A stretch of 64,000 nucleotides of DNA from contig CBDCSI010000002.1 in NCBI GenBank assembly GCA_965221505.1, forward strand, positions 225,575 to 289,574, in the 5' to 3' direction. A program made the translations under genes and the position numbers. Origin of the DNA: Rhodobacterales bacterium (lineage in GTDB: Bacteria > Pseudomonadota > Alphaproteobacteria > Rhodobacterales > CAZPXZ01). Below are positions 1 to 64,000 of the stretch, piece after piece. The notes below the pieces were generated by a model. It saw nothing but the letters and a program-made list of their open reading frames with translations, ran no database searches and had not been told where the DNA came from. Every line of letters starts with the position of its first letter. Positions within the stretch are counted from its first letter, which is position 1.

Positions 1-1083
1 CCGGGCACCGCCGCAGGTTTCCTTCGCGCGCTTTCGGATCGGGCGTCGCACTCCGCCGACTGCCGAATCGCCACGGTCTCCGGGCGCTACTTCGCCATGG
101 ACCGCGACCGCCGCTGGGACCGGACCGAGGCCGCCTGGCGGTGCGTCGCGCGCGGGGTGGGCGTCCGGGCCGGCGCTCCGGCCGAAGTCGCGGCGACGCT
201 GGACGAGCGCACGGAGAGCGAGGAGTTCCTGCCGCCCACCGTCCTCGACGGACATGACGGCATCCGGCCGAGGGACGGGTTCCTGTCGGCGAATTTTCGC
301 GTCGACCGAATGCGACAGCTGCTTGCCGCCGTCGCCCTGCCGGACTTCGACGCCTTCGACACCGGCGGGTTCGTTCCGCCCGGCGCCATGGCGGCTGCCA
401 CGCCGCTGTCGGAGGAACTCGACCGGCGCATCGAACCCCTCTTTCCGGCACAACGGGTGGAGGCGACGCTGGGTCGGCACCTCTCCCGCACCGGGCTGAC
501 GCAGCTTCGAATCGCGGAGACCGAAAAATACCCGCACGTCACCTACTTTCTGAACGGCGGCGTCGAGCCTCCGGATCCGGGAGAGGAGCGCTTTCTGGCC
601 CCGAGCCCCAAGGTCGCGACCTACGACCTCGCGCCGGAAATGTCCGCCCGCGCGGTCGCCGACCGGCTGATCGGCGCGGCGCTGGCGAGGGAATGCGACT
701 TCGTTGCGGCCAATTTCGCCAATCCCGACATGGTCGGCCATACCGGCGACCTCGACGCGGTCGTTCGGGCGGTCGAAACCGTCGACCGTGAGCTCGGCCG
801 GGTACTGGACGCGGTGCGCGAGGTCGGCGGCGTCGCCGTCGTCACCGCCGACCACGGCAACGCGGAACGGATGCTGGACCCCGACACGGGCCGCCCGCAC
901 ACCGCCCACACGACCAATCCCGTACCCTTCGCGCTCGTGGGGTACCCGGGGCCCGGGCCGGGCCTGGCGCGCGGCGGCCTCCGGGACGTCGCGCCGACCG
1001 TCCTGGAGCTCCTGGGCGTCGCCGCGCCGCCGCAGATGACCGGAAGGTCCCTGCTTGCCCGCCCGCACGAGCCTGCACCCTGA
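1..1083 (+). CDS. gpmI: 2,3-bisphosphoglycerate-independent phosphoglycerate mutase (5' end outside window)
   Basis: Frame 1 is open from base 1 (..IATVSGRYFAMDRDRRWDR..). ETEKYPHVTYFLNGG, FANPDMVGHTGD and VTADHGNAE are motifs of cofactor-independent PGM. Stop at 1083. Confidence 0.9.
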   Translation, partial: PGTAAGFLRALSDRASHSADCRIATVSGRYFAMDRDRRWDRTEAAWRCVARGVGVRAGAPAEVAATLDERTESEEFLPPTVLDGHDGIRPRDGFLSANFRVDRMRQLLAAVALPDFDAFDTGGFVPPGAMAAATPLSEELDRRIEPLFPAQRVEATLGRHLSRTGLTQLRIAETEKYPHVTYFLNGGVEPPDPGEERFLAPSPKVATYDLAPEMSARAVADRLIGAALARECDFVAANFANPDMVGHTGDLDAVVRAVETVDRELGRVLDAVREVGGVAVVTADHGNAERMLDPDTGRPHTAHTTNPVPFALVGYPGPGPGLARGGLRDVAPTVLELLGVAAPPQMTGRSLLARPHEPAP

Positions 1084-1132
1084 CGAAAGACCGGGTATCC
1101 TGCCCGCGAAACTCGGCAACGGAGTACACCGC

Positions 1133-2446
1133 ATGCGGAAGTCCCTGCTTCTGGCCGCGACCGCGTTGTTGGCGCTCGGCGCCGTCACCGCGTCCCAACC
1201 GCGCGCCGACGAAAACACCACGTACGAGTATCTCGACCTGTTCGGGGTCGTTTTCGAACGGATCCGCAGCGGATACGTGGAAGAGGTCGACGAGGCCGAA
1301 CTGATCAAGTCCGCCATCCACGGCATGGTCGTCTCTCTCGATCCGCACTCGGCCTTCCTCGAGCCGGAGAGTTTTCGCGACATGCAGGAACGCACCTCCG
1401 GCGCGTTCGGCGGGCTCGGAATCGAGATCACGCAGGAAGACGGCTGGGTCAAGGTGGTGTCTCCGATCGACGACACGCCTGCCGCAAGAGCCGGACTTCA
1501 GTCGGGAGACCTGATCACCGACGTCGACGGCGAATCGCTCTGGGGACTGACGCTGCAGGAAGCCGTCGGATTGATGCGCGGCGAGATCGACACCGAGGTG
1601 GTTCTCACCGTCGTACGCGAGGGAGAGGATCCGTTCGAGGTCACCATCGTACGGGCGGAGATCAAGATCACCGCAGTGCGGCATCGACTGATCAACGACG
1701 TAGGATATTTGCGCGTGTCCACCTTTTCGGAGCGCGTCGGCGACGACCTGGCCGCGGCGGTCGGCACCCTCGCCGAAGAGGCCGGCGACACGGAGATCCG
1801 GGGCTACGTGCTGGACCTTCGCAACAATCCGGGCGGACTCCTCGAGGAGGCGATTCGCGTCGCCGACGCGTTCCTCGAGCGCGGCGAGATCGTGACGGTC
1901 CGCGGACGCGATCCGGAGGACATCACGCGCTACGCGGCGACGGAAGGGGACGTTACGGAGGGGCAGCCGCTCACCGTCCTGATCAACGCCGGATCGGCGT
2001 CGGCTTCCGAAATTGTCGCCGGCGCGCTCCGCGACCACAACCGCGCGATCATGATCGGTACGCAGAGCTTCGGAAAGGGTTCGGTGCAAAACGTCCAGCC
2101 GCTCCAGCCGCGGGGCGCCCTTCGCCTCACCATCGCCCGCTATTTCACGCCGTCCGGCCAGTCCATCCAGGGTCTCGGGATCGAGCCGCACATCTACCTG
2201 CCCTTCGTGCCGGCTCCGGCCGAGGCCGACGGCGACGCGCCCGAGCCCGACGCACGGTCGGTGGAGAACCGGCTCCGCGGCAGCCTCGAGGGAGAAGGAA
2301 GCGAGGAAGAGCGCCGACAGATGGAGGAAGAGGCCGAACGGCGCGCCCGGGAGGCCGACGAACTTCGCCGCAGCGACAACCAGCTCGCCTATGCGGTGGA
2401 CCTGATTCGCGGCATCAGCATGCGCGAGCGGCGGCCGAGCCTGTGA
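1133..2446 (+). CDS. ctpA: carboxy-terminal processing peptidase, S41 family
   Basis: ATG 1133 gives the signal-like N-terminus MRKSLLLAATALLALGAVTA. A PDZ segment is followed by the S41 catalytic region NAGSASASEIVAGAL ... SFGKGSVQ. The upstream ATG at 1055 adds only low-complexity residues. Confidence 0.9.
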   Translation: MRKSLLLAATALLALGAVTASQPRADENTTYEYLDLFGVVFERIRSGYVEEVDEAELIKSAIHGMVVSLDPHSAFLEPESFRDMQERTSGAFGGLGIEITQEDGWVKVVSPIDDTPAARAGLQSGDLITDVDGESLWGLTLQEAVGLMRGEIDTEVVLTVVREGEDPFEVTIVRAEIKITAVRHRLINDVGYLRVSTFSERVGDDLAAAVGTLAEEAGDTEIRGYVLDLRNNPGGLLEEAIRVADAFLERGEIVTVRGRDPEDITRYAATEGDVTEGQPLTVLINAGSASASEIVAGALRDHNRAIMIGTQSFGKGSVQNVQPLQPRGALRLTIARYFTPSGQSIQGLGIEPHIYLPFVPAPAEADGDAPEPDARSVENRLRGSLEGEGSEEERRQMEEEAERRAREADELRRSDNQLAYAVDLIRGISMRERRPSL

Positions 2447-3021
2447 CCCTGCCGCTGCGCCCCTGCGTCGGCATCGCTCTCGTCAACCGGGACGGGTTCC
2501 TGTTCGCCGGCCAGCGTCACGACAACCTCGCCGACGCATGGCAGATGCCGCAGGGCGGAATCGACCCCGGCGAGAGCCCGTACGACGCGGCGATTCGCGA
2601 GTTGCGGGAGGAGACCGGAGTTCGTCCTCGCGACGCCCAATTCCTGGCGGAGTCGGGCGCGTGGCTGGACTACGACCTGCCGCCCGAATTGCTGGGCCGG
2701 ATCTGGAACGGGCGGTATCGGGGCCAGACGCAGCGCTGGTTCCTGTTCCGCCTGCTCGCCGGCGACGACGCCATCGACATCGACACGCACGAGACGCGGG
2801 AGTTCCGAAGCTGGGACTGGCTCCCTCCGAGCGTTCTCCTGAACAAGGTCGTCCCCTTCAAGCGGCACGTCTATCGGCACGTCTTCGACGAGTTCGCGCC
2901 TTGGCTCGGCCAGTCCGCTTCGCCTGTCGGCGCCGCGCCGACGCCGGCTTCGGCCTTCGCGCGCCCGCAGACGGACCGTGATCCCGAGAGCGCGCCGCGG
3001 CGCGTCGTCGAGACCGATTGA
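2443..3021 (+). CDS. rppH: RNA pyrophosphohydrolase (Nudix)
   Basis: WQMPQGG and the Nudix box GGIDPGESPYDAAIRELREETG are present. The GTG start overlaps the ctpA stop (GTGA). Confidence 0.9.
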   Translation: MTLPLRPCVGIALVNRDGFLFAGQRHDNLADAWQMPQGGIDPGESPYDAAIRELREETGVRPRDAQFLAESGAWLDYDLPPELLGRIWNGRYRGQTQRWFLFRLLAGDDAIDIDTHETREFRSWDWLPPSVLLNKVVPFKRHVYRHVFDEFAPWLGQSASPVGAAPTPASAFARPQTDRDPESAPRRVVETD

Positions 3022-3028
3022 GCGGCGG

Positions 3029-3976
3029 CTACGGCACGGCTTCTGCGGCGAGGAACCGGTCCGCGTCCAGCGCCGCCATGCACCCCATTCCGGCTGCGGT
3101 GACGGCCTGGCGGTAGACGTGATCCGCCACGTCGCCGGCGGCGAAGACACCGGGAACCGAGGTCGCCGTCGAACCCCTTTCCGTGATCACGTATCCGGCG
3201 TCGTCCATCTCCAGCAAGCCGCGCACGAGCCCGGTCGCGGGCGTGTGGCCGATCGCGACGAAGACGCCGGCGACCGCGAGCTCCCGCGCGCTCTCGTCGC
3301 GCGCGTGCCGAAGCCGGACGCCGCATACGCCGAGCGGAGTGTCCTGGCCCAGGATCTCCTCGACCACATGGTCCCATACGACTTCGATCTTCGGGTGAGC
3401 CAGCAACCGGTCCTGAAGAATCCGCTCGGCCCGAAGCGCGTCGCGCCGATGCACCAGGGTCACCCGGGTCGCGAAATTTGTGAGGAACAGCGCCTCCTCT
3501 ACCGCGGTGTTGCCGCCGCCGACGACCGCCACTTCCTGTCCCCGGAAGAAGAACCCGTCGCATGTCGCACAGGCGGACACGCCGAATCCCTTGAACCGTT
3601 CCTCGCTCGGCAGGCCCAACCAGCGCGCCTGGGCGCCGGTCGCGAGGATCAGCGAGTCGCACCGCCATTCGCCGCCGCCGTCGCACCGGATTCGAAAGGG
3701 ACGCGCGGATAGATCCGCCTCGACCGCCGCGTCCTGGACGAACCGGGTTCCCATCGCGATCGCGTGATCGCGCATCTGCGTCATCAGGTCGGGACCCTGG
3801 ACGCTCGCGAATCCGGGATAATTCTCCACGTCGGTGGTGATCGTCAGCTGGCCGCCGGGTTGCAACCCTTCCAGCACGCAAGGCTCCCGCATCGCCCGCG
3901 CGGCATAGACGGCCGCGGCGCAGCCGGCAGGGCCGGATCCCAGGATCAGCACCGGCGTGTGGCCGTGGATTTCCAT
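3029..3976 (-). CDS. trxB: thioredoxin-disulfide reductase
   Basis: Dinucleotide folds ILGSGPAGCAAAVYAAR and VVGGGNTAVEEALFL, plus the redox-active CATCDG. Confidence 0.95.
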   Translation of the reverse strand: MEIHGHTPVLILGSGPAGCAAAVYAARAMREPCVLEGLQPGGQLTITTDVENYPGFASVQGPDLMTQMRDHAIAMGTRFVQDAAVEADLSARPFRIRCDGGGEWRCDSLILATGAQARWLGLPSEERFKGFGVSACATCDGFFFRGQEVAVVGGGNTAVEEALFLTNFATRVTLVHRRDALRAERILQDRLLAHPKIEVVWDHVVEEILGQDTPLGVCGVRLRHARDESARELAVAGVFVAIGHTPATGLVRGLLEMDDAGYVITERGSTATSVPGVFAAGDVADHVYRQAVTAAGMGCMAALDADRFLAAEAVP

Positions 3977-4049
3977 GTCTCCCCCGTTTCGATCGGAACG
4001 GCGCGCGGCGCCGAGTACGCGACGGCCGATGCGGCCGGCGCAAGGCTCC

Positions 4050-5201
4050 TCACCGGCAGAGCAGCCGAATCTCCCGGCCGCAGATCGGCTCGGGACCGTC
4101 TTCCGTGGTGACCGACGTTCGACCGAGGCACATCGCGGCGCCGGAATCGCTGTCCATCAGAATCATGTGCAGGAACAGGACCATTCCGGGTTCGACCGGC
4201 TCCGGGTTGCCCTCGTAGAACATGAAACTGTCCATCCAGCTCGGCGCGTAGCGCGCCCCGAGCGAATAGCCGCAGGCGTTCAGCCGGTGGTCGCCGAGAC
4301 CGGCTTCGTCCAGCGTCTCGGCATGCGCCCGGTAGACGTCTCCGAAGCTGCGCCCGGCGACGAGCCGCTCCTCGCACCGCAACAGGGCCTCGCGCGCCGC
4401 GGCGAACATCGTCCGGTGCGCGTCGCGCGGCGTTCCGATGACGACGGTCGCCATTCGTGCCGCGTGATAGAGGCGCCATGTCCCGGCCCATTCCAGAGTC
4501 AGCTGGTCCTCTGCGTCCAGGTTGCGCCGACCGGAGTAGTAGCGGCAAAGCAGCGCACCCTCCCCGGATCCGACGATGAACGGGTTCGCGGGGTAGTCGC
4601 CGCCGGCCGCCAGAATCGTCCCCTGCATCGCGGCCAACGCTTCCGCCTCGGATCCGCCCGCGCGGATATGGACCCACGCCGCATCCAGGGCCGCATCGGC
4701 GAGCGCGCCGGCCTTCCGCGCGCAGGCGATCTCGGCCTCGCTCTTTTTCAGGCGAAGCCGCGGGACCAGCAGCGTCCGATCGACGAGTTCGACGACGCCG
4801 TCCAGCTCCCTCTCGACCGCCCTCCCAGCCCGCAGGGTGAGTCCGTGGGTGTCGGTCTCGATTCCGAGGCGGCAATTGCGGAGTCCGGCCCCTTCCAGGA
4901 CGGCGCGCAATTCCGCTGCCGGGTTCGCGTCCGCGGCGTCTTTCCAGATTCGGACGTCCCGAATGTCGGAGGTGAACCGGGCCTGGCGAAGGTCCGGTGC
5001 GCGAGTCAGAAGGACGGGGTCTCCGTCGAGCGGCACGACCAGGCACTGAAAGAAGCAGAATCCGAAGGTGTCGTATCCGGTCAGCCAGAACATGCTCTCC
5101 TGGGCAAAGAGCAACATTCCGTCCAGACCGTCCCTCTTCATCGAATCCCGTAGCCGCGCCGCGCGCGCCGCATACTCTTCCGCCGCAAACTGGGTGGGCA
5201 T
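4050..5201 (-). CDS. M24-family Xaa-Pro peptidase / creatinase-like hydrolase
   Basis: The N-terminus MPTQFAAEEYAARAARLRDSMKRDGLDGMLLF is typical of the creatinase/prolidase N-domain, and a pita-bread-type C-domain follows. I moved the start to ATG 5201 because the 89 upstream codons of the tracked ORF are Arg/Ser-rich and look non-coding. Confidence 0.8.
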   Translation of the reverse strand: MPTQFAAEEYAARAARLRDSMKRDGLDGMLLFAQESMFWLTGYDTFGFCFFQCLVVPLDGDPVLLTRAPDLRQARFTSDIRDVRIWKDAADANPAAELRAVLEGAGLRNCRLGIETDTHGLTLRAGRAVERELDGVVELVDRTLLVPRLRLKKSEAEIACARKAGALADAALDAAWVHIRAGGSEAEALAAMQGTILAAGGDYPANPFIVGSGEGALLCRYYSGRRNLDAEDQLTLEWAGTWRLYHAARMATVVIGTPRDAHRTMFAAAREALLRCEERLVAGRSFGDVYRAHAETLDEAGLGDHRLNACGYSLGARYAPSWMDSFMFYEGNPEPVEPGMVLFLHMILMDSDSGAAMCLGRTSVTTEDGPEPICGREIRLLCR

Positions 5202-5535
5202 CGTCTCGATCCTCCGACTGGCAGTCCCTCGACCCCGGAACGCAGACTTGGACGAGCGCGGCTCGAGCCGGGTATCCGCGTTCGAAGTGTTCGGTTCGGC
5301 CGTGCGGTCTTCGTCGCTTCGAACCGTGCGGGGCGACGCTGACCCGGTCGTAGCAGGGCGCCCGTCGCGGGTGCGCAGAATTCCGTTCGGCGCAATTCGC
5401 GGAACGGGAATCCCGTCTCCGAACTGCGCCGCGCCGACGTGCGCCGCCACGGGTGCCGACAGCTTCAATGACCGCTCCGGACGCCGGGATCCTCAAGCCG
5501 GTACGGGAGCCGGGCTGAGAGGTCGCAATGACGGA

Positions 5536-6531
5536 TCAGTGAGCCGGGGAACGGCCGTTGCCGGACCAGTGCCGAAACAGTCTCTCGGCCCGCGCCGGGA
5601 CAAGCAGTTCGGCCGCCCACTCGTCCAACTGCTCGGGAGTCGCCGCCTTCACCTGGGATACGACCGCCGCCGGAAGTTCCCCGAAGCGGCCCTTCAGCAT
5701 GACGAGCATCATCCGAACGCGACCCTCTACCCGGCCCTCTTCCCGGCCCTGGTCAATCTTCCGGCTCAAGCTCTCGTAAACGCTCTCCATGATCTCCACT
5801 CCTCGGCGTGACTTCGCACGTCTGATCCCTTCGACCAGCGTCGCGAAACTGGCGGGCAGCCGGATGATATACGCCAACGCCATTTCTTCCAACTGGCTCC
5901 CGGACGGGAACGGTTCCAGGAGTCGTGCGATTTCCTCGACCGTCACGGACTTCCGATACGCGCAAGTCGACATCGAGAGACCGGCCCGAAGCACGGGATC
6001 CTCCGCCATCTTGCGCTCGCTCATCCGGTAGAGGTCGCAGAGGTAGTACCGGTGTCGTGTGGACCGAAGCCTGGCGATCGCACCCTTGGCCGGGTTCATG
6101 TTCTCGCGGTTCAGCTTGGCCGTCCAATTTCTCCTGCCGTGATACGCTATTAAGACGATGATCGGCAGATCCTCCGGCAGGCCGCACTCTTTCATGCCGT
6201 GCGCCGTCAGGGCCTCGTACACGTACGTCCGCCGCGCCATGGTCAGATCCACCGTGGACCGGTGTTCGAGGATCACGACGAGATGGGAAGGACCGACCCC
6301 GTCCTTCAGTTTGAGGAGGAACATGTGATCGGAATCGCGTTCGCCCAGGACGGGGGTCAAATGCCCTGTGGGCAGCCGTTCCGGCAGCGAGTCGGCCAGC
6401 TGTGCCACGACGCCGGCAGGCAGGTGTCGACGAAGGAAGTCGTCGGCGCGCTCGGGATTCCGGATGAGCGCCGCAAACCATGCCTGATGGGATACGCGAG
6501 CGTCGATTCGCAGGGAGATTTTCTCGGGCAA
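5536..6531 (-). CDS. Rpn (YhgA-like, PD-(D/E)XK) recombination-promoting nuclease family protein
   Basis: DDFLRRHLP, DSDHMF, VVILEHRSTVD and IAYHGRRNW are present. The C-terminal helical tail EEGRVEGRVRMMLVMLKGRFGELP..EQLDEW is typical of the Transposase_31/Rpn family. Paralogue of the gene at 19823-20857. Confidence 0.8.
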   Translation of the reverse strand: MPEKISLRIDARVSHQAWFAALIRNPERADDFLRRHLPAGVVAQLADSLPERLPTGHLTPVLGERDSDHMFLLKLKDGVGPSHLVVILEHRSTVDLTMARRTYVYEALTAHGMKECGLPEDLPIIVLIAYHGRRNWTAKLNRENMNPAKGAIARLRSTRHRYYLCDLYRMSERKMAEDPVLRAGLSMSTCAYRKSVTVEEIARLLEPFPSGSQLEEMALAYIIRLPASFATLVEGIRRAKSRRGVEIMESVYESLSRKIDQGREEGRVEGRVRMMLVMLKGRFGELPAAVVSQVKAATPEQLDEWAAELLVPARAERLFRHWSGNGRSPAH

Positions 6532-7570
6532 GGAGGCGATCCTCTCGGTCGGGTCGATCCGCTGGCGCGGCAGGTCTTGGGAGCAGAGACCCGCCGCCGA
6601 GGGGTACGATCACGTCAATTTCGCAAGTATTGCGGGTCGTGACGGAGAATCGGCCGGGGACGGAGTCGACGGTCTCACGCGCGAGGGAACGTGCGGGTCT
6701 CGACGGACATGCCACCCGTGCCGAACCAGGCAGTTTCGGGAAGTCTCCGTCCTTTCCGCAGTTCCTGGGGCATCTCCGTCCCCGCCCGCACGCACCGGCG
6801 AGCGAATCGATCGCTGCTATGGGGAATGCGGGGAGGCCCCCGATTCCTCTACGGAGGAATCAAGAGGAAGAGAAGCGGAAGTCCGCGTCTTGCCCGGCTG
6901 CCGGGCAGGATGGCAGATGGCGGCGGCAACCGACACGCGAGACGAATCGCGAGACGATCGATGCCATGACGCTCCTCCTCCATGCGCCGCTCCGCAAGCG
7001 GAGCGGACGTCTGATACCGCCCGGGCTTGGGGGACCCGCTCTTGGCAGGCGCTTCCCGCTATCGCATCGCAAGAAGCTTCGACAAGCCTGCCGTGCGACG
7101 TCCTTCCACGTTCCGAGCGGCCATCCGGCGACAGGCGGAAACGATATGCGCCGTACCCGATTCGCGCAAGCCTTCGCTCCCGCAACGCCGGGACGATGCG
7201 GGCGCGCCCCTCCGGAACAGGCGCCCGCGCCGGCGCTCGCAGTGGCGCAGGTTGCGGCAGCGGAGCGCTTTTCGCGGGGTATGACCGCATCACGCTCGCA
7301 TCCGCCGGAAAGCGCATCCGAATTCGGGCGCCGAGTCTCGAGGTCTTGCCGGCGGCCCCGACCCGTCAACGGCGAAGCCCCAGGGCGACGACGGTACGGC
7401 GACGACGGACAGCACGGGCGGTTCAGGCCGAACGAAGCATGACGTTGCCGTGTCGGGTGGCGTCGACTCCTTCCCGCAGATCGCACGAAACGCTGAAGAG
7501 TAAGGAGTCGCGTGGCCTACGGAGTCCGATCCGGAGTCGCTGCGCGTCGCACGTCAACCAGATTGGAGCG

Positions 7571-8350
7571 CTAGGTCAGGGCGATCGCCGAGAGCAACAA
7601 CCCGAACCCCGGCTCGCCCCTGTGGCGAGCGCGACGGCAACTGAAAAACCGCGTTTCGTCCGCGTACGTGCAAAGCCGCAGGTCCTCCACGCAGCCCACG
7701 CCGACGGCGGCGAGTCTGCAGACGACATACCCGGGCAGGTCGAACCGAACGGGCTCACCGCCCGTGCCGCCCCGGAATTGCGCCGCGCTCGTCGGATCCT
7801 CGGCAAGAAACCGCTCTCGAAACTCCGGCCCTACCTCATAGTGGGATGCCGTTACGGTCGGTCCGACGGCGGCGACGATCCGCGGCGCATGCGCGCCGGC
7901 AGTTTCCATCGCGCGCACCGCGGATTCGAGGATACCGCCGAGCGCTCCCCGCCAACCCGCATGCGCAGCGGCCACGACCCCGGCGAACGGTTCGGCCAGA
8001 AGCACCGGCGCACAGTCCGCGGTCGTCACAGCGACGGCAATGCCGGGCGAACGGGACACGACCGCGTCCGCCTCTCTCCGGCCCGGGTCTTCGTTCCGAC
8101 GGTCCACCTTGACCGCGATCGCGCCATGGGTCTGGCGCACGGTCCGGATCCGTTCCGCCGGAAGACCCAGCGCGGCAGCCGCCCGAGCACGGTTCTCCCG
8201 GACGTTCTCCGCCGAGTCCAGCCCCGAACCGGTTCCGCAGTTCAGGCTCGCGAGAATCCCCGGCGAAACGCCGCCCGCGCGAGTGAAGAATCCGTGCCGA
8301 ATCCCCGAGAGCCCATCCAGAACCGGACTGCGAATCGGTCGTACGCTCAC
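7571..8350 (-). CDS. pgeF: peptidoglycan editing factor PgeF (YfiH/DUF152, laccase-domain protein)
   Basis: IRHGFFTRAGGVS, RQTHG, TADCAPVLL, AAAHAGWRG and CTYADETRFFSCRR motifs. GTG 8350 overlaps the upstream stop (GTGA); ATG 8389 is the alternative start. The tracked 563-aa ORF is a read-through artefact. Confidence 0.85.
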   Translation of the reverse strand: MSVRPIRSPVLDGLSGIRHGFFTRAGGVSPGILASLNCGTGSGLDSAENVRENRARAAAALGLPAERIRTVRQTHGAIAVKVDRRNEDPGRREADAVVSRSPGIAVAVTTADCAPVLLAEPFAGVVAAAHAGWRGALGGILESAVRAMETAGAHAPRIVAAVGPTVTASHYEVGPEFRERFLAEDPTSAAQFRGGTGGEPVRFDLPGYVVCRLAAVGVGCVEDLRLCTYADETRFFSCRRARHRGEPGFGLLLSAIALT

Positions 8351-9477
8351 GATGGCCGCCCGAGGTCGAATCCGGCCGGCTCCGGCCATTCGCGTGCGCG
8401 GATCGCCAACACCCGAAACAGCCGGCCCATTCCGTCGTTGCCGACCAGCCGTTCCAGGGCGGCTTCGATCGCCTCCCGGACGCGTCGCGGCTTGCCGCGC
8501 GACAGCGACGCCGCGCGCAGTCGGGCGCCGATACTCTCCAGAAACTGCCCTTGCGAAGTCACCGGTCCGACCGACACGCCTTCCTCTCCGGCGGCTCGCG
8601 CCAACGCCGAAAAATTCACATGCGCGCTCAGATCCGCCTCCCCGACCGCGTCCAGGACAGGGGCGAACCGGTGGGCGCGCACCGCCTGCAGGGTATCGCC
8701 TCCCAGAGCTCCGGCGAGTTCCGGCTCCTCGTAACCGTAATCTACGAAGAGGCCCGCGCCGCCCGATTCCGCCACGCGACGGGCGATTCGCCGGACCGTG
8801 GCGTCCGTCTCGTCGGACCATTCCGCCACCCGACCCTCCGGCGCATCCGAGAGCGACGACGACAGCGGCGCCGGCAGTTCGACCGGGGCCCCGGCAACCC
8901 AGGTCAGGCGTTCCGCATCGTCCATTCCCACCCGGCGCTCGCGCCAGGAGTCCGGCATGCGGACGAATTGCCGGATCGGCATGGCGTCCAGGAACTCGTT
9001 CGCAATCCAGAACGCAGGCCCCGACGGAACCTCCTCCAACGACGACGCCCAGCGAATCCCGTCCTGCCCCAGCAGTTCTCGCTGACGGGCGGCAAGCGTC
9101 CGGTTCGTCTCGACCAGCGCCGGCCGGAGCGCCTCCCGGAACCCGGCGACTGCCCGTGCGCTGCGCAACACGTCGGACATCAGCGTTCCCCGTCCGGGAC
9201 CGAGTTCCACGATTTGCATGGGGCGCGGCCGACCGGCGCGCTGCCAGCAATCCGCGATCCACATGCAGATCAGCTCGCCGAACATCTGGCTGATCTCTGG
9301 TGCGGTGACGAAGTCTCCCCCGACGCCGATCGCATCGCTCCGCCGGTAATAGCCGTGTTCGGGATCCTGCAGGGCCAGCCGCATGAAGGCGTCGACGCCG
9401 ACCGGGCCGGTCCGGCGTATCGTCTCCCGGAGCTTTCGGTCCAGCGGCGTCCCGCAGCCGTTAGAGCGCACGGTCAT
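8347..9477 (-). CDS. class I SAM-dependent methyltransferase, NDUFAF7/MidA (DUF185) family
   Basis: GDFVTAPEISQMFGE and ELGPGRGTLMSDVL motifs. ATG 9477 overlaps the lgt stop (ATGA). The tracked 1075-aa ORF extends artefactually through antisense sequence of upstream genes. Confidence 0.85.
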   Translation of the reverse strand: MTVRSNGCGTPLDRKLRETIRRTGPVGVDAFMRLALQDPEHGYYRRSDAIGVGGDFVTAPEISQMFGELICMWIADCWQRAGRPRPMQIVELGPGRGTLMSDVLRSARAVAGFREALRPALVETNRTLAARQRELLGQDGIRWASSLEEVPSGPAFWIANEFLDAMPIRQFVRMPDSWRERRVGMDDAERLTWVAGAPVELPAPLSSSLSDAPEGRVAEWSDETDATVRRIARRVAESGGAGLFVDYGYEEPELAGALGGDTLQAVRAHRFAPVLDAVGEADLSAHVNFSALARAAGEEGVSVGPVTSQGQFLESIGARLRAASLSRGKPRRVREAIEAALERLVGNDGMGRLFRVLAIRAREWPEPAGFDLGRPS

Positions 9478-10313
9478 GCGCCGGCGGCCTGCCGCATCGA
9501 CCGAGCGATCATCCAGGCTCCGATCAACACCATCGGGAAGGAGAGCAACATACCCATGGTGATCCCGCCGCTTCCCAGCGGCAACAGGAAGCCGAGCCCG
9601 GCGTCCGGCTCGCGAAACGGCTCGACCGATATCCGGGCGCATCCGTAACCCAGCGCGAACGCTCCCGCGAGCAAGCCGGGACGACGCAGGGATCCACCGA
9701 AGCGGGCGAGCGCGTTCAGGACGAGCAGGAGCAGAAGACCTTCCAGCGCGGCCTCGTAGAGCTGGCTTGGGTGGCGGGCGACGCCCCCGGCCGCGGGCGC
9801 GGGAAAGACCATCGCCCAGGGAGCGTCGCTCTCCCGGCCCCAGAGTTCCCCGTTGACGAAGTTGGCTGTCCGGCCCAGGAAGATGCCCAGCGGCGCGACG
9901 CACGCGACGGCGTCCGCGACCGAGAGCGGCGACGCGCCCCTCGATCGCGCGAACAGCCAGGCAGCCAGGACCGCGCCCAGAAGGCCGCCGTGAAACGACA
10001 TTCCGCCGCGCCACAGCATGAACGCCGACAGGGGGTCCGCGAGGGTCTCGAGCGGCGCATAGAAAGCGACGAAGCCGAGCCGGCCGCCGACGACCACGCC
10101 GACGCAGATCCAGGCCATCAGGTCCCAGACCGCCTGCGGAGCGAACGGCGGCGTCTGACCGGGCCACAACCGCCGGTTTGCGACCAGCCGTCCGGCAAGG
10201 ATCGCGCCGCCGACCAGTCCGGCGATATAGGCGAGGGAATACCACCGCACCGCCAGCGGGCCGAATTCCACCGCCACGGGGTCGACGACCGGAAAGGGAA
10301 TCGCGAGCGGCAT
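9474..10313 (-). CDS. lgt: prolipoprotein diacylglyceryl transferase
   Basis: Polytopic membrane protein with the Lgt signatures WYSLAYIAG, MSFHGG, GRTANFVNGELWG and HPSQLYEA. Confidence 0.95.
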   Translation of the reverse strand: MPLAIPFPVVDPVAVEFGPLAVRWYSLAYIAGLVGGAILAGRLVANRRLWPGQTPPFAPQAVWDLMAWICVGVVVGGRLGFVAFYAPLETLADPLSAFMLWRGGMSFHGGLLGAVLAAWLFARSRGASPLSVADAVACVAPLGIFLGRTANFVNGELWGRESDAPWAMVFPAPAAGGVARHPSQLYEAALEGLLLLLVLNALARFGGSLRRPGLLAGAFALGYGCARISVEPFREPDAGLGFLLPLGSGGITMGMLLSFPMVLIGAWMIARSMRQAAGA

Positions 10314-10389
10314 CGGGCGGCCCTGTGAAACGCACGGGAGAACCTATAAGGTAGTCCCGTACGCGGCGAGCGAAAGGGACGCCTGACCC

Positions 10390-10713
10390 ATGCGAAATCC
10401 GATTCTCGACGACATCGCCAAGCTGATGACCGATGCGGCCGGCGTCACGCAGGGCATCCGGCGCGAGGTCGAGACGGCTCTGGCCGGACATCTGGAACGA
10501 TGGCTGGCGGAGCAGAACTTCCCGACCTCGGAGGAGATGTCCGCACTGCGCGAATCCGTGCGGCATGCCGCGGAGGAGCGGGAGGCGCTGGCGGCGCGGA
10601 TCGTCGCCCTCGAGGCCGCGCTCGACGCAGCCCGATCGGCCGCGGGAGAGGAATCGGCCGGCGGGCCCGCGGACTCCGCGCAGGACGCAGGGGACGGGAC
10701 CGACTCGGAGTGA
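10390..10713 (+). CDS. ubiK: accessory factor UbiK (YqiC/BMFP) family coiled-coil protein
   Basis: MRNPILDDIAKLMTDAAGV... is followed by a coiled coil (EEMSALRESVRHAAEEREALAARIVALEAAL), the typical UbiK-family layout. Confidence 0.75.
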   Translation: MRNPILDDIAKLMTDAAGVTQGIRREVETALAGHLERWLAEQNFPTSEEMSALRESVRHAAEEREALAARIVALEAALDAARSAAGEESAGGPADSAQDAGDGTDSE

Positions 10714-10777
10714 TCCGAACGGCGCGTTGCGTATCGTCGCGCCGCGCGCGACCGGAGCCGAAGGGAGAACGGGCAGG

Positions 10778-11620
10778 TTGACGACCGACGCAGGGCCGAT
10801 CGCCGAACTGCTCGGAGGCAGGAGCCTCCTTCTCCTCGGGTGCGGCCGAATGGGCAGCGCGCTTCTCGAGGGCTGGCTGAGCGCCGGCGCGCCTTCGGGC
10901 AGCGTCTGCGTTCTCGAACCGGCGCCTTCCGAGTCCCTGTCGGCGCTTTCGCGTTCCGGCGCGGTCGCGCTCAATCCCGGCGCCCTCCCCGACGATCCTG
11001 CCGCCGCCGTGGTCGCCGTGAAGCCGCAGACGATCGACGCTGCCCTTCCCGCGCTCCTGCCGGCGGCGGAGGGGCTCCTGGTCGTGTCCATCGCAGCCGG
11101 CATACCCGTCCGGCGGCTCGAAGCCGCCCTCCCCGGCTGCCGCGCCGTCCGCACCATGCCCAACACGCCGGCGGCGATTCGGAGAGGCGTGTCGGCGCTC
11201 TTCGCGACTCCCGCGACGTCCGAAGCGGACCGGGAACTGGCCGACGCGCTGCTTGGCGCCGCAGGCGCCACGGTATGGCTGGACAGCGAGTCCGACATGG
11301 ATGCCGTCACCGCGGTGTCCGGTTCCGGACCCGCCTGGGTCTTCGCCCTGATCGAGGCGTTGGGCAAGGCGGGGGAGGCGGAGGGGTTGCCGCGCGAATT
11401 GGCGAGAGTCCTGGCGCGGCAGACCGTCGTCGGCGCCGGCGCTCTGGTCGAGCGGTCGGACGAATCGCCGGAAGCGCTTCGAGAGGCGGTGACCAGCCCC
11501 GCAGGCACGACAGCGGCCGGTCTCGAGCGGTTGCTGGATCCGGATATCGGCCTCGACCCGCTGATCCGTCGCACGGTCCGTGCCGCCGCGCGGCGAAGCA
11601 GGGAGTTAGCCGGGAGCTGA
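10778..11620 (+). CDS. proC: pyrroline-5-carboxylate reductase
   Basis: TTG 10778 sits 10 nt downstream of AAGGGAGA. The NADP fold LLLGCGRMGSALLEG and the motifs MPNTPAAI, VSGSGPAWVF and SPAGTTAAGL are present. Confidence 0.9.
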   Translation: MTTDAGPIAELLGGRSLLLLGCGRMGSALLEGWLSAGAPSGSVCVLEPAPSESLSALSRSGAVALNPGALPDDPAAAVVAVKPQTIDAALPALLPAAEGLLVVSIAAGIPVRRLEAALPGCRAVRTMPNTPAAIRRGVSALFATPATSEADRELADALLGAAGATVWLDSESDMDAVTAVSGSGPAWVFALIEALGKAGEAEGLPRELARVLARQTVVGAGALVERSDESPEALREAVTSPAGTTAAGLERLLDPDIGLDPLIRRTVRAAARRSRELAGS

Positions 11621-13390
11621 CCCGCCGAACTGCAGCGAAGCGTAGCGGGCGTAGAGCCCCCCGGAAGCGACCAGTTCGCCGTGAGATCCCGTCGCCACGG
11701 CGCGACCGCCCTCCATGACCACGATGCGATCGACGCTCTTTACCGTCGCGAGACGATGTGCGATCGCGATGGCGGTGCGCCCACGCGCAAGCCGCGCCAT
11801 CGCCTCCTGAACCGAACGCTCGCTCTCGGCGTCGAGCGAAGAGGTCGCCTCGTCGAGAAGCAACACCGGCGCGTCCCGCAAGACCGCCCGCGCGATGGCG
11901 ACGCGCTGGTTCTGGCCGCCCGAAAGCATGACGCCCCGCTCGCCCAGCCAGGTTCCGTAGCCGTCCGGCAATTCGGACAGGAACCGATGCGCATCGGCGG
12001 TGCGCGCGGCCCGCTCGACCGCGTCCGCCCCGGCGCCGGGTCTGCCCAGCGCAATGTTGTCCGCGGCCGAACGGGCGAAAATGGCCGGATCCTGCGGGAC
12101 CAGGGCGAAGCATGCGCGCAGCCGGGCCGGATCCACTTCCCGCACGTCTACGCCGTCCAGGGTCACCCGGCCTGAATCGGGGTCGTGAAAGCGAAGCAGC
12201 AGCTGGAGCACGGTGCTCTTTCCCGCGCCGGAGGGACCGACGAGCGCGACCCGTTCGCCGGGCGCGATCGTCAACGAGAATTCGTTCAACGCCGCCTGCG
12301 TTCGCGACGGATAGCGGAACGTCACCCCCTCGAACGCGATCGCGCCGCGGGTCGGCGACGGCAACGAACGCGGACGGGCGGGCGCGGAGATGTCCCGCCT
12401 CGCGTCGAGCAACTCGAAAATCCGCTCCGCGCCACCGGCGGCGAGCTGCACGGCACTCCAGACTTCGGACAACGACGCGGCGGACCCGCCCGCCATGACC
12501 GCATAGAACACGAACTGGGCGAGTTCTCCCGGGGTCATGCGGCCGGCGGATACGTCCGTGGCGCCGACCCAAACCACGCCGACCACGCCGGCGGAGACGA
12601 GGAAAATCACCAGAGCGGTCAGCCACGCGCGCATGGCCGCTCGCTTGCGGGACGCCTCGAACGCCCGCTCGACCGCCTCCACGCCGCGGCCGGCCGCCTC
12701 TCCCTCCGCCGTGAACGCCTGCACGACGGCGATCGACTGGAGCATCTCCCCGATAATCCCGGACGCCTCGGCGATCCGGTCCTGACTCTCTCGGGCCAGG
12801 CGCCGCAATCGCCGCCCCAGAGCGAGTAGCGGCGCGATGACCACCGGCACCAGCACGCCCACCAGCAGCGTGAGCCGCGGACTGGTGATCAGCATCAGGG
12901 TGCCGGAGCCGAGAAGGAGCAGCAGGTTGCGCAGCGCCACGGACACCGTCGATCCGATCACGGTCTGGATGACGGCCATGTCGGCGGTCAGGCGAGAGAT
13001 CACTTCCCCCGTGCGCATGCGATGAAAGAAGCCCGGGCTCATGCACAGCAGATGCTCGTAGAGCGCGCTCCGAAGGTCGGCCACCAGCCGCTCGCCGATA
13101 ACGGTGACGAAGAAGAACCGGACGGCCGTCGCCGCGGCGAGACCGCCGGCGACCAGTACCAGCGCGCCGAAATACCGGTCGATCAGGGCCGTGTCGCCGG
13201 CGACGAAGCCGTTGTCGATGACGCGGCGGAGCGCGATCGGCAGCGCGAGGGTAAACCCCGACGCCAGGAGCAGCGACGCGCCGGCGGCGACGATCAGGAA
13301 TCGCTGTCGGACCAGAAACGGCCACAGCCGGCGAATGGGACGGACCGAGCTCGACTTCGGCCGGCTGAACGGTTGATCGGTGTTCGCCAT
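11606..13390 (-). CDS. ABC transporter permease/ATP-binding fusion protein (MsbA/ABCB-like exporter)
   Basis: An N-terminal six-helix ABC membrane domain is followed by Walker A GPSGAGKST, signature LSGGQNQRVAIARA and Walker B LLLDEATSSLD. Its 3' end overlaps the convergent proC by 15 nt. Confidence 0.85.
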   Translation of the reverse strand: MANTDQPFSRPKSSSVRPIRRLWPFLVRQRFLIVAAGASLLLASGFTLALPIALRRVIDNGFVAGDTALIDRYFGALVLVAGGLAAATAVRFFFVTVIGERLVADLRSALYEHLLCMSPGFFHRMRTGEVISRLTADMAVIQTVIGSTVSVALRNLLLLLGSGTLMLITSPRLTLLVGVLVPVVIAPLLALGRRLRRLARESQDRIAEASGIIGEMLQSIAVVQAFTAEGEAAGRGVEAVERAFEASRKRAAMRAWLTALVIFLVSAGVVGVVWVGATDVSAGRMTPGELAQFVFYAVMAGGSAASLSEVWSAVQLAAGGAERIFELLDARRDISAPARPRSLPSPTRGAIAFEGVTFRYPSRTQAALNEFSLTIAPGERVALVGPSGAGKSTVLQLLLRFHDPDSGRVTLDGVDVREVDPARLRACFALVPQDPAIFARSAADNIALGRPGAGADAVERAARTADAHRFLSELPDGYGTWLGERGVMLSGGQNQRVAIARAVLRDAPVLLLDEATSSLDAESERSVQEAMARLARGRTAIAIAHRLATVKSVDRIVVMEGGRAVATGSHGELVASGGLYARYASLQFGGSAPG

Positions 13391-13544
13391 GAATCGTCGC
13401 TTGCGTTCCGCGGGGCCGGATGGGAAGCCACCATATCATGAGGCCGAACGGCCGGCGTACCGCGCGCACCGGGCGAACCGTGCCAGCCGTCGGACGGGAC
13501 GGTAGTATTCCGCGCCAGTGTTCCGATCCCGAGAAGGAGTCCGA

Positions 13545-15266
13545 ATGGCCCGACACCTGATCACCTCCGCCCTGCCGTACATCAACGGCATCAAGCATCT
13601 GGGCAACCTGGTCGGTTCGATGCTGCCCTCCGACGCCTATGCCCGATACCTGCGGCTGCGGGGACACGAGGTGCTCCACATTTGCGCAACCGACGAACAC
13701 GGCACGCCGGCGGAGTTGGCCGCCGCCGACGCGGGCGTTCCGGTCGCCGAATACTGTGCCGACATGCACGAGCGGCAGAAGGCGCTGGGCGACGCGTTCC
13801 GGCTCGGGTTCGACTGGTTCGGACGGTCGAGCCGCGCTCCGACGCATTCGTTGACCCAACATTTTGCGGGAAAGCTCGCGGACGCCGGCCTGATCCGCGA
13901 AGTGACCGTGCGCCAGCTCTACTCGCCGCAGGACCGGCGCTTCCTTCCCGACCGGTTCGTGGAAGGGACCTGCCCGGCTTGCGGCTACGACCGGGCGCGC
14001 GGAGACCAGTGCGAGAACTGCACCAAGCAGCTGGATCCGGCGGATCTGATCGGGCCCCGCTCGGCGATTTCGGGCGCAACGGACCTCGAGTTTCGGGACA
14101 CGCGGCACCTGTTCCTCGCGCAGTCGAAGATGCGCGGGCAGCTCAGGGAATGGATCGAATCCAAGACCGACTGGCCGGTGCTCGCGAGCTCGATCGCGAT
14201 GAAGTGGCTTAACGAGGGCGACGGGCTGCGGGACCGGGGAATCACGCGGGACCTGGATTGGGGCGTTCCCGTCAGGCGCGACGGCGCGCCGTGGCCGGGC
14301 ATGGACGGGAAGGTCTTCTACGTCTGGTTCGACGCGCCCATCGCCTATATCGGCGCGACGGTCGAATGGGCCGAGGAGACCGGCCAGGACTGGCGCCGCT
14401 GGTGGCGGGAGGATTGCGGCGCCGAAGACGTCCGCTACACCCAGTTCATGGCCAAGGACAACATCCCCTTCCACACGCTGTCGTTTCCGGCCACCCTGAT
14501 CGGCTCGGGCGAGGCGTGGAAGCTGGTGGACTACATCAAGGGCTTCAACTGGCTGACCTTCGACGGCGGCAAGTTCTCGACCTCCCTGAAGCGCGGCGTC
14601 TTCATGGATGCCGCGATCGAGATTCTGCCGGCGAACGCATGGCGGTGGTGGCTCCTCTCGCATGCGCCGGAGAGCGGCGACGCCGATTTCACCTGGCGTT
14701 CGCTGCGGGACGGCGTCAACAAGGACCTCGCCGACAACCTCGGCAACTTCGTCAGCCGGGTCGGCGGCTTCGCCGCCAGCCGGTTCGAGGGCCGAACCCC
14801 CGACGGGGGAAGCGAGGGCGACGCCGAACGCGAACTCGGCGATGCGGTCGGCAAGCGCCTCGACGCCTACGAGGCGGCGATGGACGCCGTGGAGTTCCGT
14901 CGCGCGACGGCGGAGCTCCGGGCCCTGTGGTCGCTCGGAAACGAGTATCTCCAGCGAGCCGAACCCTGGGCGCATATCAAGCGCGACCGGCCGCGGGCCG
15001 CCGTCGCCGTTCGGACGGCCATCCAGCTCGTCCGCCTCTATGCGACGGTCTCCGCACCCTTCGTCCCGGACGCCTCGGCCGCCATCCTGAAGACTCTGGG
15101 CCTGCCGCCGCCGACCGCCGGGGACTGGCCGACCGACCGGAGCGAAATCCTGTCCGCAATCCCGGCGGGTCATCCCGTCGAGCGCCCGGCTCCGCTGTTT
15201 CGCAAGATCGAGAACGACGATATCGACGCCTGGCGCGCACGCTTCGGAGGCGAAGCGGAAGACTGA
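13545..15266 (+). CDS. metG: methionine--tRNA ligase
   Basis: HIGH-type [11 protein letters not shown], zinc knuckle [17 protein letters not shown] and KMSKS-type KFSTS. ATG 13545 is preceded by GAAGGAG. Confidence 0.95.
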
Positions 15267-15683
15267 TCCGGCGGTCGACGACGCCCCGCAGTCAGGACTT
15301 CCCGTCAACGTGGACGCTCGCGCACGTACCGCTCCCGCGCGATCGGCCGATCAGCTGCGCCTGCAGGGCGGGAACGCCTGCCTCGTCGGCAAGCCGCGAC
15401 CCGTACGGGATTCGGTCTGCGGTCCCGTCGCCGGTTGTCCCGTGCCGGCCGTTCCCGGAGGCGTACGAATCGGCCGCCCCGGCGCCCGGGGGATCCGGCT
15501 TCGCCAACGGTCCGAGCGCACCGCGGAAACCGCTCGTCTCGCGGGGAGGGCTCGCCGGCTATTCAGGTCCGGGAGTCGGATGCCGGCCTGTAGTTCGCGT
15601 CGCGGAAGGCGCGCCGGTTCCCCGACGTCGCGCCGCTCGGGCGCGTGCGCAGGCGATCGCCGGCAGTCGCCGTCGGGCGTCCG

Positions 15684-16568
15684 CTACCGCTCCCGATCGG
15701 CCTCCGGCCCGATCTTGTCCTGCGTGCGTAGTTCGAAGTCCGAAGCGTCGTGCCGCTCGTGGAGCTGGTCCTCCGGCGGTCCGCTCACCCGGTTCACCTT
15801 CCGGCCCCGAATCACCGCCTCCCGCGCCGCAATCTCGTCGTGCCATCGCACCACGTTGGCGTATTCGCGGACCGAGAGGAACTCGCCCGCGTCATAGGTC
15901 CTTCCCGTAGTCAATACGCCGTACCAGGGCCAGATCGCGATGTCTGCGACGGTGTATTCATCGCCGGCGACGAAACGGACCTCGGCAAGTCGCTTGTCGA
16001 GAACGTCGAGCTGCCGCTTCACCTCCATGGCATACCGATCGATGGGATACTGCATCTTGTAGGGAGCGTAGGCGTAGAAATGCCCGAATCCGCCGCCGAG
16101 ATACGGAGCCGAGCCCATCTGCCAGAACAGCCAGGACAGGCACTCGGCCCGTTCCATCGGGTCTTCCGGGACGAAGGCGCGGAACTTTTCCGCGAGATAG
16201 AGCAGGATCGCGCCGGATTCGAACACGCGGGTCGGGCGGGGCATGCCGTAGTCCACCAACGCGGGAATTTTGGAATTCGGGTTGATGTCGACGAAGCCCG
16301 ACCCGAACTGGTCGCCGTCGCCGATTCGGATGACATATGCGTCGTACTCGGCGCCGGCATGTCCGGCCGCGAGGAGTTCCTCCAGCATCACCGTGACCTT
16401 GACTCCGTTCGGAGTCGCGAGCGAGTAGAGCTGCAGCGGATGCTTGCCGCGCGGAAGCGCCCGTTCGTGGGTCGCTCCGGATACGGGCCGGTTGATCGGC
16501 GCAAACTCGCCGCCGCTCTCGCGGATCCATTTCCAGACCCGGGGCGGTTCGTAGCCTTCGTCGGTCAT
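15684..16568 (-). CDS. yghU: glutathione S-transferase, YghU-like (Nu class)
   Basis: The N-terminus MTDEGYEPPRVWKW..GEFAPINRPVSGATHERALPRGKHPLQLYSLATPNGVKVTVMLEELL is characteristic of YghU/YfcG-type GSTs. ATG 16568 is preceded by GAGGGGA. Confidence 0.85.
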   Translation of the reverse strand: MTDEGYEPPRVWKWIRESGGEFAPINRPVSGATHERALPRGKHPLQLYSLATPNGVKVTVMLEELLAAGHAGAEYDAYVIRIGDGDQFGSGFVDINPNSKIPALVDYGMPRPTRVFESGAILLYLAEKFRAFVPEDPMERAECLSWLFWQMGSAPYLGGGFGHFYAYAPYKMQYPIDRYAMEVKRQLDVLDKRLAEVRFVAGDEYTVADIAIWPWYGVLTTGRTYDAGEFLSVREYANVVRWHDEIAAREAVIRGRKVNRVSGPPEDQLHERHDASDFELRTQDKIGPEADRER

Positions 16569-17505
16569 CTGAGGATTCCCCTCCGCTTCCTGTTCGCCTC
16601 GATGCACATGCTACTTACCGAACGAACGCGGAGCGGTAAACGCCGCCGGACGCCCGCCTCGGACGCAGGCGGTGCGAGAGCCGCCCGCCGCATCCCTGCA
16701 CCACACGGCCCCGGCTTCGCCCTCCGGCACACGCTTCGGGTTGCGGTCTCTGACCCGCCGGCGCAAGCGTCCCCGGGAACCGGCAGGAAGCGAACCGTCC
16801 GCGACCCGGGCAAACTGTCGCCGACCGAGCGGACCCGCCCCGAAGTCGAACGATGAGGGTGCGAAGCCGGCTGCGCGTCGCAGGACGTCGGGACGGGAGA
16901 CTTCGCCGGGCCAGATCGGCCGGCGACTGCACCCGCGTCAATCGGTGCGAAGCGCAACTCGTCGGGTCCGGCCGGCTGTGCCGGGCGCAACGCTCGACGC
17001 GTTTCGCAGGATCGCAGGGGGCCGGGCGGACGCTCCGTCAGGTCGCGCGTTCCGTTCTCGTGACACGGCTTGCCGGAACCGCACGCTTCGCGAGCCTCAC
17101 GACGGGTGCCGGCGATCGCACCCGGACTCTATCGCATGGGAACGGTGCGCCGGTTGCCGGAAAGCCGCCGCATCGGACTCGGTCGAACTACGCGCGAGCG
17201 AGCCGTTCGCCAGGGTTGCGGTTCTCGGCTTCCCGACCGGTCTACGTGTATAGCTCGCACGCGCCGGGGTCCAAGCCCACGTGGCGGTCTCGCCCGTTTA
17301 CGCCGCGTGAGGCGGAAGATCGAACGCTCGCGCTGCCGCCATTCCTCTGGCCAAACCCTACCGCTGGGCACGAATCAGGGGCAACCGCAGCGCCTACCTC
17401 AAGCAGCCGTCCGTCCTTGTCCCGTTTCGAGGGCGCACGGAAGCAGCGAGAAGGGCCCGCTCTACGCTCTCAGACGACGGAGGCGCGTATGCCCGCCGGC
17501 GGGAA

Positions 17506-17778
17506 TTACCCGTAGCAGTAGCAGTCACCGCTGTCGACGCCCCCGGACGCGTGCTCCAGATCCTGCGCGTCCAGACGTGGCTCGGGAGGCAGAACGAAGT
17601 GAGCTTCGGTCGCGCTGTCCTCGTATACGCTCACCTTCATCTGCTCCGGCAGGGTAACGCCAAGCTCGGACTCGATCGCCTCCTTCGGCTTCGAAAGCAA
17701 CTCTGCACGAAACGCCTCGTCGGTATTGGCACGGGTCACGAGTTGCTCCCGCATTTCCTGCATGGTCTTCACGGTCAT
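17506..17778 (-). CDS. NHLP (nitrile hydratase leader peptide) family RiPP precursor, predicted core VDSGDCYCYG
   Basis: 90 aa: MTVKTMQEMREQLVTRANTDEAFRAELLSKPKEAIESELGVTLPEQMKVSVYEDSATEAHFVLPPEPRLDAQDLEHASGG/VDSGDCYCYG. The leader matches the NHLP pattern (DEAF+.ELL..PK.A...ELG..LPE...V.V.E......VLP). The double-glycine site has hydrophobic residues at -4, -7 and -12. GGAGG lies 3 nt upstream of ATG 17778. Confidence 0.85.
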   Translation of the reverse strand: MTVKTMQEMREQLVTRANTDEAFRAELLSKPKEAIESELGVTLPEQMKVSVYEDSATEAHFVLPPEPRLDAQDLEHASGGVDSGDCYCYG

Positions 17779-17807
17779 TCCCTCCGATTTGCGTACTTGA
17801 CGCGCGG

Positions 17808-17836
17808 AGTAGACCGACAACATCTCCCCGTGTCAA
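17808..17836 (-). promoter_or_regulatory. candidate sigma70-type promoter of the NHLP precursor gene (TTGACA-N17-TCTACT)
   Basis: On the minus strand, TTGACA (17836-17831), a 17-nt spacer and TCTACT (17813-17808) lie about 30 nt upstream of ATG 17778. The -35 is perfect and the -10 is weak. Motif-level evidence only. Confidence 0.35.
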
Positions 17837-18309
17837 CGACCCGCCGGCAGTCGGGACATTCAGGACTTCCGGGGCCGGTGCGCACGCCCGGCCTCGTGTC
17901 GGTGTCGCTCTTCACTGGGAGATCCGAGGAGTCGCCCAGGACAACGCGCCGGTAGTGTCGTCTCGAGAATTGCATTGGTATCCGCCGTTCCTGTTCCGAG
18001 ATCGATGCCGTCCGCACGCCGGTCGACAAGAGGGCATGAGAGGATTCGAACAACTCACATCCTCGCGGCTTCACGGACCGTTCGGTCGACGCGCGCTCGT
18101 GGCCGCGGACTCGTCGCCGTACGTACGCGAGGCACGACCGAATCGGATCGCGCGACAGACCTCGATTCACGGCCGGAACTCGTTTCGTTATCAACTGTAC
18201 CGAACCCCGAAAGACCGGACTCCCGGAGATAGGGCGGGTCGCCTAACTTGCCGGCAAACGCCTTCCGGCAAACCCGTCCGAACGGACGACGCCGTCGCAA
18301 CGCGCCCGA

Positions 18310-18573
18310 TCAGCCGCGTGCGCCCGTATCGCCGTCGTCGGAGCCGCTGCTCTGCGGTTTCGGCCGGGGGAGCACGATGTTCAGCGATTCCGCGGAATCG
18401 AATTGCAATTCCACCGTCACTCCCTCGGGAATGTCGAGCCCTTCCGAGCGCAGCGTACCGGCGGGATCCCGTTCCAGCGACCTCCGGTATTCCGGGTCCC
18501 CGTAATACTTCGCCACCACGTCGGTCTCGATCCGCCGCCGATCGATTCGCTTGCGTTCCGCATCGCTTGTCAT
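18310..18573 (-). CDS. NHLP-related small protein / atypical RiPP precursor (no Cys, no GG site)
   Basis: 87 aa from ATG 18573, which has GGAGAAGGA upstream. The stretch VVAKYYGDPEYRRSLERDPAGTLRSEGLDIPEGVTVELQFDSAESLNIVLPRP aligns position-for-position with the leader of the 17506-17778 peptide. The tail is KPQSSGSDDGDTGARG. Confidence 0.7.
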   Translation of the reverse strand: MTSDAERKRIDRRRIETDVVAKYYGDPEYRRSLERDPAGTLRSEGLDIPEGVTVELQFDSAESLNIVLPRPKPQSSGSDDGDTGARG

Positions 18574-19822
18574 TGAACGATCCTTCTCCCCAAAATGCGG
18601 TCGGAGGCCAGGTTCGGACTTCCGCATGCGCGCAGCTCTCGGAAACCCTGGAGACGAGCCGTGGACTCGCCGCTGCACCCACGCGAGGCTGCATCTGCGA
18701 CTGCGATTCAGGCCTCCTTCCGACGATCGTCCCATGATATCGGCCATGTGCGCGTCTTGCGAACGCGGGCTTGCGAAACGTTTTCGATCCGTACGCCGCC
18801 GCAGCCGTCACGGTTGTAGAGGTTGAATTTTGCCCAATAATCGAAACCGACCGCGACGGTTCCACTTAACCGGGGCAAGCTGCCCGCCACGGAACGTCGT
18901 CCGAACGGAAGCCGCGCGGAGACGCCCGGACCCGCAACCCGCACGAACCGTGCCGCCGGGGAGACCATGCAAGCGGCGGAACGCACGCGACGGACGGGTG
19001 GCATGAGTCGCTCCTCGCGACTCGGGGGGCTCAAGTCACGGAGACGACCGCCCGGGCCTCCGGACGCCGCAGACCGGCGAGTTGAGTCAGGGCTCGTGCG
19101 GCCGCCGACCGACTGCCTCCGTCGCACCGTTCCACGCTCGGTCGCCTCGGCCGCCCGCCGCCACGGCTCGCAACCTCGGGTGCTTTGCGGCGACCGGAGG
19201 AACGTTCCGCTTGAAGGCCGAAAACTTGTCCGGTTGAAGGGTTCTACGAAGGCAGCCGGGCGCGCGATGCGCAGCTCGCCGACGCCGGCACGGCTCGAAT
19301 CCTCGACGTGCCTTCGCGCGGCGGCGCCGGGCATCGCGGAGGCTCGCGAACGGCCAGGACATTTGCCGCAGGCCGGAAGACGGTCCTTCGCTGCCGCGCT
19401 CGCCCGCACGTTCGGCCCCGGGGAGCGTCCGCCCCAGCGACCGACGCAACGGCCGGCCCGCGCCGCGAATCGCCACCCTGTCCGTCCCGCCGCCTACCGC
19501 GAATCGGCGCGGGGATTCGGCGAATCGATTCGCGGTTCGGTTCGCTGCAGGGCGGCCCGCGTCCCGGTCGGCGGCCGCGCAACCCCCTCTAATGTGTTAA
19601 AAATCGGACTCGAAATTTTTGCGGCGCTTCGCCGGCGCAGGCGAGTCCCGGCGTCACAGGAACGGCGTTTCCGCAAATAGTTACGACAAGGTCTTCCGGG
19701 TCTTTGCGAGAAAGAATCGTCAACGTATCCGCGACCTGACTTGCCAACTCACGGCAATACGGCAAGGCTCTTCCCGTTCGCGCCGGTTCCGGCGAAACCA
19801 CATCCGAGTCCAGCGGGGCGAC

Positions 19823-20857
19823 ATGAACCCACGAGCGAAAGGCGAATCGGGGAAGAAGCGGAAGCCGGGGCGCAAGCGCCGCGGAAACCGCCGCTGCCCG
19901 TACTTGCATCAGCCGCACGACGCCATTCTCCAGGCCGTCATGGAGGACCTCGAATGCGCCGACGAACTGATCCGGGCGCACCTTCCGCCGGCGATCGCCG
20001 AGATGCTGGACTCGGCGCTGCCGGAAGCGGTAGACGCGCAGCACGTCAGCGCGACTCTTCGTCGCAGCCGCAGCGACCGGATCTTCCGGTTCCGCCTCAA
20101 GAGCGGTTGCAAGCGCAAGTTCCTCTACGTCATCGCCGAGTTCCAGTCCACGGTCGATCCCGGACTCGTCTGGCGGACGCAATCCTACGCAACGCAGCTC
20201 GCGAAGCGCGAGGCGGCGGACGACACGCCGTCCGGGCGACGCAAACGCGCGTGCGTAATTACCCTGATATTCTATCATGGTCGAAAAAAATGGAATGCGG
20301 CGGTGTCTCTTGCGGAGGACGTGGAGGCGGACGAAGAGTTGGTTCCCTACCTCCTGGATTACCGGTACAGCCTCCGGGACCTCGGTCGCATGGCGGTGGA
20401 GAAACTGGCGACGGGAGCGAAGCTGCAGGCCGTCCTTCGGGCCGCGGTCCATGCGTGCCGGAAGTCGGTGACCGGCGGCGAGATCGAAGCGTTGCTGCGA
20501 CTCGTTCCGGAGGAGAGCGATTTTGCGGACCGGTTGCTGCTGTATATCATGGGCGCGATGCCGGCGGATTCGTCGGTGATCAAGCGGGCCGTGAAGAACG
20601 CTTGGCCGAAAACGGGAGTCGAGAAGATGGGACCGATGGGAAGAGAACTCGTGGACGCCGGGCGCAAGGAGGGCCGCAGGGAAGGGCGCGTGAACATGCT
20701 CGAGGGCCTTCTCGCACGCCGGTTCGGCAGTGTGCCGATTCAACTCCGCAAGGTGATTCGCAAGGGTTCGGCCGCCGAGCACGATCGGTTGTTGGACGCG
20801 ATCGTCGAGGGACAGGCGCTCGACGACCTGTGCGCGTCTCGCGCTACGGGGAGATAG
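19823..20857 (+). CDS. Rpn (YhgA-like, PD-(D/E)XK) recombination-promoting nuclease family protein
   Basis: PHDAILQAVMEDLECADELIRAHLP, RSDRIFRF, LYVIAEFQSTVD and IFYHGRKKW motifs, with the C-terminal tail KEGRREGRVNMLEGLLARRFGSVP. Start set at ATG 19823 (MNPRAKG..). An AT-rich patch at 19588-19625 lies upstream. Confidence 0.8.
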   Translation: MNPRAKGESGKKRKPGRKRRGNRRCPYLHQPHDAILQAVMEDLECADELIRAHLPPAIAEMLDSALPEAVDAQHVSATLRRSRSDRIFRFRLKSGCKRKFLYVIAEFQSTVDPGLVWRTQSYATQLAKREAADDTPSGRRKRACVITLIFYHGRKKWNAAVSLAEDVEADEELVPYLLDYRYSLRDLGRMAVEKLATGAKLQAVLRAAVHACRKSVTGGEIEALLRLVPEESDFADRLLLYIMGAMPADSSVIKRAVKNAWPKTGVEKMGPMGRELVDAGRKEGRREGRVNMLEGLLARRFGSVPIQLRKVIRKGSAAEHDRLLDAIVEGQALDDLCASRATGR

Positions 20858-20948
20858 GGCCTCTTCCGGCGAATGCGCGTCGCCGACGGATACGCCGAAG
20901 ATCTCGCGGGTCGCAGAGAACGCCCGGCCGAAGACGGGAGTCGAGAAG

Positions 20949-21203
20949 ATGGGGCCGATGGGAAGAGAACTCATGGACGCCGGGCGCAAGGAAGGCCGCA
21001 AGGAAGGCCGCAGGAAAGGCCGCAGGGAAGAGCGCGTGAATGTGCTCGAGGGCCTTCTCGCACGCCGGTTCGGCCGTGTGCCGATTCAACTCCGCACGGC
21101 GATTCGCAAGGGTTCGGCCGCCGAGCACTATCAGTTGTTGGACGCGATCGTCGACGGACATACGCTCGACGACCTATGCGAGTCTCACGCCGTCGGGAAA
21201 TAG
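20949..21203 (+). CDS. stand-alone Rpn C-terminal-domain ORF (84 aa) created by the duplication
   Basis: MGPMGRELMDAGRKEGRKEGRRKGRREERVNVLEGLLARRFGRVPIQLRTAIRKGSAAEHYQLLDAIVDGHTLDDLCESHAVGK parallels the last 76 aa of the Rpn protein. It keeps its own ATG, with GGGAG about 10 nt upstream. The frame is intact despite point differences. Confidence 0.5.
   Translation: MGPMGRELMDAGRKEGRKEGRRKGRREERVNVLEGLLARRFGRVPIQLRTAIRKGSAAEHYQLLDAIVDGHTLDDLCESHAVGK
20988..21035 (+). repeat. 12-nt coding microsatellite (aaggaaggccgc x about 4) encoding (K/R)EGR repeats
   Basis: The units are aaggaaggccgc, aaggaaggccgc, aggaaaggccgc and agggaagagcgc. The parental copy (about 20667-20690) has only two units. 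Confidence 0.85.
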
Positions 21204-21850
21204 GACGGCCTATGGTGGACGCCCAGAGCCCGAAGAACGCCATTTCGCTCGGACCGTCGCACCGGGACGTGCTTTCGCGAGCACGAGCAACGGCCCGGAG
21301 CCGGCGGGACGGAATCCCCGGGAACGGATCTTACGGATTCGGGCCACAGGGTCCGCTGAGCTGAGTTGCCGGAGCGCCTTCCGACACCGCGATGCCGCGA
21401 CATGACGGGTCCGATCGGCGAAGCGAACCACAGAGGTTCGGCCTCCGAGCGCAATCGCCAGGCGGACGCGATCACGGAGGGCAACGCACTCGAGACGACT
21501 GCCGGGCAAGCCGGAGAAGCCACGTCTTGACTCATCGACCTCACGGCGCAGCGCAGCGTTCCCGTTCGACAGGCGATCGGCGCAACGGGAACGGTGGAAG
21601 CGCCCGTCGCTCGCTGCGCCGAAGCCATTCTGCAACAGGCTCCGTTCCGGACAATTGCCGCATAGCCGCCCGACCCGTCCGGTCTGCAAGCGATCGGCTC
21701 GTCGGCCGGTCGCCGCAGGCGCCGGGATCGCTCCGTCAGCCTGCCGAATCGGGAAAGCCCGAGCTCCGATTTGCCCGAACGCGTATGATTTCCGCAAAGG
21801 TTGCCACACGCCGCCGGTAGCCGAGAACCGGAGCCAACGCAGGAATTGAA

Positions 21851-23278
21851 GTGACGATATTGCGACTGCTCTCGGAAACACGCTTTCGGCTGCGCCTTGC
21901 GGAAGGCAGCGCCCTTCATAGGTCGCAAGACGGCCAGGGCTATTCCGTCGACACGGAGATTGGGACGCTCTCCGTCGGCGGATTCGCTCCCGCCTTCGAT
22001 ACTGCCGTTCGTCTGTTGGGGCGCGGAGCCCCTCTGGCCGACTTGCGAGATACGGTCCTCAGCGAGTCCACCGTGGAGTGCGCCGCCCAATGCCTCCTTT
22101 GGATTCAAGCCCTCGCCCGAACCGGCTGCATCCGCTACGCGCTGGTCGACGACGGCCGGGAACTGGCGGCTGTCGACCCGCAGAAACCCCGGTTCTCTCC
22201 CGAGTTGTCGCCCGAAACGCCATCTGCGGATGCGGTTCTCGATCCGCTTGCCTATCTCAGGCAGGAGCCGCAGGGCGGCTGGCGCCTCGAATCGCCGCTG
22301 GCCGACGCCAGCGTTCGGCTGCCCGAACTGGACGCGCTTCGCCATCCGCTCGTTCGCCGGCTGCTCCACGCGCTCGGCATGTTGAGAGCGGAGGAGCGGA
22401 CCTGCGTTTCCGCCGCTCGCCAGGACGCCCTCGCCCAATGGGAATTCCACGACCTCCTGTCGCACATGCGCCAGAGCCCCGGGGTTTTTGCGGCGCCCTT
22501 CGGCAAGCACGCTCCGTTCGTCGGCAAGATCGATCCGCTCCCGGCCGTCCCCGATTTCGGGTCGGCGAATCGGATTCCGCTGCCGCGAGCCGAGGCGGCA
22601 CCGGAACGAGGGTCTGTCTCTTCCGCCCTGGCGCGACGCAGCTCCGTCCGCACGCACGACGAGTCCCGCCCAATCTCCGTCAGGCAGCTGGGCCTGCTCC
22701 TCGATACGGCGGCCCGCATCCGGGACAGGACCCGCGTGCGGATCCGAAGCCTCGACGGATCGGAGTCCTTCGCCGAGTTTACCCGCCGCCCTTACCCGAG
22801 CGGCGGCGCGTCGTACGAACTGGAGATCTATCCGGTCGTGGGAGCCTGCACCGGCATCGAGGCCGGCATGTATCACTACGACGCGAAGTCCCACGCGCTC
22901 GCCTCTGTCTGCCCCGCCGGCGCAAGCACGCGATCGTTCCTGGAAGACGCCGCCCGCGCCATGAGAGCCGCGAAGCCGCCGCAGCTGTTACTGGTGATCT
23001 CCGCGCGGTTCGGCCGGGTCATGTGGTTCTATCGATCCATCGCCTACGGCCTGATCCTGCGAAATACAGGCGCGCTCTACCAGAGCCTCTACCTCGCGGC
23101 GGAGGAAGCGGGACTCGCGTCCTGCGCCATCGGCGCGACCCGTATCGGACTCTTCGCCGACGCCACCGGCCTCGATCCGCTCGTGGAGGGACCGGTAGGA
23201 GCCTTCAGCCTCGGCAGCCGACCAGGACCGGCAATGGGTTCCCGAGCCACCTCGCCCCGGCGGGAGAATGCGGCCTGA
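21851..23278 (+). CDS. SagB/ThcOx-family FMN-dependent dehydrogenase (azoline oxidase) with long N-terminal extension
   Basis: The C-terminal roughly 210 aa carry the SagB-type nitroreductase pattern (RRSSVRTH, RRPYPSGGASYELEIY, MYHYD, RNTGALYQSLYLAAEEAGLASCAIGA). GTG start at 21851. Confidence 0.85.
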   Translation: MTILRLLSETRFRLRLAEGSALHRSQDGQGYSVDTEIGTLSVGGFAPAFDTAVRLLGRGAPLADLRDTVLSESTVECAAQCLLWIQALARTGCIRYALVDDGRELAAVDPQKPRFSPELSPETPSADAVLDPLAYLRQEPQGGWRLESPLADASVRLPELDALRHPLVRRLLHALGMLRAEERTCVSAARQDALAQWEFHDLLSHMRQSPGVFAAPFGKHAPFVGKIDPLPAVPDFGSANRIPLPRAEAAPERGSVSSALARRSSVRTHDESRPISVRQLGLLLDTAARIRDRTRVRIRSLDGSESFAEFTRRPYPSGGASYELEIYPVVGACTGIEAGMYHYDAKSHALASVCPAGASTRSFLEDAARAMRAAKPPQLLLVISARFGRVMWFYRSIAYGLILRNTGALYQSLYLAAEEAGLASCAIGATRIGLFADATGLDPLVEGPVGAFSLGSRPGPAMGSRATSPRRENAA

Positions 23279-23453
23279 ACCTGTCGCGGCATGCCGGGAA
23301 GGGAGCCGGAACTCGTGCCAGCCGCAGGCGGCACCTCGGTGCCGCTGCCGTCCCCTGCAACTCCTCGCCCGATGTCCGACCCGCTGACCCGGCGCGACGC
23401 GCGACCCGCGTCCGACCGTGTCGACGCAAGGGCCGGTTCGGCCCGGCCCGGTC

Positions 23454-26378
23454 TCAGACCAGCTGACGTTCCGCAAGCGCCCGGAAGCTACCGTCCGCAG
23501 CCATGAGTTCGTCGAAGGTGCCCGATTCCGACACCCGCCCTCCTTCCAGTACATAGATTCGATTGGCTTCCCGGACGGTGGACAGCCTGTGGGCGATCGC
23601 GATGCGCGTCGAGGTCAGCCGGCGGATTCCGTCCATCGTCTCGCGCTGGCTCGACGCGTCCAGCCAGCTGGTCGCCTCGTCCAGGAACACGATTCGCGGA
23701 TTGCGTACCAGGGAAGCGGCGATTCGGATTCGCTGCCCCTGACCCCCGGAGAGAGTCGTCGCGGACTCGCTGACAGGGGTATACATGCCCATCGGCATCG
23801 CTCGAATGTCGCGCTCGACCCCCGCCGCGCGCGCCGCCCGCCAAGCGTCCGCTTCGGTCAGGTCGCCCATGACGCCGATGATGTTGTCGAGCACCGTGCC
23901 CGATACGAGCGCCCCGTCCTGCACCACGACCCCGACCTGGCGGCGAACCGACTGCGCTCGGAGACTATCCAGACTTTTTCCGTCGTAGTAGATGCCGCCG
24001 GAGACGGGCCGCTCGAGGCCGAGCGCCAGCCGGATCAGAGTGGACTTTCCCGCGCCCGACTCCCCCACGACGGCGATGAATTCGCCGGGTGCGGCATGGA
24101 GAGAGACGTCGTGCAGGACCACCGGACCGTCGCTGCCGTAGCGAAATCGCACGCAGTCGAATCGGATGTCGCCCCCAAGGGTCGTCGCCCGGGCGCTCCG
24201 CCGCACGGGTTCCAGTTCCGCCTGCAGAATGGGACGTGCCTGTTCGCAAACCGGAATGATCGCGGCGATCGCCTCGAACGAAAACCCGAGCATGGCGACG
24301 GTCATGTAGAACGTCATCGATGCGGCATAGACCGCCACGAAGTCGGACACCACGGCAGGACCCGCCTCCAGCCGCAGAACTCCGGCGAACAGCAGAGCGC
24401 CGCCAAACGCCGGCAGCGCCGCCGTAAGCGCCGCCATATGCTCGTTGACGCGCGCGACCTGGATCTGCGCAACCTGTTGCCGTCGGAACGTACGGGCCCA
24501 GAACGCGAACGCCGACGGTCCTGCGCCCGTCGCGCGGAGCTTTCCGATCCCGCCGAGTATCTGCATCAACGTGCTGGCGAGTTCGCGCGTGGCCTCGACG
24601 TACCGACGCTGCGGCCCCACCTGAAGGATTCCGAAGACGACAGCGGCCAGAACTGCCGCGACGCCGACGGTCGCCGTCAACAGCCCCAGGAGAGGGTTGA
24701 GCAACATCAGGGCCACCAGCGCGGGCAAGAGAAACAGCACCGACAGGAACGCGATCACGGCAGGTCCGGCGATCAGGTCGCGCAGGTGATGGAAGGCCAG
24801 CGCACGCATTGCCACCTCGCCTGCCGTACGTTGACGGAAGAAACCGGACGTCAACCGAAGGGTCCGGTCCCACAGCAACGAACTCAAACGGGTCGTCAGC
24901 CTTCCCTCGATTCGCATGATCGCGGTACCGCGCAGGACCTGCAGAAGCGCTGCGACGACGCCGAGCGCGGCCAGCGCCATTCCGAACAGCGCCAGCGTGC
25001 TTCCCGTCGGACCCGCCGGAATCAGGCGCTCGAGAAGAATCGCGAGAGCGAGCGCAGGTGCGAACGCCAGGAGCCCGGCGCCGACGCTCGTCGCGGCCAG
25101 CCGGACGAGATCGAATGCGACTCCTCCCCGCGCAGCCCTCGCCATGTCGGCGAATTCCGCCGGCCGTTCCTTCGGGATCGTGCGGTACAGAAACCACGCG
25201 TCCTCGTGCAGAGCGTCGACCGTGTCCGGTCCGGCCCGCGCGACCCTACCGCTTGCCGGATCGTGAACCCGGTACGCCCCGAAACTGTCGGGAATCAACG
25301 CGACGGGCCGGTCGCCCTCGCGCAGGAAGGCGAGCATTGCGCCGCTGTCGGAGCGCCACCAGTCCGGTTCGGTACGCAGCCGTATACGCCGGGCCCTAAC
25401 GTTGGCATGAGCGAGGAAATCCGCCAGTCCCAGGTCCTCTCCCGGCCCGGTTTCGGGAGCCTGCAAGTCGATCCCCTCGTACTCGCTCACCGTTCGGAGG
25501 GCGACCCGCAGCCCGTCCTCCCGGGTATCGGGAGGAGCTGATTCGTCTCCCAGAAGAGAATGCAGTTCCCCGCGCGCCGCCACTTCCGCACGTCGCAGAA
25601 GAGCGCTCCGGGCGAATTGCAGATTGGCCTGATCGACGACCCGCAGCTGACGGTTCAAACGCATCACGCGCGCCGCCAGCCGGTGGAATTCCGGCAGGTG
25701 CCGGCAGAGCAGCGGGCCCGTCTCCAGCTCCCGGGCCGCGAGGCAGGCGACGTCCGAAGGACCGGATATCTGCATCCATGTGCCCTGCGTCAACGGAATC
25801 AGGGAACGCTCGGACGAATCGGCGTCCTCCAGATCCAGAAACACGGCCGCGAGCCCGTGACACGGAACCCACACCACGCCCTGACGCGCGGAAACCACCC
25901 CCTCGACCGCCGATTCCTCGCCGGCGGACAGCTGCCGCGCAATCCTCGGCCTCGTTTCGATGTCGCGCACCAGCGACTGGCCGAGGGCGTCCACCCACGC
26001 GTCGACCCCCTCGGCGACGGCCGCGGCAAGCGGAGCGTCTTCTCGCGCCTCCTCGACAAGCGCGGCGACGGAGAGCCGACGAAGCCTCGTGTCGGGCAGG
26101 CCCTTGCACAACAGCTGCAAGTCCCCGTCCTTCGTTCCGGTATCGATCCCGAAGGCGAGCTGGCCGCGCTCGAGACGAAGCACGTTCTGCAACGGCGCCC
26201 GAACCGCACCGTCTTCCGTTTCGACCGCGAACACTTCCAGCGAACCCCGTTCGACGTACCAGAGCGACTTCGGGTCTTCGAGCCGCAGCGGCCGGTTTCC
26301 GGCCGACGGCACGGCGTCGCTGGCGGCGGTCGCGAAGCGCGCCAGCGCCTCGGCCGGGGAGAGCCGTTCAATGCGCAT
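23454..26378 (-). CDS. NHLP-type bacteriocin export ABC transporter, permease/ATPase subunit with N-terminal beta-barrel (cNMP-binding-like) domain
   Basis: Walker A GESGAGKST, signature LSGGQGQRIRIAASL and Walker B IVFLDEATSWLD follow a six-helix membrane domain. About 260 extra N-terminal residues are present (..WYVERGSLEVFAVETEDGAVRAPLQNVLRLERGQLAFGI..). Overlaps the upstream ABC gene by 11 nt. Confidence 0.85.
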   Translation of the reverse strand: MRIERLSPAEALARFATAASDAVPSAGNRPLRLEDPKSLWYVERGSLEVFAVETEDGAVRAPLQNVLRLERGQLAFGIDTGTKDGDLQLLCKGLPDTRLRRLSVAALVEEAREDAPLAAAVAEGVDAWVDALGQSLVRDIETRPRIARQLSAGEESAVEGVVSARQGVVWVPCHGLAAVFLDLEDADSSERSLIPLTQGTWMQISGPSDVACLAARELETGPLLCRHLPEFHRLAARVMRLNRQLRVVDQANLQFARSALLRRAEVAARGELHSLLGDESAPPDTREDGLRVALRTVSEYEGIDLQAPETGPGEDLGLADFLAHANVRARRIRLRTEPDWWRSDSGAMLAFLREGDRPVALIPDSFGAYRVHDPASGRVARAGPDTVDALHEDAWFLYRTIPKERPAEFADMARAARGGVAFDLVRLAATSVGAGLLAFAPALALAILLERLIPAGPTGSTLALFGMALAALGVVAALLQVLRGTAIMRIEGRLTTRLSSLLWDRTLRLTSGFFRQRTAGEVAMRALAFHHLRDLIAGPAVIAFLSVLFLLPALVALMLLNPLLGLLTATVGVAAVLAAVVFGILQVGPQRRYVEATRELASTLMQILGGIGKLRATGAGPSAFAFWARTFRRQQVAQIQVARVNEHMAALTAALPAFGGALLFAGVLRLEAGPAVVSDFVAVYAASMTFYMTVAMLGFSFEAIAAIIPVCEQARPILQAELEPVRRSARATTLGGDIRFDCVRFRYGSDGPVVLHDVSLHAAPGEFIAVVGESGAGKSTLIRLALGLERPVSGGIYYDGKSLDSLRAQSVRRQVGVVVQDGALVSGTVLDNIIGVMGDLTEADAWRAARAAGVERDIRAMPMGMYTPVSESATTLSGGQGQRIRIAASLVRNPRIVFLDEATSWLDASSQRETMDGIRRLTSTRIAIAHRLSTVREANRIYVLEGGRVSESGTFDELMAADGSFRALAERQLV

Positions 26379-28620
26379 GGAGAAACTCGCGATAGAGACT
26401 GCCCTCCGCCGCGATCAACGACTCGTGGGTGCCTTCCTGCACCACCCGGCCCCGGTCGAGAACGAGAATGCGGTCGCTGTCCCGGATCGTGCTCAGCCGA
26501 TGGGCGACGATGAGGCTGGAACAGCCGCGGTGACGCAGCGCTTCGTCGATGCGGAATTCGTTCACCGTATCGAGACTGCTGGTCGCCTCGTCGAGGATCA
26601 GGAGCGACGGATTGACGACCAGCGCACGGGCGATCTCGAGTCGGAGACGCTGGCCGCCGCTGAAGTTACGGCCCTCCTCCTCGATCGGGGAGTCGTAGCC
26701 GAGCGGGCGAGCGATGATCTCGTCGTGAATCCGGGCGTCCCGGGCCGCGTCGACCATGGCGTCCTCGGGAACCGCCGCGTTCCACATGGTCAGGTTCTCC
26801 CGAACGCTGGCGGCGAACAGCACCGTGACCTGGCTCACCACCGAGACGGACGAAGCCAGGATTTCCGGCGGAATCTCCTCGCGCGGGAGCCCGTCGAACA
26901 AGATCTCCCCCGACCACGGCCGGTAGACGCCGGCAGCCAGCATGGCCAGGGTGGACTTGCCGGAGCCGCTGGGTCCGACGACCGATACCCGCTGACCGAC
27001 CTCGACCACGAGGTTGAAGTCCTCGATCAGCGGCGGCCTGTGCTTCGTGTAGCCGAAGGTGACGTTGCGCATCTCGAGCCGACCCGCCAGGCGAAGCCGA
27101 CCGGCGACTCTCGCCAGGCGGCCCGACCGCTCGTCGCCTCCGCGATTCGGGACGTCGTCGTCCGGCGGCGCGTCGAACACGTCGTTCAGGCGCGAGAGGT
27201 CGGCCTCGAGCGTCTGAAACAGGTCGGAGAACAGCGCCAGGCGTCCCACCGGCTGCAGGAAGCCGGTAGCGAGCAAATGGAGCCCGATCAGCGTGCCGAC
27301 CGACAACTCGCCGGACGCGAGCCGCTCCCCGCCGATGCCGAAGACCACCGCGGCGCCGAGGAACGTGAACAGGATCGGCAGCGCGGCGACGACATGTCCG
27401 AGTTCGACGAAGTCCTGCCGTGCGCCGAGTTCGCGCGCTTGGTAGCCGCTCAACTTCGCGAAGAAGTCGTCCTCCGACGCGGTGGCCCGCATGCTCTCCG
27501 TATGACGGAGGCCCGCCATGCCGAAGCCGATCAGCTTGCCCTGCTCGCGGCCCAGCTGGTGGTTCAAATCGGTCCGCCGCCGGGTCAGGAGCCGGGTAAG
27601 CAGGACGGACCCGATCCCCATGGAACCGACCAGCGACGCCAGCAGGGAATCGATCGCGAACATGGCGCCGAGAAAGGCGAGGCTCATCACGAGTTCGATC
27701 ATTACCGCGACGAGCTGGCTCGTTCCGAGCTGCGCGACTGTGCCGATGAGGCGGGCGCGCTCCGCGAGCTCGCCGGCGTGGCGCTGCACGAAGAAGCGCA
27801 TCGGCAGGCGAAGCAGGTGAACCAGGTACCGGTCCGACTGTTCCACCGTAAGTCGCACGGCGAGTTTTCGAAGCAGTCGCCGCTGGAACCAGGTCAGGAG
27901 ATAGACCGCCGCGCCGGACGCCGCCATCCCGCCGACCAGAACCGGCGCCCAGCCCGGCTGCCGGCCGCCAAGAACGTAATCGACGAACGCGGACAGGATC
28001 AACGGCATGGCGAGGCCGAGCGCGGCGAGAAGAAGTCCGGCGAGAACGGCGGCGAACAGGGTGGGCTTGAAACGGCGGAGCCACGGCCAGAGAAGCGGCA
28101 GGACGCCGGGACGCCTCCCGCCGGGCCGAAACCGCTCGTCGGCCTCGAAGGTCAGCGCGACGCCGGTGAAGGCGCCCGAGAAAGTCTCTGCGTCGACCGT
28201 CCGATGCCCCTGAGCGGGGTCGTTGATCCGAAAGCCGTCGCCGGCAAAGCCTTCGAGCACCACGAAGTGGTTGAATTCCCAGAACAGCACCGCGGGCAGC
28301 GGCGTGAACTTCAACTCGGGAATCCTTCGCCGCCAGCCGGTCGCCTTCACGCCGTACTCCCGGGCCGCGCGGACGATATCGGCCGCACTGCATCCGTCGC
28401 GCCCGACCGCGCACGCGTCCCGGAGCTCCTCCAGAGGCACCCAACGCCCGAAATGAGCCAGAACGATGCCCAGGCAGGCTGCGCCGCAGTCCGCCGTCTC
28501 GTGCTGAAGATAGACGGGCGTTCGGACGCGCTGCCGCATCTCCCGCCACCGCGCGAGCAAGCGTCCCGGAAGCCCCGCCTTCCACGCGCGCGTCGCAGAC
28601 CGAGGAAGACGGAGTCGCAC
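26368..28620 (-). CDS. NHLP-type bacteriocin export ABC transporter with N-terminal C39 peptidase domain
   Basis: C39 motifs QHETADCGAACLGIVL (Cys), FNHFVVLEG (His) and RINDP (Asp). These are followed by the membrane domain, Walker A GPSGSGKST, signature FSGGQRLRLEIARAL and Walker B LLILDEATSSLD. Confidence 0.9.
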   Translation of the reverse strand: MRLRLPRSATRAWKAGLPGRLLARWREMRQRVRTPVYLQHETADCGAACLGIVLAHFGRWVPLEELRDACAVGRDGCSAADIVRAAREYGVKATGWRRRIPELKFTPLPAVLFWEFNHFVVLEGFAGDGFRINDPAQGHRTVDAETFSGAFTGVALTFEADERFRPGGRRPGVLPLLWPWLRRFKPTLFAAVLAGLLLAALGLAMPLILSAFVDYVLGGRQPGWAPVLVGGMAASGAAVYLLTWFQRRLLRKLAVRLTVEQSDRYLVHLLRLPMRFFVQRHAGELAERARLIGTVAQLGTSQLVAVMIELVMSLAFLGAMFAIDSLLASLVGSMGIGSVLLTRLLTRRRTDLNHQLGREQGKLIGFGMAGLRHTESMRATASEDDFFAKLSGYQARELGARQDFVELGHVVAALPILFTFLGAAVVFGIGGERLASGELSVGTLIGLHLLATGFLQPVGRLALFSDLFQTLEADLSRLNDVFDAPPDDDVPNRGGDERSGRLARVAGRLRLAGRLEMRNVTFGYTKHRPPLIEDFNLVVEVGQRVSVVGPSGSGKSTLAMLAAGVYRPWSGEILFDGLPREEIPPEILASSVSVVSQVTVLFAASVRENLTMWNAAVPEDAMVDAARDARIHDEIIARPLGYDSPIEEEGRNFSGGQRLRLEIARALVVNPSLLILDEATSSLDTVNEFRIDEALRHRGCSSLIVAHRLSTIRDSDRILVLDRGRVVQEGTHESLIAAEGSLYREFLHAH

Positions 28621-28623
28621 GAG

Positions 28624-29502
28624 TCAGCGCACCGCCGAAGCGAAAACGAGGCGAATCGGGGATCGCTTCTCCAGGACGAAGGTCACTTCGCAAGGCGTGC
28701 CGTCCGCGAGTTCGACGCCGTCGGCCTTCAGGGACAGGCGAACGAGGTACGGCGGGCCGTCCGGCCCGTCTTCGTCGCCCACTGCCCCCCGCCGCGACGC
28801 CGACGGCGAAGAAACGGACTCTACGCGGGCCGGATACACGGAGACCGGCGCCCCGCGCTCCGGCGCGAACACGGCGACCCGGGCTCCTTGCCCTTCCCTC
28901 ACGACCGCTGCGGCGCCCCGATCGATCAGGGCCACCGCTTCCGGAACCGAACTCCTGCCGGATCGGATCTCGGCCACTTCCGTTCCGGGCTCGACGGTTT
29001 GCCCTGCGGTCCTGCGCACCGCAGCAACTTCGCCCGACCGGGGACTCTCGAGCACGCTACCGGCCTCGACCAGCGCCTCCAGCCGGTCGACTTCGGACCT
29101 CGCCGCCCCGATCGCCTCCGGCTCCGCGCCCCGCTCCTCCGCGATCTTCAGTTGCCGGATTGCCGCCCGAAGCCGCAGACCCAACGACGTCGGGTCCAGC
29201 GCGGCGACCGGCTGTCCCGCCGCCACCGCGTCTCCCGGCCGGACATGCGTCCGCGCTACCACGCCCGACACCGCCGAGACCACCGGATAGCGTTCGCCGG
29301 GAAGAACCAACACGCCGGGCCGGGACAGGGAACGCTCGACGGGGACCAGCGAAACGAACGCGATCACGGCCACGATTCCGACCGCGAACAGGCCGAGGAA
29401 GAGCCATTCGTGCGGCGCCGTGACCCGCATCGGGTAATCGATGGGTTCCGGTTGAGAGCGTTGCGCCAACGCTTCGTCCCGGAACAGTCGGCTCCTCAAC
29501 AT
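28624..29502 (-). CDS. HlyD-family secretion adaptor of the NHLP export system
   Basis: ATG 29502 gives MLRSRLFRDEALAQRSQPEPIDYPMRVTAPHEWLFLGLFAVGIV, which is the HlyD N-terminus plus a single TM helix. Coiled-coil and beta-barrel regions follow. The stop lies 3 nt before the C39-ABC start. Confidence 0.85.
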   Translation of the reverse strand: MLRSRLFRDEALAQRSQPEPIDYPMRVTAPHEWLFLGLFAVGIVAVIAFVSLVPVERSLSRPGVLVLPGERYPVVSAVSGVVARTHVRPGDAVAAGQPVAALDPTSLGLRLRAAIRQLKIAEERGAEPEAIGAARSEVDRLEALVEAGSVLESPRSGEVAAVRRTAGQTVEPGTEVAEIRSGRSSVPEAVALIDRGAAAVVREGQGARVAVFAPERGAPVSVYPARVESVSSPSASRRGAVGDEDGPDGPPYLVRLSLKADGVELADGTPCEVTFVLEKRSPIRLVFASAVR

Positions 29503-29930
29503 GGCGTCACCCCTCCCGGGCCGTATCGCTGCGGCGCCGCCGGACCCCAACCGCGCCGGCCGCCCGAACCGCGATCGGGCCCGTTTTTCGAGTCTCCGCG
29601 GGCGCGAGTCGACTCTACCGCCGGAAACGCGACCCCTGCCGGCCGCGAACATGTTGACACCGGACGCCGCGCGAAGTCCAATTCACCGCTCCTCCGACTC
29701 GCCCGACACTTGGGAAGAAAAACGATCGCCGCTCGTCACCGCAGATTCGCTCCGTATGCCGGCCCGAGCCGCCGCCGTTCGCCGACGAGACGATCGAGCC
29801 GAGCGTCGGCGCCGACGACCGAGTCCGCTCGCCTCCGGCGCCTGCCGCCGGGACGCGCAATTCGGCGACGCCAAACCCGCAGTCTCGCGTCCGACGCGAG
29901 CGTCCCGCGTCCGACGGTCGTCCGCTCCCG

Positions 29931-31031
29931 TTGACTCGAGCGCCCGCCCTGCCGCCCCGTCCTTCCGCCCCGGACCGGCGGCAGTCCGACGACCCGGCCG
30001 GTCAGGGTGTCCGCGCCGGGACGCGATCCGCGGCGGAAACGCTTCGCCCGATTCTCGACCTGATCGAGCGTCGCGTACCGGACGCGCTGATCGACCGGCA
30101 GGGCTGGAGCGCAATTGCGGAACGGACCGCCGACCTTCCGAGGCTTGCGGCGGAGAGTTCCGTCGGCTTCGAGACGCGATTGCAGGATCCGCGCCCGGCC
30201 GCGGATTTCTTCGTATGGATTCGCCCTTCCGGCCGGTTCGGCGAGTATCTGCTGCATGCGGACGATGGCGGCGGGCGGGCGCCGATTGGCCCGGAGGCGA
30301 TCCGCCGACTGCGCCGCGCCGGATCGACCCTCGCCCGGCGGGTGCCCTGGCTCATCCTGGAATACGACGTCGTCGACGCCCCGCCCGGCTCCGCTCTTGC
30401 GCCGGGCGTGTTTCTGACGGACATCCCCCCGATCCCGCAAGACGAATGGAACCCGATCGCGGACATACTCGACCTCGCTACGCGCCGGACGGAGTGCCGG
30501 GAGGAGAGGCGCATGCTCGCGGCGCTCGCCGGCGCGGTACCGCCCGGCGGGCGCATCGCCCATCTCGGCGCCATGCCCGATCGGCGCCCGCGCACGCTCC
30601 GCGCCCTGGTCAAGACCGATCCGCAGCAGACTCCGGGATTTCTTCGACAAATCGGCTGGCCCGGGGCAATTCGGGAGTTCGAACGTACGGTCGAGCCGAT
30701 GCGGCGGCTGATCGCCGGATGGTCCGTCGCCTGCGACGTCACGTCCGGCGCCGTCGCGCCGCAACTCGGAATCGAGTTGTTTCTCCACGGCTTGTGGCCC
30801 GCCCTGACCGCGGCCGACTGGCACCCCCTCCTCGAACGACTCGAAGCGGAGAGCCTGTGCCGCCCGGAGAAGGCGGCGGCCCTTCGCGCGGAGATTCCTC
30901 CCCGTACCGTGATCGACGAACGCGGCGTTCGCGTCATGCGAACCGGGATCAACCATATCAAGCTGACGCTCCGCGCCGACGGCACGATCGGCTGCAAGGC
31001 GTATCTCGGCGTGGCGTTCCTGACCGCCTGA
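29931..31031 (+). CDS. hypothetical protein, no recognisable family (five helix/beta-hairpin repeats)
   Basis: The composition is balanced and non-Arg-biased, unlike the antisense ORF 30002-30997. Five hairpin-like segments are present: VGFETRLQDPRPAADFFVWIRP, WLILEYDVVDAPPGSALAPGVFLTD, RIAHLGAMPDRRPRTLRALVKT, WSVACDVTSGAVAPQLGIELFL and INHIKLTLRADGTIGCKAYLGVAFL. The start is uncertain (TTG 29931 is the first in-frame start). Confidence 0.65.
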   Translation: MTRAPALPPRPSAPDRRQSDDPAGQGVRAGTRSAAETLRPILDLIERRVPDALIDRQGWSAIAERTADLPRLAAESSVGFETRLQDPRPAADFFVWIRPSGRFGEYLLHADDGGGRAPIGPEAIRRLRRAGSTLARRVPWLILEYDVVDAPPGSALAPGVFLTDIPPIPQDEWNPIADILDLATRRTECREERRMLAALAGAVPPGGRIAHLGAMPDRRPRTLRALVKTDPQQTPGFLRQIGWPGAIREFERTVEPMRRLIAGWSVACDVTSGAVAPQLGIELFLHGLWPALTAADWHPLLERLEAESLCRPEKAAALRAEIPPRTVIDERGVRVMRTGINHIKLTLRADGTIGCKAYLGVAFLTA

Positions 31032-31243
31032 ACGACGATATCGACACCCGAACGGGGCGCAGCGAGTGCGCCCCGGCCTGCGTTCCGCCGTCTTCAGCCG
31101 CCTCTCGACCCGGCGCGAACCGGCTAAAGCGACGAGCGCGGGGGCAGGTCGAACCGGCGACGCCAGGACGCGCGCGGCAGGCAGGCAGGCACTCCCTCTC
31201 GTCCGAAGGCGGTCCGCGTTCCGGCGCCGGCTCTCTGCGGACA

Positions 31244-33538
31244 TCAGACGAAGGGATCCAGGGGATTGAGATCGCTCTCCTTCGGCATCGCGTCCAGCCA
31301 ACCCTGGCGGACCGGCACCTCGTAGAGGCGCCCGGGCGCGAGCCGCCGCCAGAAGTGCCGGAGTCCCGGCACGATCACGCGCACGACCGGCAGACCGACG
31401 TCGTCGCGCGTCTGGTCCAGCGTCAGGAACTCCATGCCCTTCCGCTCGACCAGGGCGCGGCACAATTCGACGTCCTCGCGATGGTCCGAGGTCTCCGGGA
31501 CCTCGTAATCGCTTCGGGCGCGCCGTTCGGCGGCGGCGTCGGGCAAGAGGTAAGGATGGTCATCCGCGCGCACCGTGCGGCACCACGCCTTCGCCTCCGC
31601 AGACAGCTCCAGGCAGCGTCGCGACAGAACGTCCCGGTCCAGTCTGGTCAGGCCCTGGTTCAACTCGGACACGGCCCGCATGGCCGCAATCAGCGGATCG
31701 AAATGTGCGCCTGCGCCCAGAACGATCCGGTCGTCGCCTTCGCCGACGGTCCGCGAAACGGCGACGAACGACGGGATGCCGAGATCCGTGGTGACGTCCA
31801 GCACCCAGTATTCCCGCCCGAAAGATTCGTAACTGCGCCGTACCCGGTCGAAAAAACCCTCGCCGAAACTCGCGAGATCCAGGCTCGGCCGCCGGAGGCG
31901 GTTGAACCACCAGCAGGCGAATCCGTCCCGCTCCACCAATTCGAAGAAGCCCTGCAGGATCGCTTCGGCCAGGGTGTTTCCGGACGCGCAGCCGTTGGAA
32001 TTGGCGACGTACCGGTTCCGGCTGCCGGGGGTCGGGCGCGAGTAATAGAGCGTCTCCGTCGGCAGGTAGCGGTGCTTGCCGGCGGTAAACGACCACACCG
32101 GCGTCCAGTCGGTTTCCGCCTCCGGATCGAACGGCTCCGGCACGAACGCCTTGCCCGCGCCGTCCGCCCGACCGGCCAGCTGCGCCTCGCTGAAGAGTTC
32201 CACGCAGTTCGGGGGGATTGCGTCCGCCTCCGGAAAGTCGACGAACCGGGCGCGCCGAACGATCTCGCCGCCCAGGCGGATTCCCGAATACCGTTCGAAC
32301 CCTTCGCACATGCCGCTCGCACGGGCCTGGGCGAGGGTACTTCCCTTGCCGGTGCTCACCGGCAAGCTGGCGGGGTCGAACAACCGATCGAAGCGCTGCA
32401 TCGTCGCAGGCAGGCTCTGAACGGTGCCGAAGACGTGCAGCCAGGGATCGTCCGGAAATTCGATCGGCTCCAGCGGCGACAGAATCCCCGTGATCGGATC
32501 GACCAGGTGCCGGTGCCGTCGAATCGTCTCCTCGGGCGGAACGGAACGCGTGCCGCCGCTGTTCTGCACCGCCTTCGGCGACGGACCCGGAGACACCGGA
32601 ACCGGCGCCCGGTCCGGCCGGCGGGACTCCGGATCGCCGCAGGCCTCGCACATTCCGCTCGGAACCACGCAGTGCCGGTCCACCCGGCCCGAGCTGGCGT
32701 TCAAGGACATCGCATGTTCGTTGAGCGGCGATTCGTCGTCGAACACGACCCACCTCGCGATCTCGAGCGCGGCCGCGCCGATCGCCGCGTCGCGTAGCGG
32801 ACTCGGGCGAACGGGCGTCGCAACCGGCCCGCCGGCTTCGCGCCGCAGGAGCGTCTCGACGACCAGTCGTTCGGACATGCGGCGCTCCAGGCAGCGCCAG
32901 CAAGGTCCGCGTCCGGGACGAAACACCGGGCCGAACAGCGGAAGGCCGCCGTCGGGGCTCAGGAGCATCCAGGCCTGCGCCGCCTCGGCCTGGCGACGGC
33001 AGGTCTCGGCATGCGCGGCATCGCGGACGTCGTCGGTGAACCGGACCGAGAGATCCCCGCCGGAGTCGACGACCGTCACTCCGAGTCTCGACAGTGCCGC
33101 CCGAAACCCCTCGAAACGGTCCTCGACTTCCACGGTCGTCTCGGCGAGCCGCCGCTCCGCCCAGCGCGGCGACGCGCCCAGCCGGCACCAGAACGTCGCA
33201 AGGTTCGGCGCGAGCCCATGCTCCCCGGAGACGAGCTGGCCGGACGTCGCCATGCGCACCAGCGCCGTCTGGGTCTCCAGCGGGGCGTGTCGGCCCTCCA
33301 GGGATTCGACGATTTCGTGGCGCGTCCGCGTGCCGTCGAGAAGCGGCAGCAGGTCCGGAAAGCACGCGCCCGTGAGCACGACCGCCCCGCCCGCATCGTT
33401 GACGAGAACGGCACGCTCCTCCGCCGGATACGCGCGCCAGGAGAGGTGCGGCGCGATCGTCGGCCGTTCGACCAGTCCGCGGTCCGCCGGGGTGGTGCGG
33501 ACGAGGGAACGAATGGCGAATGGAGTACGATCGCTCAC
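31244..33538 (-). CDS. fused TOMM cyclodehydratase: E1/ThiF-like leader-docking domain + YcaO domain
   Basis: The N-terminal half has Cys pairs (GPCWRCLERR; HCVVPSGMCEACGD) as in E1-like/SagC-type proteins. The C-terminal half has the YcaO core STGKGSTLAQARASGMCEGFERYSG, plus NSNGCASGNTLAEA and a Pro-rich C-terminus NPLDPFV. GTG start 33538 is preceded by GAGGA. Confidence 0.9.
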   Translation of the reverse strand: MSDRTPFAIRSLVRTTPADRGLVERPTIAPHLSWRAYPAEERAVLVNDAGGAVVLTGACFPDLLPLLDGTRTRHEIVESLEGRHAPLETQTALVRMATSGQLVSGEHGLAPNLATFWCRLGASPRWAERRLAETTVEVEDRFEGFRAALSRLGVTVVDSGGDLSVRFTDDVRDAAHAETCRRQAEAAQAWMLLSPDGGLPLFGPVFRPGRGPCWRCLERRMSERLVVETLLRREAGGPVATPVRPSPLRDAAIGAAALEIARWVVFDDESPLNEHAMSLNASSGRVDRHCVVPSGMCEACGDPESRRPDRAPVPVSPGPSPKAVQNSGGTRSVPPEETIRRHRHLVDPITGILSPLEPIEFPDDPWLHVFGTVQSLPATMQRFDRLFDPASLPVSTGKGSTLAQARASGMCEGFERYSGIRLGGEIVRRARFVDFPEADAIPPNCVELFSEAQLAGRADGAGKAFVPEPFDPEAETDWTPVWSFTAGKHRYLPTETLYYSRPTPGSRNRYVANSNGCASGNTLAEAILQGFFELVERDGFACWWFNRLRRPSLDLASFGEGFFDRVRRSYESFGREYWVLDVTTDLGIPSFVAVSRTVGEGDDRIVLGAGAHFDPLIAAMRAVSELNQGLTRLDRDVLSRRCLELSAEAKAWCRTVRADDHPYLLPDAAAERRARSDYEVPETSDHREDVELCRALVERKGMEFLTLDQTRDDVGLPVVRVIVPGLRHFWRRLAPGRLYEVPVRQGWLDAMPKESDLNPLDPFV

Positions 33539-33630
33539 GCAGTCCTCGAAGCAGACGGAAGCATATCGCTCGACCGAAGGGGAGAATTCCCTGCCCGTAC
33601 CTCTGTACCGAGTCCTCGAAGGGCGTCAAC

Positions 33631-33654
33631 CGAACCGCAAGCGGTTGCGGTTCG
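33631..33654. promoter_or_regulatory. perfect 10-bp-stem hairpin / palindrome upstream of the YcaO gene
   Basis: cgaaccgcaa-gcgg-ttgcggttcg lies about 95 nt upstream of the YcaO start. It is flanked by two copies of agtcctcgaag (33541-33551 and 33611-33621). Confidence 0.4.
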
Positions 33655-34497
33655 CGACGGCCCGGTCGCGAGTTGCGGGAGGCGCAGAGTCGGGGCCGTG
33701 ACCGCAGCGCGATTGTTCGCGTTCGCGCCCGCGCCGGAGCGGCGGTCGCTTCCGGCACGATCCGTCGAGTGGGTGCGGCTTCGAAAACCGTCCCTCGCGA
33801 CGGTTCCGGGCCAGTCCCGCAGACGGCGTCGCAGCGGCGGGCGCCTCCGCGGCGCCGGCACCGGGCGAATTCCGATCCTTCGCCCCCCGCGCGAGCAGGG
33901 ACCTGTCGGCTGCGAGCCCGCCCCGCGAACCGATCGCAGCGAGTGCCCCGCCCGGTCTACCCCGCCGTCACGACACGCCCGCGGGAACGTCCGGGCGCGA
34001 TCTCGCCCCGGGTCCCGTCGGTGAGCCGCGTTCGGCGCGCGCGCGAGCCGGCGACCGACCCTCGTTCCCCCGACCCCGGGCCGGTGCGCAACGGGCTCGT
34101 TCCGCCGGACGGAAACGACAGCGGGGCGCAATTGACGAAGCGATCCGCGTACAACACAATCCCGCACCGAGGCTGACCTGCGCCTCCACCGGGCGCAAGG
34201 CCGCAGCTCGGTCCCCTCGATCCGGCCTGAAGACCGCGGCACCCGGAACCGCCCAACCCGCGACTCGCGCCGGAAGACGACCTGTGCTCGGCCCGCGCGG
34301 TCGCGTCGCGCCTCTGCAGAGCCGGAGAACTCAATGGAAGCCGAATTCCTGTCCGGTCCGGTGCCTCGGCGGAGCGAAACGCCGCCGGACGATCGGACAG
34401 CGCCGCCTTCGCGGTCTGCATCCTCTCCCCTCCCGCGCTCCGCCGCCCGGAGCCCGGCCGCTTCTGCCGATGGGCGACAGGCCGGGACGACCGAGCC

Positions 34498-37443
34498 GTG
34501 AGCCCGATGACCGCGGGATTCGACGATCTGGAGCGCTGGCCGGACTGCGAGGCCGGCGAATGGACCGCCTTGCGGACCGACGCGTGGCGCCATGCCGTCG
34601 CCGCCATGCCGGAGAGCGACGACCGGGAATTTGCGCACGGCTTCCCGGACCGTTCCGCCGGCGCCCGGATGCTCCGGTGCGTATTCGAATCGAGCCCGTT
34701 CCTCAGCGATTGTCTCGTTCGGGAGCCCGGGTTCCTCCGACGCCTCTGGGAAGACGGCCCCGAGGCATGCGTGGCGGAGAGCCTGTCGACGCTTCGCTCG
34801 TTTCCGGCCGCCGGCAGGGACGCGGATGCGCAGCGGACGCTTCGCGTCGAGCGACGTCGCGTCGCCCTCGCCGCCGCGCTCGCCGACATCGCCGGGCTCT
34901 GGGAACTCGAGAGGGTGACCGGCGCGCTCTCCGATCTCGCCGACGAATCGGTCGGCATGGCGCTGCGCCTGCTTCTCACGCGGCTCGCCGGCCGCAACCT
35001 GCTGTCGCTGCCCGATCCCGAGGATCCGGAAACGGGTTCCGGACTGATCGCGCTGGCGCTCGGAAAGCTCGGCGGCCGCGAATTGAACTACTCTTCCGAC
35101 ATCGACCTCATCCTGCTCTTCGATCCCGACGTCTTGCCGGCCCGGGATCCCGCCGAGATCCCGCGCCACCTGGTTCGCCTCGCCAGGTCCTTCAACGCGC
35201 TCCTGTCGGAGATCACCGCGGACGGATACGCCTTCCGGGTCGACCTTCGGCTTCGACCGGATCCGAGCGCCACGCCGCTGGTCATGTCCACGGAGGCGGC
35301 GGAGCACTACTACGAGGCGCGCGGTCAGACCTGGGAGCGCGCGGCCCTGATCAAGGCGCGCCCGATCGCCGGCGACCTGGCGGCCGGAGAGGCATTTCTG
35401 CGCAGGATCGAACCGTTCGTCTGGCGCCGCCATCTCGATTTCGCCACGATCGAGGATCTGCACGACATGAAGCGGCGGATCGACTCGCACAATCGCCTCG
35501 GCGGCATCCGCACGCTGGGCCACAACCTCAAGCTCGGACGAGGGGGAATCCGGGAGATCGAGTTCTTCGCCCAGACCCAGCAGCTCATCTGGGGAGGCCG
35601 GGAACCGGAGCTGCGCCTGATTCCCACCTGCAAGGTCCTTCGCGCGCTCGCGGAGCGAAAGAAGATTCCCGCCGCCACCGCGGACGCGTTCGTCGATTGC
35701 TACCGCTTCCTGCGGCGGGCGGAACACCGGGTGCAAATGGTCGCGGACGAGCAGACGCATTCGCTCCCGGAGGATCCGGCCGCGTTCGGCGACCTCTCCA
35801 GGTTCCTGGGCTATGCGGCGCCGGAGACGTTCTCCGAGGATCTCGTCCGGCGGCTCCGGGACGTGGAGCGGCACTACGCGGAATTCTTCGAGCTCCCCGA
35901 AGAGTTGACCCGGACGCGCGGCCAGCCGATGTTCGAGTCGCTCGACGATCCGGAGGCGGAAAACCGGATCCGACGGATCGGGTTCGACGATCCGAAGGCC
36001 GTCGTCGAAATTCTCGATTCCTGGCGCAGCGGACGGTACCGCGTAGCCCAAGGGCCCGGTTCGCAGGCGAAACTCATGGGCCTCGCGCCGCTCCTCCTGA
36101 ACGCCATGTCGGGGACGGGCGATCCGGATCTCGCCATTCGGCGGTTCGACCGCCTCCTGTCCCGGCTCCCGACCGGGCTGCAGGTTTTTTCCCTCCTGCA
36201 GAACAACCTCCCGATCATGGACACCCTCGCCGAGCTGCTCGTCTCCGCCCCGGCGCTCGCCAACCTGATGGAGGAGCGGCCGGCGCTGTTCGACGCCCTG
36301 ATCGAAGCGCCCGAGGATCCGCTCGCCGACGGACAGCCGCCGCTCATGTCGGACCTCGCGCGGTTCGTCGGAGGCGAAACGGATCCCGAAGAGGTCGTCT
36401 TCCGGGTCGGGCGCTGGGTCGATTCCGCCCGGTTCCGCACCGCCGTGCGGATGCTGTACCGGCAGACGGATCCCCTCGACGCCGCCCGGCACCTGTCCGA
36501 CATCGCAGATTGCACGCTCGAAGCGCTCCTGGAGACGACGTCGACCGCGCTGGCCGAGCGGCACGGCGTCGTACCGGGAGCCGAGGCGGCCATCCTCTCG
36601 CTCGGCAAGCTCGGCAGCCGCGAGATGTCGATCACCTCCGACCTCGACCTCATCCTGATTTACGACGCGCCGGCGAATTCCGCCTCCGACGGTCCGCGCC
36701 CCCTCCCGGCCTCGAACTACTACAACCGGCTCCTGCGCCGGCTCCTGTCCGGCCTCGGCGCGCGTCCGGGCCAGCGGCAGATCTACGAAATCGACATGCG
36801 GCTTCGGCCGAGCGGCAATGCGGGACCGCTCGCAACCAGCGCGGAAGCGTTCGTGCGGTACCATGCGGAAAGCGCCTGGACCTGGGAGAAAATGGCGTTG
36901 ACCCGGGCGCGGGTGTCGGCCGGAACGCCGCAAATCCGCCGGCGCCTGGAGGGAATCGTCCGGGACGTCCTCCGCGCTCCCAGGGATCCGGAGGAACTGC
37001 GTCGCGACGTCGCCGACATGCGCATCCGCATGGACCGGGAGTTCCATACGGACGACGTCTGGTCGGTGAAACACCTGCGCGGCGGCCTGGTCGACATCGA
37101 GTTCGTCGTACAGTACCTCGTCCTGAAACACGCGGCCCGGAGCCCGGAGATCCTGCGGCGCAACACCGGCGAGACGCTCAGGGCGCTCGAGCGGGCCGGT
37201 GCGCTGGCGGAACGGGACGCCAATCTCCTCGTCGAGGCATGGGAGTTCTGGACCCGGATTCAGGCCATGCAGCGGGTCATACGGGAGAACGTCGCCGGGG
37301 AGGAGGTTCCGCCCCGGATGCGGCCGCTCTTCGCAGGTCTCGGCAACGTCGACGCGTTCGAAGAGCTCTCCGGGCGCATGGCGGAGACCGCGGAGCGGAC
37401 GAAGGGGATTTACGACCGTATCGTCGGGGCCGAAGCGCCGTAG
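34498..37443 (+). CDS. glnE: bifunctional glutamine synthetase adenylyltransferase/adenylyl-removing enzyme
   Basis: Two nucleotidyltransferase repeats (ELNYSSDIDLILLFD; MSITSDLDLILIYD), each followed by a GlnE helical domain. About 980 aa. GTG 34498 (ATG 34507 is the alternative). Confidence 0.95.
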   Translation: MSPMTAGFDDLERWPDCEAGEWTALRTDAWRHAVAAMPESDDREFAHGFPDRSAGARMLRCVFESSPFLSDCLVREPGFLRRLWEDGPEACVAESLSTLRSFPAAGRDADAQRTLRVERRRVALAAALADIAGLWELERVTGALSDLADESVGMALRLLLTRLAGRNLLSLPDPEDPETGSGLIALALGKLGGRELNYSSDIDLILLFDPDVLPARDPAEIPRHLVRLARSFNALLSEITADGYAFRVDLRLRPDPSATPLVMSTEAAEHYYEARGQTWERAALIKARPIAGDLAAGEAFLRRIEPFVWRRHLDFATIEDLHDMKRRIDSHNRLGGIRTLGHNLKLGRGGIREIEFFAQTQQLIWGGREPELRLIPTCKVLRALAERKKIPAATADAFVDCYRFLRRAEHRVQMVADEQTHSLPEDPAAFGDLSRFLGYAAPETFSEDLVRRLRDVERHYAEFFELPEELTRTRGQPMFESLDDPEAENRIRRIGFDDPKAVVEILDSWRSGRYRVAQGPGSQAKLMGLAPLLLNAMSGTGDPDLAIRRFDRLLSRLPTGLQVFSLLQNNLPIMDTLAELLVSAPALANLMEERPALFDALIEAPEDPLADGQPPLMSDLARFVGGETDPEEVVFRVGRWVDSARFRTAVRMLYRQTDPLDAARHLSDIADCTLEALLETTSTALAERHGVVPGAEAAILSLGKLGSREMSITSDLDLILIYDAPANSASDGPRPLPASNYYNRLLRRLLSGLGARPGQRQIYEIDMRLRPSGNAGPLATSAEAFVRYHAESAWTWEKMALTRARVSAGTPQIRRRLEGIVRDVLRAPRDPEELRRDVADMRIRMDREFHTDDVWSVKHLRGGLVDIEFVVQYLVLKHAARSPEILRRNTGETLRALERAGALAERDANLLVEAWEFWTRIQAMQRVIRENVAGEEVPPRMRPLFAGLGNVDAFEELSGRMAETAERTKGIYDRIVGAEAP

Positions 37444-37554
37444 TCCGCCGTTCCGGCGTCCGCAACGGGCGGAGCCTCCGCGCGAGAGCGAATCTGCGAC
37501 CGCCGGCCCGGTACGCTACGATGCGCCCGATCGACAGAACGGGGGAGGAGACCG

Positions 37555-38553
37555 ATGCCGCGCGCCTGGGTCATTCACGACTATTCCGGATACGAGGGCC
37601 TCTCGCTCGTGGAGGTAGACGAGGAGGAACCCGGCCCGGGCGAAATCCGGCTGCGGGTGGAGGCGTTCGCCCTGAACTGGGGCGACATGAACCTGATGAA
37701 GGACCTCTATTCCTTCAGCTTTTCGTCGCTGCCGGCGAGAATTGGCATCGAGGCGGCGGGGATCGTCGATGCGGTCGGCCCGGAGGTCGCAGGCATCGAG
37801 CCCGGCATGCGCATGTGCACGCTGCCGTATTTTTACGACAAGCGCGGCGTCAGCGCGGAATCCGTCGTCGTCGACCACCGATACGTGACCCCCGCCCCGG
37901 AGGGATTGAGCGCGGTCGAGAGCGCCTCGATCTGGATGCAGTACATGACGGCCTACTTCCCGATCGTCGAACTGTCCCGTGCCGTTCCGGGAAAGTGCAT
38001 CCTGGCGCCGGCGGGCACCAGCACGGCCGGCACCGCGGCGCTCGAGATCGGCAGCCATTTCGGCGCCCGAATGATCACCACCACCCGGTTCGAATACAAC
38101 CGGCCGTTTCTCGAGTCGGTCGGGGCCAGCCGCGTTCACGTCGAGGGGACCGGCGACCTCGCCGAGCTGATCCTCGAAGCGACCGGCGGGCGCGGCATCG
38201 ACGCGGCCTTCGATCCGTCGGGCAGCGGCCTGATCCACCAATACGCGCCGGCGCTCGCGCGCGACGCGCGCATCTACTGCTACGGCACGCTGGACGGGAG
38301 CTTCCCGCAGCTGCCGGTGCGCGACATCTTCCAGGCCAATGCGGTTTTCCATCTGTACTCGCTGTTCAACTACGTGGAGGACCTCGAGATGCAGGCGAAG
38401 GGAACGGCCTTCGTCTACGACGCGCTCCGGCGCGGGATCGTCGCGCCGCGAATCGACCGCGTCGTGCCGATGGAGGGCTACCGGGACGCATGGGAATACG
38501 TTCGGGCGCCGCGAAAGAGCCACGGAAAGGTGGTCGTGGAGACCGGACTGTAG
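37555..38553 (+). CDS. MDR-superfamily oxidoreductase (NADPH:quinone reductase-like)
   Basis: GroES-like N-domain (GEIRLRVEAFALNWGD) and a Rossmann domain. Length and layout match the zeta-crystallin/Qor family. Confidence 0.8.
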   Translation: MPRAWVIHDYSGYEGLSLVEVDEEEPGPGEIRLRVEAFALNWGDMNLMKDLYSFSFSSLPARIGIEAAGIVDAVGPEVAGIEPGMRMCTLPYFYDKRGVSAESVVVDHRYVTPAPEGLSAVESASIWMQYMTAYFPIVELSRAVPGKCILAPAGTSTAGTAALEIGSHFGARMITTTRFEYNRPFLESVGASRVHVEGTGDLAELILEATGGRGIDAAFDPSGSGLIHQYAPALARDARIYCYGTLDGSFPQLPVRDIFQANAVFHLYSLFNYVEDLEMQAKGTAFVYDALRRGIVAPRIDRVVPMEGYRDAWEYVRAPRKSHGKVVVETGL

Positions 38554-38602
38554 CGGTTCGGAACCGTCTCGAAGCCTTCCCGGCCGGTCGCGGGACCGAC
38601 CG

Positions 38603-39589
38603 CTACGCTTCCGCTTCGTATACGCCGCGGGCGACGGCGCGCGCGACGCAGTCCGCAGCGGCCGAGCCGAGCGCGGCAAGGCGAGCGTCCCTCCGTCCGG
38701 CCAGTTTCGCCTTTCCGGTCGAGAGCGCGAAGATCGTGTCTCCGTCCATCAGCGTGTGCGACGGCCGCACCGCCCGCGCGATTCCGTCCTGCGCGGCCCG
38801 GGCCAGACGCTCGCATTCCGCGGTGGAGAGCGTCGCGTCGGTGGCCACCACGCCGATGACGGTGTTCAGGAGCGGCGCCTCTCTGCGATTCAACTTCGTA
38901 TCCGGCGGTATCGGATCGACCGCGGTCTCCATGCGTTCCGCAAGCGGGCGCCGCCCGCCGAACTCGTCGTCGATCTCCAGCGGCCACGCCCAGAAGGTGC
39001 GGCCGTCCGGCATGAACGGCGTGCCGACCGGGTTGGCCACCGCCAGCGCGGCCACGGTCATGCCCTCGAACTCCAGCGACGCCGAGCCCAGGCCCCCCGC
39101 ACCGGCCCCGGTCGTCGCGCCGCGGCCTGCGCCGGCCGCGCCCAGACGGAACTCCTGCGACGCCGCCTCCAGCGCCGCGGCGCCGAGGCGCCGGTAGGGC
39201 GGCTCTTCGCCCCATTCCTTGTCGCCGCCGTTGGCGAGATCGTAGATCACCGCAGAGGCGACGATCGGGATCGCCGGCGTTCCGCGGTCGAGTCGAAGTC
39301 CCGTTCCGCCGGCGGAGAGGCGCGCGAGCGCCGCATCCGCGGCGCCGAGCCCGAACGTCGATCCGCCGCAAAGCGCCACCGCATGCAGCCGGCCGACCAG
39401 ATTGCCGGGGCGAAGGCTGTCCGTCTCCCTCGTTCCCGGCGCGCCGCCGCGCACGTCGCATCCCGCGGTCGCGCCTCCGTCGGCCAAGACGATCGTGACG
39501 CCGCTCCGGGTCGTCTCGCAATCCGCGTTGCCGACGCGGAGACCCTCGACGTCGGTCAGGAGATTTCGCTTTCCCGGCGCGGCCCGCAT
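38603..39589 (-). CDS. P1/S58 family peptidase (DmpA-like aminopeptidase)
   Basis: NLLTDVEGLRVGNA, SGVTIVL and GGAPGTRETD motifs, with the family-typical self-processing Ntn-hydrolase layout. Confidence 0.8.
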   Translation of the reverse strand: MRAAPGKRNLLTDVEGLRVGNADCETTRSGVTIVLADGGATAGCDVRGGAPGTRETDSLRPGNLVGRLHAVALCGGSTFGLGAADAALARLSAGGTGLRLDRGTPAIPIVASAVIYDLANGGDKEWGEEPPYRRLGAAALEAASQEFRLGAAGAGRGATTGAGAGGLGSASLEFEGMTVAALAVANPVGTPFMPDGRTFWAWPLEIDDEFGGRRPLAERMETAVDPIPPDTKLNRREAPLLNTVIGVVATDATLSTAECERLARAAQDGIARAVRPSHTLMDGDTIFALSTGKAKLAGRRDARLAALGSAAADCVARAVARGVYEAEA

Positions 39590-39593
39590 CGCC

Positions 39594-41015
39594 TCAGCCC
39601 AGTCGGGCGAGCAGCCGGACGATTCGCCGGACCCGGTCGCTGAACAGCCTGGGCGTGTAGTAGCTGCCGGCGAGTCGCTTGTTGATTTCGCCGAGGGTCG
39701 GATAGGGCGCGACGAATCCGGCCAGGGCGCCGATTTTCAGTCTGGCGGAGATCGCCAGCGCCCAGATCTGGATCAACTCGCCCGCGTGGCTGCCGACGAT
39801 CGACGCGCCGGCCACGCGCCCGGACGGATCCAGCACGGCCTTGGCGAGGCCCTCGGTCGCCCGTTCGGCTTGCGCACGGTCGTTTTCCGCAAACGCGAAC
39901 CGGAGCACCGTGCACCGGTCTCCCCACCGCTCCCGCGCCTGCGACTCGGACATCCCGGCCTGCGCCATCTCCGGATCGGTGTAGGTCACCCACGGGATAT
40001 GGTCGACGCGCGCCTTCGCCGACATCCGGAACAACGCGTTGCGGATTACGATCCCGGCGTGATAGCCGGCCACGTGCGTGAACTGGAGCCCGCCCGCGAT
40101 ATCGCCGATGGCGTAGACGCGCCGATTGGACACGCTCCGGAGCGTCGCGTCCACCTCGACGCCCGCCCGTCCCGCCTTCACGGCGCCTGCCTCGAGGTTC
40201 AATGCGCCGAGATTCGGCCGGCGCCCGGCGGCGACCAGCAGGTGGGAGCCGTCGATCGCCTCCGCGCCGTCGAACTCGACCCGGAACCGGCCGTCCGCAT
40301 GCGAGATACCGGAGATCTTGACTTCTTCCCGTATTTCGACGCCCTCGCCCTTCAGGCGTTTCAGCAGGACGGCGGCGAGTTCCGGATCGTCCCGCCCGAG
40401 CGCCCGGAACGCCTCCAGCACGACCACCTCGGCCCCGAGCCGCCGGTGGGCCTGCGCCATCTCCATGCCGATCGGACCGGCTCCGATCACGATCATCCGG
40501 TCGGGGCGAACCGTGTTGTCGAACACGGTCTCGTTGGTCAGGTAGGGGACCGAATCGAGACCGGGGATCGGCGGCGCCGAGGGCGACGAGCCGGTGGCGA
40601 GAACGAAACGCCTCGCCCGAATCCGGGTGCCTCCGGCCTCGATTTCCTGCGGCGACGCGAATCGGCCCTCGGCCTGCAGAACCCGCACCCCGAGACCCTC
40701 GAACCGCTCGACCGAATCGTGCGGCGCGATCGCCGCGATCACCCCGTGCACGTGGTCGTGCACCCGCTGCCAGTCCACGTCCGGCTCGTTCGGCGCGACG
40801 CCGAACGGCGCGCCGGTGCGATGGGCTTCGGCATGTTTTGCGGCGGCGAGCAACGCCTTCGACGGCACGCAGCCGTAGTTCAGGCAGTCGCCGCCCATCT
40901 TCGCGCGCTCGACGAGCACCACCGAAGCCCCCATCTGGACCGCGCCGGCGGCGACGGAAAGGCCGCCGGATCCGGCGCCGACGACGCAGAGATCGGGTCG
41001 CAACACTTCCGACAC
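39594..41015 (-). CDS. FAD-dependent pyridine nucleotide-disulfide oxidoreductase (dihydrolipoyl dehydrogenase/mercuric reductase-like)
   Basis: FAD fold VVGAGSGGLSVAAGA, redox disulfide GGDCLNYGCVPSK, second Rossmann fold VIGAGPIGMEMA and a C-terminal dimerisation domain. Confidence 0.85.
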   Translation of the reverse strand: MSEVLRPDLCVVGAGSGGLSVAAGAVQMGASVVLVERAKMGGDCLNYGCVPSKALLAAAKHAEAHRTGAPFGVAPNEPDVDWQRVHDHVHGVIAAIAPHDSVERFEGLGVRVLQAEGRFASPQEIEAGGTRIRARRFVLATGSSPSAPPIPGLDSVPYLTNETVFDNTVRPDRMIVIGAGPIGMEMAQAHRRLGAEVVVLEAFRALGRDDPELAAVLLKRLKGEGVEIREEVKISGISHADGRFRVEFDGAEAIDGSHLLVAAGRRPNLGALNLEAGAVKAGRAGVEVDATLRSVSNRRVYAIGDIAGGLQFTHVAGYHAGIVIRNALFRMSAKARVDHIPWVTYTDPEMAQAGMSESQARERWGDRCTVLRFAFAENDRAQAERATEGLAKAVLDPSGRVAGASIVGSHAGELIQIWALAISARLKIGALAGFVAPYPTLGEINKRLAGSYYTPRLFSDRVRRIVRLLARLG

Positions 41016-41016
41016 G

Positions 41017-41760
41017 TCAATTACCTCCCGTTTGCGAACGCGCGCGAATCCTCTTGATCGCGATCGGCAGGATCGCGAGCGCGCAGAGGCCGAGAATGGG
41101 CCCGAGTATGTTCCACTCGAAGATCAGCCCGAGATTCGGGGTCTCGCCGCGGGCGATGACCTCGTCGACTCCCGCGCCCACCCAGGTGTAGACGCCGCTC
41201 CCGGGAACGATCCCGAGCAGGGTGGTCCAGACGTAGGTGTTCAGACGGACCCCGAGGAGCGCCGCGGCGATGTTGACCGCAAAGAACGGAATCGCCGGAA
41301 CCAGCCGCATGAGCAGCATGAACGAGACCTCGTTCTGGTGAAATTCCTCCTCCGCCCGCCGGAGCCACGCGCCCGCGTTTCGGACGAGCGTCTCCCGGAG
41401 CGCGGTCTTGGCCGCCAGGAAAATCAGCGTGGCGCCGATCGTCGCGCTGACGACGGTGGTCACGGTGCCGAGCACGAGGCCGAACAGGAACCCGCCGGCG
41501 ATCGTCAGCCACACGGCGCCGGGAACGGAGAACGCGACGGCGAGGACGTAGACGGCGCCGTAGACCAGAACGGCGATCGCCAGATTCCGGTCCCGCCACT
41601 CGGCGAGCGCGTCGCGGTTTTCCCGAAACGCCTCGAAACTCAGGTAGTCGCCGAAGAACCAGAAGCCGGCGACGCCGCCGGCGACCACCAGGGCCAGGAG
41701 ACCGACCCTCAGGGGCGAGAACCCGCCGCCCTTGCTGCCGGATTCGACTGGATCGCTCAT
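41017..41760 (-). CDS. TVP38/TMEM64 (DedA-related) family membrane protein
   Basis: ATG 41760 (MSDPVESG..). Multiple TM helices and the family core VPGAVWTIAGGFLFG ... LRLVPAIPFFAVN. The stop abuts the start of the oxidoreductase gene, a commonly seen gene pair. Confidence 0.8.
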   Translation of the reverse strand: MSDPVESGSKGGGFSPLRVGLLALVVAGGVAGFWFFGDYLSFEAFRENRDALAEWRDRNLAIAVLVYGAVYVLAVAFSVPGAVWLTIAGGFLFGLVLGTVTTVVSATIGATLIFLAAKTALRETLVRNAGAWLRRAEEEFHQNEVSFMLLMRLVPAIPFFAVNIAAALLGVRLNTYVWTTLLGIVPGSGVYTWVGAGVDEVIARGETPNLGLIFEWNILGPILGLCALAILPIAIKRIRARSQTGGN

Positions 41761-42073
41761 GCCCGCCTCCCCCCAAAGGACTGCCTGTCCGCCTCCGGGT
41801 CCGGTCCCGGTTCGGCGCCTGGCGCATTCTGCCGCTTGACGCGCGGCATTGCCAGTCCGTCCGGTACGGATACCTTGCCGCACGGCCGAAGCCGACATGG
41901 CGTACGGTTCGGCGTTTGGGCGTAGCCGTGCGCAGTCCCGAGAAGCCGCTACTCGGGGACGGCGCCTCGTCGCAGCCGTTGACAATTCCGATGCGATCGG
42001 CGTATAGAGTGCCCGGCTGCGCCGCGACGCGCACGACTCTCCCTCCCCCGCACGCAGACCTGAGGTGCATGCC

Positions 42074-42208
42074 GTGAAGCGCACATTTCAGCCGAGCCGC
42101 CTTGTCCGCAAGCGCCGTCACGGGTTTCGGGCCCGCATGGCGACGAAGAACGGCCGCAAGATCATCAACCGTCGCCGCGCGAAGGGCCGCAAGCGGCTTT
42201 CGGCCTGA
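42074..42208 (+). CDS. rpmH: 50S ribosomal protein L34
   Basis: Not in the ORF track because it is under 60 aa. GTG 42074 is preceded by GAGGTG and translates to (M)[43 protein letters not shown]. Confidence 0.95.
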
Positions 42209-42282
42209 CCGCAAACCCGCCAGGGACGGACAGGGAGGCGCCGGACAGGGCAGCGCCCGACTCCGGGCGAACCCGGCCCCAG

Positions 42283-42648
42283 TTGATTTCGATGAAGCGT
42301 CGTCAGGACTTCATTGCGGCCAGCCGCGGACGACGGGCGGTCCAGCCCGGCGTGGTCCTGCAGGCGCGCCGGCGCGATCCGGCGCCGGAGGCGCCGATTC
42401 GGATCGGATACACCGCTTCTCGCAGGGTCGGCGGCGCAGTGGTCCGCAACCGGGCGAAGCGACGGCTCCGAGCCGCCGCGGCGTTGACCATGCCGCAGCT
42501 GGGCGCCGCCGGCTGGGACTACGTGCTGATCGCGCGGCCCGACGCCACGGCGACGCAGCCTTTCGCGCAACTGCTCGGAAACCTCGCCCGCGCCGTGCGG
42601 TCGGTCCATTCCGGCAAGGGATCCGGAAGAAGGCGGCATTCGCGATGA
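42283..42648 (+). CDS. rnpA: ribonuclease P protein component
   Basis: KRRQDFIAASRG, RIGYTASRRVGGAVVRNRAKRRLR (RNR motif) and its position after rpmH. Start is TTG 42283 or ATG 42292. Confidence 0.9.
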   Translation: MISMKRRQDFIAASRGRRAVQPGVVLQARRRDPAPEAPIRIGYTASRRVGGAVVRNRAKRRLRAAAALTMPQLGAAGWDYVLIARPDATATQPFAQLLGNLARAVRSVHSGKGSGRRRHSR

Positions 42649-42914
42649 GAGACTCCCTCGTCTCGACGTTCGCCGTCCGCCTGCTCTCGGCTCCGGTCCG
42701 GTTCTACCGGCTGTTCGTCTCCGGGCTGTTGCCGCCCACCTGCCGCTATCAGCCGACCTGCTCCGAATACGCGTTGCGGGTCCTTCGAAGCCACGGCGCG
42801 ATTCGCGGCGGCCTCCTGACCCTGCGCCGGATCGGTCGCTGTCATCCCGTTCGGGCGCTGGGAGGCGGCGAAGGCTACGATCCGCCCCCGCCCCAGCCCC
42901 GGACTTCCCGCTGA
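42645..42914 (+). CDS. yidD: membrane protein insertion efficiency factor
   Basis: YRLFVSGLLPPTCRYQPTCSEYA and GRCHP motifs. The ATG overlaps the rnpA stop (ATGA). Confidence 0.9.
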   Translation: MRDSLVSTFAVRLLSAPVRFYRLFVSGLLPPTCRYQPTCSEYALRVLRSHGAIRGGLLTLRRIGRCHPVRALGGGEGYDPPPPQPRTSR

Positions 42915-44710
42915 TGGACGACAATCAAACCAGAAACCTGCTCCTCGCGGCCGCGCTCAGCTTCGCCGTGGTGCTCGTCTGGACGTATTTTCTGCAGCCG
43001 CCGTTGCCGCCGCCGCCCTCCGGGCAGGTCGAGACGCAGGCGGAAGACACGCCAGAGGGGTTGTCGCTTCCCTCCGCCGGCGGCGCGCCGGGGGGAACCC
43101 TGGCGGAAGTGCAGGAGCCCTCGCGCGCCGAGCGCGTGGCGATCGAGGCGCCCGGCGTTTTCGGCTCGGTGTCGCTGAACGGGGGCCGGATCGACGACCT
43201 CTTCCTGGCCGAATACCGCGAGGAGGTAGAGCCGGGATCGCCCCCCGTTCACCTCCTGGCCTCCGCGTCCGAGCCGGGCGGCTATTACGCGGTCTACGGC
43301 TGGACGGCCGGCCGCGGCGGGCCGCCCACGCCCGGGCCGTCGACCGAATGGGAACTGGTCGGAGGAAGCGTGCTCAGCCCCGGCCGGCCCATCACGCTCG
43401 GGTGGGAAAACGGAGCCGGCCTTCGGTTCGAACGTCGAATCGAGGTGGACGAGCATTTCTTGTTCACCGTGACCCAGTCGGTGCAGAACGACGGCCCGGA
43501 TTCCGTCTCGCTCTCGCCCTACGGAATCGTCGCGCGGCACGGGACCCCGGACACGCTGGGTTTCTTCATCCTGCACGAGGGCCCGATCGGCATGTTCGAC
43601 GGCACGCTGCGGGAGCACGACTACGACGATCTCCTCGACTTCTCGACCGTCGGCACCGAGGGCGGCCCGGCCGAGATCCACGACATCGAGAACAACGGCT
43701 GGATCGGCTTTACGGACAATTACTGGATGACCGCGCTGGTTCCGGCCGCAAACCAGCCGTTCCGCGCCGTGTTCAAGTCCGGGCAGTCCGGCGCCGGCCC
43801 CGTCTACCAGACGGACATGCGGCTCCCCTCCCTCGTGGTTCCGCCCGGAAGCCGCGCCGACGCGAGAACCCATCTCTTCGCCGGCGCCAAGGAAGTGTCG
43901 ACCATCCGGGCCTATCAGGAGAGCCTCGGCATCGAACGCTTCGAGGACGCCGTGGACTGGGGCTGGTTCTTCTTTCTGACCAAGCCGTTCTTCCAGATCC
44001 TGGTCTGGATCCAGAGCCATATCGGCAATATGGGCTTCTCGATCATCCTCCTCACCGTTCTGGTAAAGGCGGTGTTGTTCCCGCTGGCGTACAAGTCCTA
44101 CGCCGCCATGGCGCGCATGAAGACCCTGCAACCGGAAATGGAGAAGCTCAAGGAGCGGGTCGGCGACGACCGGGCCGCCATGCAGCGGGAGATGATGGCG
44201 CTCTACAAGAAGGAGAAGGTCAACCCGGCCGCCGGCTGCCTCCCGATCCTGCTGCAGATCCCGATCTTCTTCTCGCTCTACAAGGTTCTGCTGGTCGCCA
44301 TCGAGATGCGGCACGCCCCGTTCGTCGGCTGGATCCGCGACCTCACGGCGCCCGACCCCACCTCGCTGTTCAACCTCTTCGGCCTCATTCCGTTCACCCC
44401 GCCGGAGTTGCTCGGGATCGGCTTCTGGCCGATTCTGATGGGGGTCACGATGTGGCTGCAGATGAAGCTGAATCCGGCGCCCGCCGATCCCATCCAGCAG
44501 AAGATCTTCGCGTGGATGCCGTGGGTGTTCACCTTCATGCTCGGCCGGTTTCCCGCCGGACTGGTGATCTACTGGACGGCCAACAACGTCCTGACGTTCA
44601 TGCAGCAATACACCATCATGCGCGCGCAGGGGGCGGAGGTGGACCTGCTCGGGAACATCTCCTCGACCTTCAAGCGCAAGGGCCGAAAGCGCGGCTCCGG
44701 CGGGACGTGA
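42914..44710 (+). CDS. yidC: membrane protein insertase YidC
   Basis: N-terminal TM helix, large periplasmic domain, and the conserved C-terminal 60-kDa-IMP region (GNMGFSIILLTVLVKAVLFPL, GCLPILLQIPIFFSLY). The start overlaps the yidD stop (TGATG). Confidence 0.95.
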   Translation: MDDNQTRNLLLAAALSFAVVLVWTYFLQPPLPPPPSGQVETQAEDTPEGLSLPSAGGAPGGTLAEVQEPSRAERVAIEAPGVFGSVSLNGGRIDDLFLAEYREEVEPGSPPVHLLASASEPGGYYAVYGWTAGRGGPPTPGPSTEWELVGGSVLSPGRPITLGWENGAGLRFERRIEVDEHFLFTVTQSVQNDGPDSVSLSPYGIVARHGTPDTLGFFILHEGPIGMFDGTLREHDYDDLLDFSTVGTEGGPAEIHDIENNGWIGFTDNYWMTALVPAANQPFRAVFKSGQSGAGPVYQTDMRLPSLVVPPGSRADARTHLFAGAKEVSTIRAYQESLGIERFEDAVDWGWFFFLTKPFFQILVWIQSHIGNMGFSIILLTVLVKAVLFPLAYKSYAAMARMKTLQPEMEKLKERVGDDRAAMQREMMALYKKEKVNPAAGCLPILLQIPIFFSLYKVLLVAIEMRHAPFVGWIRDLTAPDPTSLFNLFGLIPFTPPELLGIGFWPILMGVTMWLQMKLNPAPADPIQQKIFAWMPWVFTFMLGRFPAGLVIYWTANNVLTFMQQYTIMRAQGAEVDLLGNISSTFKRKGRKRGSGGT

Positions 44711-45357
44711 CCGAAGCCGCCGCTGCCGACGCGGTTCGAAGGCTGTTTCGGCAACCCTGCGCCTTCGCGATCGGGGCCTCGGACCTCGGAGCGCTGCCGG
44801 ACGACGGGAGGCCGGAGGTGTGTTTCGGCGGCCGCTCCAACGTCGGCAAGTCGAGCCTGCTCAACGCGCTGGTCGGCCGGCGCGCGCTGGCGCGGACGTC
44901 TTCCAGTCCCGGACGCACGCGGACGCTGAATTATTTCGACCTCGGCGGCGTCCTGTGGCTGGTCGACCTGCCCGGCTACGGATACGCACGCGCGTCCTGG
45001 CGGGAAGCGAGAGCCTGGGGACGTCTGGTGGAGGCCTATCTCGGAACGCGCCGGAGCCTGCTTCGCGCCTACGTCCTGATCGACGCCCGGCGCGGCGTCG
45101 GGGACTCGGACCACGCCTTCCTGTCGCTCCTGGACCGGGCCGGGATCGGGTTTCAGGCGGTCGCCACCAAGGAGGACAAGATCCGCCCGTCGGAGAGGGG
45201 CGCCTCGGACGCGTCCATCCTGGAAGCGTTGCATACGCACCCGGCGGCCCGCCCGACGGTGTTGCGCACGTCGGCCCGCAAGCGCACGGGACTGGACGAG
45301 TTGCGAGTCGACATCGCCGCCGCCCTGCCCGCGCACTCGGCGCCGGACGCATCCTGA
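44707..45357 (+). CDS. engB: ribosome biogenesis GTP-binding protein YihA/EngB
   Basis: G1 GRSNVGKSSLLNAL, G3 DLPGYGYA and G4 TKEDK. The GTG start overlaps the yidC stop (GTGA). Confidence 0.9.
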   Translation: MTEAAAADAVRRLFRQPCAFAIGASDLGALPDDGRPEVCFGGRSNVGKSSLLNALVGRRALARTSSSPGRTRTLNYFDLGGVLWLVDLPGYGYARASWREARAWGRLVEAYLGTRRSLLRAYVLIDARRGVGDSDHAFLSLLDRAGIGFQAVATKEDKIRPSERGASDASILEALHTHPAARPTVLRTSARKRTGLDELRVDIAAALPAHSAPDAS

Positions 45358-45687
45358 CCCGGATCCCGGGCGGCAAGGCATCGCATCCGGCACCGGGAGC
45401 GGCCAGCGACGAACCCTTAGACGAACCCTTCCCTAACTCCGCGGAAGGGCAAGCGCGTCACGCGTACGACGAATTGAGCCGCCGGAAGGGGTGAATCGGA
45501 GGCCGTCGGAGCGAGGCGCGGCGAGCGTCCGGCCGCACCCGATTACCGGCGCGTCAATCGCTTCCGGCGAAGGCGACCGCCCGGCGGGCCGTCCGTCCCG
45601 CGACGAATCGCCGTAGCCGTCGGCAACGACGTATCGACCGTCACGACGAACGCGAGACGCTCCCGGACTCCGCCGCAAACGGTCCCG

Positions 45688-45975
45688 TTACCCCCCAACG
45701 GTATCGAGATATTCCCTCCTCTTTTCGGAGGCCCAAGGCTGGCCGCCGTGAACCTGATGGAGCGACTGGTCCGAGACCTTCGAATCCTGCGGCAGGACGA
45801 AATTCGCCACGTTGGGCGTGTCCTCGTGGACCTTGATCTCCAGATCGTCCGGCAACTTGTACCCGAGCTCGCTTTCGAGCGCCGTCTTGGGCGATTCGAT
45901 CAAACTGGCCCGAAACGCTTCGTCTTCGGATGCCCGGCGCACCAGGTGCGCCCTCACTTCGTCTGCGGTCTTCAT
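45688..45975 (-). CDS. NHLP family RiPP precursor paralogue (orphan), predicted core QPWASEKRREYLDTVGG
   Basis: 95 aa from ATG 45975, with GGGGAGA upstream: MKTADEVRAHLVRRASEDEAFRASLIESPKTALESELGYKLPDDLEIKVHEDTPNVANFVLPQDSKVSDQSLHQVHGG/QPWASEKRREYLDTVGG. The leader and GG site align with the peptide at 17506-17778. Confidence 0.8.
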   Translation of the reverse strand: MKTADEVRAHLVRRASEDEAFRASLIESPKTALESELGYKLPDDLEIKVHEDTPNVANFVLPQDSKVSDQSLHQVHGGQPWASEKRREYLDTVGG

Positions 45976-46775
45976 GCCGATCGTCTCCCCTTGATCCAAG
46001 AAGCAATACTCCAGTGCGACGATACTACAACGGCAGCGCGAGAGGAATCGCCGGGCGCGACCGGGAGGGCCGCTACCAAGTTCCGTCGGTCGCACCCGGC
46101 ATCGACGCTGTCATGAGCGGCCGGCAAGATCGGAAGCACGGTCGCGAACGGGACCGGACCCCGACAAATCTTCCCGACTCGAGATCGGGGGGGCGGCGCG
46201 GCACGCCTGCGAGAGCTTCACCCGCCGTACTCGGGCTCTCCGGACATCGCCGAAGTCGGCCCCGGCAAGCGTCTCCCCCCAGTAGGACGACGCCTGACGA
46301 TCTGAAGAATATGGCAAGAGTTCGAATTCGCCCTTCTTCCCCGCGCATGACGCACGAGCTTGCGTCGTAGCGCAAGGGAAAATACGGGCAGACGCTCGCC
46401 TCTCGACTGCCTTCGCTTTCGACGGAGGGGAACCGATTCCGGACGCCCGTCGATGCGCTCCATGCGTCGAAGAAGTGCCGCCGACCAGGATCATGCAACC
46501 TCCGGGCCTTCGACCCATGCAGCGTATGCGGGCCAGGGGCTCGAGCGAATTTGCGTCGCGGTAGGTTTGCGCGCTGTCGCGAACGCGCCCCGGCGATGCG
46601 TCTCGTCCGGGGCCGGAGCGCGAGTCGCGACGTAGGGCCGGGAGAACCCCGACCGGGATTCGGCGCGAACCGGTTCGAAGGGCAACGAACCCGACGTTCG
46701 CGCCGGCGTACCGAATCTGCGCAGACCGGACCGGACCAGGCACGCTCGCCCGGAGGCCGACCTCGCGCCCGTCGC

Positions 46776-47882
46776 ATGCCAGGACTATCCTCGCGGGGAC
46801 CGCTGCGGACACCGGTTGCGCATGACCGGAATCCCTCGGCGAGGTATGCCGCTCCGGCGCCATCGGAGGCTTGTACGCTGAATCTCCCGCCCGAAGACGT
46901 CCAGGCCGCGCTCCGGCGGCTGGGCCTGATCCGCGAGGGGGACGTACCCCGCGCCACCCGACTACCCGGCGGCGTCTCGTCCGACATATGGCGAATCGAA
47001 CTGCGTGACCGAACCCTCTGCGCCAAGCAGGCTCTGGCGCGGCTCAGGGTCGAAGCCGAGTGGCGAGCGCCGGTCGAGCGAAACGCCTACGAGGCCGCCT
47101 GGATGGAAACCGCGTCCTCGATCGTCGCCTCGGCGGTGCCGCGTCTCTACGGGCAGGACCGGCAAGCCGGCCTGATCGTCATGGAGTATCTGGATCCTTC
47201 CGCGCATCCGCTCTGGAAGGAGAGGCTGAGGCGGGGTGTCGCCGAACCGGGCGATGCGCAAGGGGTGGCCGCCGCCCTCGTCGCCGTTCATGCCGGAACG
47301 GCCCTGGACCCGAAGATCGCTCGGCGGTTCGCGTCGGACGAGATCTTTCGGGCCATTCGCTTGGAGCCGTATCTCGAAGCCTCGGCGCGGGCGCATCCCG
47401 ATCTCGGCGACCTTCTGCGGGAAATCGCGGTCCGTACCGCAAACGCCCGGCTGGCCCTGGTTCACGGGGACGTGAGTCCGAAGAATGTCCTGATCGGTCC
47501 CGCGGGACCGGTGTTCCTGGACGCGGAATGCGCCTGGTACGGCGATCCGGCCTTCGACCTCGCCTTCTGCCTGAACCACCTGCTGTTGAAATGCCTCTGG
47601 ACGCCGAAGGCCATTTCGGGATTCCTCGCCTGTTTCGACGTTTTCGCCGGCGCCTATCTGTCGGGCGTCTCGTGGGAGTCGCCCCGAAATCTCGAGGCGC
47701 GCGCCGCGCCGCTCCTGGCGGGCCTGTTTCTTGCGCGAATCGACGGCAAGTCGCCGGTCGAGTACGTCACCCGGGAGGACCGGAAGGACCGCGTTCGCCG
47801 CGTTGCGCGCGCGCTGCTCACGAAGCGAGTCGACCGGTTGGCGGCGGTACGCGACGCCTGGGCGAAGGAGCTCGAGAATTGA
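46776..47882 (+). CDS. APH-fold phosphotransferase, methylthioribose-kinase-like
   Basis: LPGGVSSDIW, CAKQAL..LRVEAEW, catalytic loop LVHGDVSPKNVLI, and DAECAWYGDPAFDLAF. The start is uncertain: ATG 46776 is the only canonical in-frame start, and conserved sequence begins near 46878. Confidence 0.75.
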   Translation: MPGLSSRGPLRTPVAHDRNPSARYAAPAPSEACTLNLPPEDVQAALRRLGLIREGDVPRATRLPGGVSSDIWRIELRDRTLCAKQALARLRVEAEWRAPVERNAYEAAWMETASSIVASAVPRLYGQDRQAGLIVMEYLDPSAHPLWKERLRRGVAEPGDAQGVAAALVAVHAGTALDPKIARRFASDEIFRAIRLEPYLEASARAHPDLGDLLREIAVRTANARLALVHGDVSPKNVLIGPAGPVFLDAECAWYGDPAFDLAFCLNHLLLKCLWTPKAISGFLACFDVFAGAYLSGVSWESPRNLEARAAPLLAGLFLARIDGKSPVEYVTREDRKDRVRRVARALLTKRVDRLAAVRDAWAKELEN

Positions 47883-49174
47883 ACTCGACCGAGGTTCGCC
47901 GGATATCGGCCCGGCGCGTATGGGACTCGCGCGCGAGACCCACGATCGAGGCGGAAGTCACTCTCGCGGGCGGTGCGCGAGGCCGCGCCATCGCGCCGGC
48001 CGGAGCTTCGCGGGGCAGCGCAGAAGCCGTCGACCTTCGCGACGGCGGACCCGCGTTCGGCGGACTGGACGTGACGCGCGCGGTGGCGGCCGTCAACGGC
48101 GAGATCGCCGCCGCGCTCGCCGGGTTCGACGCGGCCGACCAAGCCGGCGCCGACCGTCGCCTGGTCGAGCTGGACGGCACGCCGGACAAGTCGCGGCTCG
48201 GCGGAAACGCGACGGTCGCGACCTCGACGGCGCTCGCGCATGCGGCAGCCGCCGCCCGCGGCTTGCCGCTCTGGCGCCACCTCTCGCAGCATACGGAGCC
48301 CCAGCTGCCGCTGCCGGAGATTCAGGTGTTCGGGGGCGGCGCGCATGCGGCCCGGAGGGTCGACGTCCAGGACTTCATGGTCGTCGCCGTCGGCGCGACC
48401 GAGTATTCCGAGGCGCTGGACTGGACGGCTGAGGTCTACCGCTCCGCCGGCGACGTCATGGAGGAACGCGGACTCCGCTACGGCACCGCCGACGAGGGCG
48501 GCTACTGGCCCGCGTTCGAGAGCAACGAAGCGGCGCTGGAGGCGCTCGTTCGGGCGATCGAGCGAACCGGGCTGGTTCCGGGCGAGCAGGTCGGCATTTC
48601 GCTTGACGTCGCGGCGTCCGAATTCGGATCCGGCGGGCGCTACCGGCTGTCCCGGGACGGCCGAACGCTCGACGCCGACGGCATGTGCGAACTCCTCGGC
48701 GACTGGATCGAACGGTTCCCGATCGTCTCGGTCGAGGATCCGTTGGCGGAAGACGATATCGACGGCCTCACGGCCTTCACGAGGGCGTACGGCCGGCGCG
48801 TTCAGGTCGTGGGCGACGATGCGCTGGTGTCCAGCGCCGGACGGGTCCGACGAGCGGCCGACGCCGGCGCCTGCAACGCGGTCCTCCTGAAGCCCAACCA
48901 GGCCGGAACGCTCACCGAATGCCGGGCGGCGCACGATGCGGCGCGCAGCGCGGGCTACGGCGCCCTGGTCTCCGCCCGTTCGGGGGAGAGCGAAGACGTC
49001 ACGGTCGTCCATCTCGCCGTGGGCTGGGGAGTGCGGCAACTCAAGGTCGGCTCGATCGCGCATGGCGAGCGGACCGCCAAGTGGAACGAAGGGCTTCGAA
49101 TCGCCGACGCCCTCCCGTCCGGCGGTCGACTGCCGCCGGCGGGGTCCTTTCCGTGGGCGAATCGATGCGCGTAG
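47879..49174 (+). CDS. enolase-family protein (divergent paralogue)
   Basis: It aligns end-to-end with enolase: ARRVWDSRARPTIEAEV, ADEGGYWP, SLDVAASEF, SVEDPLAEDD, VVGDDALVS, LLKPNQAGTLTE and QLKVGS. The signatures are altered: PAGASRG for PSGASTG, VQDFMV for IQEFMI, and SARSGESED for SHRSGETED. TTG start overlaps the kinase stop (TTGA). Confidence 0.8.
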   Translation: MNSTEVRRISARRVWDSRARPTIEAEVTLAGGARGRAIAPAGASRGSAEAVDLRDGGPAFGGLDVTRAVAAVNGEIAAALAGFDAADQAGADRRLVELDGTPDKSRLGGNATVATSTALAHAAAAARGLPLWRHLSQHTEPQLPLPEIQVFGGGAHAARRVDVQDFMVVAVGATEYSEALDWTAEVYRSAGDVMEERGLRYGTADEGGYWPAFESNEAALEALVRAIERTGLVPGEQVGISLDVAASEFGSGGRYRLSRDGRTLDADGMCELLGDWIERFPIVSVEDPLAEDDIDGLTAFTRAYGRRVQVVGDDALVSSAGRVRRAADAGACNAVLLKPNQAGTLTECRAAHDAARSAGYGALVSARSGESEDVTVVHLAVGWGVRQLKVGSIAHGERTAKWNEGLRIADALPSGGRLPPAGSFPWANRCA

Positions 49175-50115
49175 TCTTTCGCTACGGCGCCGGACCGGCG
49201 CTCGCCCGGCGGCTGGCCGACGCGGCCGCCGAGTGCGACCTGGTCATCGAGGCATGCGCGGAGGAGGACGACGACCGCTTCCGGGCGCTGATGAGCGACG
49301 CCGACGTTCTCTGGCACGTGTTGCGGCCGGTCTCGGCAAGAGACATCGAAACCTCGCCCCGGCTGAAGCTGATCCAGAAGATCGGCGTCGGCACGAACAC
49401 CATCGACCTCGATGCGGCCCGCGCCGCCGGCGTCCGCGTGTGCAACATGCCCGGCACCAACACCGCGGCGGTGGCCGAGATGACCCTCGCGCTGATGCTG
49501 GCCGCCCTCCGCCGAATCCCCGCCGGCATGCGCGCCATGCGGCGGGGCGTCTGGGCGCCGGACGCCGACATGCAGGACCGGCTCCTGGAGATCGCCGGTC
49601 GAACGGTCGGTCTGGTCGGCTTCGGCGCGGTTCCCCGGCGGCTCGCGCCGGTCCTGCGCACCCTCGGCGCCCGCGTGCTCTACGCCTCCCGCACGCCGGT
49701 TCGGGAGGCGGACGGGATCGCCGAACGGCGGACGCTCGCCGCGCTGCTCGCCGAAGCGGACGTCGTCTCGCTGCACGTACCCGAGACGCCGGACACCGTC
49801 CGCCTGATCGACGAGGCGGCGATCGAGCGCATGAAACCGGGCGCCGTGCTGGTCAATACCGCGCGCGGACGGGTGGTCGACGAGAAGGCCCTGGTCTCCG
49901 CCCTCGCCCGCGGCAGGCTTCGGGCCGCGGGGCTCGACGTCTTCGCCCGAGAGCCGATCGAGCCGGACAACCCGCTCCTGAACCTCGACAACGTCGTGCT
50001 GACGCCCCATGTCGCGTGGTTGACCGCGGACACCCTCGAGCGCAGCCTCGCGGTGGCGCTGGACAATTGCCGACGCCTCGCCGCCGGCGAGGAGCTGCGT
50101 TTCCGGGTGATCTGA
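49165..50115 (+). CDS. D-isomer-specific 2-hydroxyacid dehydrogenase family protein
   Basis: IGVGTNTIDLDAA, NAD fold GLVGFGAVPRRLA, NTARGRVVDE and TPHVAW. The 5' end overlaps the enolase-like gene by 10 nt. Confidence 0.85.
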   Translation: MRVVFRYGAGPALARRLADAAAECDLVIEACAEEDDDRFRALMSDADVLWHVLRPVSARDIETSPRLKLIQKIGVGTNTIDLDAARAAGVRVCNMPGTNTAAVAEMTLALMLAALRRIPAGMRAMRRGVWAPDADMQDRLLEIAGRTVGLVGFGAVPRRLAPVLRTLGARVLYASRTPVREADGIAERRTLAALLAEADVVSLHVPETPDTVRLIDEAAIERMKPGAVLVNTARGRVVDEKALVSALARGRLRAAGLDVFAREPIEPDNPLLNLDNVVLTPHVAWLTADTLERSLAVALDNCRRLAAGEELRFRVI

Positions 50116-50340
50116 GGGCCCGACCCGGAATTCGGCGCGGTTCCGTCGCGGTCCCTCGGGCCGAGCGGTATCCCTCTGTCCTTCTGCAGCGGGCCGCTGG
50201 AGGACGGGCGATCGCAGCCTCGCCGCCACAGGATGAAACGCCGCTTCCGGCACGGTAGATTCCCGCCCCCTGCCGCCGGCGCCAGGACGACTTCGGATAA
50301 CCGAAGCGCCCGGGAACCGGCAATCAGCGAGGCGAATTCC

Positions 50341-51234
50341 ATGCCCCAGGCCGAGACCGGCGCGAGCCAGGACGAAAATTGGACCAGAACGGCGGAAACC
50401 CTCGCCCGGGCGCTGCTCGACATTCGCCGACATAGCGGCCGCATTGTCGTGATCAAGCTCGGCGGAGCGGCCATGGCCAACGACGCGGCGCTCGACCGGT
50501 TCGCGCTGGACGTCACCCTGCTTCGGCAGTGCGGCGTTCGGGTCGTCGTGGTACACGGCGGCGGACCGCAGATCAACGGAATGCTCGACCGGCTCGGCAT
50601 CCCGGCGCGGTTCGTCGGCGGTCACCGCGTCACCGACCCGGCGACGCTGGAAGTGGTGGAAATGGTGCTCGCCGGCGCCGTGAACAAGCGCGTGGTCTCG
50701 GCGATCTGCCGGCAGGGCGCTCGCGCGGTCGGGATTTCGGGGAAGGACGGCAACCTCCTCTCCGCGAGTCGCCGGCATGCGGCCGACGGGTCGGATATCG
50801 GGTTCGTGGGCGCGCCGGCCGAAATCGACACCCGCGTTCTCGAGGACCTGATCCGGTCCGAACTGATCCCGGTCGTCGCGCCCGTCGCGTTCGGCAAGGA
50901 CGGCGAGACCTACAACGTCAACGCCGACACCGCGGCCGGCGCGCTGGCGGCCGCCCTGCAGGCGGCCCGCCTGCTCCTCTTGACGGACGTGGAGGGAGTG
51001 CTGGACCGGGACGGCAAGTTGTTGCGGTCCGTCACCGCCGAGGAGGCGGTCCGGCTGATGGCGGACGGCACGATCGGAAGCGGAATGATCCCGAAGGTCC
51101 GAACCGCATGCGACGCGGTCGAGGCCGGCGTGCGGGCGGCGGTCATACTCGACGGCCGTTCGACGCATGCGACGCTGCTCGAGCTGTTCACCGACCGGGG
51201 GGCCGGAACGCTGATCTCGAAGGAGCCCCGCTGA
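50341..51234 (+). CDS. argB: acetylglutamate kinase
   Basis: VVIKLGGAAM, VVVHGGGPQI, RVTD and GMIPKV motifs. ATG 50341 was chosen over the upstream 50233. Confidence 0.9.
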   Translation: MPQAETGASQDENWTRTAETLARALLDIRRHSGRIVVIKLGGAAMANDAALDRFALDVTLLRQCGVRVVVVHGGGPQINGMLDRLGIPARFVGGHRVTDPATLEVVEMVLAGAVNKRVVSAICRQGARAVGISGKDGNLLSASRRHAADGSDIGFVGAPAEIDTRVLEDLIRSELIPVVAPVAFGKDGETYNVNADTAAGALAAALQAARLLLLTDVEGVLDRDGKLLRSVTAEEAVRLMADGTIGSGMIPKVRTACDAVEAGVRAAVILDGRSTHATLLELFTDRGAGTLISKEPR

Positions 51235-51261
51235 CTCGTCGGCGCCGGAGGCGGGGCGCTC

Positions 51262-51867
51262 CTACGCCGACGCCGAGGGCCGGGCCCGCATCTCCTCCAG
51301 CCAGCGGCGCAGGTGCGAGAGGCCTTCCGGCACCCGGAGACGGGCAACCCGCATGAAGTCGATCATGACGTGGGGCGTGATGTCCGCCGCCGTAAACCGT
51401 TCGCCGGCGACATAGGGGCTCGCGGCGAGGCGCTCGTCCAGCGCCTCGAGCGCCCGCTCGACGCGGGCGCGATTCGCCTCCCCCCACGCCGGTACCTGCT
51501 CGACTTCTAGCGCGCTCATGCGAGGGTTCAGGTGGCGAACGACGGCCACGACGTGCTGCATCAGCCCGAACTCCATTCGCCGGTGCCACATTTCGACGAC
51601 GGCCGCCTCCAGCGCGTCCCGGCCGAGCAGGTTGGGTTCCGGTCGAAGGGCCTCGACGTACCGGAAAATCGCGACGGTTTCGGTCAACACCGTCCCGTCC
51701 TCGAGCTCGACCGCCGGCACCGTGGGCGCGCCCGCCCAGGCGAGATACGCGGGCGTGCGGTGCTCGCCCGCCATCACGTCGATCGGATCGGACCGGATGG
51801 GAAACGACTTCTCGGCGAGGAAGATCCGAAGCCTCCGGGGATTCGGGGCGGGCGGAGTCTCGACCAT
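51262..51867 (-). CDS. glutathione S-transferase family protein
   Basis: Thioredoxin-like N-domain ([34 protein letters not shown]) and a helical C-domain. ATG 51867 is preferred; ATG 51888 is the alternative. Confidence 0.8.
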
Positions 51868-52146
51868 GCGGACGGGTCTCGGGAGCATCGCACCGGCCTC
51901 CGGCTGATCCGGCAGGCCGCGGGGTGCGGACGCCGACGCACGGATCATAGCCCAACCGACGGAAGAATCGGTCACAAGACGGATCCCGTCCGGCGCCCGC
52001 AGTCAGGGTCCCGGCTCCCGGCCCCGCGATTCGGCGGCCGGGTCGAGCGGCGGTCGCGCCTCCCCTCGCCGTTTCGACGCGGCTTGGATGCCGCCGCCGG
52101 GCGTAGTACCGTCAGGCAACCCCGTCGCGAGAGGATTCCCGAACCC

Positions 52147-53082
52147 GTGCGCACCCGTCGTCATCTGCTCGGAATCGAAGCGCTCTCGCACGGAGACATT
52201 CTCGAAATCCTCGATCTCGCCGAGACCTACGCGACCCGCAACCGCATGCGGGAGGGGAAGGGAAGCGAGCTCCGCGGACTGACCCAGATCAACCTGTTCT
52301 TCGAGAGTTCGACCCGAACCCGCGCGAGCTTCGAGCTCGCCGGCAAGCGCCTCGGCGCGGACGTGCTCAACCTCCCGGTGTCGACCTCCGCCATCAAGAA
52401 GGGCGAGACGTTGATCGATACGGCCCTGACCCTGAACGCGATGAACCCCGACATCCTGGTCTGCCGCCACCCCTGTTCCGGCGCCGTGGCGCTGCTCGCC
52501 GACAAGGTGGACTGCGCCGTGATCAACGCCGGCGACGGATCGCACGAGCATCCGACGCAGGCGCTGCTCGACGCGCTGACCATTCGCCGCAGGACGGGCC
52601 GGCTCGAACGCCTGACCGTCGCGATTTGCGGCGACATCCTGCACAGCCGGGTGGCGCGGTCGAACCTCGTCCTTCTCGACCGGCTGCACAACCGGGTGCG
52701 GTTCGTCGCGCCTCGGACCCTGATTCCGCCGGACGCCGAGCGCATGGGCGCCGAGGTGTTTCACGACATGGCGAGCGGGCTCCAAGACGCCGACGTGGTG
52801 ATGATGCTGCGGCTGCAGAGCGAGCGGATGCAGGGCGCCTTCGTCCCGTCGACGCGAGAGTACTTTCATCGCTACGGCCTGGACGCGCAAAAGCTGGCCG
52901 CGGCCGCGCCGGGCGTCATCGTCATGCATCCCGGTCCGATGAATCGCGGCATCGAGATCGACGCCGAACTCGCCGACGACATCAACCGTTCCGTCATCCA
53001 GGAACAGGTCGAGATGGGGGTCGCGGTTCGCATGGCGGTGCTGCAGATTCACGCGCCCCGGATACCGGGGGGCGGATCGTGA
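52147..53082 (+). CDS. pyrB: aspartate carbamoyltransferase catalytic subunit
   Basis: [23 protein letters not shown] and [12 protein letters not shown] motifs. GTG start at 52147. Confidence 0.9.
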
Positions 53083-54386
53083 CCCGCACCCACTACTGCA
53101 ACGCGCGGCTGGTGGATCCCGAGCGCGGGACCGTCGAGCCGGGCGGCGTGCTGTTCGAACGCGGCAGGATTCTGGGCGCCGGACCGGAACTGCTCTCGCC
53201 GGAGAGCGGCGGAGAAGCCGTTCGCCACGACTGCCGGGAGCTCTGTCTCGCGCCGGGCCTGGTCGACATGCGCGTGTTTCTGGGCGAACCCGGGGCGCGG
53301 CACAAGGAGAGCTTTCGCTCCGCCGGCGAGGCGGCGGCCGCCGGAGGGGTGACGACCATCGTCGCGCAACCGGACACCTCTCCGCCTCTCGACGCGCCGG
53401 AGATACTCGAGTTTGTCCTGCGACGCGCCGCCGCCGACTGCCGGGTGCGGGTGTTTCCCATGGCGGCGCTCACCAAGGGGCTTCAGGGACGCGAACTGGC
53501 GGAACACGGATTCCTGCTCGACGCCGGCGCCGTGGCGTTCTCCGATTCGGACCGGACGGTCGCCGATTCCGCCGTGTTCCGGCGCTGCCTCGACTATATT
53601 CAGCCGCTCGGCGCACTGGTGGCGCATCATGCGCAGGATCCCTCCTTCTCCGGCCGGGGCTGCGCCACCGAGGGCACGTTCGCGTCGCGCATGGGGCTCG
53701 CCGGCGTTCCGGCGGCGGCGGAGGTGATGCAACTCGAACGCGACCTTCGGATCGTCGAGCTGACCCGGGCGCGCTACCACATGGACCAGATCACGACCCG
53801 TGCGGCGCTGGAGCGGCTGATTCGGGCCAAGGACGAGGGACACCGGGTCACCGCGGGCGTCTCCGCCGCGCATCTGGCCCTGAACGAACTCGACATCGCC
53901 GACTACCGCACGTTCTACAAGCTCCGCCCGCCACTGCGCGCGGAGGAGGACCGCGCCGCCGTCGAGGCGGCGGCCGCCGACGGTTCCGTCGACGTGATCG
54001 TCTCGTCCCACCGTCCGCAGGACGAAGAATCGAAACGCTTGCCCTACGAACTGGCGGAACCCGGCGCAGTCGGCCTCGAAACCCTCCTCCCCGTCTCGCT
54101 GCGGCTCTGGCACAACGGTCAGGCGAGCCTGCCGCGCCTGTTCGAGATGCTCGCGTTGAACCCGTCCCGACTGCTCGGCCTGGAAACGGGCCGGCTCTCG
54201 AAGGGAGCGCCGGCGGATCTCGTGCTGTTCGACCCGAACAAGCCGTGGATCCTCGACCGGTTCCGGCTTCGATCGAAGAGCCGGAACAGCCCGTTCGACG
54301 GCGCTACGCTGCAGGGAAGCGTCGTCCGCACGGCAGTCGGCGGCAAGACGGTCTTCGAAGCGGAACCCGGGAGCGCAGCGAGATGA
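53079..54386 (+). CDS. pyrC: dihydroorotase-like protein (PyrC'-type, HxH motif absent)
   Basis: Amidohydrolase-fold DHOase of the roughly 430-aa class. [15 protein letters not shown] occupies the position of the canonical PGxxDxHvHlReP. The GTG start overlaps the pyrB stop (GTGA). Confidence 0.8.
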
Positions 54387-55006
54387 TTCCCGAAATTCTC
54401 GGTCTCGAACGGGCGCTGCCCTGGCTTGCCGCGGCGCTGGCCGGCGGTTACGCCCTCGGGTCCGTTCCGTTCGGCCTCCTCGTCGCGAGAGCGTTCGGTC
54501 TCGCGGACATCCGCAAGACCGGCTCCGGCAACATCGGCGCGACCAACGTGCTTCGAACCGGCAACCGGACGGCGGCAGCGCTGACGCTGACCCTCGACCT
54601 TCTGAAGGGGCTCGTCGCCGCCGGCCTTGCGGCGGAATGGGGACCTCTGGCCTCGTCCGTGGCCGGCGCCGGCGCGGTGATCGGCCATTGTTTCCCGGTC
54701 TGGCTCGGCTTTCGCGGCGGCAAGGGGGTCGCCACCTCCTTCGGGGCCCTGCTGGTATGGAACTGGGAAGCGGCCCTGATCGCGTTGGCCGTGTTCCTGC
54801 TGGCGTTCGCGGCGGCGCGAATCGTCTCCCTCGCGTCGCTCCTGGGCTGTATCGCCGCGCCCGTCGCCCTCGCGCAGCTGAGCGACTGGGACTACGTTCC
54901 GGCGGCGGCTCTGGCTTCCCTGATTCTCGTCCTTCGCCACAAGGACAACCTCGGCAGGCTGATCCGGCGCGAGGAAAAGCCGATTCGCTTCCGCCGCAGG
55001 GACTGA
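54383..55006 (+). CDS. plsY: glycerol-3-phosphate acyltransferase PlsY
   Basis: GSVPFG, GSGNIGATNVLR and GGKGVAT motifs. The ATG overlaps the pyrC stop (ATGA). Confidence 0.9.
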   Translation: MIPEILGLERALPWLAAALAGGYALGSVPFGLLVARAFGLADIRKTGSGNIGATNVLRTGNRTAAALTLTLDLLKGLVAAGLAAEWGPLASSVAGAGAVIGHCFPVWLGFRGGKGVATSFGALLVWNWEAALIALAVFLLAFAAARIVSLASLLGCIAAPVALAQLSDWDYVPAAALASLILVLRHKDNLGRLIRREEKPIRFRRRD

Positions 55007-55048
55007 CCCGCGCTCGACGGAGTCCGCAGGCGGCGTTGGTCGCCCGGG

Positions 55049-55966
55049 TCAACGCCCGGACTGCCGCGCCGGATCCGTCTTCTCTTCTTTCAGCAGGAGC
55101 GCCAGTCCGGCGACGGTCAAGGCGACGCCGGGCAGCAGCCGGAGATCGGGCAACCCGTGTCCGATCGCGGCTTCGAGGACGATCACGAGACTCGGGGTCA
55201 GGAAGGTGTACGCCATCACCTTGGCGGCCGGCAGGCGCAGCGTCGCGAACTGGATGAGCAGAAAGGTGAGCGCGCTCGCGAAGAGGGCGAGGTAGCCGAC
55301 GCCGAGCCATACGGTCCAGGGCACGCTCGCCCAGGGCGTCGCGAGCGCCGCCCGCCAGCCGAACGCGACGAGGACCGCGATGCCGGCGGCGAAGGTCAGC
55401 AGCGTAAAGGAAAGTATGGGCTCGCCGCGGTGCACCCTGCGCACCATCGGGGCGTAGAGCGCGTAGGACGCGCAACCGAGAAAGAACACGGCTTCGCCCC
55501 GGCCGACTTCGAACGCGAGCGCCGCGTCGACGTCCCCGCGGAAGATGACCCACAGTGCGCCGACCGCCGCAACCGGCAGGGCCAGCGACATGCGGGCCGA
55601 TATCCGCTGCCCGACCAGCACGCGGGCCATCGCCGCGGACATGAGCGGCGTAAGCGTGAAGACCGCGCCGATGGCGACGGGATCCGCGGTCTTCAGGCCC
55701 TCGAACATGGCGACGAAGAATCCGGCGAACAGCGCCCCGAGAACCAGGTGCCGCCATAGAGCGTCGAAGTCCCGGCGACGGATGCCCGGGCCGGCCGCCA
55801 CCAGCGCGGCGATCACGGCCGCGGCGAGGAGGAATCGTACGGCGTTCAGGACCGTCGGCGCGATTTCGTCGGCGATAAGCCCCCCGATGCTGAAGGATCC
55901 GGCGGTACAGCCGGCGAACGCCAGCATGGCCAGGTGGCCCTTGGCGGCGGGACTCCAGTTCCTCAT
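55049..55966 (-). CDS. DMT-superfamily (EamA-like) transporter
   Basis: About ten predicted TM helices arranged as two EamA-type repeats. Confidence 0.75.
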   Translation of the reverse strand: MRNWSPAAKGHLAMLAFAGCTAGSFSIGGLIADEIAPTVLNAVRFLLAAAVIAALVAAGPGIRRRDFDALWRHLVLGALFAGFFVAMFEGLKTADPVAIGAVFTLTPLMSAAMARVLVGQRISARMSLALPVAAVGALWVIFRGDVDAALAFEVGRGEAVFFLGCASYALYAPMVRRVHRGEPILSFTLLTFAAGIAVLVAFGWRAALATPWASVPWTVWLGVGYLALFASALTFLLIQFATLRLPAAKVMAYTFLTPSLVIVLEAAIGHGLPDLRLLPGVALTVAGLALLLKEEKTDPARQSGR

Positions 55967-56140
55967 GCCCGTCTACCCCGGCGTCGCGCATGAAGGAAGC
56001 GGCCCGGGCTTGTCGCGCCCGTAGGGTGCGCTATACACCGCTGGGCGGGCGATCCCGCGCCCGGGCCGCCGGCCTCGCGTCGGGTATCGGCCGGGACTCG
56101 GCCGGGTTCGGATGCAGTCGACGCGCGGAGGAGAGTCGGG

Positions 56141-56605
56141 ATGCGAAAGACGCTGTACCTCGCCAACCCGTACGGGTTCTCGGAACAGCAGAAGGCGGGC
56201 CCCCTTGCGGAGCTGGTCTCGTCGCTGGAAGCGGTCGGCGCGGAAGTGTGGGAGCCGTTCCGGCGCAACAACCAGGTCGACCGGGCGAAGCCCGGCTGGG
56301 CGCACCGAATCGCGCAGGCGGACGTACGGGACGTCCGCGAATCGGACGGAATCTTCGCCGTGGTGAACGGGTGTCCGCCGGACGAGGGAGTCATGGTGGA
56401 GCTCGGGCTCGCGATCGCCTGGGAGAAGGCCGTGTTCCTGTTTCGGGACGATTTCCGCCGGTGTACCGACAGCGAGGCCTACCCGCTGAACCTCATGGTG
56501 TTCGCCGGGCTGCCCGAAGTCGGCTGGGAAGCGCATTGGTTTGCCTCCGTGGAGGAGATTGCCGACCCGGACAAGGCGCTCGTCCGGTGGCTGAGATCGG
56601 GGTGA
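56141..56605 (+). CDS. nucleoside 2-deoxyribosyltransferase family protein
   Basis: The N-terminus LYLANPYGFSE and DEGVMVELGLAIA (catalytic Glu context) are typical of the family. Confidence 0.75.
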   Translation: MRKTLYLANPYGFSEQQKAGPLAELVSSLEAVGAEVWEPFRRNNQVDRAKPGWAHRIAQADVRDVRESDGIFAVVNGCPPDEGVMVELGLAIAWEKAVFLFRDDFRRCTDSEAYPLNLMVFAGLPEVGWEAHWFASVEEIADPDKALVRWLRSG

Positions 56606-56722
56606 TCGCGGTTGCGTCGCGACAGGACGGGTTCCGGGAGTCGCCTTCCGTTCCCCGGCGGCCCGGAACGAGGGGCTTGGCTACGGCCGAAAGGGAAACT
56701 ATAGTGCGGTTTCCGCTTCGGA

Positions 56723-56799
56723 CGGAGTGTAGCTCAGCCTGGTAGAGCACTGCCTTCGGGAGGCAGGGGCCGCAGGTTCAAATCCTGCCACTCCGACCA
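56723..56799 (+). tRNA. tRNA-Pro (anticodon CGG)
   Basis: The cloverleaf can be folded by hand: acceptor cggagtg/cactccg; D arm gctc..gagc; anticodon stem ctgcc/ggcag with loop ttCGGga; T arm gcagg-ttcaaat-cctgc; encoded CCA. Confidence 0.9.
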
Positions 56800-56937
56800 T
56801 CGGACGACGCGAGCCGGCCAGACCGCACCGTCTCGTCTGCTGACCCCGCTACAGACCGTGAAGCCGAACCGCAACGAACACGCTTCGGCGTACTCGCCGA
56901 ACTCGAGCCTGCGAGGCGACAGGAAGGAGATCCGTCC

Positions 56938-57399
56938 ATGGTTGATGAGTCCTGGGGGCAGAAGCACATGTGTGGCGCCTGCTTCGCGCGTTTCTACGAC
57001 ATGGGCCGCAGGCCGATCGTCTGTCCGAGTTGCGGCGCCGGGATCGAGACCTGGGGCGAAGGGGCCGCCCGAAGGCCTGCGTCCGCCGGACTGAGCGCAG
57101 TGTCCGCCATCTCCGTCGCGGCGGAAGACGCCGGCGACGTCGCCGACGCCCAGATTCCCGACCCCCTTGCGACGGACGACGACGAGATCGAGACCGTGTC
57201 GCTCGACGACGGCGAGGAGCTGGACGATTCGGATCAGGACGAAGACGGAGCCGACGACGACGACGGCATCGACGGCGGGGACGAGTTCGAACTGGAAGAC
57301 GGGAAGGATCCGGACGGCGAGGACGACGCCGACGGCGGCGACGAGGACTCCGACGAAGACGACCTCGACGAGGAGGAGGACGACCTCGAGGAGGAGTGA
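56938..57399 (+). CDS. TIGR02300 (FYDLN_acid) family zinc-ribbon protein with polyacidic tail
   Basis: CGACFARFYDMGRRPIVCPSCG zinc ribbon, followed by about 90 residues dominated by Asp/Glu. Confidence 0.8.
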   Translation: MVDESWGQKHMCGACFARFYDMGRRPIVCPSCGAGIETWGEGAARRPASAGLSAVSAISVAAEDAGDVADAQIPDPLATDDDEIETVSLDDGEELDDSDQDEDGADDDDGIDGGDEFELEDGKDPDGEDDADGGDEDSDEDDLDEEEDDLEEE

Positions 57400-57545
57400 G
57401 CGGCAACGAGAGCCGGCCTGCGTCAGGAAGCGCCGATTCTTGCCGCGCAACAGCTGACCGAACCGCATCCGGTCGGGTCGCGCGACGGAACCCGCTGTTG
57501 AGCGATCCTCCGTCGCGTGCTAGAACGCTCGCCTGAAACGCGTGC

Positions 57546-57621
<76 letters not shown>

Positions 57622-58105
57622 ATCCGCCGGATTTCGCGCGTATCGCCGAGACCGTTCGCCGGGACGGCGCGTATTCCGTAGCGCGCCGTCCTCGTGGCGT
57701 GTTGCGAAGTTTGCGCAACCGCGTCGCTACCGCTCGAAGCCGGCCGCCCGAAATCCCTCGCCTCTCCGGCTCGGCGCAGGGTCTCCGCTTTGGACCGGCC
57801 CGGTCCGGACCTCTTCCGGCAGCCTGTCTTCCGACGAAGTCCATGCGCCGCCTCGGTTTGGAGTCCGGCACGATCGTGCGGCCGTTCCGCCCGTCGGCAT
57901 CGGTTCGGCGGATCGAGGCCCGCACGGAGGGAGTCGCACCGGAACCGTTTCTGGGTCGGCGCGTCTGCGCCCCGTAGTCTTGCGGCACTCGCTCGGATGC
58001 GCCCGAGGAGAAAAGGGAGACGCCCTGCGACCGGGTAGCGGAGCGGCGGACGGTCCGCTTCGGAGCCGGGGTCGACTGACGTGTCGGGGGCATGGGGTCG
58101 TGGTT

Positions 58106-59547
58106 ATGAACGAAGGCGTGCTGCTTGACCTGGTCGCGCTCGGCGAAGGGTTCACGACGGAGTTCGAGCGCTCCGCTACGCGCAGCCTGGGACGGGAGCT
58201 CTGCGCCTTCGCCAACGCAACCGGCGGAACGATCCTCCTGGGCGTGACCGACGACGGGAAGGTGTTCGGCGTCGGCGACCACAACCGGCTGAAGTCCGAG
58301 GTTCGATCCGCCGCCCGATCCGCAGATCCGCCGATCGCGGTAGACGTCGAAAGCGTGCAAGGCACGCTCTGCGTCCGGGTGCCGGCCCAGCAGGGCAAAC
58401 CTTACTCGGTCGGCGGCAAGTTCTATATCCGGAAAGGCGCAAGCAGCCAGCAAATGACGCGCGAGGAGATTCGCGAGTTTTTCTTCAAGGAGGGCCTGAT
58501 CCGGTTCGACGAAACGCCCTGCTGCGCATTCGACCTGAACGCAGATCTGAAGGACGAGAACTGGCGGCGGTTTGCCCGCCGGGCGCGCTTGCCCTCGGGC
58601 CTGGAGGCGTGGGCCGCCCTCGAGAACCTGCATCTGGTACGGGACGGGCGCATGACCCATGCCGGCGCCTGGCTGCTGGCGGACGACGTCACGCGCTACA
58701 CGCTTCGTGCGGGGGTGACATGCGCGTTGTTTCGCGGTGTGACCAACCTCCATATTCTGGACCGCACGGACTATACCGGGGACCTCTACTCCGTCTTCGA
58801 GGACTGCGTCGCCTATCTTCAGGCCAAGTTGAACACGGCGCTGATTCCCCATGCGCGAGGCAGAGACGAACGGCTCGAGCTGCCGGAAGACGCCCTTCGG
58901 GAAGCGCTGGCGAATGCCATCGCCCACCGGGACTACCGATCCACGGCCAACGTTCAGGTGCACGTGTATCGCGATCGCGTGGAAGTGGTCACGCCGGGCG
59001 GGCTGCCGGCGGGAATGAGCGAGGAATTCCTCGGAACGAAGAGCGTGCCGAGAAACCCGCTTCTGTTCGGAACGTTCTACCGCATGGGTCTGGTCGAGCA
59101 AGTCGGCAGCGGAATTCGTCGTATCCGGGCGTCGTGCCGGGAGCACGGCGTCGCCGAACCGCGAATCGAAGTCTCCGAGCACTGGGTGACGACCACGTTC
59201 TTGCGGCCGGACGCGCATGGAATCGCTCCTGCCGACAGCAGCGCACAGGACGCGTCGGAACCGGAATCGTCAGGAACGCCGAAGAGGCCGGAGCGGAGCA
59301 CCCCCCATGTACCCCCCAGGTCAGAGACCTGACGCTGCGCGGCGACGGCGAATGGACGCGGACGGAGACGCTCCAGCGGCTGGGGTTGAGCGACAGAAAG
59401 CGCCTTGCCAGAGAGTATTTGCGACCCGCTCTCGCCGCCGGGCTCGTCGAAATGACAGTTCCGGACAAGCCCCGCAGCAGCAAACAGAAGTATCGGTTGA
59501 CGGCCAGCGGAGCGGAACTGCGCGCACGCCTGCAACGACGCGAATGA
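58106..59547 (+). pseudogene. AlbA_2 (Schlafen-like DNA-binding) + HATPase_c_4 ATP-binding protein, interrupted by a frameshift in a C6 run
   Basis: Frame A (58106-59332) carries FERSATRSLGRELCAFANATGGTILLGV and AHRDY..VPRNP..G.GIRRI. The family-typical C-terminus (TPQVRDL..LQRLGLSDRKRLAREYLRPALAAGLVEMTVPDKPRSSKQKYRLT) continues in the -1 frame to 59547. The switch point is the poly-C tract 59312-59317. Confidence 0.7.
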
Positions 59548-59807
59548 ACGCTTCGGGACGGCTCGGGGCACGCCGACGCGTCGTCCGGGTGCCCAAGCTC
59601 CCGTATTGGCGACGCGAGGCAGCGCGCTCCGGCGTCCCGCGACGTCCGTCCCGGCGCGAGAACGACGGGGCCGAAAGGGACGGATGCGACCGACGGGCCG
59701 GTCCGGGCGTGCCGGCGTTGCGTCACGTACCGCAGGCCAACCCTCGGCGCTTCAGGGTCTACGACCCTCAGCGGCTCCCCGAGTGCGGGCGGCGAGTCGC
59801 AAGCGCC

Positions 59808-60272
59808 TCAGAACACCTCGCCGGTCAAGATCGCGAACATGGCCTCCGCATCCGCGGTTCCCCGCAGTCCGGCACGGACCTTTTCGTTTCGCATCAATCG
59901 GGAGACGCGGGCAAGGGCCTTGAGGTGATCGTCGTCCTTCTCTTCCGGGGCGAGGAGCATGAACACTAGGTCCACCGGCCGGTCGTCAGGCGACTCGTAG
60001 TCGATCGGCTGCGCCAGGCGCGCGAACAAGCCGCAAATCTGCTCCACGCCGCCTGCTCGGGCGTGCGGCAGGGCGACGCCGCACCCCATGCCGGTCGAAC
60101 CGAGGCGTTCGCGATCGAGCAGCGGTTGGTACACGTCCGCGTGCGCCAGGCCGATTCGCGTCGCCGTCTCCTGCGAGATCACCTTGAGGAGCTGGTTCTT
60201 GCTGCGTACCTGAAGGTCGGGCAGAATCGATTCGACCCCGATCATTTCGGCGATTTCAGCGCTCTGCACCAT
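59808..60272 (-). CDS. ptsN: PTS IIA-like nitrogen regulatory protein PtsN
   Basis: EIIA-Ntr fold with the phosphorylatable His context GCGVALPHAR. Located downstream of hpf. Confidence 0.9.
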   Translation of the reverse strand: MVQSAEIAEMIGVESILPDLQVRSKNQLLKVISQETATRIGLAHADVYQPLLDRERLGSTGMGCGVALPHARAGGVEQICGLFARLAQPIDYESPDDRPVDLVFMLLAPEEKDDDHLKALARVSRLMRNEKVRAGLRGTADAEAMFAILTGEVF

Positions 60273-60292
60273 GCCGGCATTCCCGAATCGCG

Positions 60293-60883
60293 CTACGCGT
60301 CCCGGCTCTTGCTCGTCGGATCGATCCAGCCGATGTTGCCGTCCTCGCGCTGGTAGACGACGTTGATTCCTCCGTTCGCCTCGTTCCGAAACACCAGCAC
60401 CGGAACGTGGGCGATCTCCATCTGCATCACGGCTTCGCCGACCGTCAGGGAGCGAATGGGCGTTTTGGTCTCGGCGATGACGAGCGGGTTCGGATCGCCG
60501 TCCTCCGCGACGGCGTCCTCCTCGTCGTCGTGCCGGGCGAGCACGTAGGACTGCCCGTCCGCAGCGGGCACCGGGTCCGGACGGCTACGGTGGTGATTCC
60601 GCAACCGGCGCTTGTAGCGGCGCAGCTGCTTTTCGAGCCGTTCCAGCGCGATGTCGAAAGCGCCGTACGCGTCTCCGTCTTCGGCGTGCGACTGGGCGGT
60701 CAGGCCGGTGCTCAGATGCGCCGAGCAGTCCGCGCGAAACCGGTGCCGACTCTTCGAGAACGTCACATGCGCGTCGACCGCGCGGTCGAGGTATTTCTCC
60801 AGCACGCCGCCGAGCCGATTCTCGACCTCTTCCCGCAGGGAAACGCCGGTCTCCACCTGCTTGCCGGAAATCGTGATGTTCAT
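60293..60883 (-). CDS. hpf: ribosome hibernation promoting factor (long form)
   Basis: MNITISGKQVE..., the S30AE N-domain, and a C-terminal dimerisation domain (VYQREDGNIGWI). Confidence 0.9.
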   Translation of the reverse strand: MNITISGKQVETGVSLREEVENRLGGVLEKYLDRAVDAHVTFSKSRHRFRADCSAHLSTGLTAQSHAEDGDAYGAFDIALERLEKQLRRYKRRLRNHHRSRPDPVPAADGQSYVLARHDDEEDAVAEDGDPNPLVIAETKTPIRSLTVGEAVMQMEIAHVPVLVFRNEANGGINVVYQREDGNIGWIDPTSKSRDA

Positions 60884-61313
60884 GTTCGCTCTTCAGGATT
60901 CGGTTCGTCGACTTCGGGCCGCGACCGCGCTTCCGGCTCCGTCGGCCCGTTGGCGAGCCTGTCCCGCGATCGCTGGCGGATGCCGGCAGACGCTGCCCGT
61001 GGAGACGATTCTATCAGAAACCGTCCGGTAGCGGACAGGACCTCGTCCGCCGCCACCGGTCCTCTGCAACGGACCGCCAGCGGGGATCGCGCTCCCGCGA
61101 ACGCGTTCGCAGGGCCCCGATCGAGACGGCGAATCGACCGACTCGCCGGTTGCTGGACCGGCGGACGGGAGCGATGCGTACCCTGCCCCGCCCGCCTGCG
61201 TCCGCGGTTTCGCCCCCGCCTGTTCGCGAGCCGCCGCGACGAGATTGACCGCACGGAGAATCTTCCGTAGATTGACCGCGACGGGCCCTGTGCCGTGCGC
61301 GGCGACAGGATCG

Positions 61314-61390
61314 GGCGGGGTAGCTCAGACGGTTAGAGCAGCGGAATCATAATCCGCGTGTCGGGGGTTCGAGTCCCTCCCCCGCTACCA
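61314..61390 (+). tRNA. tRNA-Met (anticodon CAT; elongator type, tRNA-Ile2/lysidine not excluded)
   Basis: Acceptor ggcgggg/ccccgct; D arm gctc..gagc; anticodon stem gcgga/tccgc with loop atCATaa; T arm ggggg-ttcgagt-ccctc; encoded CCA. It lacks the three consecutive G:C pairs of initiator tRNA. Confidence 0.85.
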
Positions 61391-61603
61391 ATTCCGGGGC
61401 ATGCCGACGTTCGGGCGCCGGTCGCGGCCCGCCGCTCGTCGAGGCACCCGAAACCGGCGGAGGGGAGCGGTTCCTCGCTGGAGCGGCGCGCTCGAAGGCG
61501 CAGACGCGGACGGCTTCTCCGGCGCGTTCGGCTTGAGGGACGGGGGGTCGGCGTCGAACCGGGTGGGTCCGATCCCGCGTTCCGACGTCGTGGGACCGCC
61601 GGG

Positions 61604-61978
61604 TCAACTGATGTCGTCGGCGAATCGCTTCAGGTCTTCCAGCCGCACGTATCGCAAGGCCGATTCTTCGGTCGCCCGGAGGTACACCCGCGGCGCGACT
61701 CCGAGTTCCAGCGCTTCCTGCCAACGGGGTGCGCAAAGACACCAGCGGTCTCCGTCTTCGAGGCCGGGAAACCCGTATTCGGGGCGCGGCGTCGACAAGT
61801 CGTTCCCGCGCCGTCGCGAATGCTCCAGAAATTCCCGGGTTATCCGGACGCAGACCGTATGGCTGCCCAGGTCTTCCGGTCCGGTCCGGCAGCAGCCGTC
61901 GCGGTAGAATCCGGTCACCGGATCCCGCGAGCAGGACTCCAGCGGCTCTCCGAGCACGTTGCGGGGCTGCACGTCCAT
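61604..61978 (-). CDS. DUF2237 family protein
   Basis: NVLGEPLESCSRDPVTGFYRDGCC and DRWCLCAPRW are the conserved cysteine motifs of DUF2237. Confidence 0.8.
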   Translation of the reverse strand: MDVQPRNVLGEPLESCSRDPVTGFYRDGCCRTGPEDLGSHTVCVRITREFLEHSRRRGNDLSTPRPEYGFPGLEDGDRWCLCAPRWQEALELGVAPRVYLRATEESALRYVRLEDLKRFADDIS

Positions 61979-62112
61979 GGCGCGTCTCCGGTCCAGCTGC
62001 GTCCTGCCCGCATTGTCGCGAAGAAACCGACGGAGACAAGCCGGACGTTCGATGTTTACGCGGCCCGCGAAACCGGTAAATTCCGACGGACGCGAGTCCG
62101 GGAGGCGACGGG

Positions 62113-64000
62113 ATGAAGAATCGATATCGCGTGGTGGTCATCGGCGGAGGCGTGGTGGGCGCCAGCGTTCTCTACCACCTCGCGAAGCTGGGGTGGAGCG
62201 ACGTCGCGCTGATCGAACGCTCGGAATTGACGGCCGGCTCCAGCTGGCACGCGGCAGGCGGATTCCACGCCATCAACGCGGACCCGAACATCGCAGCGCT
62301 GCAGGACTACACCATCCGCCTGTTCAGGGAACTGGAGGAGGAGAGCGGCCAGGACATGGGCCTGCACATGACCGGCGGCGTGAATCTGGCCGGCACTCCC
62401 GAGCGCTGGGAGTGGCTGAAAGCCGCCTGGGCGGTGTTTCAGACCATGGGGCTGACCGAGTCGCGTCTCGTCACGCCCGAGGAAGTCGGCGAAATGTGTC
62501 CGATCGTCAATACCGACGGGCTGTACGGCGGCTTGTACGATCCGAACGAAGGCTACCTCGACACGACCGGCGCAGTGCAGGCTTACGCGCGCGCGGCGCG
62601 CAACCGGGGCGCGACGGTGGTACTCCGCAATCGGGTCGTCGATCTCGTCGCGCGCGCGGACGGCGGTTGGGACGTCGTGACCGAACGGGGTACCGTCACC
62701 GCGGAACACGTCGTCAACGCCGCCGGCCTTTGGGCCAAGCAGGTCGGAACGATGGCCGGCGTCGACCTTCCGGTCTCGCCGATGCAGCACCACTATCTGG
62801 TGACGGAATCGGTTGCGGAACTGGAGGCGATGGGCGGCGAAATCCCGTTCATGATCGACCTCGAGGGCTTCACCTATCTCCGCCAGGAGGCGAACGGCGT
62901 CCTGATGGGCATCTACGAGCTCGACCCTCGCCACTGGTGCGTCGAGGGAGCGCCCTGGGACTACGGCATGGATCTCATTCCCGAGGAGATCGAGCGGATT
63001 TCGCCGGAACTCGAGAAAGGGTTCGAACGCTATCCCTGCCTGAACCGCACCGGCATCAAGCGATGGGTCAACGGCGCCTTCACCTTCACCCCGGACGGGA
63101 ACCCGCTCCTCGGCCCGGTGCCGGGGCTGCGCAACTACTGGGCCGCCTGCGGCGTGATGGCCGGCTTCGCGCAAGGGGGCGGCGTCGGCCTGTCGCTGGC
63201 GCAATGGATGATCGAGGGGGAGCCGGGCGCCGACGTCTACGGCATGGACATCGCGCGCTACGGCCCGTTCGCTTCCAACCGCGAATACCTGAAGGCGCGA
63301 ACCGCCCAGTTCTACAGCCGGCGCTTCGTGCTCACCTATCCGAACGAACAGTTGCCGGCGGGAAGGCCGCTCCGGACTTCGCCTTCCCACGACGCGCTCG
63401 AAGCCGCCGGCGCGCGGTGGGGCGAAAGCTGGGGACTCGAGGTCCCGATCTACTTCGCGCCCGAGGGGTTCGAGGAACGGCCGACGCAGCGTCGATCGAA
63501 CGCCCACGACATCGTAGGAGCGGAATGCCGGGCGACCCGGGACGCGGTCGGACTCCTCGATATAACCGGCTTCTCGCGCTTCGAGGTGTCGGGGTCCGGC
63601 GCTGAGGCATGGCTCGACACGGTCATGGCCAGCCGTCTGCCGGGCGCCGGGCGCTCCCGCCTCGCGCCGATGCTGAGCCCTTCCGGGCGGCTGGTCGGCG
63701 ATCTCACGCTGCTCAACTGGGGCGACGGAACTTGGTGGATCATGGGGTCCTACTACCTTCGCCAATGGCACATGCGCTGGTTCGACGGCCTGCTCCCCGA
63801 TACGGGCGTGACGGTCCGGGACGTCTCCGACTCGGTCGTCGGCTTCGCTCTATCGGGACCGCGCTCCCGCGACGTGCTGGAACGGGTGACCGGGGCGGAC
63901 GTGACGAACCGGTCGCTGCCGTTCCTGGCCTGCCGGGAAATGGACGTCGGCCTGGCGCGAGCGCGCGTGAACCGCATGTCGGTCGCCGGAGAACTCGGAT
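62113..64000 (+). CDS. FAD-dependent oxidoreductase with GcvT-like C-terminal domain (dimethylglycine/sarcosine dehydrogenase family; 3' end outside window)
   Basis: Absent from the ORF track because there is no stop in the window. I translated from ATG 62113: MKNRYRVVVIGGGVVGASVLYHLAKLGWSDVALIERSELTAGSSWHAAGGFH... The frame stays open to base 64000, where GcvT-type sequence appears (..RVNRMSVAGELG). Confidence 0.85.
   Translation, partial: MKNRYRVVVIGGGVVGASVLYHLAKLGWSDVALIERSELTAGSSWHAAGGFHAINADPNIAALQDYTIRLFRELEEESGQDMGLHMTGGVNLAGTPERWEWLKAAWAVFQTMGLTESRLVTPEEVGEMCPIVNTDGLYGGLYDPNEGYLDTTGAVQAYARAARNRGATVVLRNRVVDLVARADGGWDVVTERGTVTAEHVVNAAGLWAKQVGTMAGVDLPVSPMQHHYLVTESVAELEAMGGEIPFMIDLEGFTYLRQEANGVLMGIYELDPRHWCVEGAPWDYGMDLIPEEIERISPELEKGFERYPCLNRTGIKRWVNGAFTFTPDGNPLLGPVPGLRNYWAACGVMAGFAQGGGVGLSLAQWMIEGEPGADVYGMDIARYGPFASNREYLKARTAQFYSRRFVLTYPNEQLPAGRPLRTSPSHDALEAAGARWGESWGLEVPIYFAPEGFEERPTQRRSNAHDIVGAECRATRDAVGLLDITGFSRFEVSGSGAEAWLDTVMASRLPGAGRSRLAPMLSPSGRLVGDLTLLNWGDGTWWIMGSYYLRQWHMRWFDGLLPDTGVTVRDVSDSVVGFALSGPRSRDVLERVTGADVTNRSLPFLACREMDVGLARARVNRMSVAGELG

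Follow-up and report, generated by a model that had tools for sequence, protein, structure and literature searches.

Gene content of the locus

The window, that is, the whole 64,000-nucleotide stretch analysed here, carries an NHLP-leader RiPP precursor gene at about 17.5 kb, and genes for predicted azole-forming and export proteins extend from there to about 33.6 kb (Table 1). Genes such as those for a long-form YidC, Lgt, an MsbA-related ABC protein, UbiK/BMFP and GlnE would fit a high-GC Gram-negative bacterium as the source of the window.

Table 1. Coordinates of the features at the locus (positions in the window)
Feature	Position	Strand	Basis
NHLP-leader RiPP precursor	17506..17778	-	TIGR03793 and translation; stop codon 17506-17508
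Predicted 10-residue core VDSGDCYCYG	17509..17538	-	Read from the sequence
C-terminal part of the leader, L-DAQD-L-EHAS-GG	17539..17580	-	L(X)4L, then double-glycine cleavage site
Second NHLP-like small protein	18310..18573	-	TIGR03793, 40.2 bits, under cut-off; without GG site and without Cys
Rpn/YhgA-like Transposase_31 gene	19619..20857	+	PF04754, E = 1.5e-30; also PF14261
Extra DUF4351 fragment	20757-21203		PF14261
SagB-type FMN dehydrogenase, azoline to azole	21851..23278	+	TIGR03605, 140.3 bits (cut-off 78.4)
NHLP-type export ABC permease/ATPase (ABC2), without peptidase domain	23454..26378	-	TIGR03797
C39 peptidase/ABC exporter, predicted leader-cleaving transporter	26368..28620	-	PF03412, 108.6 bits
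HlyD-family membrane-fusion adaptor	28624..29652	-	PF13437
366-aa protein, predicted ABBA aromatic prenyltransferase fold	29931..31031	+	AF2 model and Foldseek
Fused E1-like/RRE and YcaO cyclodehydratase	31244..33550	-	TIGR03604, TIGR03882, PF02624
Third NHLP peptide, orphan	45688..45975	-	GG site; core with Trp, without Cys

The precursor and its core

Translation of the precursor gene gave MTVKTMQEMREQLVTRANTDEAFRAELLSKPKEAIESELGVTLPEQMKVSVYEDSATEAHFVLPPEPRLDAQDLEHASGG-VDSGDCYCYG up to the stop codon, which bears out the ten-residue core that had been claimed to follow the GG site. The leader ends in LDAQDLEHASGG, with the GG codons at 17539-17544, and counting back from the GG site placed Ala at -4 and Leu at -7 and -12, exactly where the original prediction had put them. 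A profile HMM search showed that the precursor matches TIGR03793 with 72.1 bits (cut-off 50.9; E = 2.5e-20; model positions 1-77), and this score and the sequence agree with the claim that the gene encodes a precursor of NHLP type carrying a double-glycine site. The GC content at the three codon positions is 0.65/0.40/0.77, which is gene-like given the ~69% GC of the window, and a syntenic precursor orthologue is present in another assembly (locus L001; 58% identity). Because of the TIGR03793 score, the gene-like codon-position GC and the syntenic orthologue, the ORF is, judged by its sequence, a true NHLP precursor gene, and a chance ORF is ruled against.

The candidate azole residues of the core are Cys6, Cys8 and Ser3, with Cys6 and Cys8 as the predicted thiazole sites. 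A literature search for CYCYG returned scorpion toxins only. A word-indexed homologue search with the precursor gave no match but the precursor itself, and a precursor-based scan of metagenome contigs gave zero relatives; the precursor relatives described below were found by a full HMMER search of representatives.

The GGAGG that had been attributed to this gene is present, but it lies only 2 nt from the ATG at 17778 and its spacing fits the in-frame GTG at 17772, which is 8 nt away. The product would have 90 aa from the ATG and 88 aa from the GTG. Because of the GGAGG spacing, the 88-aa gene call in the database and the MKTM start of the L001 orthologue, the true start is probably GTG 17772, with an 88-aa product beginning MKTMQEM. 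The core VDSGDCYCYG is the same whichever start codon is used. The proposed TTGACA-N17-TCTACT promoter motif is also present, but it is weak and did not pass a consensus scan because its -10 element lacks an A at position 2. No terminator-like structure was found downstream of the precursor, where the fold z-score (0.48) is not unusual.

Among the three NHLP-type peptides of the window, only this precursor had been said to contain Cys, and the other two indeed have none. The second shows 55% identity to L001:12537-12803 and 46% to an L004 gene, and genes of its type adjoin the YcaO gene in related clusters, an arrangement that is conserved; the protein is probably not a substrate. The core that follows the GG site of the third peptide is QPWASEKRREYLDTVGG.

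Predicted azole-forming and export genes

The fused E1-like/YcaO protein scored 239.9 bits against TIGR03604 (cut-off 219.25), 118.2 bits against TIGR03882 (cut-off 36.9) and 307 bits against PF02624. The SagB-type dehydrogenase also matches PF00881 and PF22767, and its N-terminal region is ThcOx-like. The best matches of the export proteins lie below the respective cut-offs: TIGR03797 for ABC2 (649.4 bits; equivalog cut-off 709.4), TIGR03796, by a slight margin, for the C39 exporter (835.6 bits; cut-off 853.3) and TIGR03794 for the HlyD-family adaptor (64.5 bits; cut-off 156.2). The C39 domain of the exporter is clearly recognised by PF03412 (108.6 bits), and its Gln/Cys motif LQHETADCGAAC is intact; its N-terminal domain contains QHETADCGAAC, and the candidate His (NHFVVL) and Asp (INDPA) were chosen by eye. 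Cleavage by a C39 peptidase, as originally proposed, has a matching gene in the cluster, the function of which is predicted. Neither radical-SAM genes nor PatA/PatG-type protease matches were found among the scanned cluster genes.

Because the neighbours of the precursor comprise the fused E1-like/YcaO protein, SagB, HlyD and two ABC proteins, one of them the C39 exporter, conversion of Cys6 and Cys8 into two thiazoles (-40.05 Da) is a sound prediction, made by analogy with MprE/MprC/MprD, an NHLP/YcaO/FMN-oxidase system shown experimentally to make thiazoles (PMC12455567). The original prediction of a two-thiazole unit made by YcaO and SagB holds in that both enzymes exceed the curated cut-offs, but falls short in that the product is probably also prenylated.

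A protein with a predicted prenyltransferase fold

The 366-aa gene, which has YcaO on one side and the export genes on the other, did not feature in the original prediction. Searches of Pfam and NCBIfam gave no match for the protein, and a Pfam search at E <= 10 with six family members gave none either; a PDB sequence profile search with the family gave zero matches, prenyltransferases included. The AF2 model of the protein (pLDDT 77, pTM 0.79) was compared with the PDB by Foldseek. The result showed that the top 38 matches are all ABBA prenyltransferases, the first 35 of them with probabilities of 0.98 or more. The model of a homologue, P0274 (pLDDT 84), gave 78 Foldseek matches at E <= 1e-3, and all 50 of the 50 matches listed are prenyltransferases, each with a probability of 1.00. 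The structural matches include AmbP1/3, NphB, CloQ, DMATS1 (Tyr/Trp), 5- and 6-DMATS, PagF and PirF, the match to PagF being weak (E = 1.2e-2), and the fold matches of the family have TM-scores of 0.4-0.55 at sequence identities of 8-17%.

The family has invariant polar residues (D92, E144, D146, R224, D269, H342, K344, K356 and Y358) on the predicted barrel strands, several of them arranged as i/i+2 pairs. On the model, this arrangement is that expected for Mg2+/diphosphate binding within an ABBA barrel. Pattern scans of genome and metagenome contigs for relatives of the protein found none. The alignment of the six family members was also too divergent for use in scanning.

The protein is proposed, from its modelled fold, to be a leader-dependent peptide prenyltransferase, and this suggests that a prenyl group is also added to the decapeptide. 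VDSGDCYCYG contains two Tyr and zero Trp, and Tyr7 and Tyr9 are the candidate acceptors. The best point of reference is MppC, a leader-dependent ABBA prenyltransferase from the mpp lanthipeptide cluster of Moorena producens, which acts on the seven-residue core ACWRWSG behind a Nif11 leader, geranylates Trp C-5 after thioether cyclisation by LanM and does not accept a Trp82Tyr substrate (PMC12715784). In view of this preference of MppC and of the missing Trp, prenylation of Tyr in the window would be an extrapolation.

Related clusters and the core motif

Homologues of the 366-aa protein recur as 'hypothetical proteins' in assemblies of Acidobacteriota, Gemmatimonadota and Latescibacterota, and they adjoin precursors in the divergent clusters L001, L005, L006 and L008-10. 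The motif C-x(0,1)-[WY] was found in the core of all five precursor-linked homologue contexts (the window, L001, L005, L006 and L008-10) but in only 3/48 of the nearest short NHLP representatives (Fisher p = 2e-5). The cores in the homologue clusters are NCGGEGTCWW (L001), LCCCW, CLCW.. and NCEWG..; they contain Trp, the acceptor in MppC, which is absent from the window core.

The conservation of the GG site and of the Cys positions in homologous precursors had been named as a check on the original prediction, and the outcome of this check was mixed. The GG site is invariant in 7/7 aligned precursor relatives. In the closest relative, L001, the core also has 10 residues and is hypervariable in sequence, and the GG site, Cys8 and an aromatic residue at position 9 are kept, but Cys6 is replaced by Gly. 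The alignment showed that Cys8 followed by an aromatic residue is common to the window core, the L001 core and P0127 (..YLCWG).

The orthologues in L001 show identities of 53% (YcaO), 47% (prenyltransferase-like protein), 73% (ABC1), 59% (ABC2), 43% (HlyD) and 55% (NHLP2). No SagB gene was found within 10 kb in this cluster. The association of the prenyltransferase-like gene with YcaO and export genes is conserved in L001 and L005. L005 also encodes a Trp halogenase and a squalene-cyclase-like protein fused to NHLP, and L009 encodes an oxygenase that resembles WelO5, together with an (alpha/alpha)6 toroid protein. The precursor leader in L006 is of the short mersacidin type. The homologue P0275 (E = 7e-8) is encoded between LanM and a lanthipeptide precursor, which is an indirect link to MppC-type enzymes.

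The YcaO homologues of ~50% identity were tried as a guide to related clusters and rejected: most belong to YcaO-SagB-LanM clusters (L002-L004, L011 and L012), whose cores are long and Ser/Thr/Cys-rich. Because these are a different cluster type, they are uninformative on VDSGDCYCYG.

The gene order in the window differs from that in L001, and the Transposase_31 gene with the duplicated DUF4351 fragment stands between the precursors and the SagB gene, separating them from the modification and export genes. Together with the failed promoter scan, the missing terminator and exporter parts that score slightly to far under the NCBIfam equivalog cut-offs, these features would fit a rearranged, silent or decaying cluster whose ORF yields no product in the organism. 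This is very unlikely: compared with models or orthologues, each of the nine cluster ORFs runs to full length and none shows a frameshift, and the precursor retains an intact GG site and L(X)4L motif, a codon bias of the coding type and, ahead of the GTG, a good Shine-Dalgarno sequence.

That a complete set of well-scoring azole, cleavage and export genes is present would also be explained if the product were the bis-thiazole decapeptide only, with the ABBA-fold protein either inactive or acting on the third NHLP peptide or on a small molecule. The lack of Trp in VDSGDCYCYG and the rejection of Tyr by MppC speak for this, as do the GG site and Trp-containing core of the third peptide and the homologue in L014 (a 9.2-kb contig), which has neither a precursor nor RiPP genes nearby. 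It is nevertheless rather unlikely: the prenyltransferase-like gene sits inside the cluster, flanked by YcaO and the export genes, and is kept in this association in both L001 and L005, its homologues consistently accompany Cys-aromatic cores, and the retention of the invariant acidic and basic strand residues argues against decay of the ABBA-fold protein.

Every prenyltransferase-linked core contains Cys, and Cys, not the aromatic residue, might be what links the family. In that case the enzyme would alkylate a nucleophile other than Tyr (a Cys thiol, the core N-terminus or the C-terminal carboxylate), with at most one Cys converted into thiazole. L008-10, in which the prenyltransferase-like gene is present and YcaO is absent within 10 kb, would leave a single Cys free, and cyanobactin prenyltransferases modify termini and many side chains (PMC12715784). 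Against this, the aromatic neighbour of Cys is just as conserved as Cys itself, the structural neighbours of the 366-aa protein are indole, phenol or Tyr prenyltransferases, and the overview in PMC12715784, in the part available, does not name Cys among the targets of ABBA peptide prenyltransferases. Alkylation of a non-Tyr nucleophile accordingly has little probability.

Proposed pathway and product

Taken together, the genes at ~17.5-33.6 kb point to a small RiPP cluster whose likely product is an exported, prenylated bis-thiazole decapeptide, a reading that we hold at a little better than even odds (roughly 55%). For this product we infer the following chemistry and order of steps. The NHLP leader of ~78 residues, in which an acidic tail with L(X)4L comes after a folded nucleus, would serve to dock the precursor on its modifying enzymes. 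The fused E1-like/YcaO protein would convert Cys6 and Cys8 into thiazolines by ATP-driven cyclodehydration, and the SagB-type flavoprotein would oxidize these to thiazoles, with a net change of -40.05 Da (bis-thiazole M = 1040.300). With the leader still attached, the 366-aa protein would then move an isoprenoid from a prenyl diphosphate to the core. The acceptor would most plausibly be the thiazole-adjacent Tyr9 or Tyr7, and the mass gain would be +68.06 (C5), +136.13 (C10) or +204.19 (C15), depending on the donor. Finally, cleavage after Gly-Gly and export of the lipidated decapeptide would fall to the C39-ABC transporter, assisted by the HlyD adaptor and the other ABC protein. The decapeptide may have an antimicrobial or a signalling role.

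A broader reading, to which we give somewhat less than an even chance, is that the window and its relatives represent an undescribed NHLP sub-class, in which azole cores of 5-13 residues ending in Cys-Trp or Cys-Tyr are lipidated by a divergent, leader-dependent ABBA family without database annotation. The enzyme in the window would be directed to Tyr beside a thiazole, and its product would be the first prenylated linear azole peptide outside the cyanobactins. A lipidated peptide of this length could well serve as a diffusible signal or as a membrane-active antibiotic.

If the prenylated product is correct, a single cluster joins azole formation and leader-guided prenylation. No report of NHLP azole formation together with leader-dependent prenylation was found in the literature consulted, which shows leader-guided prenylation only alongside lanthionine cyclisation. 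The 366-aa protein would then belong to a prenyltransferase family that is new and lacks annotation, perhaps able to use Tyr adjacent to a heterocycle as acceptor, and a function would be assigned to the recurrent 'hypothetical proteins' of the three phyla named above. Leader-dependent, site-selective lipidation enzymes are sought in peptide engineering, and with a substrate of only 10 residues and a compact set of genes this system should be easy to reconstitute.

Comparison with known systems

The likeness in azole chemistry is to the mpr system of a methanotroph (Nguyen et al. 2022), in which MprC (YcaO, RRE) and MprD (flavin oxidase) convert Cys into thiazole on MprE1-10 and in which the L(X)4L motif is required for thiazole formation on NHLP-led cores (PMC12455567). 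Both systems have a long folded NHLP leader, L(X)4L followed by GG, and a YcaO protein with a flavin oxidase. Comparison of the precursor leader with that of MprE7 gave 33% identity (E = 2e-13), and the MprE7 leader motif LSDEDLGAVTGG has the identical L-x4-L-x4-GG spacing. The systems differ in that the Mpr cores carry 2-6 azolines each, whereas the core here has 10 residues with two Cys and the cluster includes an ABBA-fold gene; in the portion of the mpr literature available, no prenyltransferase was found described.

MppC and the prenyl/terpene-cyclase RiPPs of Hubrich et al. 2024 resemble the window in having a soluble ABBA-fold enzyme encoded beside a long-leader precursor with a very short Cys/aromatic core, and nine MppC-like proteins co-localise with NHLP peptides (PMC12715784 supplement). 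The halogenase, terpene-cyclase-like and oxygenase genes in L005 and L009 recall the mpp prenyl-RiPP cluster, in which a terpene synthase and an oxygenase accompany a halogenase (PMC11791876). The window differs in that the partner chemistry would be azole formation by YcaO/SagB, and its precursor combines an NHLP leader with a core that contains Tyr and lacks Trp.

The prenylated cyanobactins, such as prenylagaramide and trunkamide (PatD/LynD YcaO, ThcOx, PagF/TruF), follow the chemical logic proposed here, combining azol(in)es with ABBA prenylation of Tyr, Trp, Ser or Thr. Their prenyltransferases act without a leader, and the 366-aa protein has a weak fold match to PagF and no Pfam match. 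Membership in the cyanobactins was rejected: PatA/PatG-type proteases are absent from the scanned cluster genes, there are no recognition sequences and no macrocyclisation, and the peptide would be cut at GG by a C39 transporter. Assignment as a polytheonamide-type proteusin was also rejected, as the cluster has the NHLP leader but no radical-SAM gene. The cluster can be called a proteusin only under the broad usage that covers any NHLP-led RiPP.

The ComX pheromone of Bacillus, like the product proposed here, is a short exported peptide (5-10 residues) that carries an isoprenoid on a Trp near its C-terminus. ComQ is polyprenyl-synthase-like and not ABBA, and the ComX system has no azoles, NHLP leader or C39 export.

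With the NHLP/TOMM systems of Haft, Basu and Mitchell 2010 (TIGR03793/03796/03797/03794; reviewed in PMC4603692) the window has in common the precursor family, the association of a cyclodehydratase with a dehydrogenase and, with scores below the equivalog cut-offs, probably the paired ABC exporters with HlyD. The cores of those systems are described as long and hypervariable with a low Cys/Ser/Thr fraction (PMC4603692), whereas the sub-group described here has cores of 5-13 residues ending in Cys-aromatic and an extra prenyltransferase-like gene.

The precursor and its modification cluster

Gene calling by codon-position GC and scans against Pfam and NCBIfam showed a single cluster in the window, bordered by housekeeping genes: glnE at one end, and yghU-like GST, metG and an msbA-like gene at the opposite end. 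The YcaO, SagB and C39 functions that the original prediction had assumed for azole formation and leader cleavage were all found by these scans. In the C39 domain of ABC1 the Gln/Cys motif is retained, alongside candidate His and Asp residues. The best matches of the three export components were NHLM models, yet their scores were under the equivalog cut-offs.

Features of the cluster, of the rest of the window and of related loci (L001 to L014) in other assemblies
Feature	Position	Strand	Family match
Precursor	17506-17778	-	TIGR03793
Core-less NHLP-like protein	18310-18573	-	
Its counterpart in L001	L001:12537-12803		
Its counterpart in L004	L004:5977-6159		
Rpn/Transposase_31 gene	19619-20857	+	
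The same with detached DUF4351 fragment	19619-21203	+	
SagB dehydrogenase	21851-23278	+	TIGR03605 (140 bits, cut-off 78)
NHLP-type ABC2	23454-26378	-	
C39-peptidase ABC1	26368-28620	-	
HlyD adaptor	28624-29652	-	
366-aa protein	29931-31031	+	none
Fused leader-binding/YcaO cyclodehydratase	31244-33550	-	TIGR03604 (240 vs 219); TIGR03882 (118 vs 37)
Orphan NHLP precursor	45688-45975	-	TIGR03793 (70 bits)
APH-type kinase gene	46551-47882		
tRNA genes (Pro-CGG, Ala-GGC, Met-CAT)	56723-56799, 57546-57621, 61314-61390	+	
LCCCW precursor	L005:11341-11592	-	
Four tandem NHLP precursors	L007:9470-11068	+	
Prenyltransferase-like gene with precursor	L008-L010, about 10000-14700		
Prenyltransferase-like gene	L014:7352-8464		

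The predicted translation of the precursor ORF proved exact: an NHLP-type leader that ends in RLDAQDLEHASGG precedes VDSGDCYCYG, after which comes the stop codon, with Ala at -4 and Leu at -7 and -12 as proposed. The ORF is a real gene, because it matches TIGR03793 (72.1 bits, E 2.5e-20, cut-off 50.9), has the coding pattern of this ~69% GC window (codon GC 0.77 at the third position and 0.40 at the second) and has a syntenic orthologue in L001. The GGAGG reported upstream is present, but it lies 2 nt from the ATG, compared to 8 nt from an in-frame GTG at 17772. Given this spacing, the 88-aa database gene call and the MKTM start of the orthologue, the protein probably starts with MKTMQEM at the GTG. 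The proposed promoter, TTGACA-N17-TCTACT, exists but fails a consensus scan because the key A is missing from the -10 element, and a search for a terminator at the gene found none. Beyond the three tRNA genes, an Rfam scan of the window gave nothing at the gathering threshold.

Two other NHLP-like ORFs occur in the window and both lack Cys, confirming that the precursor alone contains it. One of them, the small core-less protein, has counterparts next to the YcaO gene in related clusters (55% identity in L001 and 46% in L004). It has neither a GG site nor an L(X)4L motif, and the hydrophilic tail varies. Such a protein resembles a leader domain that has no core attached, and it may assist or regulate the cyclodehydratase. 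The third peptide is an orphan precursor ending in ..HQVHGG-QPWASEKRREYLDTVGG, with Trp and Tyr. Situated 12 kb away, it adjoins the APH-type kinase gene and enolase, and could be a second substrate of the exporter or the prenyltransferase.

An orthologous cluster conserves the cleavage site and one of two Cys

No close relative of the precursor was found in a word-indexed database; a full HMMER search retrieved 2549 NHLP relatives, the best at ~50% identity. Homologues of the YcaO protein are numerous at around 50% identity; most are uninformative and come from YcaO-SagB-LanM clusters with long cores. The best (53%) belongs to L001, which is a truly orthologous cluster: ABC1 (73%), ABC2 (59%), the 366-aa protein (47%), the precursor (58%) and the core-less protein (55%) all have counterparts, together with HlyD and YcaO. 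Gene order differs between the two clusters. In the window, the stretch separating SagB from the precursors holds the Rpn/YhgA-like Transposase_31 gene plus a detached second fragment of DUF4351, which suggests that mobile elements have rearranged the cluster.

The L001 precursor ends in ..LEQVTGG-NCGGEGTCWW, again giving a 10-residue core. The GG site is invariant in seven aligned relatives. Within the core, Gly4, Asp/Glu5, Cys8 and an aromatic residue at position 9 are kept, but Cys6, the other predicted thiazole site, is not. SagB is absent from the 22.4-kb L001 locus (the YcaO gene with 10 kb in each direction); the peptide made there may retain thiazolines, or the oxidase may be encoded elsewhere. 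Among the nearest short-core NHLP relatives, 35 of 48 have no Cys at all and 28 of 48 have an aromatic residue, often Trp, within the last three positions. This hints that, in peptides with this type of leader, aromatic C-termini receive other, non-azole modifications.

The 366-aa protein has a predicted ABBA prenyltransferase fold

Sequence searches with the 366-aa protein and with six members of its family, down to E = 10, matched nothing in Pfam, NCBIfam or the PDB; NCBI labels the homologues 'hypothetical protein'. Its AlphaFold2 model (pLDDT 77, pTM 0.79) showed five helix-helix-strand-strand repeats. In a Foldseek search against the PDB, the top 38 matches were all ABBA aromatic prenyltransferases, including AmbP1, NphB/Orf2, AnaPT, TleC, CloQ, DMATS1 (a Tyr/Trp enzyme) and 5-DMATS; the cyanobactin enzymes PagF and PirF matched more weakly. 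When homologue P0274, which is 31% identical, was modelled as well (pLDDT 84, pTM 0.85), there were 78 matches at E<=1e-3; each of the 50 listed was an ABBA prenyltransferase. Residues D92, E144, D146, R218, R224, D269, H342, K344, K356 and Y358 are invariant in the family, nearly all on predicted barrel strands and often in i/i+2 pairs. Such a pattern would fit an internal Mg2+/diphosphate site.

Cores linked to prenyltransferase-like genes share a Cys-aromatic motif

Homologues of the 366-aa protein adjoin precursors in five further contexts (L001, L005, L006, L008-10). L001, a metagenome assembly, combines the homologue with YcaO, ABC1, ABC2, HlyD, the NHLP-like protein and core NCGGEGTCWW; L005 (Acidobacteriota) with YcaO, a Trp halogenase and the five-residue core LCCCW; L006, a metagenome contig, with a class II LanM and a mersacidin-type leader (core GSCLCWSC...); and L008-10 (Latescibacterota/Gemmatimonadota) with a WelO5-like oxygenase, an (alpha/alpha)6 toroid protein and core AGAENCEWG... 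All of these cores have Cys and then Trp or Tyr within one residue, compared to 3/48 of the nearest short NHLP representatives (Fisher p = 2e-5). YcaO is absent within 10 kb at L008-L010, and therefore the prenyltransferase-like family is not tied to azole chemistry. As a caveat, no precursor was visible beside the prenyltransferase-like gene on the 9.2-kb L014 contig. This gene belongs to the second-closest homologue family (P0273/P0291, 30% identity) and neighbours PQQ-propeller and ankyrin genes.

Several of these loci have further features. The L005 precursor follows an ..ISAG cleavage site beside YcaO, prenyltransferase-like and flavin Trp halogenase genes, and in a 435-aa protein encoded there, NHLP-like and squalene-cyclase-like domains are fused. 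In the L008-L010 MAGs, the precursor core is AGAENCEWGHDHHDEYHVPLGGP and the WelO5-like protein is an Fe/2OG enzyme. The related locus L007 (Acidobacteria MAG contig WTFV01000097) carries four tandem precursors with 8-9-residue cores (LCDGCTPCW, ACFAHPCW, ICEDAFRGW and NCITSPPCW). SagB, a 713-aa FAD/NAD(P)-binding protein and exporters adjoin them, but the contig breaks off before any YcaO or prenyltransferase gene would come into view.

Proposed pathway and comparison with characterised systems

The gene identities and the ABBA fold come from the database and structure searches; from them we infer the chemistry, order of steps, donor, acceptor and biological role. Most likely, the leader would dock on the modifying enzymes, YcaO and SagB would turn Cys6 and Cys8 into thiazoles (M 1080.353 to 1040.300), the ABBA enzyme would add a prenyl group (M = 1108.363 for C5 or 1176.426 for C10), most plausibly to a Tyr adjoining a thiazole, and the C39 transporter would cut after GG and export the product. 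The original prediction holds in part: it is right on the precursor, cleavage site and azole machinery, but it missed the probable lipidation, overstated the promoter and relied on one unconserved Cys. The main interest lies in the unannotated prenyltransferase family and in the combination of azole and prenyl groups on an NHLP scaffold; a full-text search of a limited literature collection found no description of a pathway with NHLP, YcaO and a prenyltransferase.

Two characterised systems, MprC/MprD and MppC, bracket the window cluster. MprC/MprD put thiazoles on NHLP-led MprE peptides and need the L(X)4L motif (PMC12455567); the leader in the window shares 33% identity with that of MprE7 and has the same L-x4-L-x4-GG spacing. 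MppC is an ABBA prenyltransferase that depends on the full length of a long leader. Once lanthionine has formed, it geranylates Trp82 in the 7-residue core ACWRWSG, and it rejected Tyr in place of this residue; a Trp halogenase, a terpene synthase and an oxygenase are encoded in the same cluster (PMC12715784, PMC11791876). According to the supplement of the MppC study, which does not mention YcaO, nine proteins similar to MppC are encoded near NHLP peptides (PMC12715784).

Follow-up and report, generated by a model that had tools for sequence, protein, structure and literature searches.

What does a protein with no recognizable family motif contribute to a ribosomal peptide pathway whose other members can be named? 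This question is raised by a 64,000-nucleotide stretch of DNA from a Rhodobacterales bacterium (GenBank assembly GCA_965221505.1, contig CBDCSI010000002.1, positions 225,575 to 289,574; referred to here as the window). In it, a 366-aa open reading frame with a TTG start (29931-31031, plus strand; referred to as the window PT) runs opposite to both of its neighbors, an HlyD-type gene (28624-29652) and a YcaO gene (31244-33538), as the preliminary description of this DNA had noted. That description, made from the letters alone, guessed at a prenyltransferase-like barrel of the ABBA type. We followed up the guess with a frame plot, homologue searches, an AF2 model, Foldseek and a family HMM, and consider it likely that the gene encodes a peptide prenyltransferase of the MppC family that serves the surrounding NHLP/YcaO cluster.

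The cluster occupies 17.5-33.5 kb of the window. Its precursor gene, P1 (17506-17823, minus strand), matches the NHLP leader model (TIGR03793 leader_NHLP, E = 3.8e-20). A ThcOx/nitroreductase-type gene follows on the plus strand (21851-23278; Pfam Nitroreductase and ThcOx), and its product is expected from its sequence to be the azoline dehydrogenase that oxidizes thiazoline to thiazole; a 569-aa ORF on the minus strand (21185-22894) overlaps this matched gene, has no family match and was rejected as a cluster gene. Export would be handled by three minus-strand genes, which encode an ABC transporter forming the second exporter subunit of the NHLP system (23454-26378; Pfam ABC_membrane and ABC_tran), a Peptidase-C39 ABC exporter (26368-28620; Pfam Peptidase_C39, ABC_membrane and ABC_tran) and the HlyD-type membrane-fusion protein of NHLP bacteriocin export (Pfam HlyD_3; TIGR03794 NHLM_micro_HlyD). 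The C39 exporter is expected, by its domains, to cut the leader after the GG motif and to export the product. The minus-strand gene at 31244-33538 encodes a fused cyclodehydratase (Pfam YcaO, E = 1.8e-91; TIGR03882, TIGR03604), in which an N-terminal leader-binding cyclo_dehyd_2 domain is joined to a SagD/YcaO domain. The closest cluster elsewhere, at the locus L003, contains orthologues of all six cluster proteins at 46-73% identity (55% for the dehydrogenase, 59% for the second ABC subunit, 73% for the C39 exporter, 46% for HlyD and 53% for YcaO), with an NHLP precursor directly upstream of the PT gene on the same strand. The NHLP precursor, ThcOx-type dehydrogenase, two ABC exporters, HlyD, PT and fused YcaO are conserved as a unit elsewhere.

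Five strand-turn-strand segments, at residues 78-99, 140-164, 208-229, 264-285 and 340-364, had suggested the barrel in the first place, and they coincide with the hairpins that DSSP assigns in the AF2 model (77-83/91-97, 140-145/159-163, 208-214/223-229, 263-270/275-284 and 332-347/353-365), with two or three helices ahead of each. Model confidence is high (pLDDT 91.8, pTM 0.89); residues 1 to about 35 are predicted to be disordered, and the fold consists of five alpha-alpha-beta-beta (helix-helix/strand-strand) repeats. In a Foldseek search of the PDB, the top 48 matches are all ABBA aromatic prenyltransferases (TM about 0.45-0.55, identity about 10%), including AmbP1 (E = 2.8e-6), S. coelicolor 5-DMATS, CymD, TleC, NphB, PagF and CloQ. 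An ABBA prenyltransferase barrel is therefore strongly supported as the predicted fold of the 366-aa protein. With its best structural matches, the small-molecule enzymes AmbP1/AmbP3, CymD, S. coelicolor 5-DMATS, NphB and CloQ (TM 0.44-0.56), the window PT would share a 10-stranded antiparallel barrel surrounded by helices. The bacterial small-molecule ABBA prenyltransferases use free indoles or phenols, not leader-bearing peptides. When viral structures were searched with Foldseek, two cyanophage proteins were also found to share the fold.

The sequence itself gives little away to standard models, in keeping with the lack of a recognizable motif noted earlier. Pfam and NCBIfam scans (E <= 1) returned two matches at chance level, both unrelated, and PDB searches with the protein (phmmer) and with a 130-sequence profile (hmmsearch) returned chance-level matches only and no prenyltransferase; the chance-level sequence matches were AAA_lid, NtrC and NifA, each owing to a common 'WPGN/G' stretch. 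Neither PF11991 (DMATS-type) nor PF11468 (Orf2/NphB-type) matched the window protein at E <= 1 or 10 family members at E <= 0.01, and the likeness to these two types of prenyltransferase appears confined to the predicted fold. Relatives are nevertheless numerous: a word-indexed search found only four and suggested a rare family, which an exhaustive profile search corrected to 4,178 representative clusters. Family members are annotated at NCBI as 'hypothetical protein', and no Pfam or NCBIfam model covers them.

What connects this family to a characterized enzyme is MppC, from the mpp cluster of Moorena producens, a leader-dependent Trp C5-geranyltransferase that was assayed with Mg2+ and acts on a Nif11-led lanthipeptide (Wakeel, McShan and Agarwal, JACS 2025; PMC12715784). 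To represent MppC we used an orthologue from a Moorena MAG, in an mpp-like locus that was found through the published MppE sequence (MppE 93% identical); the MppC orthologue lies directly downstream (L005, 10650-11843) and has Phe340 conserved, with Leu, not Trp, at residue 336. An HMM built from 130 relatives of the window protein matches this orthologue with E = 2e-102 over HMM positions 11-351, and BLASTP aligns the window protein with it directly (E = 4e-18, 24% identity over about 320 residues, 48-361). All 16 near-invariant positions of the family are kept in the window protein. The residues E81, D92, E144, D146, R218, R224, W243, K314, H342, K344, K356 and Y358 are shared by this protein and the MppC orthologue, with conservation of each in 146-153 of the 155 aligned sequences; the pairs E144/D146, H342/K344 and K356/Y358 stand at i, i+2 on strands, and the near-invariant residues probably line the barrel. 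By these alignments the window PT belongs to the MppC-like family of RiPP prenyltransferases.

Within this family, however, the window PT falls on a different side from MppC. Between K314 and H342, the window protein and every NHLP-linked relative have 28-30 residues, versus 43-46 residues in MppC and the LanM/Nif11-linked members. In MppC, the segment with Trp336 and Phe340 is required for activity according to mutagenesis, and was modelled as docking in the leader (PMC12715784). The window protein lacks a 17-residue insertion beside Phe340, and no equivalent of Phe340 is evident in the alignment. Short forms make up 93 and long forms 55 of the 148 members analyzed, and in 144 of the 148 cases a member and its nearest neighbor agree in form. 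The missing insertion thus appears to be a difference between clades, with the window protein in a distinct short one; the link of this clade to NHLP leaders rests on 11 assigned contexts. Since the insertion is absent, the window PT may engage its substrate differently from MppC.

Co-occurrence with RiPP genes, which the preliminary description had proposed to look for, was found in 10 of 11 homologue contexts, where an NHLP, Nif11 or LanM-type precursor lies beside the PT gene. NHLP precursors adjoin homologues at L001, L003, L006, L007, L008/L009, L010 and L012, Nif11 precursors at L004 and L005, and a LanM gene with its precursor at L002; the authors of the MppC study likewise counted nine MppC-like members colocalized with NHLP (PMC12715784). 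The family of the window PT also includes fusion proteins, and at three loci short-form PTs adjoin a conserved 324-383-aa protein with a near-threshold Pfam similarity to squalene-hopene cyclase and no sequence match in the PDB. In the window, no cyclase homologue was found by tblastn.

Taken with the MppC pathway, these contexts suggest both what the window PT may share with its relative and what it may not. Both genes stand beside a precursor with a long structured leader (Nif11 or NHLP), an L(X)4L motif and a GG site, and in both pathways another enzyme would first modify Cys of a short core. The partner enzyme differs, being a YcaO cyclodehydratase with a dehydrogenase (azoles) in the window and LanM (lanthionine) in the mpp cluster, as does the leader, which is NHLP in the former and Nif11 in the latter. 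We propose that the window PT is a soluble tailoring enzyme of an NHLP-type thiazole peptide cluster, in which the fused YcaO and the ThcOx-type dehydrogenase would turn Cys6 and Cys8 of the P1 core into thiazoles. An isoprenoid diphosphate would be bound in the lumen of the barrel by R218, R224, H342, K344, K356 and Y358, with Mg2+ probably held by the acidic E81, D92, E144 and D146. Ionization of the diphosphate would pass an allylic cation to an aromatic side chain of the core while it is still attached to the leader, after which the C39-ABC/ABC/HlyD exporter would cut behind the GG motif and secrete the product. We infer the prenyl-transfer activity itself, the roles of the residues, the order of steps, the dependence on the leader, the chain length of the donor and the acceptor residue from these comparisons.

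The acceptor is less certain than the enzyme family and its cluster. The Cys-containing core CYCYG pointed out in the preliminary description does exist: P1, whose start is likely Met16 at 17778 judging from its sequence, has a leader that ends in RLDAQDLEHASGG and carries the L(X)4L motif, and a core, VDSGDCYCYG, with Tyr but no Trp. The argument that one of these Tyr would be prenylated because PagF prenylates Tyr does not carry over, however, because the window PT belongs to the MppC-like family and not to the PagF type; MppC and NctPC, a further ABBA peptide prenyltransferase, both prenylate Trp, and MppC does not accept a Trp82Tyr substrate (PMC12715784). MppC is Trp-specific, whereas the cognate core in the window has only Tyr to offer. 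A different argument keeps Tyr in play. P1 and the precursor upstream of the PT at L003 share 57% identity; both cores have 10 residues, with Cys8 conserved, and Trp9 of the L003 core, which ends in CWW (TCWW), aligns with Tyr9 of P1, which ends in CYCYG (YCYG). Because the orthologous core holds Trp at the equivalent position, prenylation of Tyr beside a thiazole is plausible on this alignment, and for the same reason Tyr9 would be favored over Tyr7. We tentatively assign Tyr of P1 as the prenyl acceptor, at somewhat less than an even chance.

The strongest alternative retains the enzyme and its chemistry but moves the acceptor to Trp3 of a second, distant NHLP precursor, P2 (45688-45978, minus strand; TIGR03793, E = 1e-19), found by tblastn and ORF listing, either alone or besides P1. 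The P2 core, QPWASEKRREYLDTVGG, has no Cys and carries Trp at core position 3, behind an NHLP leader with a GG cleavage site; P2 is 46% identical to P1. Trp is the acceptor in both characterized relatives, occurs in 10 of the 12 cores associated with family members (P about 2e-6 at 1.3% Trp), and in several of these lies near the N-terminus as in P2 (GG/RTWSC and GGG/AWSC at L012). Against P2 stands its distance: about 15 kb, spanned by housekeeping genes for GlnE, ADH, an S58 peptidase, Pyr_redox and YidC, separate it from the PT gene. At L003 the PT gene lies directly downstream, on the same strand, of a Cys-containing precursor that corresponds to P1, and the two would be transcribed together. 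P1 is itself not adjacent: some 12 kb, including a transposase gene, separate it from the PT gene. A family member at L007 also accompanies a Trp-free, Tyr-rich core (KSYYMYDC). We regard an acceptor in P2 as unlikely, though it deserves serious consideration.

A second alternative accepts the fold but not the prenyl transfer, so that the barrel would bind leader or core as a scaffold for the cyclodehydratase, or carry out other chemistry as an enzyme. The similarity to solved prenyltransferases is indeed distant (TM about 0.5), and the short clade lacks the insertion beside the leader-docking residue of MppC. However, the near-invariant polar residues shared with active MppC are all conserved across both clades, and the Trp enrichment of the cores holds for NHLP-linked members as well. 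The cyclase-like neighbors of the short-form PTs also argue against it, because such a pairing is sensible only if a prenyl group has been installed first. This reading is accordingly improbable, and prenyl transfer remains the preferred function of the window PT.

Among peptide prenyltransferases, the preliminary description had in mind the cyanobactin enzymes, which would make the window PT a leader-independent Tyr O-prenyltransferase of the PatF/PagF type. Cyanobactins do combine thiazoles with prenylation, and their prenyltransferases (PatF, PagF, LynF and TruF) have the ABBA fold and a similar outcome, azoles together with a prenylated aromatic residue. PagF (5tu6) is also among the Foldseek matches, but only at rank 23, with E = 1.4e-4, TM 0.42-0.50 and 8% identity, and a sequence relationship to the window PT is undetectable with NCBIfam and Pfam, whose cyanobactin PT, DMATS and Orf2 models gave no match at E <= 1. 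The cyanobactin enzymes act once the PatA/PatG proteases have removed the leader and macrocyclized the peptide. The window cluster has instead an NHLP leader and a C39-ABC exporter, and neither PatA/PatG-type proteases nor a PatE-type precursor occur among the genes scanned with Pfam (about 11.6-53 kb). The window PT is clearly homologous to MppC, and the sequence networks of MppC and PagF are unconnected according to the MppC authors (PMC12715784). The attribution to the PatF/PagF family thus gives way to the MppC family, and a cyanobactin-type enzyme is very improbable here.

Two other systems offer partial parallels. NctPC is a prenyltransferase-cyclase fusion in which an ABBA prenyltransferase geranylgeranylates Trp of a ribosomal peptide, with low similarity to the cyanobactin enzymes, as a review (PMC13290415) summarizes the work of Hubrich et al. 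(Chem 2024). Compared by that description only, it resembles the window PT as an ABBA enzyme acting on a ribosomal peptide, and differs from it in being fused to a cyclase, whereas the window PT stands alone. PalQ, a ComQ-like enzyme, prenylates Trp of an NHLP precursor and is enhanced by the leader (PMC10853753); the parallel lies in an aromatic residue near the C-terminus of an NHLP-led precursor, while PalQ is unrelated to the window PT in structure and sequence because its fold is that of an all-alpha isoprenoid synthase.

With the window PT, a member of the MppC family would operate within an NHLP pathway that forms azoles (YcaO). Attaching lipids to ribosomal peptides has a strong effect on membrane activity and is wanted for peptide engineering. 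Apart from the cyanobactin family, two ABBA peptide prenyltransferases resembling the window PT have to our knowledge been described, MppC and NctPC, both acting on Trp; of these, MppC, whose substrate is a lanthipeptide, is shown here by sequence to be a homologue. A large short-form clade that lacks annotation also emerges from the analysis, in a family that, despite its more than 4,000 representative clusters, still has no Pfam or NCBIfam model and carries the label 'hypothetical protein'. We further consider, as a speculation that is rather doubtful, that the short NHLP-linked clade comprises mechanistically distinct RiPP prenyltransferases, which would engage the leader without docking through Phe340 and whose acceptor would have changed here from Trp to Tyr beside a thiazole. 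In that case the cluster would yield a secreted thiazole/prenyl-tyrosine peptide, and the window PT would be the first Tyr-prenylating MppC-like enzyme in what would be the first prenylated NHLP-type azole peptide pathway. Confirmation would open more RiPP classes and acceptor residues to prenylation that is guided by the leader and therefore site-selective.

All of this presupposes that 29931-31031 is a genuine gene, and it is. In 69% G+C DNA, where all six frames at this place hold long ORFs, where a 575-aa antisense ORF has the same low-GC second codon position, and where the window PT starts with TTG and has no clear ribosome-binding site, a chance ORF opposite a true gene might be suspected; this has a vanishingly small probability and is already refuted by thousands of homologues of matching length, the confident AF2 model and the orthologue kept in the syntenic L003 cluster. 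The homologues (four by word index, 4,178 representative clusters by exhaustive profile search) settle the coding status. Codon-position GC (0.74/0.56/0.81 at positions 1/2/3 of the PT frame) also favors the plus-strand frame. On the antisense strand, the ORFs of 331 and 575 aa have an Arg/Ser-rich composition, in agreement with the earlier remark, and match no family; the 575-aa one, Arg-rich and opposite a strand with strong homology, was rejected as a true gene.

The flanks of the gene are less informative. TTG at 29931 is the sole canonical in-frame start from the upstream stop at 29655-29657 to residue 53; neither an obvious Shine-Dalgarno sequence nor a convincing promoter precedes it. 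The sequence TTGACA-N17-TCCAAT, which had been called promoter-like, is present (TTGACA 29654-29659, TCCAAT 29677-29682), but a consensus scan reports no site, because the -10 hexamer has no A at its second position, so that as promoter evidence it is weak at best. Downstream, RNAfold of 31032-31243 predicts a stem-loop with a GC-rich stem of 9 bp, CGGGGCGCA-GCGAG-TGCGCCCCG (31053-31075, plus strand), which begins 22 nt past the PT stop. A terminator scan does not call it, because it lacks a T-run; it may still terminate transcription of the PT and YcaO genes, which converge here.

Because the G+C content of the window is ~69%, every one of the six frames around 29931-31031 contains long ORFs. 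Across 30.0-31.0 kb, GC by codon position is lowest at coordinates ≡ 1 (mod 3) and highest at ≡ 2 (mod 3), a pattern matched by the forward-strand ORF 29931-31031 (GC1/2/3 = 0.74/0.56/0.81), and on either side the pattern is mirrored, as in reverse-strand genes. The gene, whose 366-aa product is referred to here as the window PT, is real; as the preliminary description had noted, it is opposite in strand to its neighbours, and the antisense ORFs over it are Arg/Ser-rich without any family match. Its start is the TTG at 29931, the sole canonical one in this frame from the preceding stop codon (29655-29657) to residue 53. The proposed promoter TTGACA-N17-TCCAAT failed a consensus scan, as its -10 hexamer has no A at position 2. 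Beginning 22 nt past the stop codon, a 9-bp GC-rich stem-loop (31053-31075) sits in the 212-bp gap separating the convergent PT and YcaO genes, and was not called by the terminator scan because it lacks a T-run.

Searches of the product against Pfam, NCBIfam, and PDB sequences gave chance-level matches only, and the protein is therefore unassignable by motif, just as had been stated from the raw sequence. The AlphaFold2 model, made with an alignment of 130 relatives (A2), has a mean pLDDT of 91.8 and a pTM of 0.89, with disorder confined to residues 1-~35. DSSP resolves it into five consecutive units, each of two to three helices followed by a β-hairpin (residues 77-83/91-97, 140-145/159-163, 208-214/223-229, 263-270/275-284, and 332-347/353-365, the last with an additional short strand, 325-329), which are the same five strand-turn-strand segments recognized earlier. 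In a Foldseek search of the PDB, ranks 1-48 are all ABBA/PT-barrel aromatic prenyltransferases, including AmbP1, AmbP3, S. coelicolor 5-DMATS, FunA, TleC, CymD, FamD1, NphB/Orf2, PagF, CloQ, EpzP, NotF, CdpNPT, and FgaPT2 (best E = 2.8e-6; TM 0.41-0.56 and identity 7-16% among the ABBA matches), and other folds appear only from rank 49 onward, with probability ≤ 0.04. The ABBA fold had thus been correctly predicted; as modeled, the window PT shares the fold, not the sequence family, of the solved structures, and the match is distant. In BFVD, the model also matches two uncharacterized cyanophage proteins of ~285-290 aa with the same barrel, A0A0E3HAV3 (Synechococcus phage ACG-2014e) and A0A1D7SG87 (Cyanophage S-RIM44) (E = 5e-5 and 4e-4 respectively, TM ~0.5), which may be phage-encoded ABBA prenyltransferase-like proteins.

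A word-indexed search found just four distant homologs (360-372 aa, 25-30% identity to the window PT). A profile built from these four (A1) and run exhaustively against 1.84 billion representatives retrieved 4,178 clusters at E ≤ 1e-3, of which 1,527 reached E ≤ 1e-30. The family is therefore large yet uncurated: members in Acidobacteriota and Gemmatimonadota MAGs are labeled “hypothetical protein” in NCBI, and in 10 members, fusions included, the shared domain has no Pfam or NCBIfam match. Positions D92, P158, and Y358 are invariant in A2, and the near-invariant ones include E81, E144, D146, R218, R224, W243, K314, H342, K344, and K356. Some members are fusions, with an N-terminal sulfotransferase (P0073), C-terminal 2OG-Fe(II) oxygenases (P0092 and P0098), or a C-terminal SAM methyltransferase (P0132), and P0029, P0033, and P0112 are tandem double-barrel proteins of ~680-720 aa.

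MppC is an α-β-β-α prenyltransferase from a class II lanthipeptide cluster of Moorena producens, reported in JACS in December 2025 (PMC12715784). It geranylates indole C5 of Trp82 in the MppM-cyclized, Nif11-led precursor MppE, requires the leader in cis, and rejects Trp82Tyr and Trp82His substrates; mutation of Phe340, which is modeled as docking into the structured nucleus of the leader, lowers its activity (PMC12715784). In the published network of 258 UniProt sequences, which is unconnected to PagF, 76 are colocalized with LanM, 87 with Nif11, and 9 with NHLP precursors (PMC12715784). Using the MppE sequence (Table S1, PMC12715784) as query, we found an mpp-like locus (L005) in a Moorena MAG, with an MppE 93% identical to the published one. 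The gene directly downstream (10650-11843) encodes the MppC orthologue (397 aa, Phe at 340), which matches the A2 HMM at E = 2e-102 and aligns with the window PT at 24% identity (E = 4e-18). Its sequence thus places the window PT, distantly but unambiguously, in the MppC-like family and not in the cyanobactin PatF/PagF family, to which it had wrongly been assigned; the argument that PagF prenylates Tyr does not carry over to it. The window PT is homologous to an experimentally characterized peptide prenyltransferase, and all 16 near-invariant positions are kept both in it and in the MppC orthologue. A 2026 review (PMC13290415) outlines what would be a second enzyme of this kind, NctPC (Hubrich et al., 2024), which joins an ABBA PT to an MstE-like cyclase and geranylgeranylates a Trp; the prenyl donor is C20 for NctPC (PMC13290415) and C10 for MppC (PMC12715784). 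The kind has been in the literature since 2024-2025, and hence is not categorically new.

When 155 family sequences were aligned to the HMM, the length of the segment K314-H342 was bimodal, with 28-30 residues in “short” and 43-46 in “long” members (93 and 55 respectively of the 148 assignable). The nearest neighbor has the same form in 144 of the 148, and mean identity with this segment excluded is 31% within forms vs. 24% between them, which indicates that the split marks clades. The long MppC orthologue, P0004, and P0006 have LanM or Nif11 as precursor or partner, and the short window PT, P0003, P0011, P0023, P0027, P0035, P0048, and P0105 have NHLP precursors; this comparison leaves out P0005 (a partial sequence, long) and P0002 and P0126 (both short). 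The insertion, of 17 residues, comes immediately before Phe340 of MppC, and the short form has no evident equivalent. A short-form NHLP clade without the segment around the docking Phe340 has not been described.

Family members are tightly associated with RiPP precursors, as had correctly been predicted. The cluster in the window consists of an NHLP precursor, P1 (17506-17823, -; leader …RLDAQDLEHASGG, core VDSGDCYCYG), a ThcOx/nitroreductase-type azoline dehydrogenase (21851-23278, +), an ABC transporter (23454-26378, -), a Peptidase-C39 ABC exporter (26368-28620, -), an HlyD-type membrane-fusion protein (28624-29652, -), the window PT (29931-31031, +), and a fused cyclo_dehyd_2 + SagD/YcaO cyclodehydratase (31244-33538, -). 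The closest PT homolog (P0011, 47% identity) lies in locus L003, which holds orthologs of all six of the other-than-precursor proteins (YcaO 53%, dehydrogenase 55%, C39-ABC 73%, ABC 59%, HlyD 46%, and PT 47% identity), and L001, with P0003, is a third YcaO-linked example. The genes of the cluster are all conserved together as a set, and such pairing of an MppC-like PT with a YcaO/dehydrogenase azole pathway has not been described. The layout in the window may result from rearrangement, since in L003 the precursor gene immediately precedes that of the PT in the same orientation and here a YhgA-like (Transposase_31) transposase (19619-20857, +) separates P1 from the rest. A 569-aa ORF at 21185-22894 (-) was rejected as a cluster gene, as it overlaps the true ThcOx-type gene and has no family match. 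In the ~960-bp gap upstream of YcaO (33539-34497), none of the ORFs has codon-position GC like that of coding DNA, and tblastn gives no NHLP match.

Among cores encoded beside family members, Trp is present in 10 of 12 (MppE left out) and makes up 6.1% of core residues (P ≈ 2e-6 for 10/12 at a 1.3% Trp background). The cores include LCCCW (L001), SCLCWSC… (L002), NCGGEGTCWW (L003), …AAWTTLFGWCNS (L004), …EEESWAEQ… (L006), SNDQWTDYSNW (L008/L009), …NCEWGHDHH… (L010), and RTWSCTCDDCNPD and AWSCACKDPNCDPNDDD of the two L012 precursors; that of published MppE is ACWRWSG. Such Trp-rich cores fit a family that prenylates aromatic residues, mainly Trp. Only two cores lack Trp, those of P1 and L007 (…NCDGKSYYMYDC), and both are rich in Tyr toward the C-terminus. 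P1 and the L003 precursor share 57% identity; Cys8 is conserved between their 10-residue cores, and the next residue is Trp for L003 and Tyr for P1 (TCWW vs. YCYG). The best-supported reading, which we hold tentatively, is that P1 is prenylated on Tyr9 (or Tyr7), adjacent to a thiazole. That MppC refuses a Tyr substrate (PMC12715784) calls for caution here, but MppC is only 24% identical to the window PT. The main rival, in which Trp3 of the orphan precursor P2 (45688-45978, -) is prenylated, seems less likely. P2, an NHLP precursor ~12 kb past the YcaO gene, with housekeeping genes lying between it and the cluster, has a core (QPWASEKRREYLDTVGG) with one Trp, no Cys, and GG at its own end. 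It may be an orphan substrate on which the exporter and prenyltransferase of the cluster act. A cognate core with Tyr replacing the usual Trp, as in the P1 reading, has not been described.

In the mechanism we propose, the conserved basic and aromatic residues R218, R224, H342, K344, K356, and Y358 would bind diphosphate inside the barrel, and the acidic E81, D92, E144, and D146 would bind Mg2+ or serve as base; E144/D146, H342/K344, and K356/Y358 are pairs spaced i, i+2 on strands, which is consistent with a single side turned inward. Like other ABBA PTs, the enzyme would work via an allylic cation. By analogy with MppC, which prefers a cyclized substrate, azoles would form first and prenylation would follow. 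The NHLP leader is presumably recognized although the 17-residue insertion is absent, and the C39-ABC exporter would cut after GG and then export the product.

Other tailoring genes occur at homologous loci. A flavin-dependent Trp halogenase gene (L001 11968-13242) adjoins the precursor in the YcaO-linked P0003 cluster, where the single Trp of the core could be both halogenated and prenylated, and a WelO5-type Fe/2OG halogenase-like gene adjoins the PT in L010. Three short-form members, in L007, L011, and L012, directly adjoin mutually homologous proteins of 324-383 aa (L007 9138-10112, L011 9032-10033, and L012 6853-8004; 38-47% identity), of which the window has no homolog. These match the C-terminal domain of squalene-hopene cyclase at near-threshold scores (best 25.4 bits, E = 9e-6, cut-off 26.1), and may be free-standing class II terpene cyclases that take the prenylated peptide as substrate, like the cyclase in the NctPC fusion. 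A full squalene-hopene cyclase is also present in L007, 5 kb away.
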